NCBI GenBank assembly: GCA_965228855.1
Contig: CBDDIJ010000003.1
Location: 32,001-96,000 of the forward strand
Source: Candidatus Obscuribacterales bacterium
Lineage (GTDB): Bacteria > Cyanobacteriota > Vampirovibrionia > Obscuribacterales > Obscuribacteraceae
Length of the DNA stretch: 64,000 nucleotides
Reading direction: 5' to 3'
In this document: piece after piece, positions 1-64,000 of the stretch
How the letters are laid out: every line of letters starts with the position of its first letter
Numbering within the stretch: position 1 is the first letter of the stretch
Notes under the pieces: generated by a model
What the model saw: only the letters and a program-made list of their open reading frames with translations
Told to the model about the DNA's origin: nothing
Database searches by the model: none
Position numbers and translations under genes: made by a program

Positions 1-2
1 GA

Positions 3-857
3 CTTGCAGACTTTTGCCAAAGTGCCACCAGCGATGGTGCGAAGCTGATGATAAGCAATTCCGATCCGGAGAATGTCGGATCTGATGATTCGTACTTTCA
101 GGAACTTTATCCTGGCTATACCATTAATCGTGCCTACGCTAGCCGGATGGTCAACTGCAAAGCCGATAAGCGTGGCAAGATTAGCGAGCTGATTATCACT
201 AATTACGCTCCGGATAAGGAGCAGTCGGAACCGACTCCTGAAGTTACGCAGCTCAGTCTGACGACTTCTGCCGCCACCGAAGTCAACTTTGTGGCGCTTA
301 CCGATGTGAAGGTTGCATCAAAGAATTCAAAGGTCGAGGCGGAAACGTCTAGCGAGACGAAAATGCCAGACTGCGCCACTCCGGATGTATCTGAATCTGC
401 TCAGGTCACTTCTAAATCTGAATCGAAGCCGGCCTCTTCTTCTTCTTCTTCTTCGCAGTCTAAGCGGAGCGCGCCGGCCCTGGGTGCTTTCAAGCTACTG
501 ACCGAATACGCTCAGAAGGAACAAGCCTTCGAGATTGCTGAACTCTGTGAGGCGACTGGCTGGAAAGAGCAGACTGCAAGAACATACGTTTCGAAGAAAT
601 GGAAGGACTATCTGGAGTCCGTGGATGGGGCGAAGTCCAAACTGCTAAAGGTAAAAAAGGCGTTTCTGGGCCATACGGAGGACAGCTTCCTTGCTGAGTT
701 TTCGCAGGCACTTAGCGTGCAGAATGCCAGACCTCAGAGTCTAGACGAGGCTAAGAGTCGGGCTCGCGCGGCATTGCTAACATTTGCCGAATTCTTGTCT
801 GAGTCTCAGCAGCCCTCCGAAGAGGCGCGTATCCGAGCGCTTGCAGATCAACTTTAA
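3..857 (+). CDS. DNA adenine methyltransferase, Dam/DpnM-like (5'-truncated by window edge), with C-terminal low-complexity linker and HTH-like extension
   Basis: Frame open from base 3 (LADFCQSATSDGAKLMISNSDP...). MISNSD...YASRMVNCKADKRGKISELIITNY matches the C-terminal end of Dam-family MTases; ~215 extra aa follow. Confidence 0.8.
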   Translation, partial: LADFCQSATSDGAKLMISNSDPENVGSDDSYFQELYPGYTINRAYASRMVNCKADKRGKISELIITNYAPDKEQSEPTPEVTQLSLTTSAATEVNFVALTDVKVASKNSKVEAETSSETKMPDCATPDVSESAQVTSKSESKPASSSSSSSQSKRSAPALGAFKLLTEYAQKEQAFEIAELCEATGWKEQTARTYVSKKWKDYLESVDGAKSKLLKVKKAFLGHTEDSFLAEFSQALSVQNARPQSLDEAKSRARAALLTFAEFLSESQQPSEEARIRALADQL

Positions 858-934
858 GCATCTGACCTTTTGCACACTTGTGTGCAGGTGTATTATTTCT
901 GTCGTATCACGACAGCGAGTTACATCGTCCTGAC

Positions 935-2281
935 ATGGTGCTTACAACTCCGAGCGATAGCGATATCTTTGTTGACGAAGACGTTCAGGAATCAGACCTG
1001 AAGAACGATCTGGCGTGGCAAAAAGTTTTTGAACGGACACCGATACTTCGCGAGATTGAGGAGCACGGGTACTTTCTAATTTCTGCTAAAGAACTTCAGA
1101 CTGCTAGTGATGAACGCCAGCCCCGTCTAATGGTCAAGTTCGATTTTAACTTTCAACGTCCCGCCTTGTTTCGAACGCACAAGCTCAACATTTTGCCTTT
1201 GAAGCGCGGTAATTATGTGGTGTTTCGCGATCCGAAAAACATCTGCTATTTCGCGTTTCCCAAGTCTGGAGAAGCCGGCCGACCGATTTCGCACGCGCCA
1301 ACTAAGGATGTTGAGATTTACGATACGTTGGAACGTGAGCTCTGTGCCACTGAGTGTGATGCCGTCGACCTGGCGCACGCCTCCGGCCTTTTGCAGAGTT
1401 TCTGTGGGACCAACGCGCTTATCTTGACTAAGCGAGGGCGTTTTGGTTCCGGTCAGTTCAACGTTCGCCTGCCGGGATGTGGCATTGAAATTTCCGTGGA
1501 CGGTGCGCAGATTGAAGTCGATTCTGTATACGAATCTGATGATGCCGTTGTCCTCATCGAGGCAAAGCGTGGTTTTCATGAAGAGTTTCATACCCGTCAG
1601 CTCTATTACCCATATCAATGGCTTGCAGCGAAAACCAAGAAGAAAATCATTCCTATTTTTCTGTGTTACTCAAATGGCAAGTTTCAACTGAACCAGTTTG
1701 ATATCGGCACCGCATTTGGTGATATGAAGCTCGTGCGGCAGGAGTATTTCTTCATCGGCAAATATGCCGTCGCACCTGGCGATTTAGAAGCAATGCTGGC
1801 CGCGAGCGCAGAGGCTGAGGAGAGCAAAGTCGCGTTCCCACAGGCTAATGATGTAGACAAAATTGTTGACGTTGTGAGTTTGATTGAAGCCGGAATTGTC
1901 GATAAGCCATCGCTCGTTGATGTGTTAGGCTTCTCTGAGAGGCAGGCGCACTATTATCTCACGGCGGCCAAGTATCTGGGCTTCCTCAAGTCATCCACCG
2001 AACTAACTCCAATAGGCGAGCGCTTGGTCTCGGCTCCCCAGCAAATTGTACGGTCGAAACTAATTCTGGACTGTATGTTCTCCAGACCCGTGCTCCGTGA
2101 AGGTATGCTCGCGTTTAAATCTTTGAACTTCGACAAAAACGAGCTTTCCGAAGACATGATCGTTCCCATGATTTTAAGACATCGAATCAGAGACAATTAT
2201 TCGGTAAGCACGTTAAAACGTCGTGCGGACTGCGTTCTTCGGTGGCTTCGCTGGCTGCAAGTCAACTGCGATTTGCAGTAA
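935..2281 (+). CDS. Putative type II restriction endonuclease (PD-(D/E)XK) associated with the Dam-like MTase
   Basis: QIEVDSVYE...VLIEAK nuclease motif, RQLYYPY; FPQAND..RQAHYY C-terminal winged-helix-like region; directly downstream of the MTase. ATG 935 preferred over TTG 878. Confidence 0.7.
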   Translation: MVLTTPSDSDIFVDEDVQESDLKNDLAWQKVFERTPILREIEEHGYFLISAKELQTASDERQPRLMVKFDFNFQRPALFRTHKLNILPLKRGNYVVFRDPKNICYFAFPKSGEAGRPISHAPTKDVEIYDTLERELCATECDAVDLAHASGLLQSFCGTNALILTKRGRFGSGQFNVRLPGCGIEISVDGAQIEVDSVYESDDAVVLIEAKRGFHEEFHTRQLYYPYQWLAAKTKKKIIPIFLCYSNGKFQLNQFDIGTAFGDMKLVRQEYFFIGKYAVAPGDLEAMLAASAEAEESKVAFPQANDVDKIVDVVSLIEAGIVDKPSLVDVLGFSERQAHYYLTAAKYLGFLKSSTELTPIGERLVSAPQQIVRSKLILDCMFSRPVLREGMLAFKSLNFDKNELSEDMIVPMILRHRIRDNYSVSTLKRRADCVLRWLRWLQVNCDLQ

Positions 2282-2324
2282 GACTTTTAACCTCAGCCAG
2301 ATCTGCCTCTTAATTCAGGGAATA

Positions 2325-2759
2325 TCAAATCCCGGGGCGCACGTTTCGAACGCCAAATGCTGGTTTGTGCCATATTCGAGCGCCGCAGAGCTTTTCATCG
2401 GCGTCAAATTCAAGTGATAAAACAACGTCGTTCAGTTCGTAGTGATCTTTATCGAACTCCGGTGGACCTTCAGGCGGAAGCGGTTTAAACCCTAGTTTCT
2501 CTTGTACGTCGGTTCGCTGGTCGCCGAACTTGACTCCGACAGGAAGGTCACAGGCACCATCATCTAGCTTCAACGACGCAACACTAAGCGTGCCGTTTTT
2601 ATCTAGCAGTGTAAAACCGCTTTTGCGAAACATTCGAAGCTGACCTCGATTTCCAGGAGTTTCCGGAACATCGTCCAGGTCACTTACAAGCCTTTGGTAC
2701 TCCGGCGAATCAAGTTTCTTTCCGAGCACTGAAATAATACGACTTAGCAAATCCTTCAT
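2325..2759 (-). CDS. Hypothetical protein (144 aa)
   Basis: ORF track; starts 4 bp after the ALDH stop on the same strand. Confidence 0.7.
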   Translation of the reverse strand: MKDLLSRIISVLGKKLDSPEYQRLVSDLDDVPETPGNRGQLRMFRKSGFTLLDKNGTLSVASLKLDDGACDLPVGVKFGDQRTDVQEKLGFKPLPPEGPPEFDKDHYELNDVVLSLEFDADEKLCGARIWHKPAFGVRNVRPGI

Positions 2760-2763
2760 ATCG

Positions 2764-4233
2764 TTATTTTGAATATTTGTACGAGATTGTCTTTGCTTCG
2801 GAGAAGAATTCCAAACTGTATCGTCCGCCCTCGCGCCCTACGCCGGAAGATTTCTGTCCTCCGAACGGTGTTCTCAAATCGCGGGCGAACCAGCAGTTTA
2901 CCCACACGAGACCGCTGCGAATGCCCTTCGAGACTCGATGGCAGCGATTAACGTTCTCACTCCAGATTGAGCAAGACAATCCATAGGGAGTTGAATTCGC
3001 ATATTCAATCGCTTGTTCTTCCGAATCGAAAGGCACCACTGGCAATACCGGTCCAAAAATCTCCTCTTTAAGCAGTTTCGAATCGATTCCCAATCCTTCG
3101 AACATCGTAGGAGCGATGAAGTAGCCGTCTCCCATGTTTGTGAGCCGTTCTCCACCGCAGAGGAGTTTGCCCTCTTTCTTTCCGTGCTCGATGTAGGTCA
3201 GAACCTTTTCCATATGTTCTTTTGAGATCATCGCGCCCATTTGAGTTTTAGGATCAAGCGGGTCGCCCACCTTGATGTTCTTTACTCTTTCGACCAGCGC
3301 ATCGACGACCTTTTTATATGCGTCTTTATGAACGAACAGTCGTGAGCCAGCAAGACAGATTTGACCCTGGTTTCGGTACGCAGCCCGGACTGATGTCTCA
3401 ATCGCTTCGTCCAGGTTTGCATCATCGAAAATGATGTTAGCGCCTTTGCCGCCAAGTTCGAAAGATAACTTCTTGAGAGTCGCCGCTGCATTCTTCATAA
3501 TGGCGCGACCGGTCGAAGTCTCTCCGGTAAACGAAATCGAACGCACTCCCGGATGCACTGTAAGTGCTTCGCCAGCCGCATCCGCGCCGAAGCCGTTGAC
3601 GATATTAAAGACACCTTTCGGCACGCCTGCTTTCGCGCAAATATCGGCGAGAAGGTATGCGGTGTACGGAGTCCATTCCGCCGGCTTTAAGACTATGGAG
3701 TTGCCCATCATCAGAGCCGGAGCAATTTTCCACGTGGCAAGATATAGCGGCAGGTTCCACGGTGTTATCAAACCGCAGACGCCAACCGGCTCGCGGACCG
3801 CAACGTGCATTTCCATTGGCGATGGTACAAACGCTTCTTCCACATAGGAGCTTGCGAACTGCGCGAAGAAGTGAAAGTTCTGCGCTGCGCGCGGAATGTC
3901 ACCTGTTGAACTTTCGCTTATTGGTTTACCGGTGTCCAGAGTTTCTGCTCGGGCTAACTCATCTTTGCGTTCCAAAATCAGGTCGCCGATGCGGTGCACC
4001 ACCGCAGCTCGTTCTTGAACCGACATCCGCGCCCATGGTCCCCGCTCGAACGCTTCGGTCGCTGTCATGACTGCATCGTTGATATCATCTGCGGTGCCGA
4101 GTGCGACGTGACCGTGAACCTGTCCCGTAGCCGGATTGATCGTTTCAAACGTTTTGCCGGACTTCCCTTTGACGTATTCGCCTCCAATAAAATTGTCGAT
4201 TTGAACCGTCTTCGTTGGTGTTGTAGCAGTCAC
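2764..4233 (-). CDS. Aldehyde dehydrogenase, 2-aminomuconate/2-hydroxymuconate semialdehyde dehydrogenase type
   Basis: ITPWNLP, FTGETSTG, ELGGK, catalytic Cys in GQICLAGSR, EEIFGPV, subfamily-type NCWFARDLRTPFGG. Confidence 0.88.
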   Translation of the reverse strand: MTATTPTKTVQIDNFIGGEYVKGKSGKTFETINPATGQVHGHVALGTADDINDAVMTATEAFERGPWARMSVQERAAVVHRIGDLILERKDELARAETLDTGKPISESSTGDIPRAAQNFHFFAQFASSYVEEAFVPSPMEMHVAVREPVGVCGLITPWNLPLYLATWKIAPALMMGNSIVLKPAEWTPYTAYLLADICAKAGVPKGVFNIVNGFGADAAGEALTVHPGVRSISFTGETSTGRAIMKNAAATLKKLSFELGGKGANIIFDDANLDEAIETSVRAAYRNQGQICLAGSRLFVHKDAYKKVVDALVERVKNIKVGDPLDPKTQMGAMISKEHMEKVLTYIEHGKKEGKLLCGGERLTNMGDGYFIAPTMFEGLGIDSKLLKEEIFGPVLPVVPFDSEEQAIEYANSTPYGLSCSIWSENVNRCHRVSKGIRSGLVWVNCWFARDLRTPFGGQKSSGVGREGGRYSLEFFSEAKTISYKYSK

Positions 4234-4306
4234 AGAATTGCGCCTCCATTGGCTTTGTTCGCAGCGGTCGGTTTGATTCCTGGCAAACGCTTGAGTTCAA
4301 ATAGCG

Positions 4307-4759
4307 CTAACCGTTTGGGTAAATTGCAGTGGCTTTTATTTCGATGTGATTTTTGCCTGGCAGCTTCGAGACTTCAACGGTCGTGCGTGCCGGCGGATCT
4401 GGAAACGAGAAATGTTTTTCGTATACCTTATTGTATTTCGGAAAGTCTTTCATGTTTGACAGGAAAACCGTCACGTCGACGAGATCGTTCATCGTCAGTC
4501 CGGCTTCCTCCAATGTTACCCGCAGGTTCTTAATCACAGCTTCTGTTTGTACTTCGATGTCGTAGGACACGATGTTGCCGTCAGTGTCAACTTCTACGCC
4601 TTCTTCCTCGCCGGTGTCTGGGTGACGTGCGCCTTGACCGGACACGAATAGAAAGCCGCCGGCTTTCACCGCGTGTGAGTAGGAGCCCAGCGGGCGGGGC
4701 GCTTTGCCCGTGATGTTGAACCCGATTTTCGCCTTGGTTTTGTCGCTAGAATCTGACAC
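4307..4759 (-). CDS. RidA/YjgF family protein, probable 2-aminomuconate deaminase
   Basis: YSHAVKAGGFLFVSGQ, PPARTTVEV, IEIKA motifs; insert typical of AmnD/NbaF-like members; adjacent to the ALDH. Confidence 0.82.
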   Translation of the reverse strand: MSDSSDKTKAKIGFNITGKAPRPLGSYSHAVKAGGFLFVSGQGARHPDTGEEEGVEVDTDGNIVSYDIEVQTEAVIKNLRVTLEEAGLTMNDLVDVTVFLSNMKDFPKYNKVYEKHFSFPDPPARTTVEVSKLPGKNHIEIKATAIYPNG

Positions 4760-4878
4760 TATGCACCTGAATTGGTCGCTTGAGCCTCAAAGTTTATTAC
4801 GAAAATCTCGGTTATAGGAAAATCTTTCGATTCACGTTGTAATGTTAGCAAGCAAGTCCATCAAACGCGGAGCCAGCC

Positions 4879-5547
4879 ATGTCAGACGCGGTTATTTCGA
4901 ACTATTCTCGAATCATTGATATCTCCCAGCCGGTTGATTCTACGAGTGCGTGTTTCCCTGGCGATGTGCCGTTTTCGCGCAACATAACGGTTTCGTACAA
5001 AGACAGTGGAGTTTTGAACTTGACTTCTTTGACTATGAGCCCGCATGTTGGAACACACGCGGACTCACCTGTCCATATCAAGGGCGATATGAGCGAAAAC
5101 GAAGGTATGGCGTCGCAATTGCCCCTTGAAGCATTTATTGGTCCGGTGCGCGTCATCGACCTCGCTCCCTACGAAGGCGGAATTACAGCAGAGCAATTTC
5201 TTTCCAAGGTTGCGAAACTGGAAACATTGCCGCCGCGCATTTTGTTTAAGACCTGCCACCAGATTCGGTACCAGGTTTGGGAAGAGAAATACGCATTTCT
5301 CACGGTCGAGCTAGTGGAAGCGCTTCAGTCGAAGGGCGTTAAGCTAGTCGGCATCGACACTCCATCGGTTGACCACACCGAATCCAAAAATTTGGAAACA
5401 CATCATAAACTCGACGAATTCAATTTTGTCTGGTTGGAGAATTTGGATCTCACGAAAGTCGACGAGGGAAACTACTTTCTTGTGGCGCCGCCGCTCAAGT
5501 TTGTGGAACTGGAAGCTTCGCCTGTTCGTGCGGTACTTCTTGCGTAG
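4879..5547 (+). CDS. kynB: Cyclase-family arylformamidase (kynurenine formamidase)
   Basis: HVGTHADSP metal motif, GIDTPSVD, LENLDL, ASPVRAVL. Confidence 0.85.
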   Translation: MSDAVISNYSRIIDISQPVDSTSACFPGDVPFSRNITVSYKDSGVLNLTSLTMSPHVGTHADSPVHIKGDMSENEGMASQLPLEAFIGPVRVIDLAPYEGGITAEQFLSKVAKLETLPPRILFKTCHQIRYQVWEEKYAFLTVELVEALQSKGVKLVGIDTPSVDHTESKNLETHHKLDEFNFVWLENLDLTKVDEGNYFLVAPPLKFVELEASPVRAVLLA

Positions 5548-5627
5548 GGTGAACGATTGATACCCAGTTGCTTTCGCTTATCTGCTTTTTTTACAAACGA
5601 TTTCAGCTTCAACAAGACGGAGAAAAT

Positions 5628-6407
5628 ATGTTCGGTAAACCGTGCTCGCTAATCGGAGTTATTCACCTGCCGCCGCTCCCCGGTGCAGCAGGCTGGGATG
5701 GCAATTTGAACAGGCTTGTCGAGCAAGCTTTGAGCGAAGCTGCGCTTTATGATGAAACAGGTTTTGACGGGCTCATCGTCGAGAACACTCATGATACGCC
5801 TTATTTAAAAGGCGAGGTTGGTGCCGAAACCACGGCGAGCATGACCGTAATTTGTCATCGATTGAGACAAGAATTTAAAAAGCCGCTCGGTGTGCAGGTT
5901 CTGGCTGGAGCTAATATAGAAGCTCTTGCGATCGCGGCTGCTTGCGATTTTGAGTTCATTCGAGTCGAGGGTTTCGTCTTCGCACATATCGGTGATGAAG
6001 GATTGCATGATGCGTGCGCTGGGAAACTTATTCGCCATCGCTTCAACATCAAAGCCGATAAGGTAAAAATCTTTGCCGACATCAAGAAGAAGCACTCGTC
6101 AAATGCTATTACTAGTGACATTTCGATTGCCGAAACCGCCAACATGGCTGAATACTTTAGAGCTGATGGCGTTATTGTTACTGGCATGAGAACCGGTGTT
6201 GAGGCTGATTTAGACGAAGTGCGTTCTGTCAAGGAAGCGACATCTCTTCCGGTACTCATAGGCTCTGGTGTGACTTGGGATAATCTCGCCTCATATGCCG
6301 CATGCTCCGATGCTCTGATTATCGGCTCCAGCGTGAAGGTAGACGGACAGTGGCAGAACAAACTCGACCGTGAACGTTGCAAACGAATAGTGGACGCGTT
6401 GGTTTAG
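5628..6407 (+). CDS. BtpA/SgcQ family TIM-barrel protein
   Basis: IGVIHLPPLPG, GLIVEN..DTPY, ADIKKKHS, VLIGSGV; ATG 5628 follows a GGAG RBS. Confidence 0.88.
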   Translation: MFGKPCSLIGVIHLPPLPGAAGWDGNLNRLVEQALSEAALYDETGFDGLIVENTHDTPYLKGEVGAETTASMTVICHRLRQEFKKPLGVQVLAGANIEALAIAAACDFEFIRVEGFVFAHIGDEGLHDACAGKLIRHRFNIKADKVKIFADIKKKHSSNAITSDISIAETANMAEYFRADGVIVTGMRTGVEADLDEVRSVKEATSLPVLIGSGVTWDNLASYAACSDALIIGSSVKVDGQWQNKLDRERCKRIVDALV

Positions 6408-6469
6408 CCAGCCTGACATTCGTTGTACCGAACGCGAGAATCAAAAGGTCTCAACGCACCATCTCCCTA

Positions 6470-8053
6470 TTATTGCTCGAGAGTGTAGCCCGTTTTGTAA
6501 TTGCGTTTTTTGACCAGGTCGCGCCAGACGTCTCCGCCGCCGCTTGCTTTGGGGCGTGGAGCCGCAGCTGTTTGGGCAACGGGCGCGGTGGGTTTCTTCA
6601 CTTTCTTGGGTTTTGGAGCAACCGGTTTCTTCGCTACGACCGGCGCAGGTGTCACCGCCGGTGCCGTCACTGCCGTTGCACCATCGGTAGTGGCATTGGC
6701 AGGCTTTGCCGTTACGTTCTTGGTTTTGTCAGAGGAAGTTGAAGTTAAGACCTTATCCGGCTTTTCTGCAGGCGTTTCAGTCGATGCGGTTGTCGGCGGA
6801 GTCGGTTCCTTCACAGCAGGTGCCGGTTCCTTAACCTCAGGTTTTTTTTGTGTCACTACAGGCGGTGCCGGCTTATTGCCCCCGGTCAGCATGGTGTTTA
6901 AACCTACAATGGTCAATGCGCCAAGAATCACGACGCCAACGAGAACCGCTGCCCACTGCGCCCACGTCAGTTTGAACAGTAGTGCGGAAACTTGATCGGC
7001 TGTAATCGCTTTTGCTTCGCCTTCGGACTCGGTGGGTGTGGTCCGCAGAACCTGACTGCGGCCAGGTCTGGGAATGGCGAGTTCGAGCTCATTGACCAGA
7101 TGCTCCATCGATTGATGGCGATCGGCAGGGTCTTTTGCGAGAGCCTTTAGAATGACTTGCTCGACGCGCTCTGGGATGTAGAGGTCCGGTCGCACTTCGG
7201 AAAATTTTGGCGGTGGATCTTCGATGTGTTTTCGCATCGTCTCCACCATCGTGCGACCCAGGAGCGGAAGGCGGTTGGTCAGGGTCTCGTACATGACGAT
7301 TCCCATCGAATAGATGTCGGAGCGTTGATCGAGCTTATGACCCTGGCACTGTTCGGGCGACATGTAGACCGGGCTACCGCAGACCTCGCCCATCTGGGTC
7401 AGGCGCTGATGGTTTTCAGTCGAGCCTTGAGCGTCTTCCATGATCTGGGCAACGCCGAAATCCACGACCTTTACGAAATCTTTGTCACCGTCATAACTGA
7501 TCAATACAATGTTGGAAGGCTTCAAGTCGCGATGGATAATGCCCTGCTTGTGAGCGTGACCGAGTGCATCAGACGATTGCTGAAAGATTTTAAGAGCGCG
7601 TTCGACGCTGACCTGTCCTTCCTGTTTGATCACGTCCGAGAGCGGAACGCCCTGGAGGTAATCCATAACAATAAAGGGCTGTCCGGTCTGTTGCGAAATT
7701 CCGAAGTCGTAAACCGTGATGATATGCGGGTGATTGAGTTTGCATGTGGCTCGACCCTCTTGCTGGAAGCGCTTGACGCTCATCGAGTCGTTCAAGTGGT
7801 GCGATTGCAACATCTTGATCGCGACGATTCGGTCCATCACGTCCTGGCGTCCTTTGTAGACCACGCCCATGCCGCCCGTGCCGAGCACTGACATGATCTC
7901 GTACTTGCCTGCGAGTTTGGTGCCGATCAGAGGGTCTTGAGCGACTGGCACGAGCATGCTGTTGTCGTGCGGACAGGCCGCCACAATTCCGGTGAATTGC
8001 CTGTGGCATTCTAAGCAAACCTTGCGGTCTAGGACGTTCTCTGTAGGATGCAT
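6470..8053 (-). CDS. Hanks-type Ser/Thr protein kinase with N-terminal Cys ribbon, TM helix and Pro/Thr/Lys-rich external tail
   Basis: LGTGGMGVVY, VAIK, HRDLKPSN, DFG, YMSPEQ; CLEC...CPHD at N-terminus; hydrophobic WAAVLVGVVILGALTIVGL. Confidence 0.93.
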   Translation of the reverse strand: MHPTENVLDRKVCLECHRQFTGIVAACPHDNSMLVPVAQDPLIGTKLAGKYEIMSVLGTGGMGVVYKGRQDVMDRIVAIKMLQSHHLNDSMSVKRFQQEGRATCKLNHPHIITVYDFGISQQTGQPFIVMDYLQGVPLSDVIKQEGQVSVERALKIFQQSSDALGHAHKQGIIHRDLKPSNIVLISYDGDKDFVKVVDFGVAQIMEDAQGSTENHQRLTQMGEVCGSPVYMSPEQCQGHKLDQRSDIYSMGIVMYETLTNRLPLLGRTMVETMRKHIEDPPPKFSEVRPDLYIPERVEQVILKALAKDPADRHQSMEHLVNELELAIPRPGRSQVLRTTPTESEGEAKAITADQVSALLFKLTWAQWAAVLVGVVILGALTIVGLNTMLTGGNKPAPPVVTQKKPEVKEPAPAVKEPTPPTTASTETPAEKPDKVLTSTSSDKTKNVTAKPANATTDGATAVTAPAVTPAPVVAKKPVAPKPKKVKKPTAPVAQTAAAPRPKASGGGDVWRDLVKKRNYKTGYTLEQ

Positions 8054-8254
8054 GAGTAGAAGCGACTAGTTGAGTGAGCTTTTGTCGGGGCGGTAAGACA
8101 GCGGACTTACCTTCAGCATAGCTGATTAAGCATTATTAATGTACCCGTCTAAACCCGGACGTAACCTAAAAACTTGACCCGGATGCGGTAGCACGTTGAA
8201 CACAATTGTGATCAACGCTCGGAAATGAAGGACTGACCAAGGTTTAGCCGATGG

Positions 8255-9502
8255 CTATGACGTTGCCACCAAACTTTCATGTTTTTCTACTTTGCCGCCG
8301 ACGACTGATATTAGGGTCGCACCGGATAACCATTCCTGTTCAAAGCCGTCGAGATGAGTCGTGGTAATTATGGTCTGCATTCCTCGGTGCACGGACTCCA
8401 TTAGAAAACCCTGGCGGCGCAGATCGAGTTCCGCCATTACATCGTCGAGGAGAAGAACGGGAGGCTCGCCCAGGTGATCGGATACCAGTTTCAGTTCCGA
8501 TAATTTTAAGGCTAAAACCAGACTGCGTTGTTGACCCTGGCTGCCGAACGCCGTGGCATCGCTCTCGTCGATTGTGAACCGCACATCGTCGCGGTGTGGA
8601 CCCGACAGTGTTTGACGTCTTGTGATCTCGTCGCTGCGCCTCGTCTTGTACAACTGCATGAGGCGAGAGGCAATTTCGCGTTCCTCCATATTAAGAAGGT
8701 CGGTATTGGGAACTGGTGTTGATTCTTCGGCTTCGTAATTATCGTCGTATTGATTCTCAGACCCGGTGGAGTGGAAGTAGTACGTGGCTGCAAGCGTCTC
8801 TCTCTGACCGGAGATCTTCTCGTGATAGGAAGTAGCGATCGGGAGCGCCAGGTCCAGGCATTTGACCCGATGCTTGATAATAGTGGCGCCCATGGTGGCA
8901 AGCTGCTGATCCCAAACTTTAAGCTCGTCGATGTCCGTGCCGGTCAGTTTCCCCTTCTCGAAGATGTTCTTCAACAGCCGATTTCGCTGCGTCACTGCTT
9001 TTTCGTATCTGCTTAAAACTGTTTTGAAACCGCTCGATAAAATTGCAGCGAGGTCGTCCACCCAGTCGCGACGGTCTTTGGGACCACCGCGAATCAAGCT
9101 CATGTCCTGGCTTTTAAAGCTTACTGTCACAAGGTGCCCCTTCAGTCCACGCGTATTTCCTTTTGGAACTCCATTTACCTTGATCAACTTTTCACTTTTA
9201 GGAGCCGCTCCTGGAGCGGTGCTTGCGTCGCTCTTCTTCTTGATGATAATTGAAATTTTATGGTCGTAATCGCGCGCGAAAAATTCGACTTCCACAATCG
9301 CGTGGTCCTGGCCGCGATTAATCAATTCCGAATCTATCGAGGTACGATAAGACTTGCCTGCCGAGGCGAACTCGATCGCTTCCAGCAAATTTGTTTTACC
9401 TTGCGCATTCTCGCCGATGATGACATTCCGCTCGGGGCAGAACGAAAGAACTTCCTGTCGATAATTTCGGAAGTTCGTGACGGTGAGCTTTTTAACGAGC
9501 AT
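8255..9502 (-). CDS. recF: DNA replication/repair protein RecF
   Basis: NFRNY, GENAQGKTN Walker A, GPHRDD, GSQGQQR, LLLDDVMAELD. Confidence 0.96.
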   Translation of the reverse strand: MLVKKLTVTNFRNYRQEVLSFCPERNVIIGENAQGKTNLLEAIEFASAGKSYRTSIDSELINRGQDHAIVEVEFFARDYDHKISIIIKKKSDASTAPGAAPKSEKLIKVNGVPKGNTRGLKGHLVTVSFKSQDMSLIRGGPKDRRDWVDDLAAILSSGFKTVLSRYEKAVTQRNRLLKNIFEKGKLTGTDIDELKVWDQQLATMGATIIKHRVKCLDLALPIATSYHEKISGQRETLAATYYFHSTGSENQYDDNYEAEESTPVPNTDLLNMEEREIASRLMQLYKTRRSDEITRRQTLSGPHRDDVRFTIDESDATAFGSQGQQRSLVLALKLSELKLVSDHLGEPPVLLLDDVMAELDLRRQGFLMESVHRGMQTIITTTHLDGFEQEWLSGATLISVVGGKVEKHESLVATS

Positions 9503-9553
9503 GAATAGTTTATTTCCGTGTTGTGCCGACGCTTCTCACCGGTTTTGTAAAAC

Positions 9554-10561
9554 TCAGGCGTGAAGTTTGTCCGTCTCTTTGCGTTCGGTTGTTTGTGTTT
9601 TATGGTCTGACAAATAAAGCCGAGCTTTGAGAATGTCTTTGTTAATCTGCTCCTTGAGCTCTTCTGCGCCATTGAATTTTTGCTCTGCGCGAAGGAAGGA
9701 AAGAAATTCTATTTCCATTGTTTGACCGTAAAGGTCGCCTTTGTAATCGAGAAGGTGTGCCTCGACTGTAAGCGCGAGATTTACCGGAGCGCCGGGGTCT
9801 GCGTTCGGCGCGCCTTGTTCTTGTTGGAACGTAGGACGCAAGCCGATGTTGATGACGCTCGGGACCACTTGCTCTCCCATCTTTGCCAGACCTACGTATA
9901 CGCCTCGCTGCGGTACGACCTGGATTTCATTGAAGGCAAGGTTGGCTGTCGGGAAACCGAGCAAGCGACCGCGTTGATCACCGCGAACCACCGTCCCGTA
10001 AAGAGTGTACGGGCGTGATAAGAGGAGCGCAGCCTGTTCGAGTTCGTTATTCATAATCAATTCTCGAATTGCTGAACTCGACACCTCGTGCCCTTCAACG
10101 TTGATCATGTCAGCGACGTGAACGCTGAAACTGTGTTTCTTGCCCAATTTGTTCAGCAGGCTCGTATCACCCTCGGCGTCTTTGCCGAAATGGTGGTTCG
10201 GTCCAACGGAGATCGAGCGAGCGCCCAGGCTGCCCACGAGCATATGTTCAACATATTCGACTGGACTGAGCCGGCAGAGTTCTTCAGAAAATGTAAGTAC
10301 AAGCGCGAAATCAACGCCCATCTTCTCAAACAACTTCAGGCGCTGTTCGATCACAGTCAACAAAAGCGGAGAGCGTCCTTTAGTGAGTGTGCGGGGGTGA
10401 TCCTTAAAGGTCACGACTCCGCACGGCACCCCGAGCCTCAGAGCCTCTTCTTTTGCCTTGCCAATCACAACTTGGTGACCCGGGTGCACGCCGTCAAAAA
10501 ATCCGAGCGCGATAGCCGATTGCTTGCACAGTCCAGGTAAGGGTTCGTAGTAGGTTTCCAA
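9554..10561 (-). CDS. ribF: Bifunctional riboflavin kinase/FAD synthetase
   Basis: ALGFFDGVHPGH, VSSSAIR, GRLLGFPTAN, NIGLRPTF, EAHLLDY. Confidence 0.96.
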   Translation of the reverse strand: METYYEPLPGLCKQSAIALGFFDGVHPGHQVVIGKAKEEALRLGVPCGVVTFKDHPRTLTKGRSPLLLTVIEQRLKLFEKMGVDFALVLTFSEELCRLSPVEYVEHMLVGSLGARSISVGPNHHFGKDAEGDTSLLNKLGKKHSFSVHVADMINVEGHEVSSSAIRELIMNNELEQAALLLSRPYTLYGTVVRGDQRGRLLGFPTANLAFNEIQVVPQRGVYVGLAKMGEQVVPSVINIGLRPTFQQEQGAPNADPGAPVNLALTVEAHLLDYKGDLYGQTMEIEFLSFLRAEQKFNGAEELKEQINKDILKARLYLSDHKTQTTERKETDKLHA

Positions 10562-10814
10562 GGACTCTTCCTTTATTTAGGTGCATCGCAAAAGCGGTTG
10601 TCGGATTGGACAGATTTTGGCAATTAGTCTTGCTTTGCGGCTTGTGCCTGTTGGATATGCTTTTACTATAACGCGCGCAAGAGCTAAAACATACAAAACA
10701 ATCAGTGTATTGTAAACCAGACTGGGCCTTGCAGAAAGTCTAGAGAACTCTCATCTGTTATCCCGCTTAAATCCGCATAAATCCCCATATCAAGCGGCTT
10801 ACGCGCCTTGATTA

Positions 10815-10823
10815 TGGTAGAAT
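10815..10823 (+). promoter_or_regulatory. Putative extended -10 promoter element for gyrB
   Basis: TGGTAGAAT (TGn + TAGAAT) ~150 bp upstream of gyrB. Confidence 0.4.
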
Positions 10824-10972
10824 TATGATACGTGGAAAGCGTGGAAGAACAGGCTTTCGAAGCCGATTGTCGTCCATTGGTAGTTCGCTATCGCGTCAAT
10901 CGGGTGAGATGTCGAAACGTGTCTTCTATGCGCTGCGTATTCGTTATGTAATACCAGGGGTTCCTGACTGCT

Positions 10973-13015
10973 GTGACTAATTCAAATTCAAACAACGACG
11001 AAAACAAAGACGAGAAAGCGGCACCGTCCGAAGCTGAATACTCAGCCTCCAGTATCGATGTTCTCGAGGGTCTCGAAGCGGTTCGCAAAAGACCGGGCAT
11101 GTACATCGGAAGTACTGGACCGCGCGGTTTGCACCACCTGGTGTGGGAAATCGTCGACAACTCTGTAGACGAAGCACTGGCTGGACACTGCAATACCATT
11201 GAAGTGACCGTCAATGAAGACAGTTCCGTAACCGTTCGCGACAACGGTCGTGGCATCCCGGTCGGCATTGTTGCGAAGAGTGGAAAGAGCGGTGTTGAAA
11301 CCGTATTCACCATTCTCCACGCCGGCGGTAAGTTCGGCGGTGAAGGTGGATACAAAGTGTCCGGCGGTCTTCACGGTGTGGGCGCGTCCGTTGTAAACGC
11401 TCTATCCACACGTCTCGAAGTAGAAGTTTATCAAAACAGCAAGGTTCACAAACAAGCGTACAATCGCGGAACCGCAGATGGTGGCTTGGATGTGGTTGGA
11501 ACCACAGATAGGCGTGGAACGCAGGTCACTTTCTGGCCCGACCCTGAAATCTTCCATGACTACAACGAAGAGAACGAGCGTATTCAGATCGACTTTGACT
11601 GGGATACGCTCAATCACCGTTTGAGAGAAATGGCGTTTCTCAACAAAGGCTTGAGGATGATTGTCAAAGACAATCGCGTCAAAGCAGGAGAGGAGCCGAA
11701 GACGGCTGAGTATCACTATGAAGGTGGTATTGCCAGTTATGTCGAATACATCAACGACACTCGTGATGCCATTCACAAACCGCCGATTTATATCGAAGCC
11801 AGCCGCGACAACATTGTTGTAGAGTGCGCGGCTCAATGGACGACTGTCTACATGGAGTCGGTGTTCTCATATGTCAACAACATCAACACGCATGACGGCG
11901 GAACTCACCTTGCCGGTTTCAAAATTGCTCTGACTCGTGTTATCAATGATTATGCGAAACGGACCAACCTCGTTAAAGAAGGTGACCAGAACTTCACTGG
12001 CGAAGATGTTCGCGAAGGGATGACTGCGGTCGTTTCGGTAAAAGTTCCGGAACCGCAATTCGAAGGTCAGACCAAAGAACGTCTCGGCAACAGAGAAGTG
12101 CAAGGTATCGTTCAATCCATCGTTACGGAAGCACTTAACGACTGGCTCGAACTGAATCCTCAAGCTGCCAAGCAGATCGTAACCAAAGCACAGCTGGCGA
12201 AGAAAGCTCGTGAAGATGCCGCGAAGGCGAGGAACCTCGTGCGTCGCGCCTCAAACCTTGAAGGTTCTTCTCTGCCGGATAAGCTCTCTGATTGCTCAGA
12301 CAAAGATCCGACCAGATGCGAAGTTTATCTCGTTGAAGGTGACTCCGCCGGTGGTAGCGCCAAGCAAGGCCGCGATCGAACATTCCAGGCGATTCTTCCG
12401 TTGCGCGGTAAAATCTTGAACGTTGAAAGAGTTCAGCCCTCGCGCATTTACGAGAACGCTGAAGTTCAGGCAATGATCAGCGCACTCGGTTTGATCGTCA
12501 AGGAAGAGGACGATGAAGGTGGTGGCAAGAAGGGCGGAATTCTCAGACCCAATGCTGAGAATCTTGACCTCGACAAACTCCGCTATCACAAAGTCATTAT
12601 CATGACTGACGCAGACGTCGACGGCTCGCACATCAGAACGCTCATCCTTACATTCTTCTTCCGTTATGCAAGACAGCTGGTGGAAAAAGGTTATGTCTAC
12701 ATCGCGCAACCGCCGTTGTTCAAGGTCGAAAAGGGCAAGCGTGTCGAATACTGCTACAACGAGCATAAGCTCGAAGCGATACTTGCGGAAATGGGCGAAA
12801 AGGCTGTAATCCAGCGATTCAAAGGTCTCGGTGAAATGATGCCCCAGCAGCTCTGGGATACAACCATGAATCCTGAGACTCGCATCTTGAAGAAGGTCAC
12901 CGTAGAGGACGCCTCCGAAGCGGAGCACATCTTCGACCTGCTAATGGGTGAAGCGGTCGCTCCAAGACGCGAGTTCATCGAGAAAAACGCACACTTCGCG
13001 AAACTGGATGTCTAA
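10973..13015 (+). CDS. gyrB: DNA gyrase subunit B
   Basis: [62 protein letters not shown]. Confidence 0.98.
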
Positions 13016-13679
13016 GGAAGAGCCAACTTCTACGACTGCACAACCGGAGCAAATGCAATCGCAGGCGAGCTCCGGCGCGACTTTGAACGTTCCAAACACA
13101 GTAACTGTCGGTCGCGTGTTTCTCGCTATTGGCACGCTATGTTTGTTATGGCAGCCGGCAGATTCTATGAAGTGGACGGCATTTATCCTGACCATTCTTG
13201 TGATCTGGATGGACGGCATCGACGGATATCTGGCGCGAAAGCTCAAGCAGACATCAAAACTTGGCGGCATTCTCGACATCGCGGGCGATCGTGTTGTCGA
13301 GATGGCCTACTGGATCTGCTTTGCTGTTTTAAACTGGATTCCTGTTTGGATCCCACTTTTGTTTCTCGTGCGAGGGACATTTGTTGACGCCATTCGCGCT
13401 CATGCGTCGGAGCAAGGCTTCACCGCATTCGGTCAGAACACGATGATGCAGAGTCCAATTGGTAAATTTTTAGTCGCCTCCAATTTCAGCCGTTTCACCT
13501 ATGCGGTCGTAAAGGCAGTCGCCTTTTGTTTGGTCGTGGGGGCGCATACGCAGCTGGGTCAGCAATGGTCTCTGGAGCCGATAGCGATGTTTTTCGTTTA
13601 TTTTTCCGCGGTCTTCTGCGTTATTAGAGGACTGCCGGTCATCCTCGAGTCCAAGTCAGTTTTCCAGCACCGCGCCTAG
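13008..13679 (+). CDS. CDP-alcohol phosphatidyltransferase (PgsA-like)
   Basis: PNTVTVGR and [27 protein letters not shown] signature; ATG 13008 overlaps the gyrB stop. Confidence 0.9.
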
Positions 13680-13710
13680 TGGCACAGTGCTGCCACCGTA
13701 GCTGGTGGCG

Positions 13711-14775
13711 CTATTGCTTGTTGTCGCCAGTGTGTTGCTGGTCTGATTGATTCGATTGTCCGGCACCACCCCAGGGCTTGTTGAAGATGTTGTCCTGGTC
13801 CTCGGCGCTGCTGCCCCAGGATGAACTGTTGACCTTCTTTCCGCCCTGAGACATGGCCTGACCGCCAATACCCCATTGGGTTTGATCTCTGGTTTTACCG
13901 GCACCGTAATTGGTGTCTTTTTGATCGGCTCCCCATCCGGAAGGCTTCTGATTCGGATTGTTTACTTCGATCGATCCGACTGTGGAACTGCCGGCCCAGC
14001 TTCTTGAGTCGGATGGCTGCTTGGGCTTGCTCATATCAATCTTTTTGCCGGCGACATATGAGAAGCCTTTCTGAACTTGTTCGGTCGGACGCTTGGTCAC
14101 ATCCATTCGCTTTTGATCCTCTGTGCCTTCCTGGTGCATTTTTCGAGGATTGCGGGTAAACAGCTCCGGCGTGAAATCCCGCTCGTTCGTCTGATACCAC
14201 TTCGGTCGGATTACCGTACCGTGATTGGCTTTGCCCTGTGTGTTCACCAGATCATCTTCACGAGGGTTGGGGTCAGGTGGTGCCAGGAACTGGCGATGTT
14301 TTTCGAGAGCCTGCACATCGAGGTGTTTGGGTCCGAGATTTCTTTTTGCGAACGCTTCCAGTCGCTCGAGCCAGCGAAGCTCACGTTCTCTTTCCGACTT
14401 GCTTACCTGGGCTGTCTTTGTGACGAGCTCCTGCAAAGTCGCCGTTCTCGACTGGGTTTCATTCGGTTGACGCCAGACGTTCATGTGGAAAAGCTGGTGG
14501 TTGACGACATCACGCACCATGGACTTGGTTCTCGTATCCAGCGCGCGTTTCCCCTGAAGTTGGCCTTCGGCCAACTTGTAGGACTGGTCGAACATATTCA
14601 GGGCGCCGTTTTTGTCTCCCTTGTGCCACATCCGCAGCCCGACCTGGTCGTAGTAGTACCATTTCGGCCAGGTCTGCCGTTCTCCCGAGCCGTAGGGATT
14701 CGCGGCCGAACCGGGTGATGCCTGTAGCAGTAGAGTGGCTGCGACTGCGAGGAAGGTGATGGCTTTCCCTTTCAT
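13711..14775 (-). CDS. Secreted hypothetical protein, helical N-terminal region and WG-motif low-complexity tail
   Basis: Signal peptide MKGKAITFLAVAATLLLQASPGSA; starts 5 bp after the GT9 stop. Confidence 0.75.
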   Translation of the reverse strand: MKGKAITFLAVAATLLLQASPGSAANPYGSGERQTWPKWYYYDQVGLRMWHKGDKNGALNMFDQSYKLAEGQLQGKRALDTRTKSMVRDVVNHQLFHMNVWRQPNETQSRTATLQELVTKTAQVSKSERERELRWLERLEAFAKRNLGPKHLDVQALEKHRQFLAPPDPNPREDDLVNTQGKANHGTVIRPKWYQTNERDFTPELFTRNPRKMHQEGTEDQKRMDVTKRPTEQVQKGFSYVAGKKIDMSKPKQPSDSRSWAGSSTVGSIEVNNPNQKPSGWGADQKDTNYGAGKTRDQTQWGIGGQAMSQGGKKVNSSSWGSSAEDQDNIFNKPWGGAGQSNQSDQQHTGDNKQ

Positions 14776-14780
14776 TTTCT

Positions 14781-15851
14781 TTACTCCACTGTCAGGACCT
14801 GGCTATTTTTCTTTTTGCTTAGAAGTTGCCTTGCGGCGTCGATCACTTTTGATGGTGCTAGAGCAGTCAGGCACTGCCTTTGATCGTCGCAAGTTTTCTT
14901 ATAATGGCAGGGGCGGCATTCAAGCGTTTCATCAAAAACCGCTTGGGTTAGTTCGCCCAGTGGTCTCCAGCGATTCGGGTCGGTCGGACCGAACAGAGTG
15001 ACCGTTGGAACTCCTGCAGCGCATGCTAGATGGGCTGGGCCGGAGTCTACGCAAACGGCGAGATCCATCTCTTTATAGAGAGCCATGCTCTCTCTTACCG
15101 TCAGCTCTCCTGCCATATTAACACTTTTCACGCCTGCTGCGGTTTCAAGCTTTTCGTAGGTCTCCCGGTCGCTTTTGTCTCCGGTGAAAAATGGCGTCAT
15201 GCCGAACTCGGCACTGAGACCTCGTAAAACCTCGGCCCATAACTCAAGCGGGTAAGTCTTGTCCGGATGAGCGGCTGCCGCGTGAATGAGCATGCGTTTT
15301 TCGTGTGAATGCAAGTCCGGTATCTTCGCGATTACTGAGGCGGTCTCCTCCTGGCTGATCCAGGCTTCCAGATGCTTGTCCTGAGGCTTGACGCCCACGG
15401 CTTCGAGCACATTGAGCACTGAATCGACTTCATGAATGTCGGTATTCCAAGGCACTTTGTGGGTGAGAAGGAAGGAGCGCCCTTCCGTTGCGTAACCGGC
15501 TCGCACCTTTGCGCCCGTTGCGAATGCCAGAAACGCTGATGACAGGGAGCGTTTGAGAACGAAGACCGCATCATATTTCCGCTTTCGCATCTCAAAAACA
15601 TACGACCAGTAACTTTTCTTTTTGCCTTCACCGCGGTCGTATTTGTGAAAACGCGTGGTATCAAAATTGATAAACTCGTCGACGTAAGGGCAATTCTCGA
15701 TTACCTTCCCGCTCACTGGACCAACCAGCATATCAATTTTGGCATCCGGACAGGCTCGTCGAAGATTTCGCAAAAACGGAACGGCTAAAATCGTGTCGCC
15801 GAGAAAGCGATAACGAATAATCAAAATTCGTTTGGCGTCGAACATCATCAA
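14781..15851 (-). CDS. waaF: LPS heptosyltransferase (GT9, WaaF-like)
   Basis: RILIIRYRFLGDTIL, DSGPAHLA, TLFGPT; in operon with lpxK and waaA. Confidence 0.82.
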   Translation of the reverse strand: MMMFDAKRILIIRYRFLGDTILAVPFLRNLRRACPDAKIDMLVGPVSGKVIENCPYVDEFINFDTTRFHKYDRGEGKKKSYWSYVFEMRKRKYDAVFVLKRSLSSAFLAFATGAKVRAGYATEGRSFLLTHKVPWNTDIHEVDSVLNVLEAVGVKPQDKHLEAWISQEETASVIAKIPDLHSHEKRMLIHAAAAHPDKTYPLELWAEVLRGLSAEFGMTPFFTGDKSDRETYEKLETAAGVKSVNMAGELTVRESMALYKEMDLAVCVDSGPAHLACAAGVPTVTLFGPTDPNRWRPLGELTQAVFDETLECRPCHYKKTCDDQRQCLTALAPSKVIDAARQLLSKKKNSQVLTVE

Positions 15852-16927
15852 TCTCCCGCCGATGTCACAGGAAGTTTGAATTCAGGCGGAGAGCCAATCC
15901 ACTCGGTTTCCATCGCGAGCGCCACCACTTTTTCTTTTAACTTCTCTGGCAGATCGAGACGCACCAGATCCTTTTCGGTTGTGACGATCAGAGTCGCTCC
16001 GCTTTTGTGCAAAACCGATTTCAGATTATTCAATTCTCCTTCCGAGAACCAGTGGTGGTCGGGGAATGCGTGGAGTGAGACAACTTCGACGCCGAGTTGA
16101 GATAGAGAGTCGACGAAAGCGCTCGGTCTGGCGATGCCGCAAAGTGCGAGTACCTTTTGCCCGGAAATTTGGGAAAAACTCAAATCGCCTCTGCCATCCA
16201 TTCTTCGCAAAGAGGCCGGTCTGAAGCGGCACATAGAGACTTGCGCCTGCGGGGCGTACTTCTCTGCTAGGTCTTGAAACCGGCGCATTCTCTGGGGATC
16301 TGGGTAGGGTGGAACTTTACTGATTACTATATGCGTCGCTCTTCCCAGGGCGCTAAATGGTTCACGCAAACGACCAGCCGGAACGAGCGAGTCATCTAGT
16401 GTTTCGCTATAGTCGAGGAGAACGACATCGAAGTCGCGTCGGAGTTTTAAGTGTTGAAAGCCATCGTCGAGTACAATCAAGTCGCAGTTGAAGGTATCAG
16501 ATGCGATGGCAGACGTGGAACTTCTATCCTTGCCCGAAATCACGACTGTCTGCGGTAGAGCTTGGGCCATCATGAATGGTTCGTCGCCTGCTTCTGCGCA
16601 TGACGAAAGAATTTGTTTGCCATCACTGACGACGGTGTATTCGTCTGTCGATTTCCGTTTATATCCTCTCGACAGTATCGCGATTCTCTTGCCATCGGCT
16701 ACGAGACGTTTCGTGATATCAATTGTGACCGGCGTTTTGCCGGTTCCGCCCACCGACAAATTGCCAACGCTGATCACTGGAACGCTCGGACGCACCCGAG
16801 TCATGAGACCTTCGGCATAAGCCTTCATTCGGACGAATCCGATTCCACCGTACACAAAAGAAGGCGGGAGCAATAGCGTCTTTGCCACTGGATTCGCGAT
16901 AATCTTCGAGTATAGATCTTCAGCCAT
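15848..16927 (-). CDS. lpxK: Tetraacyldisaccharide 4'-kinase
   Basis: VISVGNLSVGGTGKTP, LSRGY, GDEP, LDDGFQH, PAGRLRE, FPDHH, TTEKD. Confidence 0.96.
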   Translation of the reverse strand: MAEDLYSKIIANPVAKTLLLPPSFVYGGIGFVRMKAYAEGLMTRVRPSVPVISVGNLSVGGTGKTPVTIDITKRLVADGKRIAILSRGYKRKSTDEYTVVSDGKQILSSCAEAGDEPFMMAQALPQTVVISGKDRSSTSAIASDTFNCDLIVLDDGFQHLKLRRDFDVVLLDYSETLDDSLVPAGRLREPFSALGRATHIVISKVPPYPDPQRMRRFQDLAEKYAPQAQVSMCRFRPASLRRMDGRGDLSFSQISGQKVLALCGIARPSAFVDSLSQLGVEVVSLHAFPDHHWFSEGELNNLKSVLHKSGATLIVTTEKDLVRLDLPEKLKEKVVALAMETEWIGSPPEFKLPVTSAGD

Positions 16928-18248
16928 GTTTCGCCACGAATTCGGAGCGCGACTGTTGAGACCCGAGTGTCTCGATTATCAACTTCATGGTTCTATCGAC
17001 CGCGCCTTGATTTTGATTTATCCAGTCCAATCCTTTCTTTCCAAGTATGCGTGCGGGTTCCTGGTCTCGATGAAACTCGCAGAGTTTTGCTGTGAGTTCT
17101 TGAGGGGTATGCACCATGACCAGGCACTCTAAATCCATCAATGCATTGGCGATGTCTCGGGTTTTATGAACGTGAGGTCCGCAGATGGTGGGAACCGAAT
17201 AGGCATAGGGCTCAAGGAGGTTGTGTCCGCCGACGTTTTTGATTGTGCCACCTACGAAACCAACAGTCGCAAGCGAATAATAACGTGCAAGTTGACCCAG
17301 ACCGTCGAGAATATACACGTCTTTATCGTCAACAAACTTCTCGTCTTTGCTGAATCGCTTTGGTTGAAAACCGCTTGCCGCGACGAGTTCCACAACCTTT
17401 TCGAATCGTTCCGGATGGCGCGGGGCGATAATCAATCTTGGACGCGGCAGACTCAAGCCGGCAGCGAAACTCTCCAGTAGTTGTTTGTGTGCCGCCAGCA
17501 ATGCGCTTTCTTCGCCGTCGTGCGTGGACCCAGCTACGATTACAAAATCTTTTTCGGAAACGTTTACTCGTTCTCTCAGGTGACCGACAATGGTATCACC
17601 CTCGGTGCGCAGTCCGTCCAATTTCATATTGCCGGTAACCACCACGGGTATGTTCTGTCCCGCAACGGCTCGATAGCGCTTAGCCTCGCTCTCCGACTGT
17701 GCGGCGATTTGGGTGTATTTGCGCAAGGCATTTCCGAAGAAAAATCTGAAACGGTTGTATGACTTGAATGACTTTGGTGACATTCTGCCGTTCGCCAATA
17801 ACGTTTTGATTCCGCGCTGGCGGCACTGGGTTAAGAAGCCCGGCCAGAGCTCAGTCTCTGCAATCACTACCATTTGCGGCTTAAGTGCATCAAGCCATTT
17901 GCCTGTGGCGAACGGGAGGTCGAACGGAAAGTAGAAGACGCGAGCGAATCGACCGACACGCTCTTGTGCCAGAGTCTGACCGGTGAGGGTCGTGGTGGAA
18001 ACTACAATTGGTAATTCCGGCATCTCTTCGTGAATTCTGTCGATAAGTGGTTTCACAGCATTGAACTCACCTACGGAAACCGCGTGAATCCAGATACCGA
18101 ATTTCAACTTATCGGCATCCAGGGCGATTGGGCTGGGAATGTTGCCGAACTTTTGAAATAGCCCGGCTCGTGCTTTTTTCTGCAGCAGCAAGAACGGTCC
18201 TGCGATGACGAGGACCAGGGCAAAAACAAGATAATAAACAACAATCAC
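16920..18248 (-). CDS. waaA: 3-deoxy-D-manno-octulosonic acid (Kdo) transferase
   Basis: WIHAVSVGE, PFDLP, ETELWP, AGSTH, APRHPER, GGHNLLEP. Confidence 0.96.
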   Translation of the reverse strand: MIVVYYLVFALVLVIAGPFLLLQKKARAGLFQKFGNIPSPIALDADKLKFGIWIHAVSVGEFNAVKPLIDRIHEEMPELPIVVSTTTLTGQTLAQERVGRFARVFYFPFDLPFATGKWLDALKPQMVVIAETELWPGFLTQCRQRGIKTLLANGRMSPKSFKSYNRFRFFFGNALRKYTQIAAQSESEAKRYRAVAGQNIPVVVTGNMKLDGLRTEGDTIVGHLRERVNVSEKDFVIVAGSTHDGEESALLAAHKQLLESFAAGLSLPRPRLIIAPRHPERFEKVVELVAASGFQPKRFSKDEKFVDDKDVYILDGLGQLARYYSLATVGFVGGTIKNVGGHNLLEPYAYSVPTICGPHVHKTRDIANALMDLECLVMVHTPQELTAKLCEFHRDQEPARILGKKGLDWINQNQGAVDRTMKLIIETLGSQQSRSEFVAKHG

Positions 18249-18358
18249 TTCAATAATGTGCCTGAGCCGATCGGCAGAGAAAGAATCCGATGGATATCTC
18301 TCGCATGCGCTTTGTACAAGAGCGATATTTGTGCTCGGAAAGCGCGCAAGAAGCTATT

Positions 18359-20929
18359 CTATAGCAAGTCGAGCGCGTCCACGTCGACTGCAAGTGAAAG
18401 TTCTTTAGGAACTTTCTTATTCCGCAGAAATTGCAGTATCGCATCCATGACGGTTTCATCATCTTTTACCTTCATGAGCAAGTGGAATCGAAATCGATTT
18501 TTCACCTTTTCGATGACGCACGGTGATGGTCCCAGAATCTGCAAAGCGGGCTCGCTAGCCTTGTCTTCGAGAAAGACGCTAAGTTCTTCGGCCAGTTTTT
18601 CCAGACCGGATTCGACCTCTTGAGGGTCGGGCCCTTGAAGAACGACGCGGATGATTCGGCTAAATGGCGGGTAGGAGAAGGCCTCGCGCGCTTCCAGCTC
18701 CGTCTTGAAGAAGTTTGCAAAGTCATGGTGACGGGCGTATTTGAAAACTTTCAGTTCAGGATTATAAGTTTGTAAGATCACTTTTCCCGGCTTCAATCCG
18801 CGTCCGGCACGACCGGAAACCTGGCAAAGAAGCTGAAACCCGCGCTCCATCGAGCGATAGTCAGGCATGTTCAGCGAGGCGTCCGCAACAAGAACGCCTA
18901 CCAGCGTCACATTGGCGATGTCCAGCCCCTTCGCGACCATTTGCGTGCCTATGAGGACGTCGGCTTCGCCAGCGGCGAAATCCTCGAAAATTTCTCGATA
19001 GGCTCCTTTTCTCTGCGTGACGTCACTGTCCAATCTCAAGGTTCGAGCGCCTGGAAATTTGTTGCGAACGGTCTCTTCCACTTGCTGAGTGCCTAATCCG
19101 TACTCCTTGATGAATGGACTTTCGCAAGATGGACATTTGACGATATTGTGTCTTTCGTAGCCGCAATGGTGGCACGAGAGATAGCCCTCGATCGACCCTT
19201 CCGGGCGAACTCGTCCAGCCATCATATGCGCTGTTCTGGCGTTCTTATGGTAAACCAGAGAGACGCTGCAGTTGTTACATCTGATCACGTAACCGCATGC
19301 TCTGCAAAACACGTGGCTGGCATAGCCGCGTCTGTTCATAAGCAAAATGACTTGCTCACCGACGTCCAGGCGATTCTCGATAGCCTGACTGAGCGCGGTC
19401 GAAAGAATCGATCTATTACCCAGGCTCAGCTGCTGGCGCATATCAATGATTTGCACTTCAGGCATGGCCTGGCTGTGGACGCGCTCCGGTAGTTCCAGAA
19501 TTCTGCCTGCCTGGCTTGCTCTGTGGTATGTGGCGACATCCGGCGTGGCGCTGCCGAAAAGCACAAGCGCTCCGGTTCTGCGCGCCTTTTCGATGGCTAC
19601 TTCCTTGGCGTTATAACGCGGGCTCGGTGTGCTTTGCTTGTAACTGCTGTCATGTTCTTCATCCAGAATAATCAGTCCAAGATCGGGTAAATGGGCGAGG
19701 ATTGCCGAACGTGCCCCGAGGAGAACGGAGACGTCGCCGCTTCGCAATCTTCGCCAGGTGTCGTAGCGCTCCCCTGGGCTGATTGCGCTGTGCCAGATCG
19801 AAACTTTGTCTCCAAAGCGGTCTTTCAAGCGTGATGCTAGCTGCGGAGTCAAGCTGATTTCCGGGACGAGCAAAAGAGCAGTTCGCTTCGCTTCAAGCGT
19901 CTCTTCGATGAGGCGAAGGTAAACCTCGGTTTTTCCCGAGCCTGTGACCCCGTGAAGCAACCAGGGTGGCTCCGGTTGATCGTTCGGTTTAACTTGACGG
20001 GACAGAGTCGTTTTCAATTGTTCTGACAGAGTGTTGACCACTTGTTCCTGAGCTCTGGTCAGGGATGGTTTTGGTGGCACCGTTCGTTTAGCAGACGTGT
20101 ATCCATCCATCGGATTTCTGAATACTTCGGTCTCCTGAAGCTGGATTACGCCTTCTGCTTCCAGTTTGTGAACGGTACTGTATGTGGTGCGGGCGCCTTT
20201 CAACAAATCGGAGAGATTCATCGTTCCGTTGTGCCGCTCCAGCAGCGCCGTTATCTCTTTTTGTCTTGCAGTTTTAGGCTCTTCAGCTCCGCGCACCACT
20301 GTTAAAACGGTCTTGGGACCTGTTTTGGCGCTCGTCTCTGCGACCACTTCAATCACGCCCTCGTGCTTGAGATACGTAAGCGCCTGAAAGAATTGGGCTT
20401 GACCCTTTCTTGCTACTCTGCCGAAACGCTGGCGTAGTGTAGTTACCGAAACACCTTTAGCGCTTGAGGCTCCAAGCACGTTTAAAACGGTCGCTGCGTT
20501 CGGATTTTTCTCAGCCAGCGCCGCTTTCATTTTCTCAACTTCATCCTGTTTCAGTTTGTCTTTGATGCGAGCCACTCGTTTTATTCTTGGCGCGAGGCTG
20601 GCTGGTATGGCAGCCTGGACCACATCACTTAAACGAGCGCAAGATTTAAAGGCCAGCCAGCCCAGAAAGTCGATGTAGTCTTTGTCAAAGAGCGGGTCAG
20701 GTTCCAGGACCTCAGCTATTTCTTTTATTTTGAAGTCGGCATCGCATTCGCCTTTTAATGAAACAACGTAGCCGCCTACCGTGTCTTGATGTCCAAAAGG
20801 GACGAGAACCTGCGCTCCGACAAAAACTTCGTCTAGCAAAAATTCCGGCACTTTATAAGTAAACAAACGATCTTTTAGATCGCGCGCTTGCAGGTCTACT
20901 ACGATTTCAGCGTACAGTGGCGAAAGCAA
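18359..20929 (-). CDS. priA: Primosomal protein N' (replication restart helicase)
   Basis: LHGVTGSGKTEVY, VPEISLTPQ, DEEHD, Cys-rich Zn motifs, GTQMVAKGLD, QVSGRAGR. Start set at TTG 20929 (track ORF extends to 21088). Confidence 0.96.
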   Translation of the reverse strand: MLSPLYAEIVVDLQARDLKDRLFTYKVPEFLLDEVFVGAQVLVPFGHQDTVGGYVVSLKGECDADFKIKEIAEVLEPDPLFDKDYIDFLGWLAFKSCARLSDVVQAAIPASLAPRIKRVARIKDKLKQDEVEKMKAALAEKNPNAATVLNVLGASSAKGVSVTTLRQRFGRVARKGQAQFFQALTYLKHEGVIEVVAETSAKTGPKTVLTVVRGAEEPKTARQKEITALLERHNGTMNLSDLLKGARTTYSTVHKLEAEGVIQLQETEVFRNPMDGYTSAKRTVPPKPSLTRAQEQVVNTLSEQLKTTLSRQVKPNDQPEPPWLLHGVTGSGKTEVYLRLIEETLEAKRTALLLVPEISLTPQLASRLKDRFGDKVSIWHSAISPGERYDTWRRLRSGDVSVLLGARSAILAHLPDLGLIILDEEHDSSYKQSTPSPRYNAKEVAIEKARRTGALVLFGSATPDVATYHRASQAGRILELPERVHSQAMPEVQIIDMRQQLSLGNRSILSTALSQAIENRLDVGEQVILLMNRRGYASHVFCRACGYVIRCNNCSVSLVYHKNARTAHMMAGRVRPEGSIEGYLSCHHCGYERHNIVKCPSCESPFIKEYGLGTQQVEETVRNKFPGARTLRLDSDVTQRKGAYREIFEDFAAGEADVLIGTQMVAKGLDIANVTLVGVLVADASLNMPDYRSMERGFQLLCQVSGRAGRGLKPGKVILQTYNPELKVFKYARHHDFANFFKTELEAREAFSYPPFSRIIRVVLQGPDPQEVESGLEKLAEELSVFLEDKASEPALQILGPSPCVIEKVKNRFRFHLLMKVKDDETVMDAILQFLRNKKVPKELSLAVDVDALDLL

Positions 20930-21201
20930 CTTCCAATTCCACGGGGATACGGACGGACTCCTATCATCAAAGTATAGAGTGCTAATCATCTGGTTGTCCT
21001 CTTTGTTGACGAGCTTAGGAAGCCGGCGTGCCATCCACACTCCAGCCCCCATATCTGGTAATACGTATATCCGCCTCAAAAAGTTCAATCAGCGAAAAAT
21101 CTACTTTGCCGAAAAAACAGCGTCTCCGGGCATTCGCGCTTGAGAACTCTCTTGCAGGTTTTTTCCTACGTGTCCAGATCTGTATATAGAGTAGGGTTTT
21201 G

Positions 21202-21660
21202 TCAAGGCTGCTTCAGTTCGCTGGCGAGTTCGCGTGCCAACCTGTCGCAGTTTGTCCACAAAGTGTCGAATACTTCGCGAAAAGCCGCTTCCGTTCCGTA
21301 ATAAGGGTCAGGAACCTCACCGTTCAAAACCACGCGCTTGATTTTATTATGCACCGCAGGTGGTGCAACGGAACGCACTGCACGTTCGTTAGCGCCGTCC
21401 ATAACGATGATGGCATCGTATTTTTCGAAATCTTCCTTACGCAACTGCCGTGCTCGATGCATTCTAATATCGATACCCTTGTCCAGGGCGACCTTTATAG
21501 AGCGTCTGTCCGCCTGGCTTCCGGTGTTCCAGTCCGATGTGCCGGCCGAATGTGCTGTTCCTTCCAGACCGTGCTTTTCAAACATATAAGTCATGATTCC
21601 GGCTGCCAATGGCGAGCGGCAGATGTTACCCAGGCAAACGAACAGAATCTTCGTGGACAT
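21202..21660 (-). CDS. Low-molecular-weight protein-tyrosine phosphatase
   Basis: VCLGNICRSP P-loop, SAGT, DPYYG. Confidence 0.95.
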   Translation of the reverse strand: MSTKILFVCLGNICRSPLAAGIMTYMFEKHGLEGTAHSAGTSDWNTGSQADRRSIKVALDKGIDIRMHRARQLRKEDFEKYDAIIVMDGANERAVRSVAPPAVHNKIKRVVLNGEVPDPYYGTEAAFREVFDTLWTNCDRLARELASELKQP

Positions 21661-22232
21661 CAGTAGTCCTGTTCGAGGATGACGTACAAAATTTTCTTAT
21701 CGCTATCAAGCACACCCAGGATGAAGTCTTTATCCGGGTTGTTCATCGGAAACCGAAAGAATGTGGTTGGCGCTTCTTTCTTGTCGGAAAAGATTCCCTT
21801 TTGAGAAGTTGTCTCGCAGACGTAATAGCCGTTTGGCATAGCGTCGAATCTTTTGAAATCGACTCGATGGAAGCGGTCGATCTCGTCAAGCTGCAAATAG
21901 AGCGTTTCTGCGATGGGAAGTTTGTTCCAGGCGGTTTCAACCAACTGGCGCTGCAAAAAGTCCTTGTATTGTGCGTCGGTAAATTGGAACTCCGCCTGCA
22001 CAAGCAGGCTTTCTCGCCCGAAGGTTCCGCCGTGCTCAGGATTGCTTTCTCGCTTTAAAAGCTTCGTGCCCTCCGGGATTCGGAAGTGACCGCGAATCCA
22101 GATCTCGTCTATGTTTGCCGAAGTAGTACAGGCGGACAAACAGAGCAAAACACTGATGGCACAAGGTAGTAAGCCTGATTGCCTCAACGGCGTCTTTAAC
22201 GCGTTATAAATTGCCGGGATATTGAATTTCAA
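21660..22232 (-). CDS. Hypothetical lipoprotein
   Basis: Lipobox-like LLCLSAC; stop overlaps the phosphatase start by 1 bp. Confidence 0.65.
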   Translation of the reverse strand: MKFNIPAIYNALKTPLRQSGLLPCAISVLLCLSACTTSANIDEIWIRGHFRIPEGTKLLKRESNPEHGGTFGRESLLVQAEFQFTDAQYKDFLQRQLVETAWNKLPIAETLYLQLDEIDRFHRVDFKRFDAMPNGYYVCETTSQKGIFSDKKEAPTTFFRFPMNNPDKDFILGVLDSDKKILYVILEQDY

Positions 22233-22290
22233 GATGGTCGTCGGTTTCTAAGCTGGTTGCAAATAGTTAGTGGCGCTCACATCTATTATT

Positions 22291-22782
22291 CTAGCCAATA
22301 ACGTATTTTTGCCAGCCTGATTCTCCGACGGCCGTATGTTTCGAGATTTCAAAGTGCACGTGCGATATCGGGCGTCTGGGCACGATGCGAAGAAGCATTC
22401 CGGCTTCTTTGGGCGTCCGATCGCCCTTTTTCACATTACATTTCAGGCAAGCTGCTGCCACGTTGTCCCAGGAATCGATTCCGCCTCTGGAGCGCGGAAT
22501 GATGTGGTCGATCGTCAGATCCGGTCTTCTGACGCCGCAATACTGGCAAGTGTAGTTATCGCGGTGCAGAATGTTTCGTCTTGATAAGCTGATTTCCTTG
22601 TACGGAATTTTCACGTAATGCCTCAGCCGAATTACCGTCGGCAAGGGCGTATCCATGTAAATTACCTTTCCGTTGTGCTCGATCTGCTCGGCTTTACCCT
22701 TGAGAAGAAGAACAACTGCGCGCCGCCATGTACATATGTTAAGCGGCTCGTATGAAGCATTGAGTACCAAAACCTTCGACAA
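22291..22782 (-). CDS. HNH endonuclease (McrA-like, conserved stand-alone type)
   Basis: VLVLNASYEPL, RDNYTCQYCG, TIDHIIPRSRGG, ACLKCNVKKG. Confidence 0.92.
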   Translation of the reverse strand: MSKVLVLNASYEPLNICTWRRAVVLLLKGKAEQIEHNGKVIYMDTPLPTVIRLRHYVKIPYKEISLSRRNILHRDNYTCQYCGVRRPDLTIDHIIPRSRGGIDSWDNVAAACLKCNVKKGDRTPKEAGMLLRIVPRRPISHVHFEISKHTAVGESGWQKYVIG

Positions 22783-23000
22783 AAGCTCACCTTAGAACAC
22801 TGATTAGCGAGGATTCACGTAGATTTATTATAACGATCAGTCGTTCACGTGTCCATAAAAACCGCTCCCAGGCGGCTTATGCTAAAATGACGGGATTGTC
22901 TTCAAGGCGGAACGAGTTCGTCTCGTCCGCGGAGATGCTTGTCGATACTAAATCGGCTTACATCTATTGCTATTCGCATGTGCGAAATGGCTCTTGAGGA

Positions 23001-23174
23001 TATAATCTCTCAGATTAGGTCTGAGGGAAGAATGCTTTGCGTTCTTCTCCAGCGATCACCTTCTTAGTGTGATCTAATCTAATTTCTTATGTTTATCACT
23101 ACCCCGAACTACAACTAGAGTGGACTAAGGTCGAACCCAGAATGATTCAACTTAAAGAGGAAAAGAACCGAGCC
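23001..23174 (+). promoter_or_regulatory. rpsB promoter (-10 TATAAT) and structured 5' leader
   Basis: TATAAT at 23001-23006, followed by stems GGGAAGAATGC/GCGTTCTTCTC and GATCAC/GTGATC enclosed by AGATTA/TAATCT. Confidence 0.5.
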
Positions 23175-23993
23175 TTGCCAGTAGCATCAATGAGACAATT
23201 GCTAGAAGCCGGCGTGCACTTCGGTCACCAAACCAGACGCTGGAATCCGAAGATGCGCAAGTACATCTATGGAGAGCGCAACGGCATTTACATCATCGAC
23301 TTGGAACAAACCAGTCGAGCGCTCGATAAAGCTTGTGATTTCATCCGCCAGGCTGCACAGCAAAGAAAGAATATCGTCTTCGTTGGCACCAAGAAACAAG
23401 CAGCAGACATCGTCGAGGAAGAAGCAAGACGTTGCAACTCGCACTACGTCAATCGTCGTTGGTTGGGCGGCATGCTCACCAATTTCGAAACCATCAGACT
23501 GCGTGTCAACAGATTGAAAGAGCTCGAAGAGATGCGCGAATCCGGTGATTTCTTCAGACGCGGTAAGAAAGAACAAGCTGTTCTCAATCGTGAACTCTAC
23601 AAACTCGAAAAATCTCTCGGTGGTATCAAGACCATGAGAGGACGTCCTGATGTTCTCTTCATCATCGATCAGAAGAGAGAACTGATTGCCGTCGCGGAAG
23701 CTGTTAAGAGCGGCATCTCGACAGTCGCAATTGTTGACACCAACTGCGATCCGGAAGGCATCTCCTACGTCATCCCTGGCAACGACGACTCAATTCGTTC
23801 GATCCGTCTCATCACGAGCCGCATCGCCGACTCGATCATCGAAGGTCAGCAAGCACGCTCCGGTGGCGCTGAAGAACCGCAAGAAGAGAAAGTGGAAAGA
23901 AAACACCACGCTCTCGAAACGCCGATCTCTGAAGAAGAGTTGGCTGATGCGCCTGACGCAGCCGGTGAAGAAACCGAAGGTGAAGGGAAATAG
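23175..23993 (+). CDS. rpsB: 30S ribosomal protein S2
   Basis: [40 protein letters not shown]. Likely TTG start at 23175 (MPVAS..., like cyanobacterial S2); track ATG is 23142. Confidence 0.98.
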
Positions 23994-24045
23994 CTAATCG
24001 GATGCCACAACGGCTTCCATAATGATTGAGGGAGATATGGTCAAA

Positions 24046-24939
24046 ATGGCTGAAATTACCGCTTCGATGGTGAAGGAACTGAGAGAAAAGTCCGGCGCCG
24101 CGATGATGGATTGCAAAAAAGCACTAGTTGAAACATCTGGCGATTTCGAAAAAGCATTCGAATGGCTTCGTCAAAAAGGCGCTGCCACCGCTAGCAAAAA
24201 GGCTTCCAGAGCGACTTCTGAAGGAGTTGTCGTTGGTCGCGTTTCTGCCGACGGCAAGAAAGCTTGCCTCGTCGAAATCAACTGCGAAACAGACTTCGTC
24301 GCTCGCAACGAAGAGTTCGTAGGCATCGCCAACAAGATTGCCGACGCTGCTCTCGCCGGCGGATCCAATTCCGCTGAAGATTTGCTCAAGGCTCAGGCTG
24401 ACGGCAAATCAGTTCAGGAGCTGGTTACCGAAGGGATCGCTAAAACCGGCGAAAACATGGTAATCAAACGCGTAGAAAGCTTCGAGCTCAAAACCCCTGG
24501 CGTCATCGGACTCTACGTCCACACGCTCGGCGGCAAGATGGGCGCGCTCGTCGAAATCGCTTCCGATAAGGAACTGAAAGCAGACGATGCACAAGCATTC
24601 GCACGCGAACTGGCAATGCACATCGTTTCTTCCAAACCTGAGTACCTCAGCAAGGAAGAGATTCCCCAAGAAATCATCGATAACGAAACCCGCATCGAGT
24701 CCGGTAAAGCTGACCTCGCTGGCAAAAAAGAAGAAATTCGCGAAAAGATCGTTAGCGGTCGTGTCGAGAAGAACCTTGCCGAGCGTTGTTTGACACTTCA
24801 ACCGTTCGTCAAAGATCCGGGTCAGACCGTTGATGCCGTTCTCAAAGCAAAAGGCAAAGAACTCGGCGGCGAGTTGAAGCCCAAACGCTTTGCGATCTTC
24901 ATCCTCGGCGCAAGCGATGACGCAGGCAACGAAGAATAG
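24046..24939 (+). CDS. tsf: Elongation factor Ts
   Basis: MAEITASMVKELREKSGAAMMDCKKAL, EINCETDFVARN. Confidence 0.98.
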   Translation: MAEITASMVKELREKSGAAMMDCKKALVETSGDFEKAFEWLRQKGAATASKKASRATSEGVVVGRVSADGKKACLVEINCETDFVARNEEFVGIANKIADAALAGGSNSAEDLLKAQADGKSVQELVTEGIAKTGENMVIKRVESFELKTPGVIGLYVHTLGGKMGALVEIASDKELKADDAQAFARELAMHIVSSKPEYLSKEEIPQEIIDNETRIESGKADLAGKKEEIREKIVSGRVEKNLAERCLTLQPFVKDPGQTVDAVLKAKGKELGGELKPKRFAIFILGASDDAGNEE

Positions 24940-24966
24940 TTCTTTCTATTCTTAACAACCATGAAG

Positions 24967-24995
24967 AACCGGGTGCCGAAGGCGCCCGGTTTTTG
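24967..24995 (+). terminator. Rho-independent terminator after tsf
   Basis: AACCGGGTGCC-GAA-GGCGCCCGGTT followed by T-run. Confidence 0.8.
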
Positions 24996-25133
24996 CTTTA
25001 TCCGTGGATTTTTGCATGGAAGCAAGTGCTGACAATCTATTAGAATGTCTGTCTGGAAGAGGGTAGCAAGAGGCGCTATGATCTCCTGCGGTACTGCACC
25101 CAGCTGGAGACGTGCACTCCAGGGTCATTCAAA

Positions 25134-25877
25134 ATGCAAGAAGCCGAAACACAGTACAAGCGTATTCTTTTAAAACTCAGTGGCGAAGCCTTACAAGGCG
25201 AGAAAGGTTTCGGCATTGATCTGAAGGTAATAAACGGAATTGCCGATGAGATAGCCAAAGCGCATAATCTCGGTGTGCAAATCGCCATCGTAATTGGTGG
25301 CGGAAATATATTCCGCGGCATACAGGGTGCCGCAAACGGCATGGATAAAGCTGCTGCGGACTACGTCGGCATGCTCGCCACAATCATGAACTGCTTGATC
25401 ATGGGCGAAGTGCTCACATCCAAAGGTATAGACACCAGGGTACAAACAGCTATCGCCATGCCGAGTGTTGCTGAACCGTTTATCCGGAAGCGTGCCATCA
25501 GACATCTGGATAAGGGTCGAGTGGTAGTCTTCGGGGGTGGTACCGGAAATCCACACGTCACGACAGACACTGCTGCCGCGCTTCGCGCCGCTGAAATTAA
25601 GGCAGATGTTATCTTGATGGCTAAAAATGGCGTGGATGGTGTTTTCAGCGATGACCCGAAGAAGAACCCGGATGCCAAGAAGATTGGCAGAATTGGATTT
25701 GATGATTTAATCAAGCAGGATTTGAAAGTGATGGATGCGTCAGCTGTTGATTTATGCAAACAGAACAGCATTCCAATCATTGTGTTTGATTTCAATCAAC
25801 CCGGCCGCATCGAAGAGATTGTTTGTGGAGGAAAAGTAGGTACCCTGGTTGGTTCGCGTCTTGGAGGACGAGCATGA
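25134..25877 (+). CDS. pyrH: UMP kinase
   Basis: RILLKLSGEAL, GGGNIFRG, GTGNPHVTTDTAAALRA, DLKVMD. Confidence 0.97.
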   Translation: MQEAETQYKRILLKLSGEALQGEKGFGIDLKVINGIADEIAKAHNLGVQIAIVIGGGNIFRGIQGAANGMDKAAADYVGMLATIMNCLIMGEVLTSKGIDTRVQTAIAMPSVAEPFIRKRAIRHLDKGRVVVFGGGTGNPHVTTDTAAALRAAEIKADVILMAKNGVDGVFSDDPKKNPDAKKIGRIGFDDLIKQDLKVMDASAVDLCKQNSIPIIVFDFNQPGRIEEIVCGGKVGTLVGSRLGGRA

Positions 25878-26440
25878 CAGTAGAAACAGCAGATGAAGTT
25901 CTATCCTCGGGTGAGGACAGAATGAAAAAGTCGATCGATTCTTTGAAATCAGACTTCAAATCGATCCGCACTGGTAGAGCCAACCCTCAACTTCTCGATA
26001 GAGTCGAAGTCGATTACTACGGCACACCGACTCCGCTCAAGGGGATGGCAAACATCTCCACACCTGATGGTCGCTCGCTGCTCATCCAGCCCTACGACAA
26101 GACTACGATCAAAGATATCGAAAAGGCGATTAACAAAGCTGAACTCGGTTTGACACCAAACAGCGACGGCAATGTAATTCGCATCACAATTCCGGCTCTT
26201 ACCGAAGACAGACGTAAGGACTTGAATAAGCAGGTGAAAAAAGTTGGTGAAGACGCCAAAGTTTCTGTTCGAAATGTTCGTCGCGATTGCGACCAAGACC
26301 TAAAGAAATTCAAGGATAAAGGGGTTTCTGAGGATGAGTTGAAACGAAAAGGTGACGCGCTTCAGAAAATGACAGACAAATACATTTCTGAGGTCGATAA
26401 GGCTATAAAGGATAAAGAAGCCGAAATCATGGAGATCTAA
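25874..26440 (+). CDS. frr: Ribosome recycling factor
   Basis: IRTGRANP, VDYYG.PTPL, IPALTEDRRK, VRNVRRD; ATGA overlap with the pyrH stop. Confidence 0.97.
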   Translation: MTVETADEVLSSGEDRMKKSIDSLKSDFKSIRTGRANPQLLDRVEVDYYGTPTPLKGMANISTPDGRSLLIQPYDKTTIKDIEKAINKAELGLTPNSDGNVIRITIPALTEDRRKDLNKQVKKVGEDAKVSVRNVRRDCDQDLKKFKDKGVSEDELKRKGDALQKMTDKYISEVDKAIKDKEAEIMEI

Positions 26441-26456
26441 CGGAGGTCTGTTTCGC

Positions 26457-28328
26457 ATGTGCGGAATCGTAGGATATTTAGGTTCGAACCACGCTGCTCC
26501 CGTTCTTCTATCGAAGCTCAGGGTGCTCGAGTACCGAGGTTATGATTCTGCCGGCGTCGCCGTGATAGAAAGTGGCCGCTTGAACGTACTGAAGGCGGTC
26601 GGCAAACTCTCGAATCTCGAGACGCTTTTGCAAAAGGAAAGACCGAGCGCTACTGTCGGTATCGGGCATACGCGCTGGGCTACACACGGCAGTCCGACTG
26701 ATGAGAACGCTCACCCGCACATCAACGCAAGCGGAACGTTAGCGATTGTCCACAATGGCATCATTGAAAATTATTCGGAGCTTAAGGCTGACCTGATCGC
26801 CAAAGGTTACGTTTTCCGTTCTGACACCGACACGGAAGTGGCAGCTCATCTGCTTTCTCACGAAGTCGAAAAGGACGGAGATGTACTTGCTGCGATTTTG
26901 AGAACGGTTTCGCAAATGTCCGGTGCCTATGCGTTGGGCATCGTTTCTCAAAACAGCCCCGACAGAATCTACGCTGTTAACCACCACTACTCATTGACCG
27001 TCGGTCTGGGTGAGAACGAAAGCTTCCTTGCGTCTGATTCCGCGGCGGTGCGCCAGTATACAAATAAAATCTTGCGTCTGGCCCAGTCGGAAATCGCTGA
27101 AATAAGAGCTGATGGAGTGCGTTTGTTCTCATTCGACGGCGCCGAGTCATCACGAGAGCCGGTTTCTGTTGAAGCGAGCGCTTACAAGATCGATAAAGAA
27201 GGTTATAAACACTTCTTGCTCAAAGAGATCAATGAACAGCCGCTCGTGCTGCGCCAAACGCTGAGCAAATATCTGAGCGGTGCAGACAAGCAAGTCAATT
27301 TCAACGTCGACAGCTTCTCTCCGGACATCGAAGGAATGTACGGCGTGAAAATGACGGACGAAGAAATTCGCTCTATCGATCGCGTTCAAATTGTTGCCTG
27401 CGGAACCGCATATCATGCGGGTATGGTCGGCAAGTACGTGATTGAAGAGCTCTGCGGAATTCCGGTTGAAGTTGATATCGCGTCGGAAGTTCGTGGACGA
27501 AAACTTCTCGGTAATGAGAGAACGCTTTCAATTGCCGTTTCCCAATCAGGTGAAACAGCAGATACTCTCGCTGCCGTTAAGGACGCCATCTCGAACGGTT
27601 CATTCACGCTCGGTATTACAAACCGACCGGACTCTCACCTCGCTCAGTTGACGCAGAATTTGATTGTCACCGAATGCGGTATCGAAGTTTCGGTCGCCGC
27701 AACCAAGACTTACGCCGCTCAGTTGATCTGCTTCTATCTGCTCGCCATCTACCTGGCGGAGAAACGCGGATCGATTACACCTGAGCGGGCGCGACAATTG
27801 AAAGTTGGTTTGAACCAACTTCCAGGCGTCGTCGAACAAATCTTGGGACGAGAAGAAGAGTATCGCCGCGAGTCTCTAAAGCTAGCTGATGCTCAGGACG
27901 TGGTATTCATCGGTCGCGGCTTCAACTATCCGACCGCTCTGGAAGGCGCGTTGAAGTTGAAAGAGCTGAGCTATATTCACGCTTCCGGCTATGCTGCCGG
28001 TGAGTTGAAACACGGACCAATCGCTGTTCTCGACTCTTCCGTTCCCGTTATCACCGTTCTTGTCCCCGGCAAAGTATATGAGAAGACGTTGTCTAACGCG
28101 CAAGAGTCGCGTGCGAGAAACGCTCGCATGGTAGCGATTTGCGTGGACGGAGATGAAACGGCACCCAAGACCTTCGATTACTTCTTCCGAATTCCGGCGG
28201 TCGAGGAGCTTCTCAGCCCCATCGTCACCGTGGTTCCGATGCAATTGATGTCTTACTTTGTCGCCGACTACCTCGGTAAAGATGTCGACCAGCCCCGCAA
28301 CCTCGCGAAGTCGGTCACCGTCGAGTAG
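26457..28328 (+). CDS. glmS: Glutamine--fructose-6-phosphate aminotransferase
   Basis: MCGIVG, LEYRGYDSAG, GHTRWATHG, SQSGETADT, ELKHGPIA, PRNLAKSVTVE. Confidence 0.98.
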   Translation: MCGIVGYLGSNHAAPVLLSKLRVLEYRGYDSAGVAVIESGRLNVLKAVGKLSNLETLLQKERPSATVGIGHTRWATHGSPTDENAHPHINASGTLAIVHNGIIENYSELKADLIAKGYVFRSDTDTEVAAHLLSHEVEKDGDVLAAILRTVSQMSGAYALGIVSQNSPDRIYAVNHHYSLTVGLGENESFLASDSAAVRQYTNKILRLAQSEIAEIRADGVRLFSFDGAESSREPVSVEASAYKIDKEGYKHFLLKEINEQPLVLRQTLSKYLSGADKQVNFNVDSFSPDIEGMYGVKMTDEEIRSIDRVQIVACGTAYHAGMVGKYVIEELCGIPVEVDIASEVRGRKLLGNERTLSIAVSQSGETADTLAAVKDAISNGSFTLGITNRPDSHLAQLTQNLIVTECGIEVSVAATKTYAAQLICFYLLAIYLAEKRGSITPERARQLKVGLNQLPGVVEQILGREEEYRRESLKLADAQDVVFIGRGFNYPTALEGALKLKELSYIHASGYAAGELKHGPIAVLDSSVPVITVLVPGKVYEKTLSNAQESRARNARMVAICVDGDETAPKTFDYFFRIPAVEELLSPIVTVVPMQLMSYFVADYLGKDVDQPRNLAKSVTVE

Positions 28329-28726
28329 TGTCCGACGAACTAAATTGCAAGATCGAAAATGTGCTTCTTGTAGACGATGACGCAAACATTAGATTGATCG
28401 TCAAGTTTGCGCTGGAGAAGCAGTCTAATTGGAGTGTCAGTGTCGCCGAGTCCGGTGAAGATGCATTGGCTCAGCTGGACAGTTTCGAACCAGACCTGAT
28501 TCTTCTGGATGTAATGATGCCGGATGTTGATGGACCGATGCTTCTCGAAACGATTCGAGCGCGGTTCAAGGGTTCAATTCCGGTGATTTTCCTTACTGCG
28601 AAAATCCAGAATCAGGAGATTCACCGGTATAAAAACCTTGGCGCCCAGGGTTTAATAACCAAGCCATTCGATCCCATGACATTGGTGCAACAAATCAAAA
28701 ATATTCTGGGACGGCGGTCGCTTTAG
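28328..28726 (+). CDS. Single-domain response regulator (CheY-like)
   Basis: LLVDDD, LILLDVMMP, FLTA, KPFD; GTG start overlaps the glmS stop. Confidence 0.9.
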   Translation: MSDELNCKIENVLLVDDDANIRLIVKFALEKQSNWSVSVAESGEDALAQLDSFEPDLILLDVMMPDVDGPMLLETIRARFKGSIPVIFLTAKIQNQEIHRYKNLGAQGLITKPFDPMTLVQQIKNILGRRSL

Positions 28727-28786
28727 TACAATTCTTGCTGGAGCCTCAAATCTATATCGACCTCGGAAAAATTCGATGGTGTTCGC

Positions 28787-30688
28787 GTGTCAGACGAAAA
28801 GAAAACGCGATACTTCAGGTGGTATCACCTTTATTACATCCTCGCCCTGTTCGGCGTGGCGTCAATTGCTTTCAGTTTATTCCTGAATCAAACCATTATT
28901 GCAAAGTACAACGCGTCCATTGAAGAGAACCGGCAATGGAGCTTGCGTCTCAAGCTTATCTCTGAGCTCAGTCGGATTGCTGCCGACGTCAATGCACCGG
29001 GAAACGATGTTTTTGAAAACCATGACGTCGCCGCAGAACGGCAGCGTTTGGAGCTTCACTTGCGGAACTTGAGGAAAAAGCTGAAAGACGTCCGCGGTCA
29101 GTTTCAATATTTTGGAATACTGGATCTTGACCGATTTCCGAAGCTGGAATCCGACTTGCAGGCAATTGAGAATCGCCTGGATGAGCAAACGGCCGAGGCT
29201 CGCGAGACTATGAATCTGTTCGAGAAAGGAAAAACGGTCGAAGCCGCCAGGCAAATGGCAGTGATGGATCGCTGTTACTACAACGCGAGCGCTGCCCTAA
29301 GAACCTTCTACCTACATCTCACTGACATTCAGAGAGAGTCTTTTGCCGTGCAATCGAAAGAGCTTGAGTTCTTCCGCTCCCTTGAGCGAATCGTCGGTGG
29401 TGTTGTGATGTCTGCAATTCTCGCGATTACGTTCTATGGTCATAAGCTGGCGAAGCAGATAACAAAAGATGAAAGCGAAAAAGAACAGCATGTTATGCAG
29501 TTGCAGGAAGTGAATGAAGGTCTCGAGCTGAAGACGTTCGAATTGCAATCGGCGCTGACTGATCTCAGGGATGCTAACCAGCGGGTGGCTGAGAGCGAGC
29601 AAAAGTTCCAGGCAATTTTCGACCACACGTTCCAGTTCATTGGTCTTATGGATACCAGCGGGAATCTGCTTGAAATTAATCGCACGGCGTTAGATTTTGC
29701 GGGGATAGCTCGCGAAGATGTTGTCGGAAAGAAATACTGGGAAACCTACTGGTGGTCGCACTCTCCGGAGTTGCAAACGAGGCTGAAGCACGCCATAGAG
29801 GAATCGTGCGAGGGCAGATTTGTTCGCTTCGAAGCAACTCAGTTATCTTCCTCGCGTGAAATTGTTTCCGTGGACTTTTCGCTCAAGCCGGTAATTGACC
29901 ATGAGGGCACGGTCGTTTTGCTGATCCCTGAAGGGCGGGATATCACTGAGAAAAAGGATGCTGAGACTCGGGTAAGCGAGTTTTATTCGACTGTATCTCA
30001 TGAACTTCGGACGCCGCTTACTTCTATTCGGGGGTCTCTTGGTCTGATTGCCGGCGGTTTGACAGGTCCCATCACGGGTGAAACCGCAAACTTCGTTAAA
30101 ATTGCAAATGACGAAACCGATCGATTGATACGTCTGATCAACGACATTCTAGACCTTCGAAAACTGGAAGCGGGAATGTTGGAACTTAGAACGGCTAAGA
30201 TTAGCATTCGCGAAATGGTCGATAAAACCATCAAGAATATGAATGGAATGGCATATCAGTCTGGAGTCTCAATAATTGGACCGGACGAATGTCTCGAAAA
30301 TACGACGCTGCCTGAAATTGTATGCGATGAAGATCGGTTGATTCAGGTCTTAACGAATCTGCTGTCGAATGCAATCAAGTTCTCGAAGCGGGATCAAGAG
30401 GTCACTGTGTTGTTGGAGAAACGAGATCCTCAACGAATTCGTTTCTCCGTGAGAGACATGGGGTGCGGCATTCCTGCCAGCCAACGGCACAAGTTGTTTG
30501 GAAAATTTCAGCAAGTCGATCAAACGGACACTCGGAAGAAAGAAGGATCGGGTTTGGGTCTGGCCATTTCCAAAGCTCTGGTTGAACAGCACGGCGGAGA
30601 GATTGGCTTCGACAGCGACGGAAAAAATGGTTCTACATTCTGGTTTGAAGTCCCGCTTGATTGCACAGGAGATAATCGAAGTGCTTGA
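28787..30688 (+). CDS. Membrane sensor histidine kinase (periplasmic helical domain, PAS, HisKA, HATPase)
   Basis: Two TM segments; PAS ([16 protein letters not shown]...GRDITE); [13 protein letters not shown]-box; [18 protein letters not shown]. Confidence 0.95.
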
Positions 30689-31925
30689 ACGTTTAAAAAA
30701 CGCTCGCGTTTTCGTTGACGATGATAAAGTGCGAACTCAAATCTGTCGGATTCTCATAAGCGAAAAATTCAGGGTTACGAATTCGAAGACGGCTGCCGCA
30801 ACGGAGCGAGCCGGCGAAACCGCAGACATTGTTGTTTGGGACGATCAGCTTCTTACTGACGCAGGTTCCAAATTTTGTTTGGAAGAGAAAAGACTGAGTC
30901 CCGAAGCAAAATTCTTCTTCGTAAGTAAGGACTGGTGTGGAGAAGAGGATTTCGTCTGGTTACGAGATATTGTCGGTGTGTCGACTCAATTTATCGAACC
31001 GATTAATGAGAAGGTCTTCGTTGCGGGCATTCGTGCGGCACTCATGGGCGAGAAGAAACGACAAACGCTTCTCCCCGTGGATGAACCGTGTAGCACCAAA
31101 GGTGGTGGCGGCACGCTTGCGGATGACCCTGACTCCGTGGCACTTATCGCAATCCAAAAGCAGCTTCGCGAGAGAGTCGTCGAAGAGTGGAAATACTTCA
31201 GTTCTATGGTTGATGACGCGGCGAACGCAGACAGATCGCTTGCGGCATTCGAGCCGCTTATTAAGATCGCACATAAGTTGCGTGGGAGCGCTGGTTCTCT
31301 CAATCTTCTTCAGTTAAGCAAATGCGCCGGTTGTATTGAAGATTGGCTGAAAATGTTCAGGTTTCGTGGAAGTGTACACCGAGACATACTTTTTTCCGCC
31401 ATAAGAGAGCAGATAAGCTCAGGTAATAAAAGTCTCGAGCTGCTTGAGCCAATCGTGCAAACCGTCCAGGGGCGTTCATTTGAAGATGATGGCGACCGTG
31501 CGGCACCGCTGCTAGTGCTCGGCATAGGCGATAATGATGAGCAATTGTCGGAGATTGAAAGGTTGCTTGCTGACGGTGCAAGCGAGTTTTTCGGGCTATC
31601 GGTCCCAGTCAAACTTTTGAGCGAAGCAGAGCTGCTGAAGCCTAATTTGATAATTCTTCATTCCGGAATGATATCCGTTTCAGTTGTCGATGCTTGTGCA
31701 AAAATTTGTTCTGATCTGCACTCCCGGGAGATGGCAGCGGCATGTTTCATCACAGCACAACCGCAGACATTCGATATCTCTGATTTACCGGCGGAAGTAT
31801 CTTGCATTCAGAAAATCTCTGATGGCAGTGGGATTACCGACCTGCAAGGCTACCTTTCGCGGATACGCAGCAGAGGATTACCTCGCAAGGATGATGGCGA
31901 TAGCTCTGAAAGTAAATATACTTAG
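30681..31925 (+). CDS. Hpt-domain phosphotransfer protein flanked by degenerate receiver-like domains
   Basis: [12 protein letters not shown]pt motif; receiver-like FVDDD...VVWD at N-terminus; C-terminal PNLIILH lacks the Asp. GTG 30681 with AGGAGA RBS overlaps the HK stop. Confidence 0.75.
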
Positions 31926-31951
31926 TTAGATAGTCTAATTGAAGTAAAATC

Positions 31952-32623
31952 GTGCCCAAGATTTTAGTAGTTGATGATGATCAAGTCGTTTCAGAACTAG
32001 TCTGCGCCTACCTATCCAACCCTGACTATGTTGTGGAAACCGCAAAGGATGGCAAAGATGCCGAGTGTTTGCTCGCCGTCAGTTCGTTTGATTTGATTGT
32101 GCTCGACTGGATGTTGCCGGATACGACCGGAATCGAAATTTGTCGTGAGTTTAGAGCTCGAGGTGGGCGAGCTGCAATTCTTATGTTGACTTCGCGAAGC
32201 GACAGATTTGACAAAGCTGCCGGTCTTGATGCGGGTGCCGATGATTATCTGGTTAAACCGTTCGACCAGGTAGAGTTTCAAGCTCGTGTCCGAGCCTTGC
32301 TGCGGCGACCGGAGTCGTGGAGCGCAAAAGTTTTAAAAGTACGTGACGTGGAGTTAGACACTGCCAATCGAAAGGTTTTTCGCGGCGGCAAAGAGATTGC
32401 TCTTCGTCCTCGCGAGTACGCATTGCTCGAACTCCTGCTGCGTCATCCAGGGCAAAGTTTCACTGCAGACGCTATCTTCCGAAGGATATGGGAGTCAACC
32501 TCCAGCTCCTCTGTCGAAACCGTACGCATGCACGTAATGGCTTTGCGCAAGAAGCTGGCTGATTCGGAAGAAAGTCCCTTGATAAGTTCTGCCAGAGGTC
32601 TGGGCTATAGAATTGATGCTTGA
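31952..32623 (+). CDS. OmpR/PhoB family response regulator
   Basis: ILVVDDD, LIVLDWMLP, GADDYLVKPF, wHTH ending RGLGYRI. Confidence 0.95.
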   Translation: MPKILVVDDDQVVSELVCAYLSNPDYVVETAKDGKDAECLLAVSSFDLIVLDWMLPDTTGIEICREFRARGGRAAILMLTSRSDRFDKAAGLDAGADDYLVKPFDQVEFQARVRALLRRPESWSAKVLKVRDVELDTANRKVFRGGKEIALRPREYALLELLLRHPGQSFTADAIFRRIWESTSSSSVETVRMHVMALRKKLADSEESPLISSARGLGYRIDA

Positions 32624-32759
32624 GCGATTTCTTAAATATTTGGACGGTTATCCACTGATGGCATGAAGTTGACGTTCAGTTTATGTAAGCGCCCTAAGAT
32701 TTGTTGAGTGAAATCACAAATGCAGCCTACTATCGAGGGCTGCCTCTCGGAGGCCAGAA

Positions 32760-32963
32760 ATGTCCCAAAAATACACAGATATCGTCGTGCTCGATACTTT
32801 GGAAAGTGACGAGATGAAGCGCGTAATCGGTGGTCGTCGCGGCGCTGACGATCCGGCTGGTCACGATGCAAACGACGACAAAGGCGGCCGACGTGGTGGT
32901 AAGGGTCGTGGACGTGGCGGCAAAGGTCGCGGCGGAGCCGACGATGGACCGAACCATACGTAA
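32760..32963 (+). CDS. Double-glycine-leader peptide precursor (25-aa leader + 42-aa Gly/Arg/Asp-rich core)
   Basis: GGAGG RBS 6 nt upstream; leader ...LDTLESDEMKRVIGG fits the GG consensus L(-12), E(-8), hydrophobic(-7), V(-4), GG; lies upstream of HlyD and near a C39 ABC exporter. Confidence 0.85.
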   Translation: MSQKYTDIVVLDTLESDEMKRVIGGRRGADDPAGHDANDDKGGRRGGKGRGRGGKGRGGADDGPNHT

Positions 32964-32984
32964 GGTCTGATTCACATTCAATGT

Positions 32985-33021
32985 AACACCGGTAGTGCCA
33001 GTGGCATTGCCGGTGTTCTTT
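32985..33021 (+). terminator. Stem-loop / partial terminator between precursor and hlyD
   Basis: AACACCGGTAGTGCC-AGT-GGCATTGCCGGTGTT followed by CTTT. Confidence 0.65.
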
Positions 33022-33034
33022 GAAGAGAGTGTAA

Positions 33035-34702
33035 ATGAACAAACCGTCTCGCAAGCGCTCATCGGAAGATGACAAAATCGTCCACCTGTCGCCGGTCCCA
33101 TCAAAGGGCCGGCCATTGTCGCGTCTGGCTCGACGCTACGGCGAGCTCGAACGGACGGAACTACTACCCGAAGTTCTCAGTTATTCGCTCTACGCTTTGC
33201 TCGCGCTGCTCTTGTGCGCTCTTGCCTGGACCGTGTTCGCGCGTGTAGAGGTGGTCGCTGTGGCTCCGGCCAAGCTCATCCCGACGGGTCACGTGAAGGT
33301 TATTCAACCGGATATTGATGGTGTCGTAGATTCCATACCTGTTGCCGAGGGACAGAAGGTCGAGGCTGGGACTGTGCTTGCGGTGCTGGAACCATCTCGC
33401 AGCCAGGCTGAGCTGGACAAACGTGATGCCGGACTGAACATCGCTAGACACGATGTCGATACGATGGCACGAGCTAAAGCTGACCTGGAAGGTTCATTGG
33501 CTAACCCTGGTGTTTCACCCTTGCAATCTGTCGACGTCGAGGGAAGCGCGCGAACAATTTCCGATTTGAACACGGCATACGTCCAATTGCGCGAAGCTGA
33601 ACTGGACAGCAAGATTGTTAGTGGTTTCGACTCTGATAGAGCGTCACTGAGTACGCAATCCGTGAGCTTGAGTGAGCAAAAGAATCTTCACCAGACGGCA
33701 CTTTGCGAACGAGCGGAAGAGCGTAAGTCTAAAGTTGCTCAAAAACGGCTGGAGTTAGAGCAGTTAAGGAAGGCGCTTGAATCCGCCAGAGTCGAACTAG
33801 GCCAGGCAAAATTGATCTTCGACGCGACCACTCAACAGGAAGAGTCTTTCCGTGGAGTATTTCAGCAAGGAGCAGTCTCCAGGGTTGATTATTTGAACAT
33901 CGTCAAAGAGGTCGAGCGCTCGCGTCGAGACGTTACGCGTCAAGAATCAGTCGTAGAAGAACTAACCAAAGAGATTGGTATCGCCGAATGTCAGCTCAGA
34001 GAGCGGATAGCCGATGACAAAGCGGCAACACTGGAGAAGAGGGCACAAATTAAGTCTCTCGATTTCGAGATAGGTAAACTGGGAGTCTTAAAGCGTGATC
34101 TTACACGAAAGCATGCCCTTGCTCTGGCATCGTTCCAGACCGCGCGTGCCAGAACATCCGCATTGCTGGCACGATTGACCGCATCGCTGGACGAACGCAG
34201 GCAGCGGCTTCGCGAAGCCGAGGCTCACCTGCGATTGGCTGACCGGGATCTAAGCGCCACTCAGATTGTCTCACCTGTCTCCGGCACCGTCACTGGTATC
34301 AGGTTGCGAGGGAAAGGTCACGTCGTGAAACGCGGCGAGAAACTGATGAGCGTTGTTCCGGAAGGAGCGGCGCTGGTGTTCGATGCTGTTGTCGCGAACA
34401 AAGATGCCGGTTTCGTCGAGGCTGGACAGGATGTAAAAATTAAGTTGACGGCCTTTCCGTTTGAAGACTTTGGAGTGTTAGAAGGCAAAGTGACTCACGT
34501 AGAGGCGACGTCTGAATCTGCCAACAGCTCCTTCTTTGTGGCGAAGGTTGAACCGAACCAACAGTTCATAATGGTGAGGGGAGAGAGACGTCCTCTGGTA
34601 AGCGGCATGACAGCAAGCTGCGAGATCGTTACCAGAAATCGTCCGGTGATGAACATCCTATTTGAGCCGTTTCGCAGAATGCAGGAAACTCGCTGGCAAT
34701 AG
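33035..34702 (+). CDS. HlyD-family type I secretion membrane fusion protein
   Basis: N-terminal TM, KVIQPDIDGVV lipoyl half-motif, long coiled coil, IVSPVSGTV, KLTAFPFEDFG.LEG.V, LVSGMTASCEI. Confidence 0.94.
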   Translation: MNKPSRKRSSEDDKIVHLSPVPSKGRPLSRLARRYGELERTELLPEVLSYSLYALLALLLCALAWTVFARVEVVAVAPAKLIPTGHVKVIQPDIDGVVDSIPVAEGQKVEAGTVLAVLEPSRSQAELDKRDAGLNIARHDVDTMARAKADLEGSLANPGVSPLQSVDVEGSARTISDLNTAYVQLREAELDSKIVSGFDSDRASLSTQSVSLSEQKNLHQTALCERAEERKSKVAQKRLELEQLRKALESARVELGQAKLIFDATTQQEESFRGVFQQGAVSRVDYLNIVKEVERSRRDVTRQESVVEELTKEIGIAECQLRERIADDKAATLEKRAQIKSLDFEIGKLGVLKRDLTRKHALALASFQTARARTSALLARLTASLDERRQRLREAEAHLRLADRDLSATQIVSPVSGTVTGIRLRGKGHVVKRGEKLMSVVPEGAALVFDAVVANKDAGFVEAGQDVKIKLTAFPFEDFGVLEGKVTHVEATSESANSSFFVAKVEPNQQFIMVRGERRPLVSGMTASCEIVTRNRPVMNILFEPFRRMQETRWQ

Positions 34703-37423
34703 TCAGCTAATGCTAGCCTGAGACCAGAGGTGGTAATAGAGACCTTTCATTCCAAGGAGCTCTTCGTGACTGCCAGCTTCTACCACCTCGCCACGGTCAA
34801 GCACGAGAATTCTGTCGGCGTCACGAATTGTCGAAAGGCGATGTGCCACCACGAATAGTGTCCTGTCTTTTCTCAACTTTTGCATGTTATCTTGCAACGC
34901 TTTCTCTGAATCATAGTCCAAAAAACTGCTCGCCTCATCGAAGAGGAGAATTTTCGGATCGTGCAAAAGAGCGCGGGCAATGCAGAGGCGTTGTCGTTGT
35001 CCGCCGGAAAGATTTATGCCGCCCTCGGAAACCTCGTATTGATACGACTTGGGCAGGGTATTTATGAAGTCGTGAATCCCGGCAAGTTTCGCCGCATCTA
35101 TCACGTCCTGATTCGAGGCCTGCGGATTGTAGAAGGCAATGGTATCAAATATGGTTCCGCGAAAAAGGTAATCTTGTTGAGATACAACTCCTAACTGCCG
35201 GCGAAAGTCTCTCAAGGAGAGATGTTTCAGATCGTGACCATCGACCAGTATGCGCCCCTCGGAAGGCAAATAGAGACCCTGCAACAGCTTGAGCAACGTG
35301 GTCTTACCGCATCCGCTCCTCCCGACTATTCCCACCATCTCTCCGGGTTTCACCGAGAAAGTAAGGTTTTGAACGGCGTTCACATCAGTGTTGCTAGGAT
35401 AGCGAAATGTGACGTTCGCAAATTCAATGTTGCCCTGGACGACGACATTCAACTTGCTTTCTGGTTGAGTTTCTTCCGGCTCAGAGTCCAGCACTTCACT
35501 TATCCGATCGAACGACACTCCCAGATCCTGAACCTCATCCCAGATGTCGACTAGATAAATTATTGGTTGCGTGATTCTTCCTACGATCATCGTTAGCGCC
35601 ATGAGTTGACCGATGGATAATTTATCCTGCATCACCAGTTGAGCACCAAACCATAGAAGCAGTATGCCGCCTATCAGGTGAACAAACTCCGCAGCCATGC
35701 CGGTAAAGCGCGATACCAGCGTTCCTCGATAGCGAGTGTTCAATGCGTCGATAAATAATTCTTCCCAGGCCCAGCGCGTGCGATTTTCCGAAGCAGCCGA
35801 TTTAATCCGCTCAACGCCTCGAATTGCTTCGATTGAGAAAGAATTACTGGCCACCTGCTTTTGAAAAATCTTCAGCATCAATCCACGCAACCAGGGCGTG
35901 ACAATTACCAGAATAGCTGTGAATAGCAAAACGTAGAACACTACTCCGATCCCGAAGGACCAGCTGTAGAGAAAAACCAGCGCGAGGTAAAACACGGCCA
36001 TTAGCATATCGACAGAAGTAGTCAGCGCTGACCCGGAAATGAAATTTTGAATTTTTCGATTTTCTTGCAATCTTGAAATGATGTCGCCAGTGGTGTGCTC
36101 TTCGAAAAAGGAAAGCGGCAGACTGAGAAGGTGCTTGAAGAATCTGGTGAACAATGTCTGGTCGAGTTTAACGGCGACGAATGCCACAAGGTAAACTCGA
36201 ATTGACGAAATCAGCGTTTGAAACAGAATTAAAATCACGACGCCAAGCACGAGCATATTAAGCATCGTGATACTTTTGTGAACTAAAACCCTATCTACGA
36301 CCAATTGCGTAAATAGCGGAATTGACAGGGATAGCATCTGCACCGCTAAAGAGGCTGCCGCGATGTCGATAATCGTTTTCCTGTGCGGAGTAAGAAGCTT
36401 CAAATACCGCGCCAGGGGAAACGACTCTTTCTCACCTTTGCTAAGGGTTGGTAGTGGTGAGAGCTCCAGCGCATACATGCTGAAGTGGGTCGAAAAATCG
36501 TCACGACTGATTGTTGTCAGTTCGTTAGCGGGATCCGCTATCAACGCTTCTGTTTTGTCTATTTCATAAAGCACAACGAAGTGATTGCTGTCCCAATGGC
36601 AAATTAGAGGAAGCCTGGCGCGAAGCAATCCGTCATATGAGGCTCGTAAGCCGCGGCTTATAAAACCGAGCTTTTCTGCGGCTTCCGACATTGAAGACAG
36701 ATCTGTGCCCTGAGATGTTAATCCGACAAGTTCTCTAAGTCTCTTGTGACTGACGTTCATTCCGTGGTGTTTCAAAACCATAGTCATACAGGCAATGCCG
36801 CAGTCCATCGGACTTCGCTGCAGGACCATTGGATACATCTTGAACTTTCTTCTGATGAAACCTTTAAAGGTAACGTCCTCTGTTGACGTCTCATTGAGGT
36901 CGTTCGCTATATTTTGAGTCTGTGGAACTTCGCTCTGTTGCGAACTTTGCGCAGCCTCGTTGGCTTCAGGGCGCGATGCTTGCTTGGAGGAATTGTTGCC
37001 GGGGCGTTTCCAATTTGAGTTAGCTTCCGTCTTTATTTGCAGTGCCGAGGTCCGGAGCTTCGATTCCATCTCGGGATTTTTGGCGAGCCACTCTCTAATG
37101 CATTCCTGAGATACTTTCAAGAGCTCCGTGTTGGTCGCCGAGCGTGCTGCTGTCTCCGTAATTCCTTTCAGGAAAACGGATTCTAAGCCTATAAAATCGT
37201 GAGTTTGCTCGATAACGGCAACTGTTTTTTCTTCACCTGAGTGACTCTGGAATAATCGAACCTTGCCGTTTAAAAGTACATAGACGCACTCCAGCTGGGT
37301 GCCTTCGTCGTAAAGCATGTCTCCCAGTTGAAGCTTTATACGCTCACCGGCATCAATAATCTCTAGCGGAATACTAAAACCGTTGTGCTTGTTGTTACCG
37401 TCCCCTGCCATGATCACCGTCAT
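34703..37423 (-). CDS. Peptidase-containing ABC transporter (cNMP-binding domain + C39 peptidase + TMD + NBD)
   Basis: cNMP-like N-terminus; QRSPMDCGIAC, HWDSNHFVV, IADPA (Cys/His/Asp intact); GRSGCGKTT; LSGGQRQR; LLFDEAS. Confidence 0.94.
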   Translation of the reverse strand: MTVIMAGDGNNKHNGFSIPLEIIDAGERIKLQLGDMLYDEGTQLECVYVLLNGKVRLFQSHSGEEKTVAVIEQTHDFIGLESVFLKGITETAARSATNTELLKVSQECIREWLAKNPEMESKLRTSALQIKTEANSNWKRPGNNSSKQASRPEANEAAQSSQQSEVPQTQNIANDLNETSTEDVTFKGFIRRKFKMYPMVLQRSPMDCGIACMTMVLKHHGMNVSHKRLRELVGLTSQGTDLSSMSEAAEKLGFISRGLRASYDGLLRARLPLICHWDSNHFVVLYEIDKTEALIADPANELTTISRDDFSTHFSMYALELSPLPTLSKGEKESFPLARYLKLLTPHRKTIIDIAAASLAVQMLSLSIPLFTQLVVDRVLVHKSITMLNMLVLGVVILILFQTLISSIRVYLVAFVAVKLDQTLFTRFFKHLLSLPLSFFEEHTTGDIISRLQENRKIQNFISGSALTTSVDMLMAVFYLALVFLYSWSFGIGVVFYVLLFTAILVIVTPWLRGLMLKIFQKQVASNSFSIEAIRGVERIKSAASENRTRWAWEELFIDALNTRYRGTLVSRFTGMAAEFVHLIGGILLLWFGAQLVMQDKLSIGQLMALTMIVGRITQPIIYLVDIWDEVQDLGVSFDRISEVLDSEPEETQPESKLNVVVQGNIEFANVTFRYPSNTDVNAVQNLTFSVKPGEMVGIVGRSGCGKTTLLKLLQGLYLPSEGRILVDGHDLKHLSLRDFRRQLGVVSQQDYLFRGTIFDTIAFYNPQASNQDVIDAAKLAGIHDFINTLPKSYQYEVSEGGINLSGGQRQRLCIARALLHDPKILLFDEASSFLDYDSEKALQDNMQKLRKDRTLFVVAHRLSTIRDADRILVLDRGEVVEAGSHEELLGMKGLYYHLWSQASIS

Positions 37424-37470
37424 CGAGTAACAACTAGTTTATTCCATTTTTTCGCAGTTGCCAGCGGTTG

Positions 37471-38268
37471 CTATTCAAGTCCTTGAGATATCAGCCACGT
37501 GTTTAAGGAGTTTTGAAGCCATTCGTTCAACAACAATTCGGAGATTTCCTCTTCTATATCCTCAGTGAGTTCCGCTCGGAAAACCCCTTCAACTTTGTAA
37601 AGATGATAATTCGAGGCTACCTTGAGGGGACCAATTAAATCTGCCCGTTCAGGAGAAAACGCTTGCGATTCTAGTTCTGCAGCCAGCTTGTCTCGGCGTA
37701 AGCGACCAAGGTATCCGCACTTTGCCCGCGTGGCGTGTTCTGTACTGTAGGTGTGCGCCAGTTCGAAAAAGCTTTCTCCTTCCATAATCTGAGCTTTCAA
37801 TTCTTTAGCGGTCCCCTGTGTTTTGCAGACTATTCTATAAAGCTCTACTTCATCGAATTTCATTCGATTCATCGAGAAATAGCGCTCAACTGCTACTACA
37901 CCGGCAATGGATTTCTTGAATAAATCAATCAGAGCTTCCTTGCGCGCCCAGTCTCTAAGAGCGTCATCGGAAATTTTGACAGTCGCCAACCAGCTTTCCG
38001 TTTCGACTGCTGTAAATAATTTCCGCGATTTTCTGATGTCAGTGATTGCCGCATCCACGTCGTCCTCGTGCGGCTCGAAGCCATTATCCTTGCAGAAACG
38101 CTCGGCAATAAGCGCTAGTAGAGGATCGGCCAGAACAGATTCTTGACGAGTCAGTATGAGCGCGTCGATTGTTTCTGCCAGCGAAAGATTCTTTTCTAGG
38201 AAGTCCCGTGTTTGCTTGCTGATTGTGAAGGCCATCACCGAAATATACGCGATTTCGCTACTTGACAA
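37471..38268 (-). CDS. PpiC/parvulin-type foldase associated with peptide export
   Basis: GESFFELAHTYS...GYLG...LIGP rotamase pattern; co-directional with and upstream of the ABC exporter; start may be ATG 38235. Confidence 0.78.
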   Translation of the reverse strand: MSSSEIAYISVMAFTISKQTRDFLEKNLSLAETIDALILTRQESVLADPLLALIAERFCKDNGFEPHEDDVDAAITDIRKSRKLFTAVETESWLATVKISDDALRDWARKEALIDLFKKSIAGVVAVERYFSMNRMKFDEVELYRIVCKTQGTAKELKAQIMEGESFFELAHTYSTEHATRAKCGYLGRLRRDKLAAELESQAFSPERADLIGPLKVASNYHLYKVEGVFRAELTEDIEEEISELLLNEWLQNSLNTWLISQGLE

Positions 38269-38398
38269 TGCTGATTTGCCACCAGTATATTTTGATCACA
38301 TTTAAACGCGCTTACCACTGGACAGTTGTTACTCGAAACCGTTTTTCGGTTATGAGATAGCTCCCTAAATGTGCTCATCGGGCACTCGGAGATAGACT

Positions 38399-38929
38399 TT
38401 GGCGAACCTCTTTGACAAGAATGATGTTCAGATTGAATCGTTTCCATACGAGATACATCACACTGATCGTGAGGCACCGGAACTCGCATGTCCGCGGTGT
38501 GGGCACGTTCAAGCTCGCAGAAAACGTCAGGTTTGTGGTGGCTGCAATCACTTGATACCAGTGGAGAAATGTCGCCAGAGTTGGACTAATTTACCGACGG
38601 CGAAAGATAGTTACCGGAAGATGGCGCAAGTTTTCTTCGATGAAGGAAAAACGCGTGACTTCAGGAGCTCGCGAGGCAATTTCGGCTGGAAAGTGTTTAT
38701 CCGAAATGTCGTGGTAACGTTTTTCGTGGCGGCACTAGTTATGGTGCCAACCGTTTACGGCTTGCGTGCTTACGTGGGCGAGAAGGACTGGAAGAAAGTC
38801 GAGAATCGATTCGATGCGGTGATTGGACCCGCCTTTCATCGTATCAACGTTAATCCCAAGATTGCGTCTAAACCGCAAGACGCTAAGCCGAAAATTGCAA
38901 AACGGCAACGACCCCGCCGCCATCACTAG
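38399..38929 (+). CDS. Hypothetical membrane protein with N-terminal zinc ribbon
   Basis: CPRCG...CGGC and one TM segment (VVVTFFVAALVMVPTV). Confidence 0.65.
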   Translation: MANLFDKNDVQIESFPYEIHHTDREAPELACPRCGHVQARRKRQVCGGCNHLIPVEKCRQSWTNLPTAKDSYRKMAQVFFDEGKTRDFRSSRGNFGWKVFIRNVVVTFFVAALVMVPTVYGLRAYVGEKDWKKVENRFDAVIGPAFHRINVNPKIASKPQDAKPKIAKRQRPRRHH

Positions 38930-38936
38930 TTCAAAA

Positions 38937-40961
38937 CTAAAGTGTTGGCGAGCTGCCTGTTTCCGAAATCTGTGTCGGATCTTCTTCCACTACTTTTGGA
39001 GTGATGAGCAGCATCAACTCGGTTCGGTTTCGGCCTTTAAACGTGGTTCGGAAGAATGCGCCGAGAACTGGCATTTCAGCGAAGTACGGAACTTTGGACA
39101 GAATCGCCGCTTCCTGTTCGGTGAATAAACCGCCAATGGTTATCGTCTGTCCGTCCTTGATTCGAATTTCTTGCGTGATGATATCGCGCACGTTCAGCAA
39201 AGTGACTGTCGTCTGGTTGGCGCCCTGACCGAAGGTTTGCGGCGCTCCCAGTGGAGTGGAGACTTGTGGACGGATGCGGACTCTGACGAAACCGTCTTCG
39301 GTGACTTTAGGTAGCACGTTTAAAAAGATTCCGGCTTTCGCCAGCTCAACGTTTGTCGTTACGACACCCAAACTTACTGTAGATGTGACTTTGTGGACAA
39401 CTTCGTTGGCAATCGTGATCAATGCCTCTGTGTTGTCTACGACTACCAGGCTGGGATTCGCTATGACTTTTGCTTTGTTGGTCTGAAGCAGCAATTGCAA
39501 GTTCAAATTCACGGCGGTTGGCATTGTTGCAATGTTGGCGGCGCCACCGCCGCTGCCACCAAGGGTGAGGAAGTCGAAGCCACTAGCCGAGCTGGGAACT
39601 GGCTGGACGCCTGCGATGCTCGGGAAAACTGTCGGCAGAAGCGAGCCGACTAAACCTGTGAAGGCCGTGCCCGCATTAGTGGGTGTCGTGCTGTTGCCCG
39701 TGAAAGGAATACTCGGGTTAGTGGGGTTTGCTATGCCAGAACCGTTGACCGGACTTCCCAAGCCGGGTAGAAATGATAGTAGAGGAGCGGCCGAGTTCCC
39801 CATGATAGAAGCCGATACGCCCTGACCCTGGACGTTGAACGTGCTGCCCAGAAGTCGTACTCCCTGGTTGTTCAGTTCAACGAGCGACGCCTGAATGTGA
39901 ACTTGCTTGGGCCGGCGATCGATCATGCGAATTGCTTCTTCTGCAATCAGTACGTCCTGTTCGGTCCCGACCACAATTACTTGTCGTCCTTTAGAATCAG
40001 GAATAATAATCGTGCCACCATCATTCGGTTGCACTATGTAATCCGCGCTTATCTCTTGCAGTTGTCTGACTTGCTGGGTGCCCGGGTCGACGGCGGCGTT
40101 GTTGAATCCTACGCCCTCTTGAACCTGTTCGCGGGAAGAGCCGCGCATGGTCTTGGGTTGCTGGTCTCGGCTTACTTGTGTTTCGAATTCCGACTCTACC
40201 GTGACGTCGTCGCCATCTCCGCCGCCACCGCCGGCGCTACCATCACCTTTGGTGGCAGTTTTCGAGCGTTCTTTAAAGTCGGGGACGTAACCTCGGTTGA
40301 AGATTGAGGCTTGCAAAATCTGAGCGACATCGAAGGGATGGGCATAACTCAATTTAAATGCGCGTGCAACTGGTCGGTTTAATCCAAGTTGCACCATCGC
40401 TTGCAACGTGCCGACGATTACCGTGCTGCTGTCCAGTGTTCGGCTTTCTAGCCCAGCTGCGGCAAGCACGCTGTCCATTGCCTCGTTCAACGTTACATCG
40501 GTAAGTTCACCGGTAATTTTTCCGGTGACCGATTTGTCGACGATTATATTGAGATTGCCGCGCCTCGCGATCTCTGAAATCACCTCGCGCACCGGGGTAT
40601 CTCTGAAGCTCAAATGGTGAATCAAATTGGATTGCACAAACAGTTTGAACGGTTTGCGAATTTGAACCGTGCCGGTTACTGATGGCGTCCGCTTCAATTG
40701 ACTGGTTGGCTTAACAGCTGGAAGAGATTGGGCTAATTGCTTTCCGTCTGCCGACGTTGCTTCCGGCAAACTCGGCGTCACCTGAGCGATCGCAGGAGTG
40801 ATTGTCGATGCGGAGAGCGCCAGAGCGGCGATTACAGTTTTTGACGATAAAGAGAACGGTTTCGTTTCACAAGTATTTCGAGCATCGACTAGTGACACCA
40901 AAAATGGTGCCAGCACTTTTTTTAGAGATTTCGCTCGAGGTGAGAAACTTCGGCGAAGCAT
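38937..40961 (-). CDS. Secretin (PilQ/GspD family) outer-membrane channel
   Basis: LSFRDTPVREVI N0 domain, FKLSYAHP N3, QVHIQASLVE, KVIANP, GQTITIGGL, KVPYFAEMPVLGAFF, TELMLLITPKVV. Confidence 0.92.
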   Translation of the reverse strand: MLRRSFSPRAKSLKKVLAPFLVSLVDARNTCETKPFSLSSKTVIAALALSASTITPAIAQVTPSLPEATSADGKQLAQSLPAVKPTSQLKRTPSVTGTVQIRKPFKLFVQSNLIHHLSFRDTPVREVISEIARRGNLNIIVDKSVTGKITGELTDVTLNEAMDSVLAAAGLESRTLDSSTVIVGTLQAMVQLGLNRPVARAFKLSYAHPFDVAQILQASIFNRGYVPDFKERSKTATKGDGSAGGGGGDGDDVTVESEFETQVSRDQQPKTMRGSSREQVQEGVGFNNAAVDPGTQQVRQLQEISADYIVQPNDGGTIIIPDSKGRQVIVVGTEQDVLIAEEAIRMIDRRPKQVHIQASLVELNNQGVRLLGSTFNVQGQGVSASIMGNSAAPLLSFLPGLGSPVNGSGIANPTNPSIPFTGNSTTPTNAGTAFTGLVGSLLPTVFPSIAGVQPVPSSASGFDFLTLGGSGGGAANIATMPTAVNLNLQLLLQTNKAKVIANPSLVVVDNTEALITIANEVVHKVTSTVSLGVVTTNVELAKAGIFLNVLPKVTEDGFVRVRIRPQVSTPLGAPQTFGQGANQTTVTLLNVRDIITQEIRIKDGQTITIGGLFTEQEAAILSKVPYFAEMPVLGAFFRTTFKGRNRTELMLLITPKVVEEDPTQISETGSSPTL

Positions 40962-41205
40962 GATGTTTCCTGGATTTTTGACATTTTCATTGTAGCGCGA
41001 TAACTGGAATTTGCAATTGAATCACCTTATGTGGTACCGCTTGTGATTGAAACTATATGTGGTGCATATTTGTTTAGGGTTTGAATGGGGGCGAATGGGG
41101 GTGAATCGTTCACTCTGAAAGTGAACTAGGTTCAAAACTGTTTTATGCAAATAAGTTCACCGACAGCATTAGCTCGAGGTGTTAGATGCTGGAAACCCTC
41201 TCCGG

Positions 41206-42594
41206 CTATTTCTTTCCGGCTAGACCAAAAATAGCGATTTCAAGATTGTTGCGTGCTTCGCTTAAATGCGGATTTAAGCGCAGCGCCAGTTGTAATTGGG
41301 TTACTGCCGAAGCGACATCACCCATGCCGTAAAGTGCCCAGCCCAGGTCATTGCGTGCATGCGGATTGAGCGGATCGAGACTTACCGCTTGCTGAAATTC
41401 CTGAACGGCTCCGGAAAGATCGCTGTTGGCGTGCAATGCGCGCCCGAGCGCTATATGACTGTCGGCCGAGGTTGGGTCTAATAACGTCGCCTGCCGAGCC
41501 GTTCTCAAAGCGCTCTGATTTTCTTTCTTGGCTAACAACGCCCGCGTCAATGCCACGTGAGCTTTTGCGGAATTGGGCATTACCGAGACACCCTGGCGTG
41601 CAGCTTTGACCGCGCCATCGTAATCCTGAACAACGACTAGCGCTTCGGATAGACCGGAAAGTCCATCAGGTGTCGGCTTTGCGTCGTTGGCCCGGCGGAA
41701 CTCGTCGATTGCTTCCGAGATGCCGCCATGTCTCATGAGGCTTTCGCCGAAGAACACTCGAGCATCGGCGAAATTCGGATCGAGCTCTATTGCACGCTGA
41801 AATTCGACCTGAGCAGCAGACTGGTCTCCCGCCTCGTCGAGCAGGCGGGCGAGCAATGTGTGACCGATAACATCATCCGGTCTGAGCGCGATTGCGCGCT
41901 TCATCTCGGTTGCTGCTCCCTCATAATCGCCGGCCAGATAGAGATGGCATCCGAGGCGGATGCGAAGCGAAGGGTCTTGGGGCTTGTCTGTCACCATTCG
42001 GCGCAGTTTCACCATCAGGTCGCCAACTGTGCGTAAGTCGGTGTGCGTCAAATCCGTTCTGAAGAGATCAACGAGCGTTATCTCTTTTGGTTGCTTTCTT
42101 GCAGAATTCGCCGTCTTTGAGGGGTTTTTGGATTTCCCTGATTGAGGTTTGGTCTGCAATTTCGTATCGCCGGCGCCACCAGTTGTTTCAACGCTCCTGT
42201 CCACCGCCGGGGTCTTCCTGGCAGGCTTTGCGCTGCTGCTGGTCGTGGTCTGGGACTGAGCCGTCGTTGAAGGGTCGTTCTGCTCTTGCGTCTCTTTGTC
42301 CTGGCTTGTTTGCTCTTCAGCCTGCTGGGCTCGCCGTTTCGCCTGTTCCTGCGCCTCGCTCTGAGTTTGTAAGTCTCCGGCTTCGTCACCCTCTGCAGGC
42401 TTTTCGTCTTCAGTACTCGTGGTTTTTGACTTGCCGAGCCGCTTTCCCTTACCGAATACAAGTGCGTTAAAGTTTCCGAAAGTGGAATTCTCCAGCATCG
42501 GAGCCGCCACGACAGGCTCTGTTGAAACCGAAACGCTGTAAGCAATTACAACGATCAGACCGCTGAATGTCGACTTCATCCATTGTGATTTCAT
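41206..42594 (-). CDS. Secreted tetratricopeptide repeat protein
   Basis: Signal peptide, polar linker, then ~7 TPR units (AIALRPDD, AIELDPNF, ATLLDPTS, AVSLDPLN, ALRLNPHL). Confidence 0.88.
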   Translation of the reverse strand: MKSQWMKSTFSGLIVVIAYSVSVSTEPVVAAPMLENSTFGNFNALVFGKGKRLGKSKTTSTEDEKPAEGDEAGDLQTQSEAQEQAKRRAQQAEEQTSQDKETQEQNDPSTTAQSQTTTSSSAKPARKTPAVDRSVETTGGAGDTKLQTKPQSGKSKNPSKTANSARKQPKEITLVDLFRTDLTHTDLRTVGDLMVKLRRMVTDKPQDPSLRIRLGCHLYLAGDYEGAATEMKRAIALRPDDVIGHTLLARLLDEAGDQSAAQVEFQRAIELDPNFADARVFFGESLMRHGGISEAIDEFRRANDAKPTPDGLSGLSEALVVVQDYDGAVKAARQGVSVMPNSAKAHVALTRALLAKKENQSALRTARQATLLDPTSADSHIALGRALHANSDLSGAVQEFQQAVSLDPLNPHARNDLGWALYGMGDVASAVTQLQLALRLNPHLSEARNNLEIAIFGLAGKK

Positions 42595-42697
42595 TCGGAA
42601 AACCTCGGCTGTTGCCGCAGATGGCGAAATGAGGAGCTTAGCATGTTATTCTTGCACTAGCTGAGATGAACTTCCTGAAGCGCGTTTGAGAAACGGC

Positions 42698-43867
42698 ATG
42701 ATTAACACGGCCGCAAGGCAAACCTATATCACTTCTGCATACATCCATATCCCGTTTTGCTCGCACAAATGTGAGTTCTGCGATTTTGCTGCGGTGGCGG
42801 GATTGTCACATCTGGAAGACGAATACACAGAAATCATTTGCAAAGAAATCGCCGAGCGGACTGCAAAGATCGATCAGACCACTACACCAATTAAGCTGTC
42901 TACGCTGTTCTTCGGTGGTGGCACTCCAGGTTTGGCGAACCCGCATAATCTCGAGAAGATGATCAAGACGTTGGCGAAGACCGCCGAGATTGACAGTTCG
43001 CTTGAGTTTTCGATTGAAACTACCCCGCATGCCATTACCAGCGAGAAATTGCAGGCATGGAAAGACATGGGTATCAACCGCATCTCCATCGGGATTGAAT
43101 CTCTCAACGATTCTGAGCTCAAGGCGATCGGGCGTGACCATACGCGCGCACAAGCCCTGCAGGGACTTGAGTTGGCGAGTTCCACATTCGACAACATCAA
43201 TGTCGATTTTATGTACGGCCTTCCTACTCAGACGATTGAAAGTTGGCAAACTACTCTTAACGAGCTGGTTTCCATCACGCGCGAAAATTCTGCGGTCACC
43301 CACGTTTCATCCTACTGCCTTGAACTCGCTATCAATTCTCCCTTGCTGTCTCGTTTCCCTCGAAGTTCTCAGGCGTATCCCGCGGACGATAACATGGTCG
43401 AGTTTTTCGAAGCTTTATTGAAAACGCTTACCAGCGCCGGTTTTGACCATTACGAAGTTTCAAACTTTGCTCTTCCGGGTTTTGCCTGCGAACACAACAT
43501 GGTCTATTGGCGCAACATCCCATATCTAGCTTTCGGAGTTGGGGCGCACCGCTACGTTGGTGGAGTACGTAGCGCCAACTACAAGAGTCTCGGTCGCTAC
43601 ATGCGCGAGTATATGGGCGACGAAATGCACGAAGTGATCGATGACAGTACCCGTGTCAAAGAAGCCATCATGCTCGGACTTCGGATGCGGCGAGGGATAG
43701 ATGTGCTTGAGTTCGAGCGGGAATATGGCGTTAACTTGGCGAAAGACTTCGGTCGTCAAATTGCCAAGCTCGAGTCCGGTGGATTCGTCGAATTTGATGG
43801 CAGACGGCTCCGAATATCTGACGCAGGCGTGTTTATGAGCAATGCGATTCTATCGGAATTCATGTAA
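42698..43867 (+). CDS. hemW: Radical SAM heme chaperone HemW (HemN-like)
   Basis: YIHIPFCSHKCEFCDF, FFGGGTP, HYEVSNF, HNMVYW. Confidence 0.9.
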   Translation: MINTAARQTYITSAYIHIPFCSHKCEFCDFAAVAGLSHLEDEYTEIICKEIAERTAKIDQTTTPIKLSTLFFGGGTPGLANPHNLEKMIKTLAKTAEIDSSLEFSIETTPHAITSEKLQAWKDMGINRISIGIESLNDSELKAIGRDHTRAQALQGLELASSTFDNINVDFMYGLPTQTIESWQTTLNELVSITRENSAVTHVSSYCLELAINSPLLSRFPRSSQAYPADDNMVEFFEALLKTLTSAGFDHYEVSNFALPGFACEHNMVYWRNIPYLAFGVGAHRYVGGVRSANYKSLGRYMREYMGDEMHEVIDDSTRVKEAIMLGLRMRRGIDVLEFEREYGVNLAKDFGRQIAKLESGGFVEFDGRRLRISDAGVFMSNAILSEFM

Positions 43868-43968
43868 ACAGTTTCAGCCGCCCTCGTTACATTGAAATCG
43901 CAATCTCCGACTGGCTGCCGCATAGCGACTGCCTGCGTCAAATAATATGGTCGTTTAGTGGCGATAAG

Positions 43969-45681
43969 GTGGGGGTATGGAGATCTCGGCATATAAAAGT
44001 TAAAGCTCAAGAAGAACTTCTTTCAGATGCCGTGGTGACCGTCGAGAGGTTTACTTTGAAAGTCTGTCCTAAGTGCCAAGACGAGTTCGACGACAATGAA
44101 ACGGAGTGTCCCAACGATAAGACCACTCTGAAGTCAGAGCGTGATGCTCTGGTTGGACAGAAGCTTGGCAATAATCAACGCTATGAAGTGAAAGCCGTGC
44201 TGGGACGAGGCGGAATGGGAGTCGTCTATCGAGCGTACGACGAACAGACCGACCGGATAGTCGCGATCAAAATGCTCCATTCTCATAAGGTCGCTGATTC
44301 CGAAGCTCTGAAGCGATTTACGCGCGAAGCGAAAACTGTTGCTCAGGTCAAACATCACCATATTGTCACTCTGTTCGATTTCGGTATGTACAAAGCGCAG
44401 CCGTTTATCGTCATGGATTTTTTACAGGGCCGCAGTCTTAAGGACGAGTTGCAGCGCATCGGTCCGTTTCCATTCGACCGCGCATCAAAGATATTTACTC
44501 AAGTATTTGAAGCTCTCGAATGCGCGCACGAGCAAAAGGTCGTCCATCGCGATTTGAAGCCGGAAAACATTTTGCTGAGTAAGCACGGTGACGAAGAAGA
44601 CTGGGTGAAAATAGTCGACTTCGGATTATCGAAATTGCGCGACGAGAATCAAGAAGAAAATCACATTATCACCAAAGCTGGTGACGTCTGCGGAAGTCCT
44701 CCGTACATGAGCCCGGAGCAGTGCTACGCCACGTCGGTTATAGACCCACGCAGCGACATCTACTCGATGGGAATTGTTGTTTACGAGGTGCTTTCTGCGA
44801 AGCTTCCATACAAAGCTAAGTCGGCTATTGAGATGATGGACTGTCATCTTTACGCGCAACCGATTCCATTCTGTGATGTTGCGTCTGAGCTGAAAGGGTG
44901 CAACGAGACAACTTACGTTTTGAAAAAAGCACTGCACAAGGAGCCGGAAAACCGCTACCAGACGTGTGCAGAGTTCGCTAAAGAGTTAAGAGATGCCTTG
45001 CGTCGTGACTGGCCTAAGGTCAGATCGTATCGCTACCGGCTTGAAGATGTGACTTTCCAGGATCTAGAGAGCGAGGCTCAGGCACTGGAGACCGGCGAAC
45101 ATCCGGCGCTTGATTTTGCTTCCGTGGGTGCCAATGCGGTTCAAGACGTAATCAACGAGATGCGCACCGAGACCGCCGTGCACAGGAGTCAGGAGACCCA
45201 GCCGTACAGACCGCAACAGACCGTTCAGCAACAGCATCACGATGACTCAGAGATGGATGACGAGAAGCAAAGCTTTCTGCAGAAACTAATGTCGCTCTTC
45301 AGGCGTGAAGAGGACGAGGACGAAGAGGACGAAGTTGAGCCGCAGTTCGGCTATAGCAACTGTCCTTTCTGCTCCGCTCCCGTGAAGGCGCGCCTGCGTT
45401 TTTGCGTCAACTGCCAGCGGCAGCTACCGTCAGTTCAAGAATTCTCGAAATTGCGTTTGCAAAACGGCCGGTTTGCGATGCAAAAAAATATGAAACAAGA
45501 AGAACCCAAAGGCTTTAGCCGTCGTGCGAAGATGCGCAGCTCAAGCCCAGGTGCGTCGGCGTTTCAAAAGATGCTGACGTTTATTCTGATTTGTGCGTTA
45601 GGTTATGGTGGCTACAAAGCATACACCGACAAAAATTTCACTAAGAACATTCAGAAGATGATGAAGACCGCAATGAAGTAA
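43969..45681 (+). CDS. Hanks-type Ser/Thr protein kinase with N- and C-terminal Cys ribbons and C-terminal TM anchor
   Basis: CPKC...CPND; LGRGGMGVVY; HRDLKPEN; DFG; YMSPEQ; CPFC...CVNC; TM near the C-terminus. True start may be slightly downstream. Confidence 0.93.
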   Translation: MGVWRSRHIKVKAQEELLSDAVVTVERFTLKVCPKCQDEFDDNETECPNDKTTLKSERDALVGQKLGNNQRYEVKAVLGRGGMGVVYRAYDEQTDRIVAIKMLHSHKVADSEALKRFTREAKTVAQVKHHHIVTLFDFGMYKAQPFIVMDFLQGRSLKDELQRIGPFPFDRASKIFTQVFEALECAHEQKVVHRDLKPENILLSKHGDEEDWVKIVDFGLSKLRDENQEENHIITKAGDVCGSPPYMSPEQCYATSVIDPRSDIYSMGIVVYEVLSAKLPYKAKSAIEMMDCHLYAQPIPFCDVASELKGCNETTYVLKKALHKEPENRYQTCAEFAKELRDALRRDWPKVRSYRYRLEDVTFQDLESEAQALETGEHPALDFASVGANAVQDVINEMRTETAVHRSQETQPYRPQQTVQQQHHDDSEMDDEKQSFLQKLMSLFRREEDEDEEDEVEPQFGYSNCPFCSAPVKARLRFCVNCQRQLPSVQEFSKLRLQNGRFAMQKNMKQEEPKGFSRRAKMRSSSPGASAFQKMLTFILICALGYGGYKAYTDKNFTKNIQKMMKTAMK

Positions 45682-45736
45682 GTTCAGGTGCCACCATATT
45701 CGGTGACGCGTAACCTGGAGCTTCTCGTCGGAAAAC

Positions 45737-46036
45737 TCAGCTCGGGCGATACACGCCCTTCATGTTCTGTCCGATGCGGAAACCCTGAATCAAGTTGTGA
45801 CGCATCATCTGATAGAGTTCATGCAATGTCTCTTGATCGTTTATGCCGTGTTTGGTCGCGATGGTGTTTACTTGATCCATCGCGACAGCCGAAAAATAAA
45901 CTAGAACATCATCATGCACTTCGCCGCGACCCTGGTTGGGCAAGCGGAGAACTGCGCGTCCGAATTCGTTGGTGAATGCGTCAGCCAATTCGGCCGTCAG
46001 TAAATCCGAGTAAAAATTTTCTGCTTTCATTGCCAT
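45737..46036 (-). CDS. Hypothetical protein (99 aa)
   Basis: ORF track; co-directional with and 32 bp downstream of the UDG gene. Confidence 0.6.
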   Translation of the reverse strand: MAMKAENFYSDLLTAELADAFTNEFGRAVLRLPNQGRGEVHDDVLVYFSAVAMDQVNTIATKHGINDQETLHELYQMMRHNLIQGFRIGQNMKGVYRPS

Positions 46037-46068
46037 GTTTAGCTCACAGTTCCTTCGTAAGAGTTGGC

Positions 46069-46701
46069 TTACGTTGATAACCCTTCCAGAGCATCAAGTT
46101 GTTTTCTAACTTCTTTAATATCTTGCCACATGAGCCACTTCGGGCTGCCGACTTCACGTGAGTCATTACGCAGCAAATAAGACGGATGGAATATGGTCAT
46201 TACTTTAGCACCGTTCTTGAAATCAGACCATGTGCCGCGGACCTTGCTTATTGGGTTTTTAACTTGAAGCACGTGTTGCATCGCTGTCGATCCAGCCAGC
46301 AAAATTAGTTTTGGATTTACAAATTCAATTTGCGCTTCAAGAAAACCTTTGCAGGCTGCGGCTTCCGCAGGGGTAGGGACGCGATTGCCCGGAGGTCTGC
46401 ATTTCACGACGTTGCAGATATAAACGTCTCTGTCCTTATCAATGCCGCCGGATTCTAGAATTTTGTCGAGCAACTTTCCTGCGCGTCCAACGAACGGAAC
46501 GCCCTGTTCATCCTCGTTTTGACCAGGTCCCTCGCCGATGATCATTAATTTAGCTTGGGGATTGCCCCGGAAAAGTACCACGGAATTTCGCGTTTTGCAC
46601 AGATCGCAGGCACGGCACGAACGCGCTACTTCGTACATGGCATCGAGGTTTTCATAACCCGATAGTCCATTGAGATTTAATTGTTCGGTTGCATTCGTCA
46701 T
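46069..46701 (-). CDS. Uracil-DNA glycosylase family 4 (Fe-S)
   Basis: CRACDLC, IGEGPGQNED, NVVKCRPPGNR, HPSYLLR. Confidence 0.94.
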   Translation of the reverse strand: MTNATEQLNLNGLSGYENLDAMYEVARSCRACDLCKTRNSVVLFRGNPQAKLMIIGEGPGQNEDEQGVPFVGRAGKLLDKILESGGIDKDRDVYICNVVKCRPPGNRVPTPAEAAACKGFLEAQIEFVNPKLILLAGSTAMQHVLQVKNPISKVRGTWSDFKNGAKVMTIFHPSYLLRNDSREVGSPKWLMWQDIKEVRKQLDALEGLST

Positions 46702-46899
46702 AATTTTTTCGCTCGCAACATTTCTGATCGATCCGATAATCGCCGGTTTATTTGCCGTCGCATTTCAAAGTCACATCCAACTTTCGTTGCGATAGATCTT
46801 GGCGGCAAAACTTCAACGATCTATTTAGTCGATCGCGAGCAACGATACCTTAGTCGAATCTCCTCGACGCGGATCTAGTGGATATCGATTCTGTATGTC

Positions 46900-47901
46900 C
46901 TAGCCGACAGCTTCCGGAGCAATCAATTGAAGCGGCGCTGACATAGCTGGTTTTTGCAATCTGCGCAATACGAATGCTGCGGTCAATTCGTTTAGTGAAA
47001 CACTTTGAACCTGTCCGACGTTTTGCTTCAAGCAACGGCTTGCGACTCGGCCGAAAGTTTCCGCATCGCCGGTGGTCGCAAACGTTGTGGACAGATACGC
47101 GTCTGGCTGAACGCTCAAGGCGCCTGTAGACTTACCTGAGATAGATGTAGCCAGGCAATCTGCCGGGTCGATTATGAGAGCCGGATAATTGCCCATGCCG
47201 GCAAGAACGTTTTTCAGTGCTGCGTCCAGAAATGGATAGTGGGTGCAGCCATAAACAATGGCTTCGACTTCCTGTGCGATTAACTCATTCACATAAGGCT
47301 TTAGCGCTTCCTGCGCTTCATGCGCATCTCCAAGACCGGCTTCCACAACCGGTACCAGGAGCGGACATCCGATCTCAGTGACTTGAATCGATGTATCTAT
47401 AGAATTGATTATGCTGGAAAAGGCCTTTTTGCGCGCAGTTGCAGCAGTCGCCAGTACCCCGACCTTTTTGATGCCACGCTGCGCAATCAAGGCTGCGGTC
47501 GGATCGATCAGATCGAGAACCGGAACAGGTGCGTAGCTGACCAGTTGTTCTTTACCGGCCGCCGTACTGGTGTTGCAAGCCATGATGATCGCATCGATGT
47601 TGTGCTGCAAGAGCCAACTAGTAAGCTGTTTCACATAAGAAGTGATCTGACGGTCCGGACGGTTACCGTAGGGACAACGCAGTGTGTCACCTATATAAAC
47701 GAATTCTTTCTCACCACTGTACTCAAGTCTGGAGACCAGGCTGCGAAGCACTGAAAGCCCGCCCACGCCCGAATCGAAAAGGCCGATCCGCTTTATATTT
47801 CTCCAGGTCAACCCTGAGCACTGAATCATGTAGGTGATGGACTCCCTGCTGGGTGGGTAATGAGATTCTCTTCCGACCGGACGTTCTGATAACGCTGCCA
47901 C
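46900..47901 (-). CDS. murI: Glutamate racemase
   Basis: IGLFDSGVGGLSV, PYG, MACNTS, GCTHYP. Confidence 0.95.
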   Translation of the reverse strand: MAALSERPVGRESHYPPSRESITYMIQCSGLTWRNIKRIGLFDSGVGGLSVLRSLVSRLEYSGEKEFVYIGDTLRCPYGNRPDRQITSYVKQLTSWLLQHNIDAIIMACNTSTAAGKEQLVSYAPVPVLDLIDPTAALIAQRGIKKVGVLATAATARKKAFSSIINSIDTSIQVTEIGCPLLVPVVEAGLGDAHEAQEALKPYVNELIAQEVEAIVYGCTHYPFLDAALKNVLAGMGNYPALIIDPADCLATSISGKSTGALSVQPDAYLSTTFATTGDAETFGRVASRCLKQNVGQVQSVSLNELTAAFVLRRLQKPAMSAPLQLIAPEAVG

Positions 47902-48024
47902 AGTCTTATCTTAGGAGAGACTCACCTCATTGCCTGTTAATTCTGATTCTCAAGCGGTTAACCCCTGGTAAATTATTGCTTGCGCAACTACCAAGTCTCC
48001 CCTTTTCGATATGGCTTCGAACCG

Positions 48025-50274
48025 CTAATTGCTCTTTATTCCGAGCCCTTTGTGTACCAGCGATTTTGCACGCGGAATGGTGCTTCCGACTTCCGTACCG
48101 AGGGAGTCGTTGTTGTCGCTGGGCGAATCTGAAGCCCTGTTCACTTTACCGGCGGCGACAGCGGAATGCTGTTTCAAGTAGAGAATAGCACCTTTAGTTA
48201 GCGCCCCTGCTATTTTTTCTTGATAATCCTCTGATACTAATTTGTCGCGCTCACCTTTGTGTGAAATGAAGCCCACTTCAGCGAGAACGGCGGGTACCTC
48301 GGCTCGGTTTACAACGTAAAACTTCGCTTTTCTAATGTTGCGATTGGGCGCATTTAGTTCACTCACTAGATTGTCGTGGATGCTCTGGGCAAGCGCTCTG
48401 CTCATGTCTGTCTGGTAGTAAGTTTCGATACCATGGATATCATTTGTGCTTTCCAGCGAGTTGATGTGTACGCTGAGAAACATGTCAGGCTTCGTCGTAT
48501 TTGTGATGGATACTCGATCCTGCAAAGTGACGAATGTGTCGTCGGAGCGGGTCATTATCACCTTGATTCCGCTTGCGGCCAGTTTAGCTCTGGTCTTTTG
48601 GGCAATAGCAAGTGTCAACTCTTTTTCTTTGACGAAACCGCGTTGCGCTCCCGGATCAGATCCGCCATGACCAGCGTCGAGAACGAGAACTGTTCCTGGA
48701 GGGGCCGTTAAACCAGCCACCGGATCGGCAGCTTCTCCGACTACGAATGAGAGTTCGTTCACGCTTCCTGCTTCGCCGGGGATGACTGCGACATTTTCGC
48801 CGGCAAGGTCGAGAACCAGGCGCCCTGTGTTTTTCGTCGGATCTGGTGCGCCGACACGAATCGCTTTCAAATGATCTAAATGGTCCGGTTGTGGAACTAC
48901 TGCGTCACTCACGCCGCGCTGATCTTGCAAGTCGATCACGAAGCGCTCCGGATTGTGCAGTCTAAAGCTCGTGTAATTCAAATCGCCTTTGTCCGGCGAA
49001 ACAATTTTGATTGTGTACCCTTTTGTTGAATTCTGCGTAAGAGCGACTATTGGAGGACGTTTTGTTTCTTCAATGGAAGGTTGGCTGTCCTGAGCGCTCT
49101 TCGACGCGTCTTCTGCCGAAGGCGTGTTTTGGTTGGTTTGTGAAACGTCCTCAATACCGGATGCTGTTCCCTTTGGTTTTGGTGCCTCGTTGAGGTCCCC
49201 TTTGATCTGATCGTTTTCGGGGGCGAGCAGCGCCTTGGTTTTGTCTTTGACTTTATTGAACCAGTTGTTGAAACCGGCGCCACCAGCTGTGGTTGCTTGA
49301 ACTTCAGCACCGCCTTGTGCGATTTCAGTTTCAGAAGACCTTTGATTGATCTGCTTTGGATTCATAGCCGCGACCACCGGCGCCGCCTTCACTAGCGGTA
49401 TGCGCTGCGGCGCCCGGGGTGGGGTTTTGTCGAATGTTTGTGAAACCCCTTTCACCTCAATCGGTTTCGAACCACCAGTGGTGGCGATGTCCAAGCTTGC
49501 CGGTTTTGCGGAAAGCTCAACTGATTGGTCTCGTATGATTTTGAGACCATGCTCTTCTTGTGAGTCGATGGTTGGCTCCGGCAATGCAGGACGTAAGCCA
49601 AGGTAGTCGGAGGACGTTCCTTCCGGCTCAGTTCGACCAGCCGGGTTTCTCGTCATATCTCTCGGTTGAGCGGTAAGTGCGCCGGGCGAACTCGCCGGCT
49701 GTTTATAGTTTGTTTGGTAAGCACGCCGGCGCCCGATACCCGGTGCCGCTGGAGGCATGTTGCTGGATGCCAGGGGGGCTGGCGAGGGGCTGGGTTTTGG
49801 CCACTTCACCACAAGACTTCCGTCGCCGGAGACGAAATTCACGTTCTTGAGTTTATCCGCGTTGCTCGAGACGATGGCAATTCTGAACACAGGTGGATTT
49901 TCTTGAAAACGTCCAATGCGGACAAGCTTGATGCCATCTTCCGCTGCACTGCCCGTGGTGGCTCCTGGAAAGTTGTGAACGTTAATTACCTTTGTAGACC
50001 CAGGGAAGACTACGTTATTGAAGTCGGCGACGAGAACTGTGTTTCCACCTTCTCCCTGTAGAAATTGAATTATCGGACGCGGCAGAGGTTTCTTGATCGC
50101 GGTTGTGATCACCGCAGAGCCGCGCGCGCGATCTTCTTTGACATCGACGATTGTATTCAGTCCGGCACTTGATTGCGCCATAACGGCGCAGGGGCTGCAA
50201 GATATTAAGGCGATTAAAAATGAGAGCTGAGCAATCCGCACGATATTCTTTTTAACAGGTAAACATTGCAACAT
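48025..50274 (-). CDS. N-acetylmuramoyl-L-alanine amidase with AMIN domains (AmiC-like)
   Basis: Signal peptide; AMIN-like segments; LDAGHGGSDPGA, EKELTL, SVHINS, LAEVGF. Confidence 0.92.
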   Translation of the reverse strand: MLQCLPVKKNIVRIAQLSFLIALISCSPCAVMAQSSAGLNTIVDVKEDRARGSAVITTAIKKPLPRPIIQFLQGEGGNTVLVADFNNVVFPGSTKVINVHNFPGATTGSAAEDGIKLVRIGRFQENPPVFRIAIVSSNADKLKNVNFVSGDGSLVVKWPKPSPSPAPLASSNMPPAAPGIGRRRAYQTNYKQPASSPGALTAQPRDMTRNPAGRTEPEGTSSDYLGLRPALPEPTIDSQEEHGLKIIRDQSVELSAKPASLDIATTGGSKPIEVKGVSQTFDKTPPRAPQRIPLVKAAPVVAAMNPKQINQRSSETEIAQGGAEVQATTAGGAGFNNWFNKVKDKTKALLAPENDQIKGDLNEAPKPKGTASGIEDVSQTNQNTPSAEDASKSAQDSQPSIEETKRPPIVALTQNSTKGYTIKIVSPDKGDLNYTSFRLHNPERFVIDLQDQRGVSDAVVPQPDHLDHLKAIRVGAPDPTKNTGRLVLDLAGENVAVIPGEAGSVNELSFVVGEAADPVAGLTAPPGTVLVLDAGHGGSDPGAQRGFVKEKELTLAIAQKTRAKLAASGIKVIMTRSDDTFVTLQDRVSITNTTKPDMFLSVHINSLESTNDIHGIETYYQTDMSRALAQSIHDNLVSELNAPNRNIRKAKFYVVNRAEVPAVLAEVGFISHKGERDKLVSEDYQEKIAGALTKGAILYLKQHSAVAAGKVNRASDSPSDNNDSLGTEVGSTIPRAKSLVHKGLGIKSN

Positions 50275-50388
50275 GAATGTACCTTAACTTTCTAGTGCGG
50301 AGCAATTCTAACACTGACGCCAAGGCGCTCCAAAGGTTTCCGAGCGCTGCTTGAAAACTTGCGCTCCTCGAATTTGCCACCGCCGGTG

Positions 50389-50409
50389 AAGCGTATATTA
50401 AATACGCTT
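50389..50409. promoter_or_regulatory. Perfect inverted repeat, candidate operator between divergent amidase and hppA
   Basis: AAGCGTAT-N5-ATACGCTT. Confidence 0.35.
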
Positions 50410-50512
50410 TGAGAAGACCACTAATAGATCCTGATAAATTACCAGAAGCTGACCGGCTTGCTGCTTTGCAAGCGGCGGACTCAGGCTGGTTACTAGAAGG
50501 GGAGTTTACGGA

Positions 50513-52615
50513 ATGGATCCTACGAGTCTAATGTACGCGTGCTTAGGGGGCGGCTGTGCTGCACTCCTTTATGGTGCCTATGCGGGCCAAAGCGTTCTTA
50601 AGTTGTCGGACGGTAACGAGAAAATGATCTCGATCGCCACCGCGATTCAAGAGGGCGCTAATGCCTACATGCGCCGTCAATACATGACGATTGCCGGTGT
50701 CGGTGTATTGCTTGCCATTATTATCGGCGTCACGCTGGGTGCAACGACAGCAGCCGGATTTGTGGTCGGCGCTGTTTTGAGTTCACTTGCCGGATTTATC
50801 GGAATGTATGTTTCGGTTAGAGCTAACGTTCGAACAGCAGAAGCTGCGCGAACCGGACTTGATAAAGCTCTTGCAGTTGCTTTCAAAGGTGGCAGCGTTA
50901 CCGGTCTTCTCGTAGTTGGTCTAGGTCTTCTCGGAGTTACCGGTTTCTACGCAGTAACCAGAGACGTCGCCGCGCTTGTCGGACTCGGTTTTGGCGCAAG
51001 CTTGATTTCTGTTTTTGCAAGACTTGGTGGTGGCATCTACACCAAAGCTGCCGACGTCGGCGCCGACCTGGTCGGTAAAGTCGAAGCCGGAATTCCTGAA
51101 GACGATCCGCGCAACCCGGCTGTAATTGCCGATAATGTCGGCGACAACGTCGGCGACTGCGCAGGCATGGCTGCTGACTTGTTCGAAACATACGCCGTGA
51201 CCGCGATTGCAACGATGCTTCTTGCGCACCAAGTGTTCGCCAAGACAGTGGAAGCACAAACCGCCGATGGTGGCATGTCGACTGTACTTTTGTTCCCCCT
51301 CGTACTGGGTGCTATCTCCATCGTCAGCTCTGTTGTCGGTGCGATGTTCGTTAAACTCGACGCCAGCAAAAACATCATGGCTGCTCTGTACCGTGGTCTC
51401 ATCGTGGCTGGTGTTCTCGCCGCCGTCGGTTTCTACTTCGCGACCAATCAAATGATGAGCGGTCTCGAACTTAACGGCGTCCCGGTTGAAACCTGGAAGT
51501 TCTACGTCGCTTCTCTCGTCGGTCTGGTTGTTACCGGACTGATCGTATTTATCACTGAATACTACACATCAACGAGCTTCCGTCCCGTCAGGCACATTGC
51601 CCAGGCTTCGGAAACCGGTCACGCAACTAACATTATCGCTGGTCTTGCGATCTCGATGGAAGCAACAGGCTGGCCGACGCTCGTTATCGTTGCCGGTATC
51701 CTCGTCTCGTATGGTCTCTGCGGAGTTTTCGGTGTGGCACTAGCGGCGATGGCTATGCTTTCAATGGCAGGCATCATCGTTGCAATCGACTCTTATGGTC
51801 CAATTACCGACAACGCTGGTGGTATCGCTGAAATGGCTGAGCTTCCGAAAGAAGTCCGCGCCGTCACCGACCCGCTCGATGCTGTTGGTAACACCACTAA
51901 AGCCGTGACCAAAGGCTACGCTATCGGTTCTGCAGGTCTGGCTGCTATCGTACTGTTCAGCTCCTACACCGAGGAGTTGAAAATGGCTCTAGCGAAAGCC
52001 GGTTCCGCCACCACAATTACATTTGATCTCTCTAGCCCATATGTTCTTGCCGGTTTGTTCCTCGGCGGTTTGATCCCGTTCTTGTTCTCCGCAATGGCTA
52101 TGGAAGCTGTCGGTAAAGCTGGCGGTCTGGTTGTCGAAGAAGTTCGTCGTCAATTCAAAGCCATCCCCGGCATCATGGAAGGAACTGCGAAGCCTGACTA
52201 CGCAAAATGCGTGGACATCGTAACGACCTCTGCGTTGAAACAGATGATCGTGCCAGCACTTCTTCCGGTTCTGACACCGGTTATCATCGCGATGCTTGGT
52301 ACGTTCTGGTTGTCGAAAGCGCTTCCGGGCGAATACGCTGCTGCGAAAATTCTCGGTGGTGTTCTCGTCGGAAGTATCGTGACCGGCATCTTCGTTGCCA
52401 TCTCGATGACCTCTGGTGGTGGCGCCTGGGACAACGCTAAGAAGTACATCGAAGACGGACATCACGGTGGCAAAGGTTCGGAAGCTCACAAAGCTGCCGT
52501 CACCGGCGACACCGTAGGCGACCCGTACAAAGATACCGCCGGTCCGGCAATCAACCCGATGATCAAAATCTTGAACATCGTGGCACTGCTACTGGTGCCG
52601 TACCTCGCTCTGTAA
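50513..52615 (+). CDS. hppA: Membrane-bound H+-translocating pyrophosphatase (K+-independent signature)
   Basis: [57 protein letters not shown]. Confidence 0.96.
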
Positions 52616-52651
52616 TTTTTGCGGAGTTAAGCACTTCTCTCTGGAGTAACT

Positions 52652-53101
52652 GTGCAGATCAGAATTGCCAATCGGCAAGATGAACCTGAGATCCGGACTT
52701 TTGTAGACACGATCTATCAAAAGTCCGGATCGTCTTTAAATATCGAAGAGCAGGATTCCGACCTGCGAAACATGGAAGCCAATTATTTCGGCAAAGAGGG
52801 ATTGTTTCTCGTAGCCGAGGACAATGACAAAATTATTGGCATTGCCGGGGCTAGAAAAAAAACGGAAAAGGTTTTGGAATTCAAACGGTTGATGGTGTCG
52901 GATGATGAAAGAGCCGACCAGATATTGAACGAGATGATCGACGTGATCGTTCAATTCGCGCCGCGCATGCTGTTTGAACAGATTGAAGTGACTGTCCAGA
53001 ATGGACCCGGTAGACTCAATCAGCTTTTATCTACTAAGGGTTTTAAATCCGGCGGGCAAAACGAGGTCGCTCTCAGTCTGGCTGTCACGCCTGACTTCTA
53101 A
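52652..53101 (+). CDS. GNAT-family acetyltransferase-like protein
   Basis: IRIA, FLVAEDNDKIIGIAG, LEFKRLMV; acetyl-CoA motif looks degenerate. Confidence 0.7.
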   Translation: MQIRIANRQDEPEIRTFVDTIYQKSGSSLNIEEQDSDLRNMEANYFGKEGLFLVAEDNDKIIGIAGARKKTEKVLEFKRLMVSDDERADQILNEMIDVIVQFAPRMLFEQIEVTVQNGPGRLNQLLSTKGFKSGGQNEVALSLAVTPDF

Positions 53102-53195
53102 TCTGGGGAAGCATAAGTTTTTTCGAGACAAGCTATTGTTTCCGTTGTACTATGTCGAAAGGGGCATACGACGAAAATACGACGAGGCTTTCATC

Positions 53196-54533
53196 TTGCT
53201 AAAGCGCGCCCAATCTTTTTTGCTTAGAAGTCTTGCGTTGTCGCTCATAATTAGCGGCTTAACCGTTCCACTCACCTCATGCGGATTCGTCGAGAAATTG
53301 CAGACCGCAAATTTATTGTGGAAATATACCGCCCCTCAAAAATCTATCTGGTCCGCCGAAGGGGCTGCTGAAACTCCGCAGGTAAAAGGCGATCGCATTT
53401 TTTACCTGGGAGGCTATCCGTGGAACAATCAGATATTTTTGAACTGTATCGATCGAGTGACCGGCAAAAAGGTCTGGTCCAGTGACGACGAGATAAAACA
53501 GTTCAAGCTTACGGACACACAGGTGTTCGCTACTGCCCGGCAAGATTTATTCAAACGTGAGCCCGGCCGTGCAACGAAAGTGTGGGTGCGGGCCTATGAC
53601 TTGCCTACCGGTAAGCTGCAGTGGAACCGCTTCGTCATGGCCGGAATCGACGGTGTGAAAGTAGTCGCTGTTGGCGAGCATGTGTTTTGTACTTCCGACA
53701 ATCAGCTGTACGCGCTTGATAAAACAAACGGAAAAGAAGTATGGGTTGCGGATTCGGGCGTGTATCCGTCTATCGCGCCCAATCTATTGATTACCGATAA
53801 GTACATCATCGCTGAGTTGCAGGACCGCACGATTGGATTTATAAATCCTAAAACCGGAAAGACTGAAGACAAGCTTGTTTTAAATCAGATACGTGCAGAT
53901 CAGGCAAGGGCGCTTATAATCGATGGCGACTTGCTGATGGTGGCAGGTTCCGATGGCACTTCGACTATAGTCAATATCAGCAGTCAAAAGTTGATCGGTC
54001 CAGTTGAAACAGAATGGATAAGTTCGAAAGTTCATATCGAAGACAGCGTTGCTTACTTCTGTAATTGCAACGGTAAGCCAGCGGCTTCGCAGCAAATCTC
54101 ACCGCAAAATGACATCTTCCACTTTTGCGCCCTCGATTTGAACACTGGAAAATATCTGTGGAAGACGAAAGTTGACGCGGGCATAAAGGCGAAAGCCTTG
54201 ATTCTATCTGACAAAGTTTTCGTCGGCACCGCCGGTGATGGCGACAATTTCTTGTACACCCTCGATCGAAAAACCGGCGAAGTAGAAAAGAAAGTTGCGC
54301 TAGAGAATACCCTTTCAGGCGCAATTCTGGCAAACGGTTTGATTTATGTGAATGCCGGTTCTTTACTGGCAATTGAACCGAGCACCGGCAAAATCGTCTG
54401 GCAGTTTAAACCGCAAAAATTCAAAATGGACAGCGAGCCTGTCTTTCAAAACAACGTAATTTACGCGGTCGGGCAAGATTCGAATCTTTATGCGTTCAAC
54501 CCAGTTTCCGAGAAGAAAGTGGCGACAAACTAA
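53196..54533 (+). CDS. PQQ-like beta-propeller repeat lipoprotein (BamB-like)
   Basis: Repeated ALD..TGK..W motifs; lipobox PLTSC; TTG 53196 with GAGG RBS preferred over 53001. Confidence 0.85.
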   Translation: MLKRAQSFLLRSLALSLIISGLTVPLTSCGFVEKLQTANLLWKYTAPQKSIWSAEGAAETPQVKGDRIFYLGGYPWNNQIFLNCIDRVTGKKVWSSDDEIKQFKLTDTQVFATARQDLFKREPGRATKVWVRAYDLPTGKLQWNRFVMAGIDGVKVVAVGEHVFCTSDNQLYALDKTNGKEVWVADSGVYPSIAPNLLITDKYIIAELQDRTIGFINPKTGKTEDKLVLNQIRADQARALIIDGDLLMVAGSDGTSTIVNISSQKLIGPVETEWISSKVHIEDSVAYFCNCNGKPAASQQISPQNDIFHFCALDLNTGKYLWKTKVDAGIKAKALILSDKVFVGTAGDGDNFLYTLDRKTGEVEKKVALENTLSGAILANGLIYVNAGSLLAIEPSTGKIVWQFKPQKFKMDSEPVFQNNVIYAVGQDSNLYAFNPVSEKKVATN

Positions 54534-54537
54534 CTGG

Positions 54538-54867
54538 CTAAAGTAGCGATGCGATCAGATCGAAGTAAGCGGCAATATCGTTCCTCGAAATTCCGTCCTG
54601 AGAACTGTCCTCCGCGGCTTCGACTATTTGCTCGTGATTATTCAACAGGAAAGTAATAAGCGACTTCTCTCTTTCGCTGATAGAGGGTGAGTTAATTGCG
54701 TTCAGCAGCTCTTCACGCTCGATGAAACCATTTCCGTTAGTGTCGAGTTGGTCGAAAATCAAGTATGCATATGTTTTGATCTCGCCGAAATGTTCTCCGA
54801 GATCTTCTCGCTTGTAGTCGTTGAACCATGAGTTCTGGAAGTTTTCGTCTGTCACGATTTGCCTCAC
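54538..54867 (-). CDS. Small EF-hand protein
   Basis: Canonical loop DTNGNGFIEREE; second degenerate loop DGISRND. Confidence 0.75.
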   Translation of the reverse strand: MRQIVTDENFQNSWFNDYKREDLGEHFGEIKTYAYLIFDQLDTNGNGFIEREELLNAINSPSISEREKSLITFLLNNHEQIVEAAEDSSQDGISRNDIAAYFDLIASLL

Positions 54868-55057
54868 AAGTTGACAGCAATATTTTGCCCATCACTGCCA
54901 TACTTTTGCAAGGACCATGTTGACTCACTTCCCGTCTTGTGTTTTGCTACACTGAGAACGGACCGCCGCAAAGGCGTTTGCCAGATTGATGCAATCGCCA
55001 GGCACCACATTATGACGTGTGTCACTTTACGTGACTGCTAGTGAGCGAGGAAAAGTC

Positions 55058-55651
55058 ATGAATTCTGCCGTGATGAAACGAACTAGCGTTTGGGCCGCCA
55101 CTCTGTTTGTCTTCGTTTTAACTCTTGCCGGATGCTCGTCACCTCCGGATCAGCAGCAGAAAAGCGAGCAGTCGTCGATTGGTGAGCGGCCGATTGGTTT
55201 TCTTCCGACAAGCTCCGTGCGTAGCAATACTCTCGTAGAAGTCCGGCAAAAGTACGGCGATAATTATCCGCATCAGCTCGACCCGAATTACAAGCCCAAA
55301 CCGCCAGGCAAGATGCAAATGATGCCTGATGGTCTGCAGTACCAGGACCTGACGGAGGGATGGGGTCTCAGCCCGTCTCGAGATCGAAACGTCATGGTTC
55401 ACTATACGGCGTACCTTGATGGAAATAAGATTGAGAGTTCGCTCGATCGCGGTATTCCGTTTCAGTTCAAAATCGGCTCCGGTAAAGTCATCAAGGGCTT
55501 CGAAGAAGGTTTGATGGGGATGAAAGTGGGCGGCTCCAGGAAGGTCATTATTCCGCCGGAATTGGGCTACGGCGTTGAGGGACACGGAAAGAAAATTCCC
55601 CCGAACGTGACACTCACCTACGAAATAAAACTGCTCAGTTGTGATCGATAG
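55058..55651 (+). CDS. FKBP-type peptidyl-prolyl isomerase, lipoprotein
   Basis: Lipobox LAGC; VHYT, SSLDRG.PF.F, VIKGFEEG, IPPELGYG, IPPN.TL. Confidence 0.93.
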   Translation: MNSAVMKRTSVWAATLFVFVLTLAGCSSPPDQQQKSEQSSIGERPIGFLPTSSVRSNTLVEVRQKYGDNYPHQLDPNYKPKPPGKMQMMPDGLQYQDLTEGWGLSPSRDRNVMVHYTAYLDGNKIESSLDRGIPFQFKIGSGKVIKGFEEGLMGMKVGGSRKVIIPPELGYGVEGHGKKIPPNVTLTYEIKLLSCDR

Positions 55652-55709
55652 CTTGCGGCTGCCCGAGCCGATTGAAACTGTTTAAACGAAAATTGCAGCA
55701 ATCTCTTCG

Positions 55710-55734
55710 ACCGCATTGAAAAATGCGGTTTTTT
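55710..55734 (+). terminator. Rho-independent terminator after the FKBP gene
   Basis: ACCGCATT-GAAA-AATGCGGT followed by T-run. Confidence 0.75.
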
Positions 55735-56004
55735 ATTGCATTTGTGGAATAAGAGTACTTGGTTCCTTGGGTCCTCCTGAATCGACGCGTCCACGCTCGT
55801 CCAGACGAGGAAGATTAAACGAGGGATATCAAGGGGGTACCAATTGTTCACAAATGGAGCGTATAAATAGTGAGTCGCCATCTAACTGGGTTTTGGCTCT
55901 CCCTCCAGCCCGCCCCTTGTTCAAGAGCTGAATCCCACTTACTACCATATTGCGACTCCACTCGGAGACTAGTCGAACGACGGTTCGACTTGAGGGCTTT
56001 TTGC

Positions 56005-57675
56005 ATGCGCATGAATCGAAAAACTGTTCTCTCCTCTCTTTTTGTGCTGTTGATCTCCATGATCTGGCTACAGTCGCCTGCTCAGGCTCAGCTTCAGAGT
56101 CAGCGCGAGTCGTTCTTGAACAAGCTGGAACACATGCAGTTCGACCACAAAGGTTATGACATCATGGACCGGAAGAGTCGGGTTCAACCGAACCCAACTC
56201 AATCGTCTACGCCACAATTCGGCGAAGGCGGTTTTGCCGGTGCCGACGGCGGTAGCGGTAAAGCTCCGACCATGAACAGTACGCCGCAGGATCAGTCGTA
56301 CGCGCCGCAGGACCCGGTCCCATACAACGTCACAGGCGGCGTTCCGAACGGACAGAACATCGGACCTGGCAGTAACGGACCCTGTTTCCCTCACTGGCAA
56401 TGCGAACCTCCGGCTCTGTCCTCGACCGCTCCGGTACCGCCAACTGACAAACATTTGACCAGTTCTCCGGTCGTCAAATCACAAGCTCGGATGCCGAACC
56501 CGGAAGCGGGTGCGGTTTTAGCTCTTATGTCAAAAGTAAATGCGAGTAATGGTATGGACCAGAGCGTTCACGCCTTGCAGCGCACTATCGCCACCGTAGC
56601 TGGTGCGGACCTTGCAAAAGGTGCTCATGCGCAAGCAAAGAATGCAGCCGCCGGTGGTGCCGGTGCCGCTCAGGGTGCATCGGAAGCGATGGCTGACGCT
56701 TTCAACCCGACCTGGTTACAGATGCTGGTTTTATCCGCGACACCACTGCCCAATGTCGCGAATGAAGCGACTGGTTCCGCCTGTAGTGCAAGCCAGCCGA
56801 TCAAGACCTACAACAATTCTATTTACTTAGTCATGCAGGCTTACAAAAACATTTACCTGCCGATGGCTGTTTTGCTGTTGCTCCCAGGGGCGGTTTTGAC
56901 ACAAACCAAAGGTCTGGTGAGCGGTGGGATTCTGAGCAATCAAAATGACGAAGATGCAGTCAGTCCCTTCACCGGTATCTTGCGCAGTATCATCGCGATT
57001 TTCTTAATTCCTGCCAGCCAGCTGATCGTCAGCTGGACGATTGATGTTGGAAATTCGATGCAGTACGAAGTTTCCAGGCACATCAACTACCTCAACATTT
57101 ATATGTGGGGTGATGAGCAGGTGTTTAGAGCTCCGATTGAGAACGCTATACATACATTGAGACCGGGAGCGAGCTTCCCTGTACTAGGTAAATTGACTGA
57201 AGGACCGGAAAAGGAATCCGGCTTGGAATCTCAAAGTCCGGCGACAATTATGTTGCAGACCCTGGTCAACTCCACTGCTGATGCTGCGGCTTTCGGACTG
57301 GTGATTCTGTGCGCATTCCAGATAGCGATGGCTTGCTACTTGCTCCTTATGGGACCAGTGGCGGCAGCGCTTTATGCGTGGCCCGGATCGACCGGTTCAT
57401 TATTTACACGAGTCTTTGCCAACTGGGTTGACGCGATGATCAACCTGGCGCTTTGGCGCTTCTGGTGGTGCATCGTTCTGCTCTGTATCGATGTGCGATT
57501 GGGATGGTTAGCAGGTTTCGACATGTACACCGTCTGGGAGATGTTAATGTTCCTCGCCTTCCTGATCATCCTGATGTACGTTCCATTCAATCCGTTCGAT
57601 TACAAGGCGGGCGAAATGGTTTCGCAAATTATGTCCAAGTCTGACCAGGCCGTTAACCAGGCCACTTCTAAATAA
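56005..57675 (+). CDS. Signal-peptide polytopic membrane protein, VirB6/TrbL-like (paralog A)
   Basis: Signal peptide ...LQSPAQA; several TM helices; shares LLLLPGAVL.Q, PF.GILRSI.A.FLIP, ILCAFQ.A, GPV.A.L..WP and NWV with the next gene. Confidence 0.7.
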   Translation: MRMNRKTVLSSLFVLLISMIWLQSPAQAQLQSQRESFLNKLEHMQFDHKGYDIMDRKSRVQPNPTQSSTPQFGEGGFAGADGGSGKAPTMNSTPQDQSYAPQDPVPYNVTGGVPNGQNIGPGSNGPCFPHWQCEPPALSSTAPVPPTDKHLTSSPVVKSQARMPNPEAGAVLALMSKVNASNGMDQSVHALQRTIATVAGADLAKGAHAQAKNAAAGGAGAAQGASEAMADAFNPTWLQMLVLSATPLPNVANEATGSACSASQPIKTYNNSIYLVMQAYKNIYLPMAVLLLLPGAVLTQTKGLVSGGILSNQNDEDAVSPFTGILRSIIAIFLIPASQLIVSWTIDVGNSMQYEVSRHINYLNIYMWGDEQVFRAPIENAIHTLRPGASFPVLGKLTEGPEKESGLESQSPATIMLQTLVNSTADAAAFGLVILCAFQIAMACYLLLMGPVAAALYAWPGSTGSLFTRVFANWVDAMINLALWRFWWCIVLLCIDVRLGWLAGFDMYTVWEMLMFLAFLIILMYVPFNPFDYKAGEMVSQIMSKSDQAVNQATSK

Positions 57676-57737
57676 CCACTACTCTGTTTGCGGGATTTGA
57701 AAATGCTTTTGATTAGAAGATGGGAGTCGGTCAAAAA

Positions 57738-60700
57738 ATGAGTAACCTCAAAAAATTCATTAGAATCGGCGCGGCTTCCCTGACCGTCCTGGTCTCGTTG
57801 TTGATATCCAGCGCTCCGTCGCTTGCGGTCCCATACGGACCGAATATGTGGAACATGCAACAGGGTGCTCTCAGAGGCAACGGACCTCAAGGCTCCGACA
57901 ATGTCTGCGCTCCCTATGTAGATTCTTCTCTCGGTGGTTCGTTTGACGCCAACGGTCAACCTGTAAGCGGTCCCTTCCCAGGTACTCTGGGCAAGACTGG
58001 ATTCGTCGGTAACGCCGCAGCTCAAGGCGATGCCAACAAATCGCTGCAAGCGATGCCGAAACAGATCGTCGACGCTGAGAAACAAGCAACGACCCGACAC
58101 CGCGGCGATGCCGTATCCGGTGAACTCACAGGTGCTGCAAACGGAGTTGCTCTTTCTGAACAAGTAGGTCAAGCAGCTGCTCTTGCCGGACGTACGTTGC
58201 AAAATGCTCAAGCTGGTCAGGCTCAGGCTGCAGGTGCCGCGACTGAAGCTGCCGATGTCGCCGGTGAGATCGGGCATGAGATGGCGGTGACTGCCATCTC
58301 CTACACATCGACTTTCTTGCACAACTTCACTGTTGAAGGCGGAAACCGCTGGAATCAAATCCGTGACAACATCTTTGTTCCGATGGGTGTTTTACTTCTG
58401 CTACCAGGGGCGGTGCTCTCCCAGGTCCGCGCAATCATGGCAGCAGGAAACCCTGTTCTCGGTCAAGTCAATCCTTTCGACGGAATACTGCGATCGATCG
58501 TCGCTGTTTTTCTCATTCCTGGAACCTATTTAGTATGCAACTACGGTATTGATTTGTCGAACTCGATAACCCACTCAATCGCTGATGAATACACGCGATT
58601 GTTTGGATCTGATATGTATCGAGACGCGATTTGCCATGAAATCAAAGCGATGCCCTGGCGTCTGCCTGAGGAAAACAGAAATACGATCGACATACCTGTT
58701 TCCTCAATGGGTGTGATTTTGCTCGGCAACTATACGCCGTTTGCTCAGCTTGAAGCTGACCTTATTGCTGTTAAGATCTACGATCCGTGCGCAGGAATTT
58801 ACATCGTCCCTCCGGATCGCGCTAACGAAGCGGTTCCCGCTGCTGTTATGGCTGCGCGTCTGATGGCAAACAGCTCCAATGCTTCGCTGACCACTTCCTG
58901 GAGTATTCTCTGTGCATTCCAGTTAGCGTATCTCTATTATCTGTGGTGCGTCGGTCCGGTCGTTGCAGGACTCTGGGTCTGGCCGATGAAGCACCTTCGC
59001 GATGCCCTGCCCAACTGGGTTGAGGGCGTTTTAACCGTATGCTTCTGGGCTCTTTTCTGGAACACAATCGTGCTCCTGATCGCCTGCTTTAGAGGCGTTG
59101 ATGAAACCGGAACCATTATTATGTTGGCGCTGAACACGCTCGCCAACCTTACTGTCAAATTCGCCTTCGACTTCGCGGGACTCGTCCGCGCCGCCGGTGG
59201 TGAAGCCATGAAGCTCGGTGAGAAGATGGCGCAAGCCGTCCAGAAAGCCGGCGGAGGCGGTAAAGGTGGTGGCGGCGGCGGTGGCGGCGGCGGCGGTGGT
59301 GACGATAAAAACAACGGTCCTGGTAACAATCCTGGAAACAATCCTGGAAATAATCCGGGAAATAATCCTGGACCTGCGCCCTCTCAACCGGTTCTGAATG
59401 CAGCAGCGACCCCTGTTGCGGCACCCGCTGCGACTCCTGGCGAAACAAGGAATAACACAGTTGTAGGCGCGCCTCTAGGCGGCCAGAATCCGACAGATCG
59501 TGGTGTTGGACCAGAAGGCCAACCACCCAAACCACCATCTGAAGTCACAAGTTCGCCTCCGATGGCCAACCAAGCTCCGACTGGTACAACCCTTCCACCA
59601 GGAGAGCAGCCCTCTCAACCTGGTGCGGATAAGGCTACCGGCGACGTGAGATCGGCAGCCGCGGAAGGACAGGCCCAGTTGACTGCTAGCGACGCGCCTG
59701 TGGTGATAGCTGCAGCCGCTAAAGCCGATGGAGGTGCGAAGCCTGGCGCCAAGCCTGGCACAAGCCCAGGCGAGGGTGGTGAGGATGCTATCAAGGAAGC
59801 CGCCAAGAAGAAGGCGGAGCTGGACGTTACCGCTGCAGCGGAAGGAAGCAAGAAGAAAGACGCGAAAACGCGTGCCCTGGCTTCTGCTACAGAGGCACCT
59901 CCCAGCGACTCACCGGTGAATCCGCCGGACAGCGTTCCTGAAGCCCGCGTGCCTGCATCTCCGGCACCAAGTCAAACTGTAATTACATCTTCGCCGCCTG
60001 GCGAATCTACTCCTCCAGCGACTCCGCCGGCGGAGCCGGGATCGAGAATAAGTCTTGCGCGTAGCGCCGCTCCTGCAGAGGCTGGTCCGCTCGTTATTTC
60101 TGCTGGTGGTCACACGCCGCAAAGTCCAGGATTGCAGGCCTCGCATGCTTCTCAGCCGCAAGCTCATAGTAGAGACGTGGCTGAAGGTCAACAGGTTGTT
60201 GCTCTCGGTAGCGGTGCTCCGACGCCGCCAGCCGGTCATGGCACGCCAATTGGAACGCCTCCGGCCGGACCGGTCGCTCACAGTCGTGACACCACCGGTG
60301 GTGTGGTTGGACCTGTGCACACGGGTACGCCTCCGGCAGGCACTGTACCGGAAGGTACCGCCGAGAAGCCGGCAGGAGCAAATCCTCCGGGTTCATCAGT
60401 TCATCAACGTGACGCTCACGGTGGAGTCGTCGGTTCCGTTCCTTCAGGAAAACCGCCGGCAGGTCCTTCACCGGCCACAACCACGGAAGCGCCGGTTGGC
60501 GGTCATCCTCCAGGTGCGCCAGTTCACAATCGCGACGCCCACGCTGGAGCCGTCGGACCAGTCGTCAGCGGTAGCGCTCCGGCGCATCCAGCTGAAGGCG
60601 CGCATCCGAAGACAGTCACTCCGCCTGCCGCTCCCCTCACTGGTGGTGAGCATAAGCGCGATATGCATGGTGGCTCAGTCGGTCCACTTGGAGGGGCTGC

Positions 60701-63287
60701 TTCAGTCTCTCCAGCTCCGGACGAACATCCGAGTGCTTCAGCACCTCCTTATGGATCAGGCTCCACGACGATTCCGGTCGGCAGCAGACCTGCTCCGGGC
60801 AGTAGTCATCCAAGAAGCAGCGCCGAGGGGCCTGTAGTCAATCCTCCTACCGGCGGAATCCATCCGCGAGCCAGCGCTCCGGAAGGTCCTGCAAGCAGCC
60901 CGATGATCGGCGGAAGCCATCCTCGAAGTGGTGCTCCTGAGGGGCCAGTAGCATCCCATCCGACGGGTGCAACCACACCTCCATCCCAGCCGATTCCGAG
61001 TTCGAGTCCGGCATCAGCCTCGTCTCCTGTGACGCATGGCAAGCCTGTTCCGCATCAACCCGGGGGTACCCATAAGCGCGAAGCCGCAGAGGGTCAGGTC
61101 GGTAGTGTCCCTGGAACTGAACCCATATCCAGTCCCACTGCTCCTGGACCGATCGCTGCAGCACCACATTCGTCCGCCCCTGGACCCGGTTCCACACATG
61201 GAGCCCCAGGTGCTCATCAGACCTCAGGCAGCCATCAGGCTGCTGGCGGGCAGACTCATCAACGGTCAGCACAGGACGGTTCGTCTCCGACTGTCGGCTC
61301 ATTGCCGCAGCCATCGACTGCCGCTCCTCATGATGCTGGCTACGTGCCGGGTGGTGGTGTCAGCAGCGGCTCTCCATCAGCTCCAACGCCGATGCCGACT
61401 TCTGGACCAATCCATACAAGTGGAAGTCAGTCACACAAACGTGCGGCTGCGGACGGACATGTCGCCACTCCGGGACATAGTGCGCCGCATGCGAGTGCGC
61501 CGGGTGATAGCCATCAGTCAGCTTCGCATCAGTCGAGTACTCCTGTTGTAGGCTCTTCACAGCCCATGCCGAGTGCGCCAGGACATTCTGTTGGACCTGC
61601 TCCGACAGTAGGCCAGGCTCATTCCAGGACTGCTGGTGATGGACCTGCAGATTCGATGCCTAAACCGACCACCGCGTCGCATTCTGATCCTTCATATACG
61701 CCTACTCCGTCGCATCCGCGCGAGTCAGGTGGAAGTGATGAAATCGTCGCTGGTGGTAGCGGAAGCTCCTCAGCATATGGAAGCCAGGGCTTCACAGCTC
61801 CAGCTCCATCGCAGACCTCAGCATCATCGACTCCGAGCCACACTTCTAGTCACAGTCCGAACCCAGTGGTTTCTCGTGATTCGTCCGGAGGACCTGCCCA
61901 TAGCGTGACACCAGGTCACGTCGAGCAGGGTGGTACCGGCAGCGGTGCTAATCAGTCGGCTGGTGGAACCTCTTCCGTGAGCCCTCCATCAGGAAACCAG
62001 CCTGGAATCGGCAACGTGTCTGCAACTTCGGGTGGACATCCGCAGTCCACTGGTGGCTCTGGCGGTGACGTGCCCGCGCCGACCCATACATCACCATCGG
62101 ATCCGTCCTACAATCCAGTAGCGTCGCGCGATTCATCAGGTGGTTATGAAGTCGCAAGCGGTCATGGTGGCATCGCACCTTCTGCATCGACACCGGGTGT
62201 TTCACCTCAGCCGAGTCAGAGTGCCCACTCTTACACGAGCGGATTTTCACATCCAGCCACTCCAGCCGATTCTACATCTGCTCCCAGATCTGGCGGATCG
62301 CAAGACCAGGCGCACAGCCCGACGACTCAACGTGACGCCGTAGCTGGTTATGAGGTCGGCACTGCATCCAGCGGTGGCTCAGTTACTCCGCAGGTCGGAC
62401 CTGGTAGTGTTCAAACCAACAGCGCAACACCTGGTAGTGCTGCTCACTCCGGCAGCTCTAGCTCGCCGACTGGTAGTTCTTCGCCATCTGGTGGCATACC
62501 GGCTCAGCCCGGAGGCACCCAGTACAGCGAGAATCTGTTTAGTCACTCAGCTACGCAAGAGTATCTGCAGTCGACTCAGCAGTACACGAGCAGTGATCCG
62601 GGGGCGGCAGGTTCTGACCGACCGTATGGTTCCGAACCTGCCCAGCGATTCGACCGCGGTGTCACCGAATCTGGTGCCCAGCCTAACTTCAATGGCTCAT
62701 CAGATTTGATGCCGCAGCCGTCCTCGTCTCCGCAAAACGCTCATCCCGGCAGCGGCGGTATGTCATCTCATGACACACCGGCACCACCCGGACACCTGTC
62801 CGCTGATCGCCAGGCGACTTATGGTGATAATCAGGAAATGACTCTCCGTAATGAGACGGTCGCGTTTATGCAGGACAAAGCGCACGATGCTGAGGCGAAG
62901 AATCGAGCGGACCTCGAAACTATGAGTCGCGATGTTCATGATGCCCAACCAAGAACTCCTGGTGTCGCTCCTGGATACGTCCAGGTCAACAACACGAATT
63001 CTCCAGTTGTGCAAAAGGACACGCCATCTCAACCACCTAAAGCTGACCTCGCGAAGAAGGCACAGGATGAGAAGACTGTTATAGTGCAGGCTCAGCAAGC
63101 CAAGCCGCCGGAACGCAAGTCGACCCAAGATCTAGAGCCTCAAAGAGGCGGACTTGATCGCGGCAAGAAGAAAAAGAAGGGTCAGAAAGGCAACAGTTTC
63201 CTCAACGCACTTGGAAGAGCTAACTCTCCCCAAGCGAGTGAAGGAGACGAGGACGACGACGAGAACGCCGACAAGTCCGAGGAATAA
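57738..63287 (+). CDS. Giant VirB6/TrbL-like membrane protein (paralog B) with ~1,350-aa low-complexity C-terminal tail
   Basis: GGGAG RBS, signal peptide, TM domain paralogous to the upstream gene, then Pro/Ser/Gly/Ala/His-rich tail; uninterrupted ORF. Confidence 0.75.
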   Translation: MSNLKKFIRIGAASLTVLVSLLISSAPSLAVPYGPNMWNMQQGALRGNGPQGSDNVCAPYVDSSLGGSFDANGQPVSGPFPGTLGKTGFVGNAAAQGDANKSLQAMPKQIVDAEKQATTRHRGDAVSGELTGAANGVALSEQVGQAAALAGRTLQNAQAGQAQAAGAATEAADVAGEIGHEMAVTAISYTSTFLHNFTVEGGNRWNQIRDNIFVPMGVLLLLPGAVLSQVRAIMAAGNPVLGQVNPFDGILRSIVAVFLIPGTYLVCNYGIDLSNSITHSIADEYTRLFGSDMYRDAICHEIKAMPWRLPEENRNTIDIPVSSMGVILLGNYTPFAQLEADLIAVKIYDPCAGIYIVPPDRANEAVPAAVMAARLMANSSNASLTTSWSILCAFQLAYLYYLWCVGPVVAGLWVWPMKHLRDALPNWVEGVLTVCFWALFWNTIVLLIACFRGVDETGTIIMLALNTLANLTVKFAFDFAGLVRAAGGEAMKLGEKMAQAVQKAGGGGKGGGGGGGGGGGGDDKNNGPGNNPGNNPGNNPGNNPGPAPSQPVLNAAATPVAAPAATPGETRNNTVVGAPLGGQNPTDRGVGPEGQPPKPPSEVTSSPPMANQAPTGTTLPPGEQPSQPGADKATGDVRSAAAEGQAQLTASDAPVVIAAAAKADGGAKPGAKPGTSPGEGGEDAIKEAAKKKAELDVTAAAEGSKKKDAKTRALASATEAPPSDSPVNPPDSVPEARVPASPAPSQTVITSSPPGESTPPATPPAEPGSRISLARSAAPAEAGPLVISAGGHTPQSPGLQASHASQPQAHSRDVAEGQQVVALGSGAPTPPAGHGTPIGTPPAGPVAHSRDTTGGVVGPVHTGTPPAGTVPEGTAEKPAGANPPGSSVHQRDAHGGVVGSVPSGKPPAGPSPATTTEAPVGGHPPGAPVHNRDAHAGAVGPVVSGSAPAHPAEGAHPKTVTPPAAPLTGGEHKRDMHGGSVGPLGGAASVSPAPDEHPSASAPPYGSGSTTIPVGSRPAPGSSHPRSSAEGPVVNPPTGGIHPRASAPEGPASSPMIGGSHPRSGAPEGPVASHPTGATTPPSQPIPSSSPASASSPVTHGKPVPHQPGGTHKREAAEGQVGSVPGTEPISSPTAPGPIAAAPHSSAPGPGSTHGAPGAHQTSGSHQAAGGQTHQRSAQDGSSPTVGSLPQPSTAAPHDAGYVPGGGVSSGSPSAPTPMPTSGPIHTSGSQSHKRAAADGHVATPGHSAPHASAPGDSHQSASHQSSTPVVGSSQPMPSAPGHSVGPAPTVGQAHSRTAGDGPADSMPKPTTASHSDPSYTPTPSHPRESGGSDEIVAGGSGSSSAYGSQGFTAPAPSQTSASSTPSHTSSHSPNPVVSRDSSGGPAHSVTPGHVEQGGTGSGANQSAGGTSSVSPPSGNQPGIGNVSATSGGHPQSTGGSGGDVPAPTHTSPSDPSYNPVASRDSSGGYEVASGHGGIAPSASTPGVSPQPSQSAHSYTSGFSHPATPADSTSAPRSGGSQDQAHSPTTQRDAVAGYEVGTASSGGSVTPQVGPGSVQTNSATPGSAAHSGSSSSPTGSSSPSGGIPAQPGGTQYSENLFSHSATQEYLQSTQQYTSSDPGAAGSDRPYGSEPAQRFDRGVTESGAQPNFNGSSDLMPQPSSSPQNAHPGSGGMSSHDTPAPPGHLSADRQATYGDNQEMTLRNETVAFMQDKAHDAEAKNRADLETMSRDVHDAQPRTPGVAPGYVQVNNTNSPVVQKDTPSQPPKADLAKKAQDEKTVIVQAQQAKPPERKSTQDLEPQRGGLDRGKKKKKGQKGNSFLNALGRANSPQASEGDEDDDENADKSEE
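59265..59372 (+). repeat. Poly-Gly (GGN)12 tract followed by 4x 12-bp tandem repeat encoding NNPG
   Basis: 59325-59372: AACAATCCTGGA x2, AATAATCCGGGA, AATAATCCTGGA. Confidence 0.9.
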
Positions 63288-63293
63288 AAACTG

Positions 63294-63323
63294 ACGGCGG
63301 ATCCAAATCGGGTCCGCCGTTTC
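63294..63323 (+). terminator. Terminator hairpin (possibly bidirectional) after the giant gene
   Basis: ACGGCGGATCC-AAATC-GGGTCCGCCGT then TT; A-run upstream; between convergent genes. Confidence 0.7.
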
Positions 63324-63469
63324 ATTCTCTGCATAGAGTCATTCTCCCGGCGGCATCAAAATTCTTGCAATTGATACGTGGCAGGATAGCCGTCTGCTCA
63401 TTCCGCATGAGGCATGACTCGGTCAACAGTTCCATACCGCAGAGCACGAAGATTCTCTGCTGAGAGGTG

Positions 63470-64000
63470 TTAAGGACCGAGGGCTTTTAATTTTGCTTCA
63501 ATCGGTTTCAGTTCCACAGCATTATTTGAAGCGCGTAGCACCGTCGCGTAATTGGTCAGCACCTGTCGCAAGACCGTACGATTCTCGCCTTTCTCGACTA
63601 GAGGTAATGCTTTCTTGAAGTTCAACGAGGCCAATGAGAAGTTGTAGGTCATCGCAGCAATTGAACCGAGATTTGCATAAAAGCTACCGAGGTTTGATGC
63701 TACTGCCTTGTTGGAGGGGTCCAGCTTCAGAGCCTCGGTCCATTTTGCCTCTGCAACTTTAAGCTGTTGCTGTTGTAGCGCCTTTGCTGCTTCCAGGTTC
63801 AGTTTCAACGCGCGGACCTTCGGATTATTCGGGTCACCTTGAATCACTACCTGGGAGGTATCAAGCTGACCTAAACTCTCCTGGTCATAGAGCGCCTTCA
63901 ACGTATTTATGTCGCGAGCTGTAAGGTCTGTTTTTTTATCTTCTAGAAAAACCGTATGGTACATAACATCATTCGGATTATCGCTATGCCCGCCCAGACC
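63470..64000 (-). CDS. Matrixin (M10)-like zinc metalloprotease with C-terminal TPRs (5'-truncated by window edge)
   Basis: In-frame upstream sequence reads GLGGHSDNPNDVMY (third Zn His and Met-turn), then LTARDINTLKALY and TPR helices. Confidence 0.75.
   Translation of the reverse strand, partial: GLGGHSDNPNDVMYHTVFLEDKKTDLTARDINTLKALYDQESLGQLDTSQVVIQGDPNNPKVRALKLNLEAAKALQQQQLKVAEAKWTEALKLDPSNKAVASNLGSFYANLGSIAAMTYNFSLASLNFKKALPLVEKGENRTVLRQVLTNYATVLRASNNAVELKPIEAKLKALGP

Follow-up and report, generated by a model that had tools for sequence, protein, structure and literature searches.

The locus described here, from Candidatus Obscuribacterales, a non-photosynthetic relative of cyanobacteria, is a ten-kilobase island of eight genes that brings together a four-protein phosphorelay, a small glycine-rich peptide and what is predicted to be the peptide's own exporter set. 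The question that it raises is whether these genes work together and, if so, what the peptide is for. Positions refer to the window, the whole stretch of 64,000 nucleotides that was analysed. Our main reading, to which we assign a probability of roughly 0.55, is that the His-Asp-His-Asp phosphorelay of this accessory island switches on the small gene, whose product would be cleaved and carried out by the transporter encoded in the island.

An accessory island of eight genes

The original prediction had placed eight contiguous genes here and no tailoring enzyme among them. Both points held: all of the open reading frames lie where it had put them and carry the domains that it had named (Pfam, NCBIfam), and the cluster contains no tailoring enzyme. 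The features are as follows.

28329 to 38240, no strand: whole island, present here; four congeners lack it at this site
28328 to 28726, plus strand: stand-alone receiver, CheY-like (Pfam Response_reg, E 3.7e-29)
28787 to 30688, plus strand: sensor histidine kinase (two hydrophobic spans, then PAS, HisKA and HATPase_c)
30498 to 31925 (open reading frame), plus strand: Hpt-containing protein (Pfam Hpt, 28.6 bits against a cut-off of 24.6)
31952 to 32623, plus strand: OmpR/PhoB-family response regulator (Response_reg and Trans_reg_C)
32668 to 32700, plus strand: operator-like direct repeat GTTGACG-N4-GTTTATG, 9 nt, -10-like hexamer TAAGAT (intergenic alignment)
32760 to 32963, plus strand: 67-aa precursor (25-aa double-glycine leader, 32760 to 32834; 42-aa core, 32835 to 32960; stop codon)
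32985 to 33017, plus strand: 15-bp GC-rich hairpin, then CTTTG; putative terminator or attenuator between precursor and HlyD
33035 to 34702, plus strand: HlyD-family type I secretion adaptor (TIGR01843, 234.1 bits against a cut-off of 208.65; Pfam HlyD_3)
34703 to 37423, minus strand: peptidase-containing ABC exporter (cNMP_binding, Peptidase_C39, ABC_membrane and ABC_tran)
37471 to 38268, minus strand: parvulin-like protein (Rotamase, E 1.3e-10; no signal peptide)

The edges of the island could be read from close relatives. Congener G043 lacks exactly 28329 to 38240 of the window, and its flanks are 92 to 95% identical: blastn of window positions 24001 to 44000 gave two blocks, 24245 to 28328 at 94.8% identity and 38241 to 44000 at 92.0%, with 753 bp between them in place of the island. 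In G043 and three other congeners (G045, G047 and G048), glmS adjoins the 176-aa open reading frame that lies to the right of the island. The cluster occupies this site in four of the eight genomes of the genus (g1). In a second genus (g34; G086 and G091), the contigs keep the island genes for as far as they extend, in changed order and with no glmS, and G086 has all eight, rearranged. This en-bloc presence or absence among congeners and the rearranged recurrence in a second genus show that the eight genes are one unit, whose grouping exceeds chance.

The left flank consists of rpsB, tsf, pyrH, frr and glmS, and the right flank of the 176-aa open reading frame, a secretin and a TPR protein; the genes around the island are thus of the housekeeping kind. 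The intergenic gaps within the island are 136, 71, 47 and 26 nt; there is no spare open reading frame and no gap above 136 nt. A gene for a HemN-type radical SAM protein is found 4.4 kb beyond the island. The nearest named records are Candidatus Obscuribacterales MAGs, which suits the Melainabacteria-like host that had been proposed, and lpxK, a Kdo transferase and a heptosyltransferase in the window fit a diderm.

The phosphorelay and the precursor promoter

All parts of a multistep His-Asp-His-Asp phosphorelay are present: a kinase H-box, a separate receiver, an Hpt histidine and a terminal regulator that joins a receiver to an output domain. The GTG start of the receiver gene overlaps the stop codon of glmS by one base, and in genus g1 the relay genes are probably on the glmS transcript. 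Receiver orthologues in five loci are 51 to 59% identical. The hydrophobic spans of the kinase (aa 15 to 33 and 198 to 216) enclose a periplasmic four-helix bundle (aa 34 to 198), which carries an invariant motif, NAPGNDVF, at the end of helix 1. The AlphaFold2 model of this sensor has four helices and a pLDDT of 93.7, and its best Foldseek matches were 4HB ligand-binding domains of chemoreceptors and kinases, all with E > 0.001. The H-box SHELRTPL is invariant in six kinases. The Hpt protein probably starts near 30690, since its orthologues are 380 to 404 aa long; in an alignment with three of them the Hpt motif falls at residues 258 to 268 of the open reading frame with H259 invariant, and AHKLRGS is invariant in four Hpt proteins. 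The regulator reached no NCBIfam equivalog, the best being PhoB (198.9 bits against 296.2). From these parts we infer that the kinase would sense a periplasmic cue through its four-helix bundle and that the receiver and the Hpt protein would relay phosphate from it to the OmpR-type regulator.

The pho-box-like direct repeat with its -10 element, upstream of the precursor, is better conserved than any other block in the intergenic alignment. It was found at the same place, with 0 or 1 mismatch, in all six relay-bearing loci, a count that amounts to about two independent lineages because four of the genomes are close kin from genus g1. It was not found upstream of the peptides in the three relay-less loci. 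The 8.2-Mb genome has one match, and the reversed control had none. The half-sites lie 20 nt and 9 nt from the -10 hexamer, and neither is spaced as a -35 element. Architecture and conservation together suggest an operator, to which the regulator would bind, and since the repeat sits where a -35 element should be, the bound regulator would activate the transcript. A short transcript would end at the hairpin, and read-through past it would feed HlyD. No RNA run was found to contain the stretch. The hairpin has a folding energy of -32.9 kcal/mol (z -5.1; none of 200 shuffles folded as well), and a strong hairpin follows the precursor stop codon in 7/7 Obscuribacterales loci, with differing sequences.

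The relay and the peptide also travel together. A profile of the kinase sensor domain matched in six of the 107 genomes of the order, and these are exactly the six in which the peptide adjoins the relay. On the regulation side, the new elements are this strict co-occurrence and the conserved repeat at the precursor. The link between relay and precursor had been proposed on adjacency, with the warning that it would fail if the two never co-occurred; the six genomes, the shared repeat and the en-bloc presence or absence now extend it beyond adjacency. Of the two options then offered, that the peptide is induced by the relay has gained sequence support from the repeat.

The exporter and its predicted peptide cargo

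The precursor gene has a ribosome-binding site, GGAGG, 6 nt upstream. Its leader, LESDEMKRVIGG, fits the double-glycine consensus (L-12, E-8, M-7, V-4, G-2, G-1) and is conserved in an alignment of seven GG-type database homologues and in further loci. The exporter comprises a cNMP-binding domain (aa 30 to 116; E 4.1e-11), a C39 peptidase (aa 197 to 323; E 1e-36), a transmembrane domain (aa 356 to 618) and an ATPase (aa 685 to 832). In an alignment with PCAT1 (4RY2), the Gln, Cys, His and Asp of the C39 domain fall opposite their counterparts, vlQrspmDCGiaC, HFVVLY and ADP facing vrQydltDCGaaC, HFVVIY and ADP. By this alignment the catalytic set is intact and PCAT1-like, unlike the inactive domain of the HlyB type. 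The protein thus has the catalytic C39 domain of the peptidase-containing ABC transporters (PCAT/AMS), and a cognate double-glycine substrate is at hand in the leader and in the position of the precursor gene, 1.7 kb from the exporter gene; cleavage and export are predicted. The genome has one C39-ABC fusion and one precursor. The C39 domain would cut after Gly25, and the core, RRGADDPAGH...DDGPNHT, would leave by a route formed of the ABC exporter, HlyD and a TolC-like channel whose gene lies outside the island; 19 OEP-domain (TolC-like) matches were found, all elsewhere in the genome.

The parvulin-like protein probably starts at the ATG at 38235, given that the island edge is at 38240. The first His of the catalytic parvulin pair aligns with Arg. 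Homologues occur in 63 of 151 genomes of the phylum, and at 10 of 29 of those loci an ABC or HlyD homologue is no more than 1.5 kb away. This cytoplasmic protein may serve as an accessory chaperone. It is a distant relative of the PpiC-related peptide maturation protein TIGR04500 (60.2 bits against a cut-off of 180).

The export half of the system belongs to a described class. A long-type transporter with an N-terminal CAP_ED/cNMP domain, a type I HlyD protein and a rotamase ('SurA'), with one or few precursors and no further modification enzyme, defines the group I 'bacteriocin' clusters of cyanobacteria (Wang et al. 2011, PMC3140520), and the island has all of these features. The original prediction had called the system undescribed, a claim that its export half does not bear out, PteB/EbfG and HetC being studied examples. 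The island differs from group I clusters in its Obscuribacterales host, in the four-protein phosphorelay within the unit (the term 'two-component' was not found in the accessible text of PMC3140520) and in a cargo identified within a cross-phylum family. The export set occurs in nearly all cyanobacteria, and the precursors found averaged 0.35 per cluster (PMC3140520).

PteB of Synechococcus elongatus PCC 7942 is a C39 exporter that secretes EbfG1 to EbfG4, which are needed for biofilm formation; its catalytic Cys is required for EbfG secretion, and cleavage after GG was seen by mass spectrometry (PMC4997328). Like the island, this system pairs a C39 exporter with small, unmodified double-glycine cargo; the EbfG proteins are unrelated in sequence to the island peptide, and no dedicated relay for PteB/EbfG is described in the accessible part of PMC4997328. 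HetC of Nostoc PCC 7120 shares the cNMP-C39-ABC architecture of the island exporter, and its N-terminal domain, which is required in vivo, binds ppGpp in vitro (PMC10986499). According to the accessible text of that report, HetC lacks an adaptor gene in its neighbourhood and has no substrate assigned to it, whereas in the island both are adjacent. Its ppGpp binding makes nucleotide gating of a cNMP-type exporter a fair model, in which the cNMP-type domain of the island exporter would gate export on a nucleotide signal.

Two other secretion classes fitted less well. The three-gene NHLP/Nif11 system (TIGR03794, TIGR03796 and TIGR03797) is disfavoured by the scores (TIGR03796, 556.6 against 853.3; TIGR03794, 60.3 against 156.2) and by the absence of a second ABC gene in the island. 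HlyB-type RTX secretion is disfavoured by the C39 Cys, by a TIGR01846 score of 635.1 against 725.55 and by the adjacent substrate, a 67-aa peptide with an N-terminal leader rather than a large protein with a C-terminal signal.

The exporter family is wider than the peptide, with homologues in 23 of the 107 genomes of the order compared to 8 of 107 for the precursor. The peptide occurs without a relay in view in two genomes, G021, whose 10.6-kb contig holds the exporter cassette without the relay, and G097, where it lies at a contig end.

The 42-aa core has no hydrophobic residue (G14 R7 D7 A4 K3 P2 H2 N2 T1), two invariant DD-x3-H motifs and precisely conserved termini, and is predicted to be disordered (Atlas model pLDDT 0.33). 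A family profile of the core finds at least 359 clusters, mostly with Sec-type signals and beside two-component systems. The Sec-type members come from Actinomycetota, Alphaproteobacteria, Verrucomicrobiota and other groups, the motifs being kept across at least five phyla, and some carry tandem core copies behind the signal. In these relatives [RK][RKH]GADD directly follows Ala in 96 of the 131 sequences that have the motif, so that both export routes would give the same N-terminus. Of 18 non-Obscuribacterales genome loci, 10 have a two-component system within 2 kb of the peptide and a further 3 have an ECF sigma/anti-sigma set; at a distance of 2 to 10 kb these loci gave no kinase or regulator matches. 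One and the same extracellular sensor domain is found repeatedly next to family peptides, with both HisKA_3 and HisKA kinases. It is unrelated to the sensor of the window kinase, and the family-wide link may therefore reflect shared regulation, not shared sensing. No Pfam family matched any scanned member of the core family; ten clusters were looked up, and all four with names are a 'hypothetical protein'. Four motif strings of the core were absent from the literature searched. What appears new on the cargo side is that the 42-aa core belongs to a large, unnamed cross-phylum family and is not lineage-specific.

Possible roles of the exported peptide

Outside the cell, the disordered Gly/Arg/Asp peptide would be the effector of the pathway and might feed back on the sensor. 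In CpxP-CpxAR and ZraP-ZraSR, the gene of a small secreted protein lies beside, and often divergent from, the genes of its controlling two-component system; both CpxP and ZraP fold into helical structures. The pattern of the Sec-type relatives resembles this layout; there is no relation in sequence or fold, and the island peptide is predicted to be disordered. A peptide with feedback would resemble CpxP or ZraP more than a pheromone or toxin. Cation binding is suggested by the two invariant DD-x3-H motifs, the invariant Asp and His residues being the basis of the metal-binding idea; the function of the peptide is a guess.

A broader proposal is tentative, and we hold it to be possible rather than probable: the RRGADDPAGH...DDGPNHT unit may represent a class of peptides, not described before and spread across phyla, that partner sensor systems outside the cytoplasm, a 'three-component' form of signalling. 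Such peptides would be disordered, about 35 to 45 aa long, with fixed ends and two DD-x3-H motifs; they would be released from precursors of the Sec, planctomycete or double-glycine type, in some cases as tandem copies, and would be induced by and report to a neighbouring kinase, perhaps as metal-ion carriers. In Obscuribacterales the module would have been rewired to a dedicated two-membrane exporter.

The rival that survives best, though we find it doubtful, is an autoinducing pheromone circuit, in which the kinase four-helix bundle would bind the exported core as its ligand and positive feedback would run through the regulator-dependent promoter, as in ComCDE, Blp or Agr. An operator-type site on the peptide gene, a dedicated exporter, a ligand-binding-type periplasmic domain, the strict co-occurrence of relay and peptide, the invariant NAPGNDVF motif and the link of the family to sensor kinases in other phyla would all suit it, and the best (weak) fold match of the sensor is a chemoreceptor domain that binds D-Arg or D-Lys, the core starting with Arg-Arg. 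However, pheromones usually diverge fast and are strain-specific, whereas the core motifs are shared by at least five phyla and appear as tandem copies downstream of Sec-type signals. The streptococcal ComABCDE and Blp systems, with which the original prediction had compared the locus, do share with it a double-glycine precursor, a C39 ABC exporter and an adjacent kinase and regulator. Com and Blp have polytopic pheromone kinases and LytTR-type regulators. The island kinase is a two-span PAS protein with a periplasmic 4HB sensor, its regulator is of the OmpR type (Trans_reg_C), two extra relay proteins are present, the diderm host needs HlyD and TolC, and the core is not lineage-specific. Kinase and regulator thus fall outside the pheromone-sensing classes, and the analogy, like the 'undescribed' label, did not survive; the gene content, the lack of tailoring, the intact C39 domain and the relay-precursor link did.

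Less probable is a secreted matrix or surface component resembling EbfG, the relay setting the time at which a biofilm or surface layer forms. The PteB precedent (PMC4997328) speaks for such a role, and Arg/Gly-rich polycations could bind LPS or extracellular DNA, but the core does not resemble EbfG in sequence and lacks amyloid-prone and hydrophobic segments, and its conserved termini and DD-x3-H motifs suggest specific binding, not bulk material.

It is unlikely that the peptide is an unmodified class II bacteriocin or microcin, exported to kill competitors and induced by the relay. A double-glycine leader, a C39 ABC exporter, an HlyD-type accessory protein and a neighbouring two-component system are the classical layout, and Wang et al. 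(PMC3140520) call such clusters bacteriocin clusters. However, the core lacks hydrophobic residues, the short gaps leave no room for an immunity gene, and a Sec-type core family in several phyla would be more expected of a housekeeping or stress function than of a narrow-spectrum weapon.

That the adjacency is meaningless, the relay controlling other genes and merely travelling beside the export cassette, is most improbable of all: two-component genes are common, the relay genes of genus g1 probably share the glmS transcript and G021 has the cassette without the relay, but the island is gained or lost en bloc and kept together through rearrangement, its sensor was found only where the peptide is among the 107 genomes of the order, and the operator-like site, which occurs once in the genome, is present or absent along with the relay.

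With regulated export of the peptide as the preferred reading, the island offers a clean case for how cNMP-C39-ABC exporters are fed and gated, with one exporter, one cargo, a candidate operator and a relay, and natural strains with and without it exist. If the peptides of this family are sensor partners, a testable ligand or effector would be at hand for many orphan kinases of soil bacteria.

Gene content and borders of the island

All eight ORFs of the original prediction were recovered where it had placed them, with the domains that it had assigned. The products, as matched to Pfam and NCBIfam, are as follows.

Genes of the island (window 28329-38240)
Plus strand, stand-alone receiver
Plus strand, kinase: two hydrophobic spans, then PAS, HisKA and HATPase_c
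Plus strand, Hpt-containing protein
Plus strand, OmpR-type regulator
Plus strand, 67-aa precursor: no family match in Pfam or NCBIfam; GGAGG site 6 nt 5' of the ORF
Plus strand, HlyD adaptor: scores over the TIGR01843 cut-off (NCBIfam)
Minus strand, exporter: cNMP_binding, Peptidase_C39, ABC_membrane and ABC_tran, in that order (Pfam)
Minus strand, parvulin-like protein

The leader of the precursor, LESDEMKRVIGG, agrees with the double-glycine consensus at positions -12, -8, -7, -4, -2 and -1. The island is flanked on the left by the housekeeping genes rpsB, tsf, pyrH, frr and glmS and on the right by a 176-aa ORF, a secretin and a TPR protein. The sole radical SAM gene nearby is of the HemN type and lies 4.4 kb outside. 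Genes for lpxK, a Kdo transferase and a heptosyltransferase are also found within the window, and thus the organism makes LPS; its closest named relatives are Candidatus Obscuribacterales metagenome-assembled genomes (MAGs).

Several other ORFs of the window were recorded. The 176-aa ORF (38399-38929), which is outside the island and adjoins the secretin in all eight genomes of the genus, has a zinc-ribbon-like CxxC...CxxC N-terminus and one hydrophobic span. Two large ORFs of 601 and 1855 aa (55870-57675 and 57720-63287), located where G+C climbs to 0.56-0.62, had no Pfam match at E ≤ 1e-6, and a 467-aa protein (878-2281) is composed of three domains of unknown function, DUF6996, DUF6997 and DUF7226.

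When 107 genomes of the order were searched with a profile of the double-glycine peptide form, eight proved to encode it, the source genome among them. Two genomes of the same genus, G046 and G044, have a layout identical to that of the island from glmS through the secretin: glmS, receiver, kinase, Hpt, regulator, peptide and HlyD, then the exporter and parvulin genes on the opposite strand, the 176-aa ORF and the secretin. A third, G049, keeps this layout up to the end of its contig, which falls inside the exporter gene. In the four remaining genomes of the genus, which are 87-95% complete, glmS immediately adjoins the 176-aa ORF. G043 is nearly the same strain as the source (glmS 99.8% identical, flanking DNA 92-95% identical), and its homology to the window ends at 28328 and restarts at 38241, with 753 unrelated bases between the homologous flanks. 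The borders of this insertion or deletion are almost exactly those drawn for the cluster beforehand. The G043 site is instead occupied by a 188-aa ORF (L103:4261-4827) in which the motif GRILEPY(F/Y)A recurs and which resembles nothing in the island.

The complete set of eight, but not glmS, also occurs in a second genus. In G086 the parvulin and exporter genes (plus strand) are followed by HlyD (minus strand) and then by the receiver, kinase, Hpt, regulator and peptide genes (plus strand); G091 retains this order, from HlyD to the peptide, as far as its contig reaches. Within the genus of the window, cluster proteins are 23-79% identical, compared to 85-88% for the flanking glmS. The eight genes form one unit.

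The export module

The C39 domain of the exporter aligns with those of ComA and of PCAT1, the peptidase-containing ABC transporter of structure 4RY2, with Gln, Cys, His and Asp all in place. By these residues, the protein is predicted to be a processing exporter rather than one of the HlyB type. The C39 part alone was used in this PDB comparison, as the full-length exporter drew mostly eukaryotic ABCB proteins. RTX-type secretion was rejected for the exporter in membership tests, which found the C39 Cys and associated residues present, and NHLP-type export was likewise rejected for the island.

The export half had been proposed to be undescribed, which was not borne out. Wang et al. 2011 (PMC3140520) define "group I" cyanobacterial clusters by three proteins: a transporter of the long type to which a CAP_ED domain is added, HlyD, and a rotamase termed "SurA." The exporter, HlyD and parvulin-like protein of the island make up the same trio. 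Their count is 57 group I clusters, present in all studied genomes but one, with only 0.35 precursors per cluster. Exporters of this kind that have been studied are PteB, with EbfG1-4 (PMC4997328), and HetC (PMC10986499), in which the cNMP-type domain was shown to bind ppGpp in vitro.

The source genome has one C39-ABC fusion and one precursor, and of its 19 matches to the OEP (TolC-like) domain none is inside the window. The parvulin-like protein is without a signal peptide, and Arg replaces the first His of its catalytic pair. A word-indexed search with this protein returned only six close relatives; a whole-genome search reached further, and of 151 sampled genomes of the phylum, 63 had a homologue. 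In 10 of 29 parvulin-like loci, the 1.5-kb flanks also contained a homologue of the ABC protein or of HlyD.

Other arrangements of these genes were seen. G021 carries a second exporter cassette on one strand (parvulin-like, exporter, peptide, HlyD; peptide at L037:9959-10132) with no relay, in which a homologous double-glycine leader precedes an unrelated core (GKKGKGAKIQCFVGPEDDNGVNPKKGQS), as well as an orphan RGADD-type precursor (L036:8258-8491). At two other loci (L006:8832-10171 and L039:1382-3454), both at contig ends, what precedes the peptide is a shortened parvulin-like ORF plus only a fragment of the exporter, comprising either a transmembrane segment or just the C39 part. These fragments represent either decay or a different arrangement.

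The relay, its sensor, and the peptide promoter

Structure modeling of the kinase sensor gave a four-helix bundle (pLDDT 93.7). In Foldseek it resembled ligand-binding domains of chemoreceptors and kinases with TM scores of 0.63-0.74, none with E ≤ 0.001, so that the four-helix-bundle assignment rests on these scores and on the topology. Nothing credible was found for this sensor in Pfam at E ≤ 1. Its NAPGNDVF motif is invariant. The sensor domain was detected in exactly 6 of the 107 genomes, which are the six in which the peptide adjoins the relay; thus, the relay genomes are a subset of the peptide genomes. The N-terminal part of the exporter was found in 23 of the 107, with no match in G097, where only a broken exporter fragment is present.

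In PhoB-type activation, two 7-bp direct repeats with an 11-bp period are positioned ∼10 bp upstream of the -10 element and replace the -35 element. The spacer between the regulator and peptide genes contains a single conserved block, GTTGACG-N4-GTT(T/G)A(T/C)G, followed after 9-10 nt by TAAGAT or a near variant; the remainder is poorly conserved. The repeat and -10 block were at the same position, with 0-1 mismatch, in all six relay-bearing loci and were not found upstream of the peptides in three loci with no relay in view. Together with its -10 element, the repeat occurs once in the 8.2-Mb genome (reversed control, 0). With half-site spacings to the -10 element of 20 and 9 nt in the precursor promoter, the block has, on this analysis, the architecture of PhoB-type activation and is a candidate operator. 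What supports the case is that the exact site is conserved and, once the -10 element is included, unique; a looser pattern (≤2 mismatches) gave three matches in the window versus 1.9 expected, which is not significant by itself.

A 15-bp GC-rich hairpin (-32.9 kcal/mol; z, -5.1) is located 3' of the peptide stop codon, only 17 nt from the start of HlyD, and a strong hairpin of differing sequence was found at the same place in seven of seven Obscuribacterales loci. With the candidate operator and -10 element before it and the hairpin after it, the peptide gene appears to form a short transcription unit under its own control, from which read-through would supply HlyD. These features suggest that expression of the peptide gene is governed by the relay.

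The core peptide, its family, and its probable role

The 42-aa core (G14 R7 D7 A4 K3 P2 H2 N2 T1) has no hydrophobic residues. A database search returned 27 relatives, 7 with a double-glycine leader and 20 with an N-terminal hydrophobic signal instead. When 1.84 billion representatives were searched with a profile, 359 clusters matched at E ≤ 0.001 (72 at E ≤ 1e-10). By a simple rule, the 171 family sequences in hand were assigned as 8 double-glycine, 147 Sec-type and 16 other. The last class includes P0155 (60 aa), with the same core family behind a different GG-type leader (…LTLEEAATINGG), and P0044, P0129 and P0142, with a planctomycete-style LExLExR N-terminus (…LETLESRIALS). The core is thus found with three or four kinds of export signal, if not more.

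In the alignment, two DD...H motifs are invariant, as are several glycines. The C-terminus is DD-x3-H plus at most one residue in 101 of the 171 sequences, and the opening motif, [RK][RKH]G-x-DD-x3-H, is preceded by Ala in 96 of the 131 that have it. The predicted cut after GG would yield an N-terminus identical to that left by a cut after Ala in Sec-type forms. Many members consist of tandem units, each with the same bounding motifs. No Pfam family matched any member scanned, nothing credible was found for three multi-unit members at E ≤ 1, and the four clusters with names among ten looked up were all "hypothetical protein." The ESM Atlas gave no usable match by features, and the core model was disordered (pLDDT 0.33), with structural matches that were short and meaningless. 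None of four core motif strings was found in the library of papers searched. Likewise, Obscuribacter, Melainabacteria and Vampirovibrionia were named in none of the 12 papers listed, of 530 that matched at least two terms, in a search on these taxa with bacteriocins, double-glycine leaders or C39; this result suggests only weakly that the subject is unpublished.

Outside the Obscuribacterales, 10 of 18 species-genome loci had a kinase, a response regulator (NarL, OmpR or NtrC type) or both within 2 kb of the peptide. Three, all from Sphingorhabdus, had an ECF sigma/anti-sigma-like pair and an S8 peptidase, and five had neither a two-component nor an ECF sigma system nearby. The Phycisphaerales locus L019 was retained among the 18 and counted without a sensor system; it and a metagenome locus, L067, look like chance or doubtful matches. 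In 20-kb loci, no kinase or regulator match was found 2-10 kb from the peptide. The same adjacency was seen in 13 of 28 metagenome loci (30 minus GG-type L039 and doubtful L067), most on contigs of just 1-3 kb and two of which, L056 and L057, repeat L017.

Next to the peptide in the Actinomycetota is a HisKA_3 kinase, orthologous from locus to locus and accompanied by a NarL-type regulator. The extracellular domain of this kinase (150 aa), which had no Pfam match, is 44-62% identical over 11 further loci and 30% identical (pairwise E, 3e-8) to the sensor of an alphaproteobacterial HisKA kinase partnered with an NtrC-type regulator. This domain (L017:4525-4971; homologues in L004, L007, L008, L012, L021, L041, L044, L046, L048, L050 and L068) is thus common to HisKA_3 and HisKA kinases of two phyla beside peptide genes. 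It differs from the four-helix bundle of the island kinase. Nothing credible was found in Pfam at E ≤ 1 for three kinase sensor segments from Sec-type loci.

In Sphingorhabdus (L015:6821-10279, L016:6820-10303, L020:3-3336), multi-unit members are located behind the ECF sigma factor, together with a 250-aa single-span protein with a weak zf-HC2 match and the divergent S8 peptidase, which might cut the tandem units apart. At one Solirubrobacteraceae locus (L021:8888-9805), a cation-efflux gene (CDF, zinc-transporter type) and the peptide gene are divergently oriented, with the two-component system on the other side of the peptide gene, a single case favoring a metal link.

The best explanation, to which we assign a probability of roughly 55%, is that the core is induced by the relay, cut by the exporter and acts outside the cell as the effector of the pathway. 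The relay would switch the precursor on and the exporter would cleave it after Gly25. The core would then cross both membranes via the exporter, HlyD and an unlinked TolC-like channel, in a nucleotide-gated manner. Once outside, as the effector, it might bind cations through its Asp/His motifs, and it might feed back on the sensor.

An autoinducer loop, which the layout fits, is a less probable reading; a strain-specific pheromone would not be expected to be conserved across phyla or to occur in tandem Sec-type forms. That the core is a matrix protein seems doubtful, and a bacteriocin is unlikely. Mere adjacency of the genes is the least probable reading of all.

The original observation holds, and its interpretation is supported in part; the exporter module was already known. 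Three aspects are new: the phosphorelay is integral to the island, the precursor is preceded by a candidate operator, and the cargo is a member of a large, unnamed family of secreted peptides that are linked to sensors and whose export signals are interchangeable.
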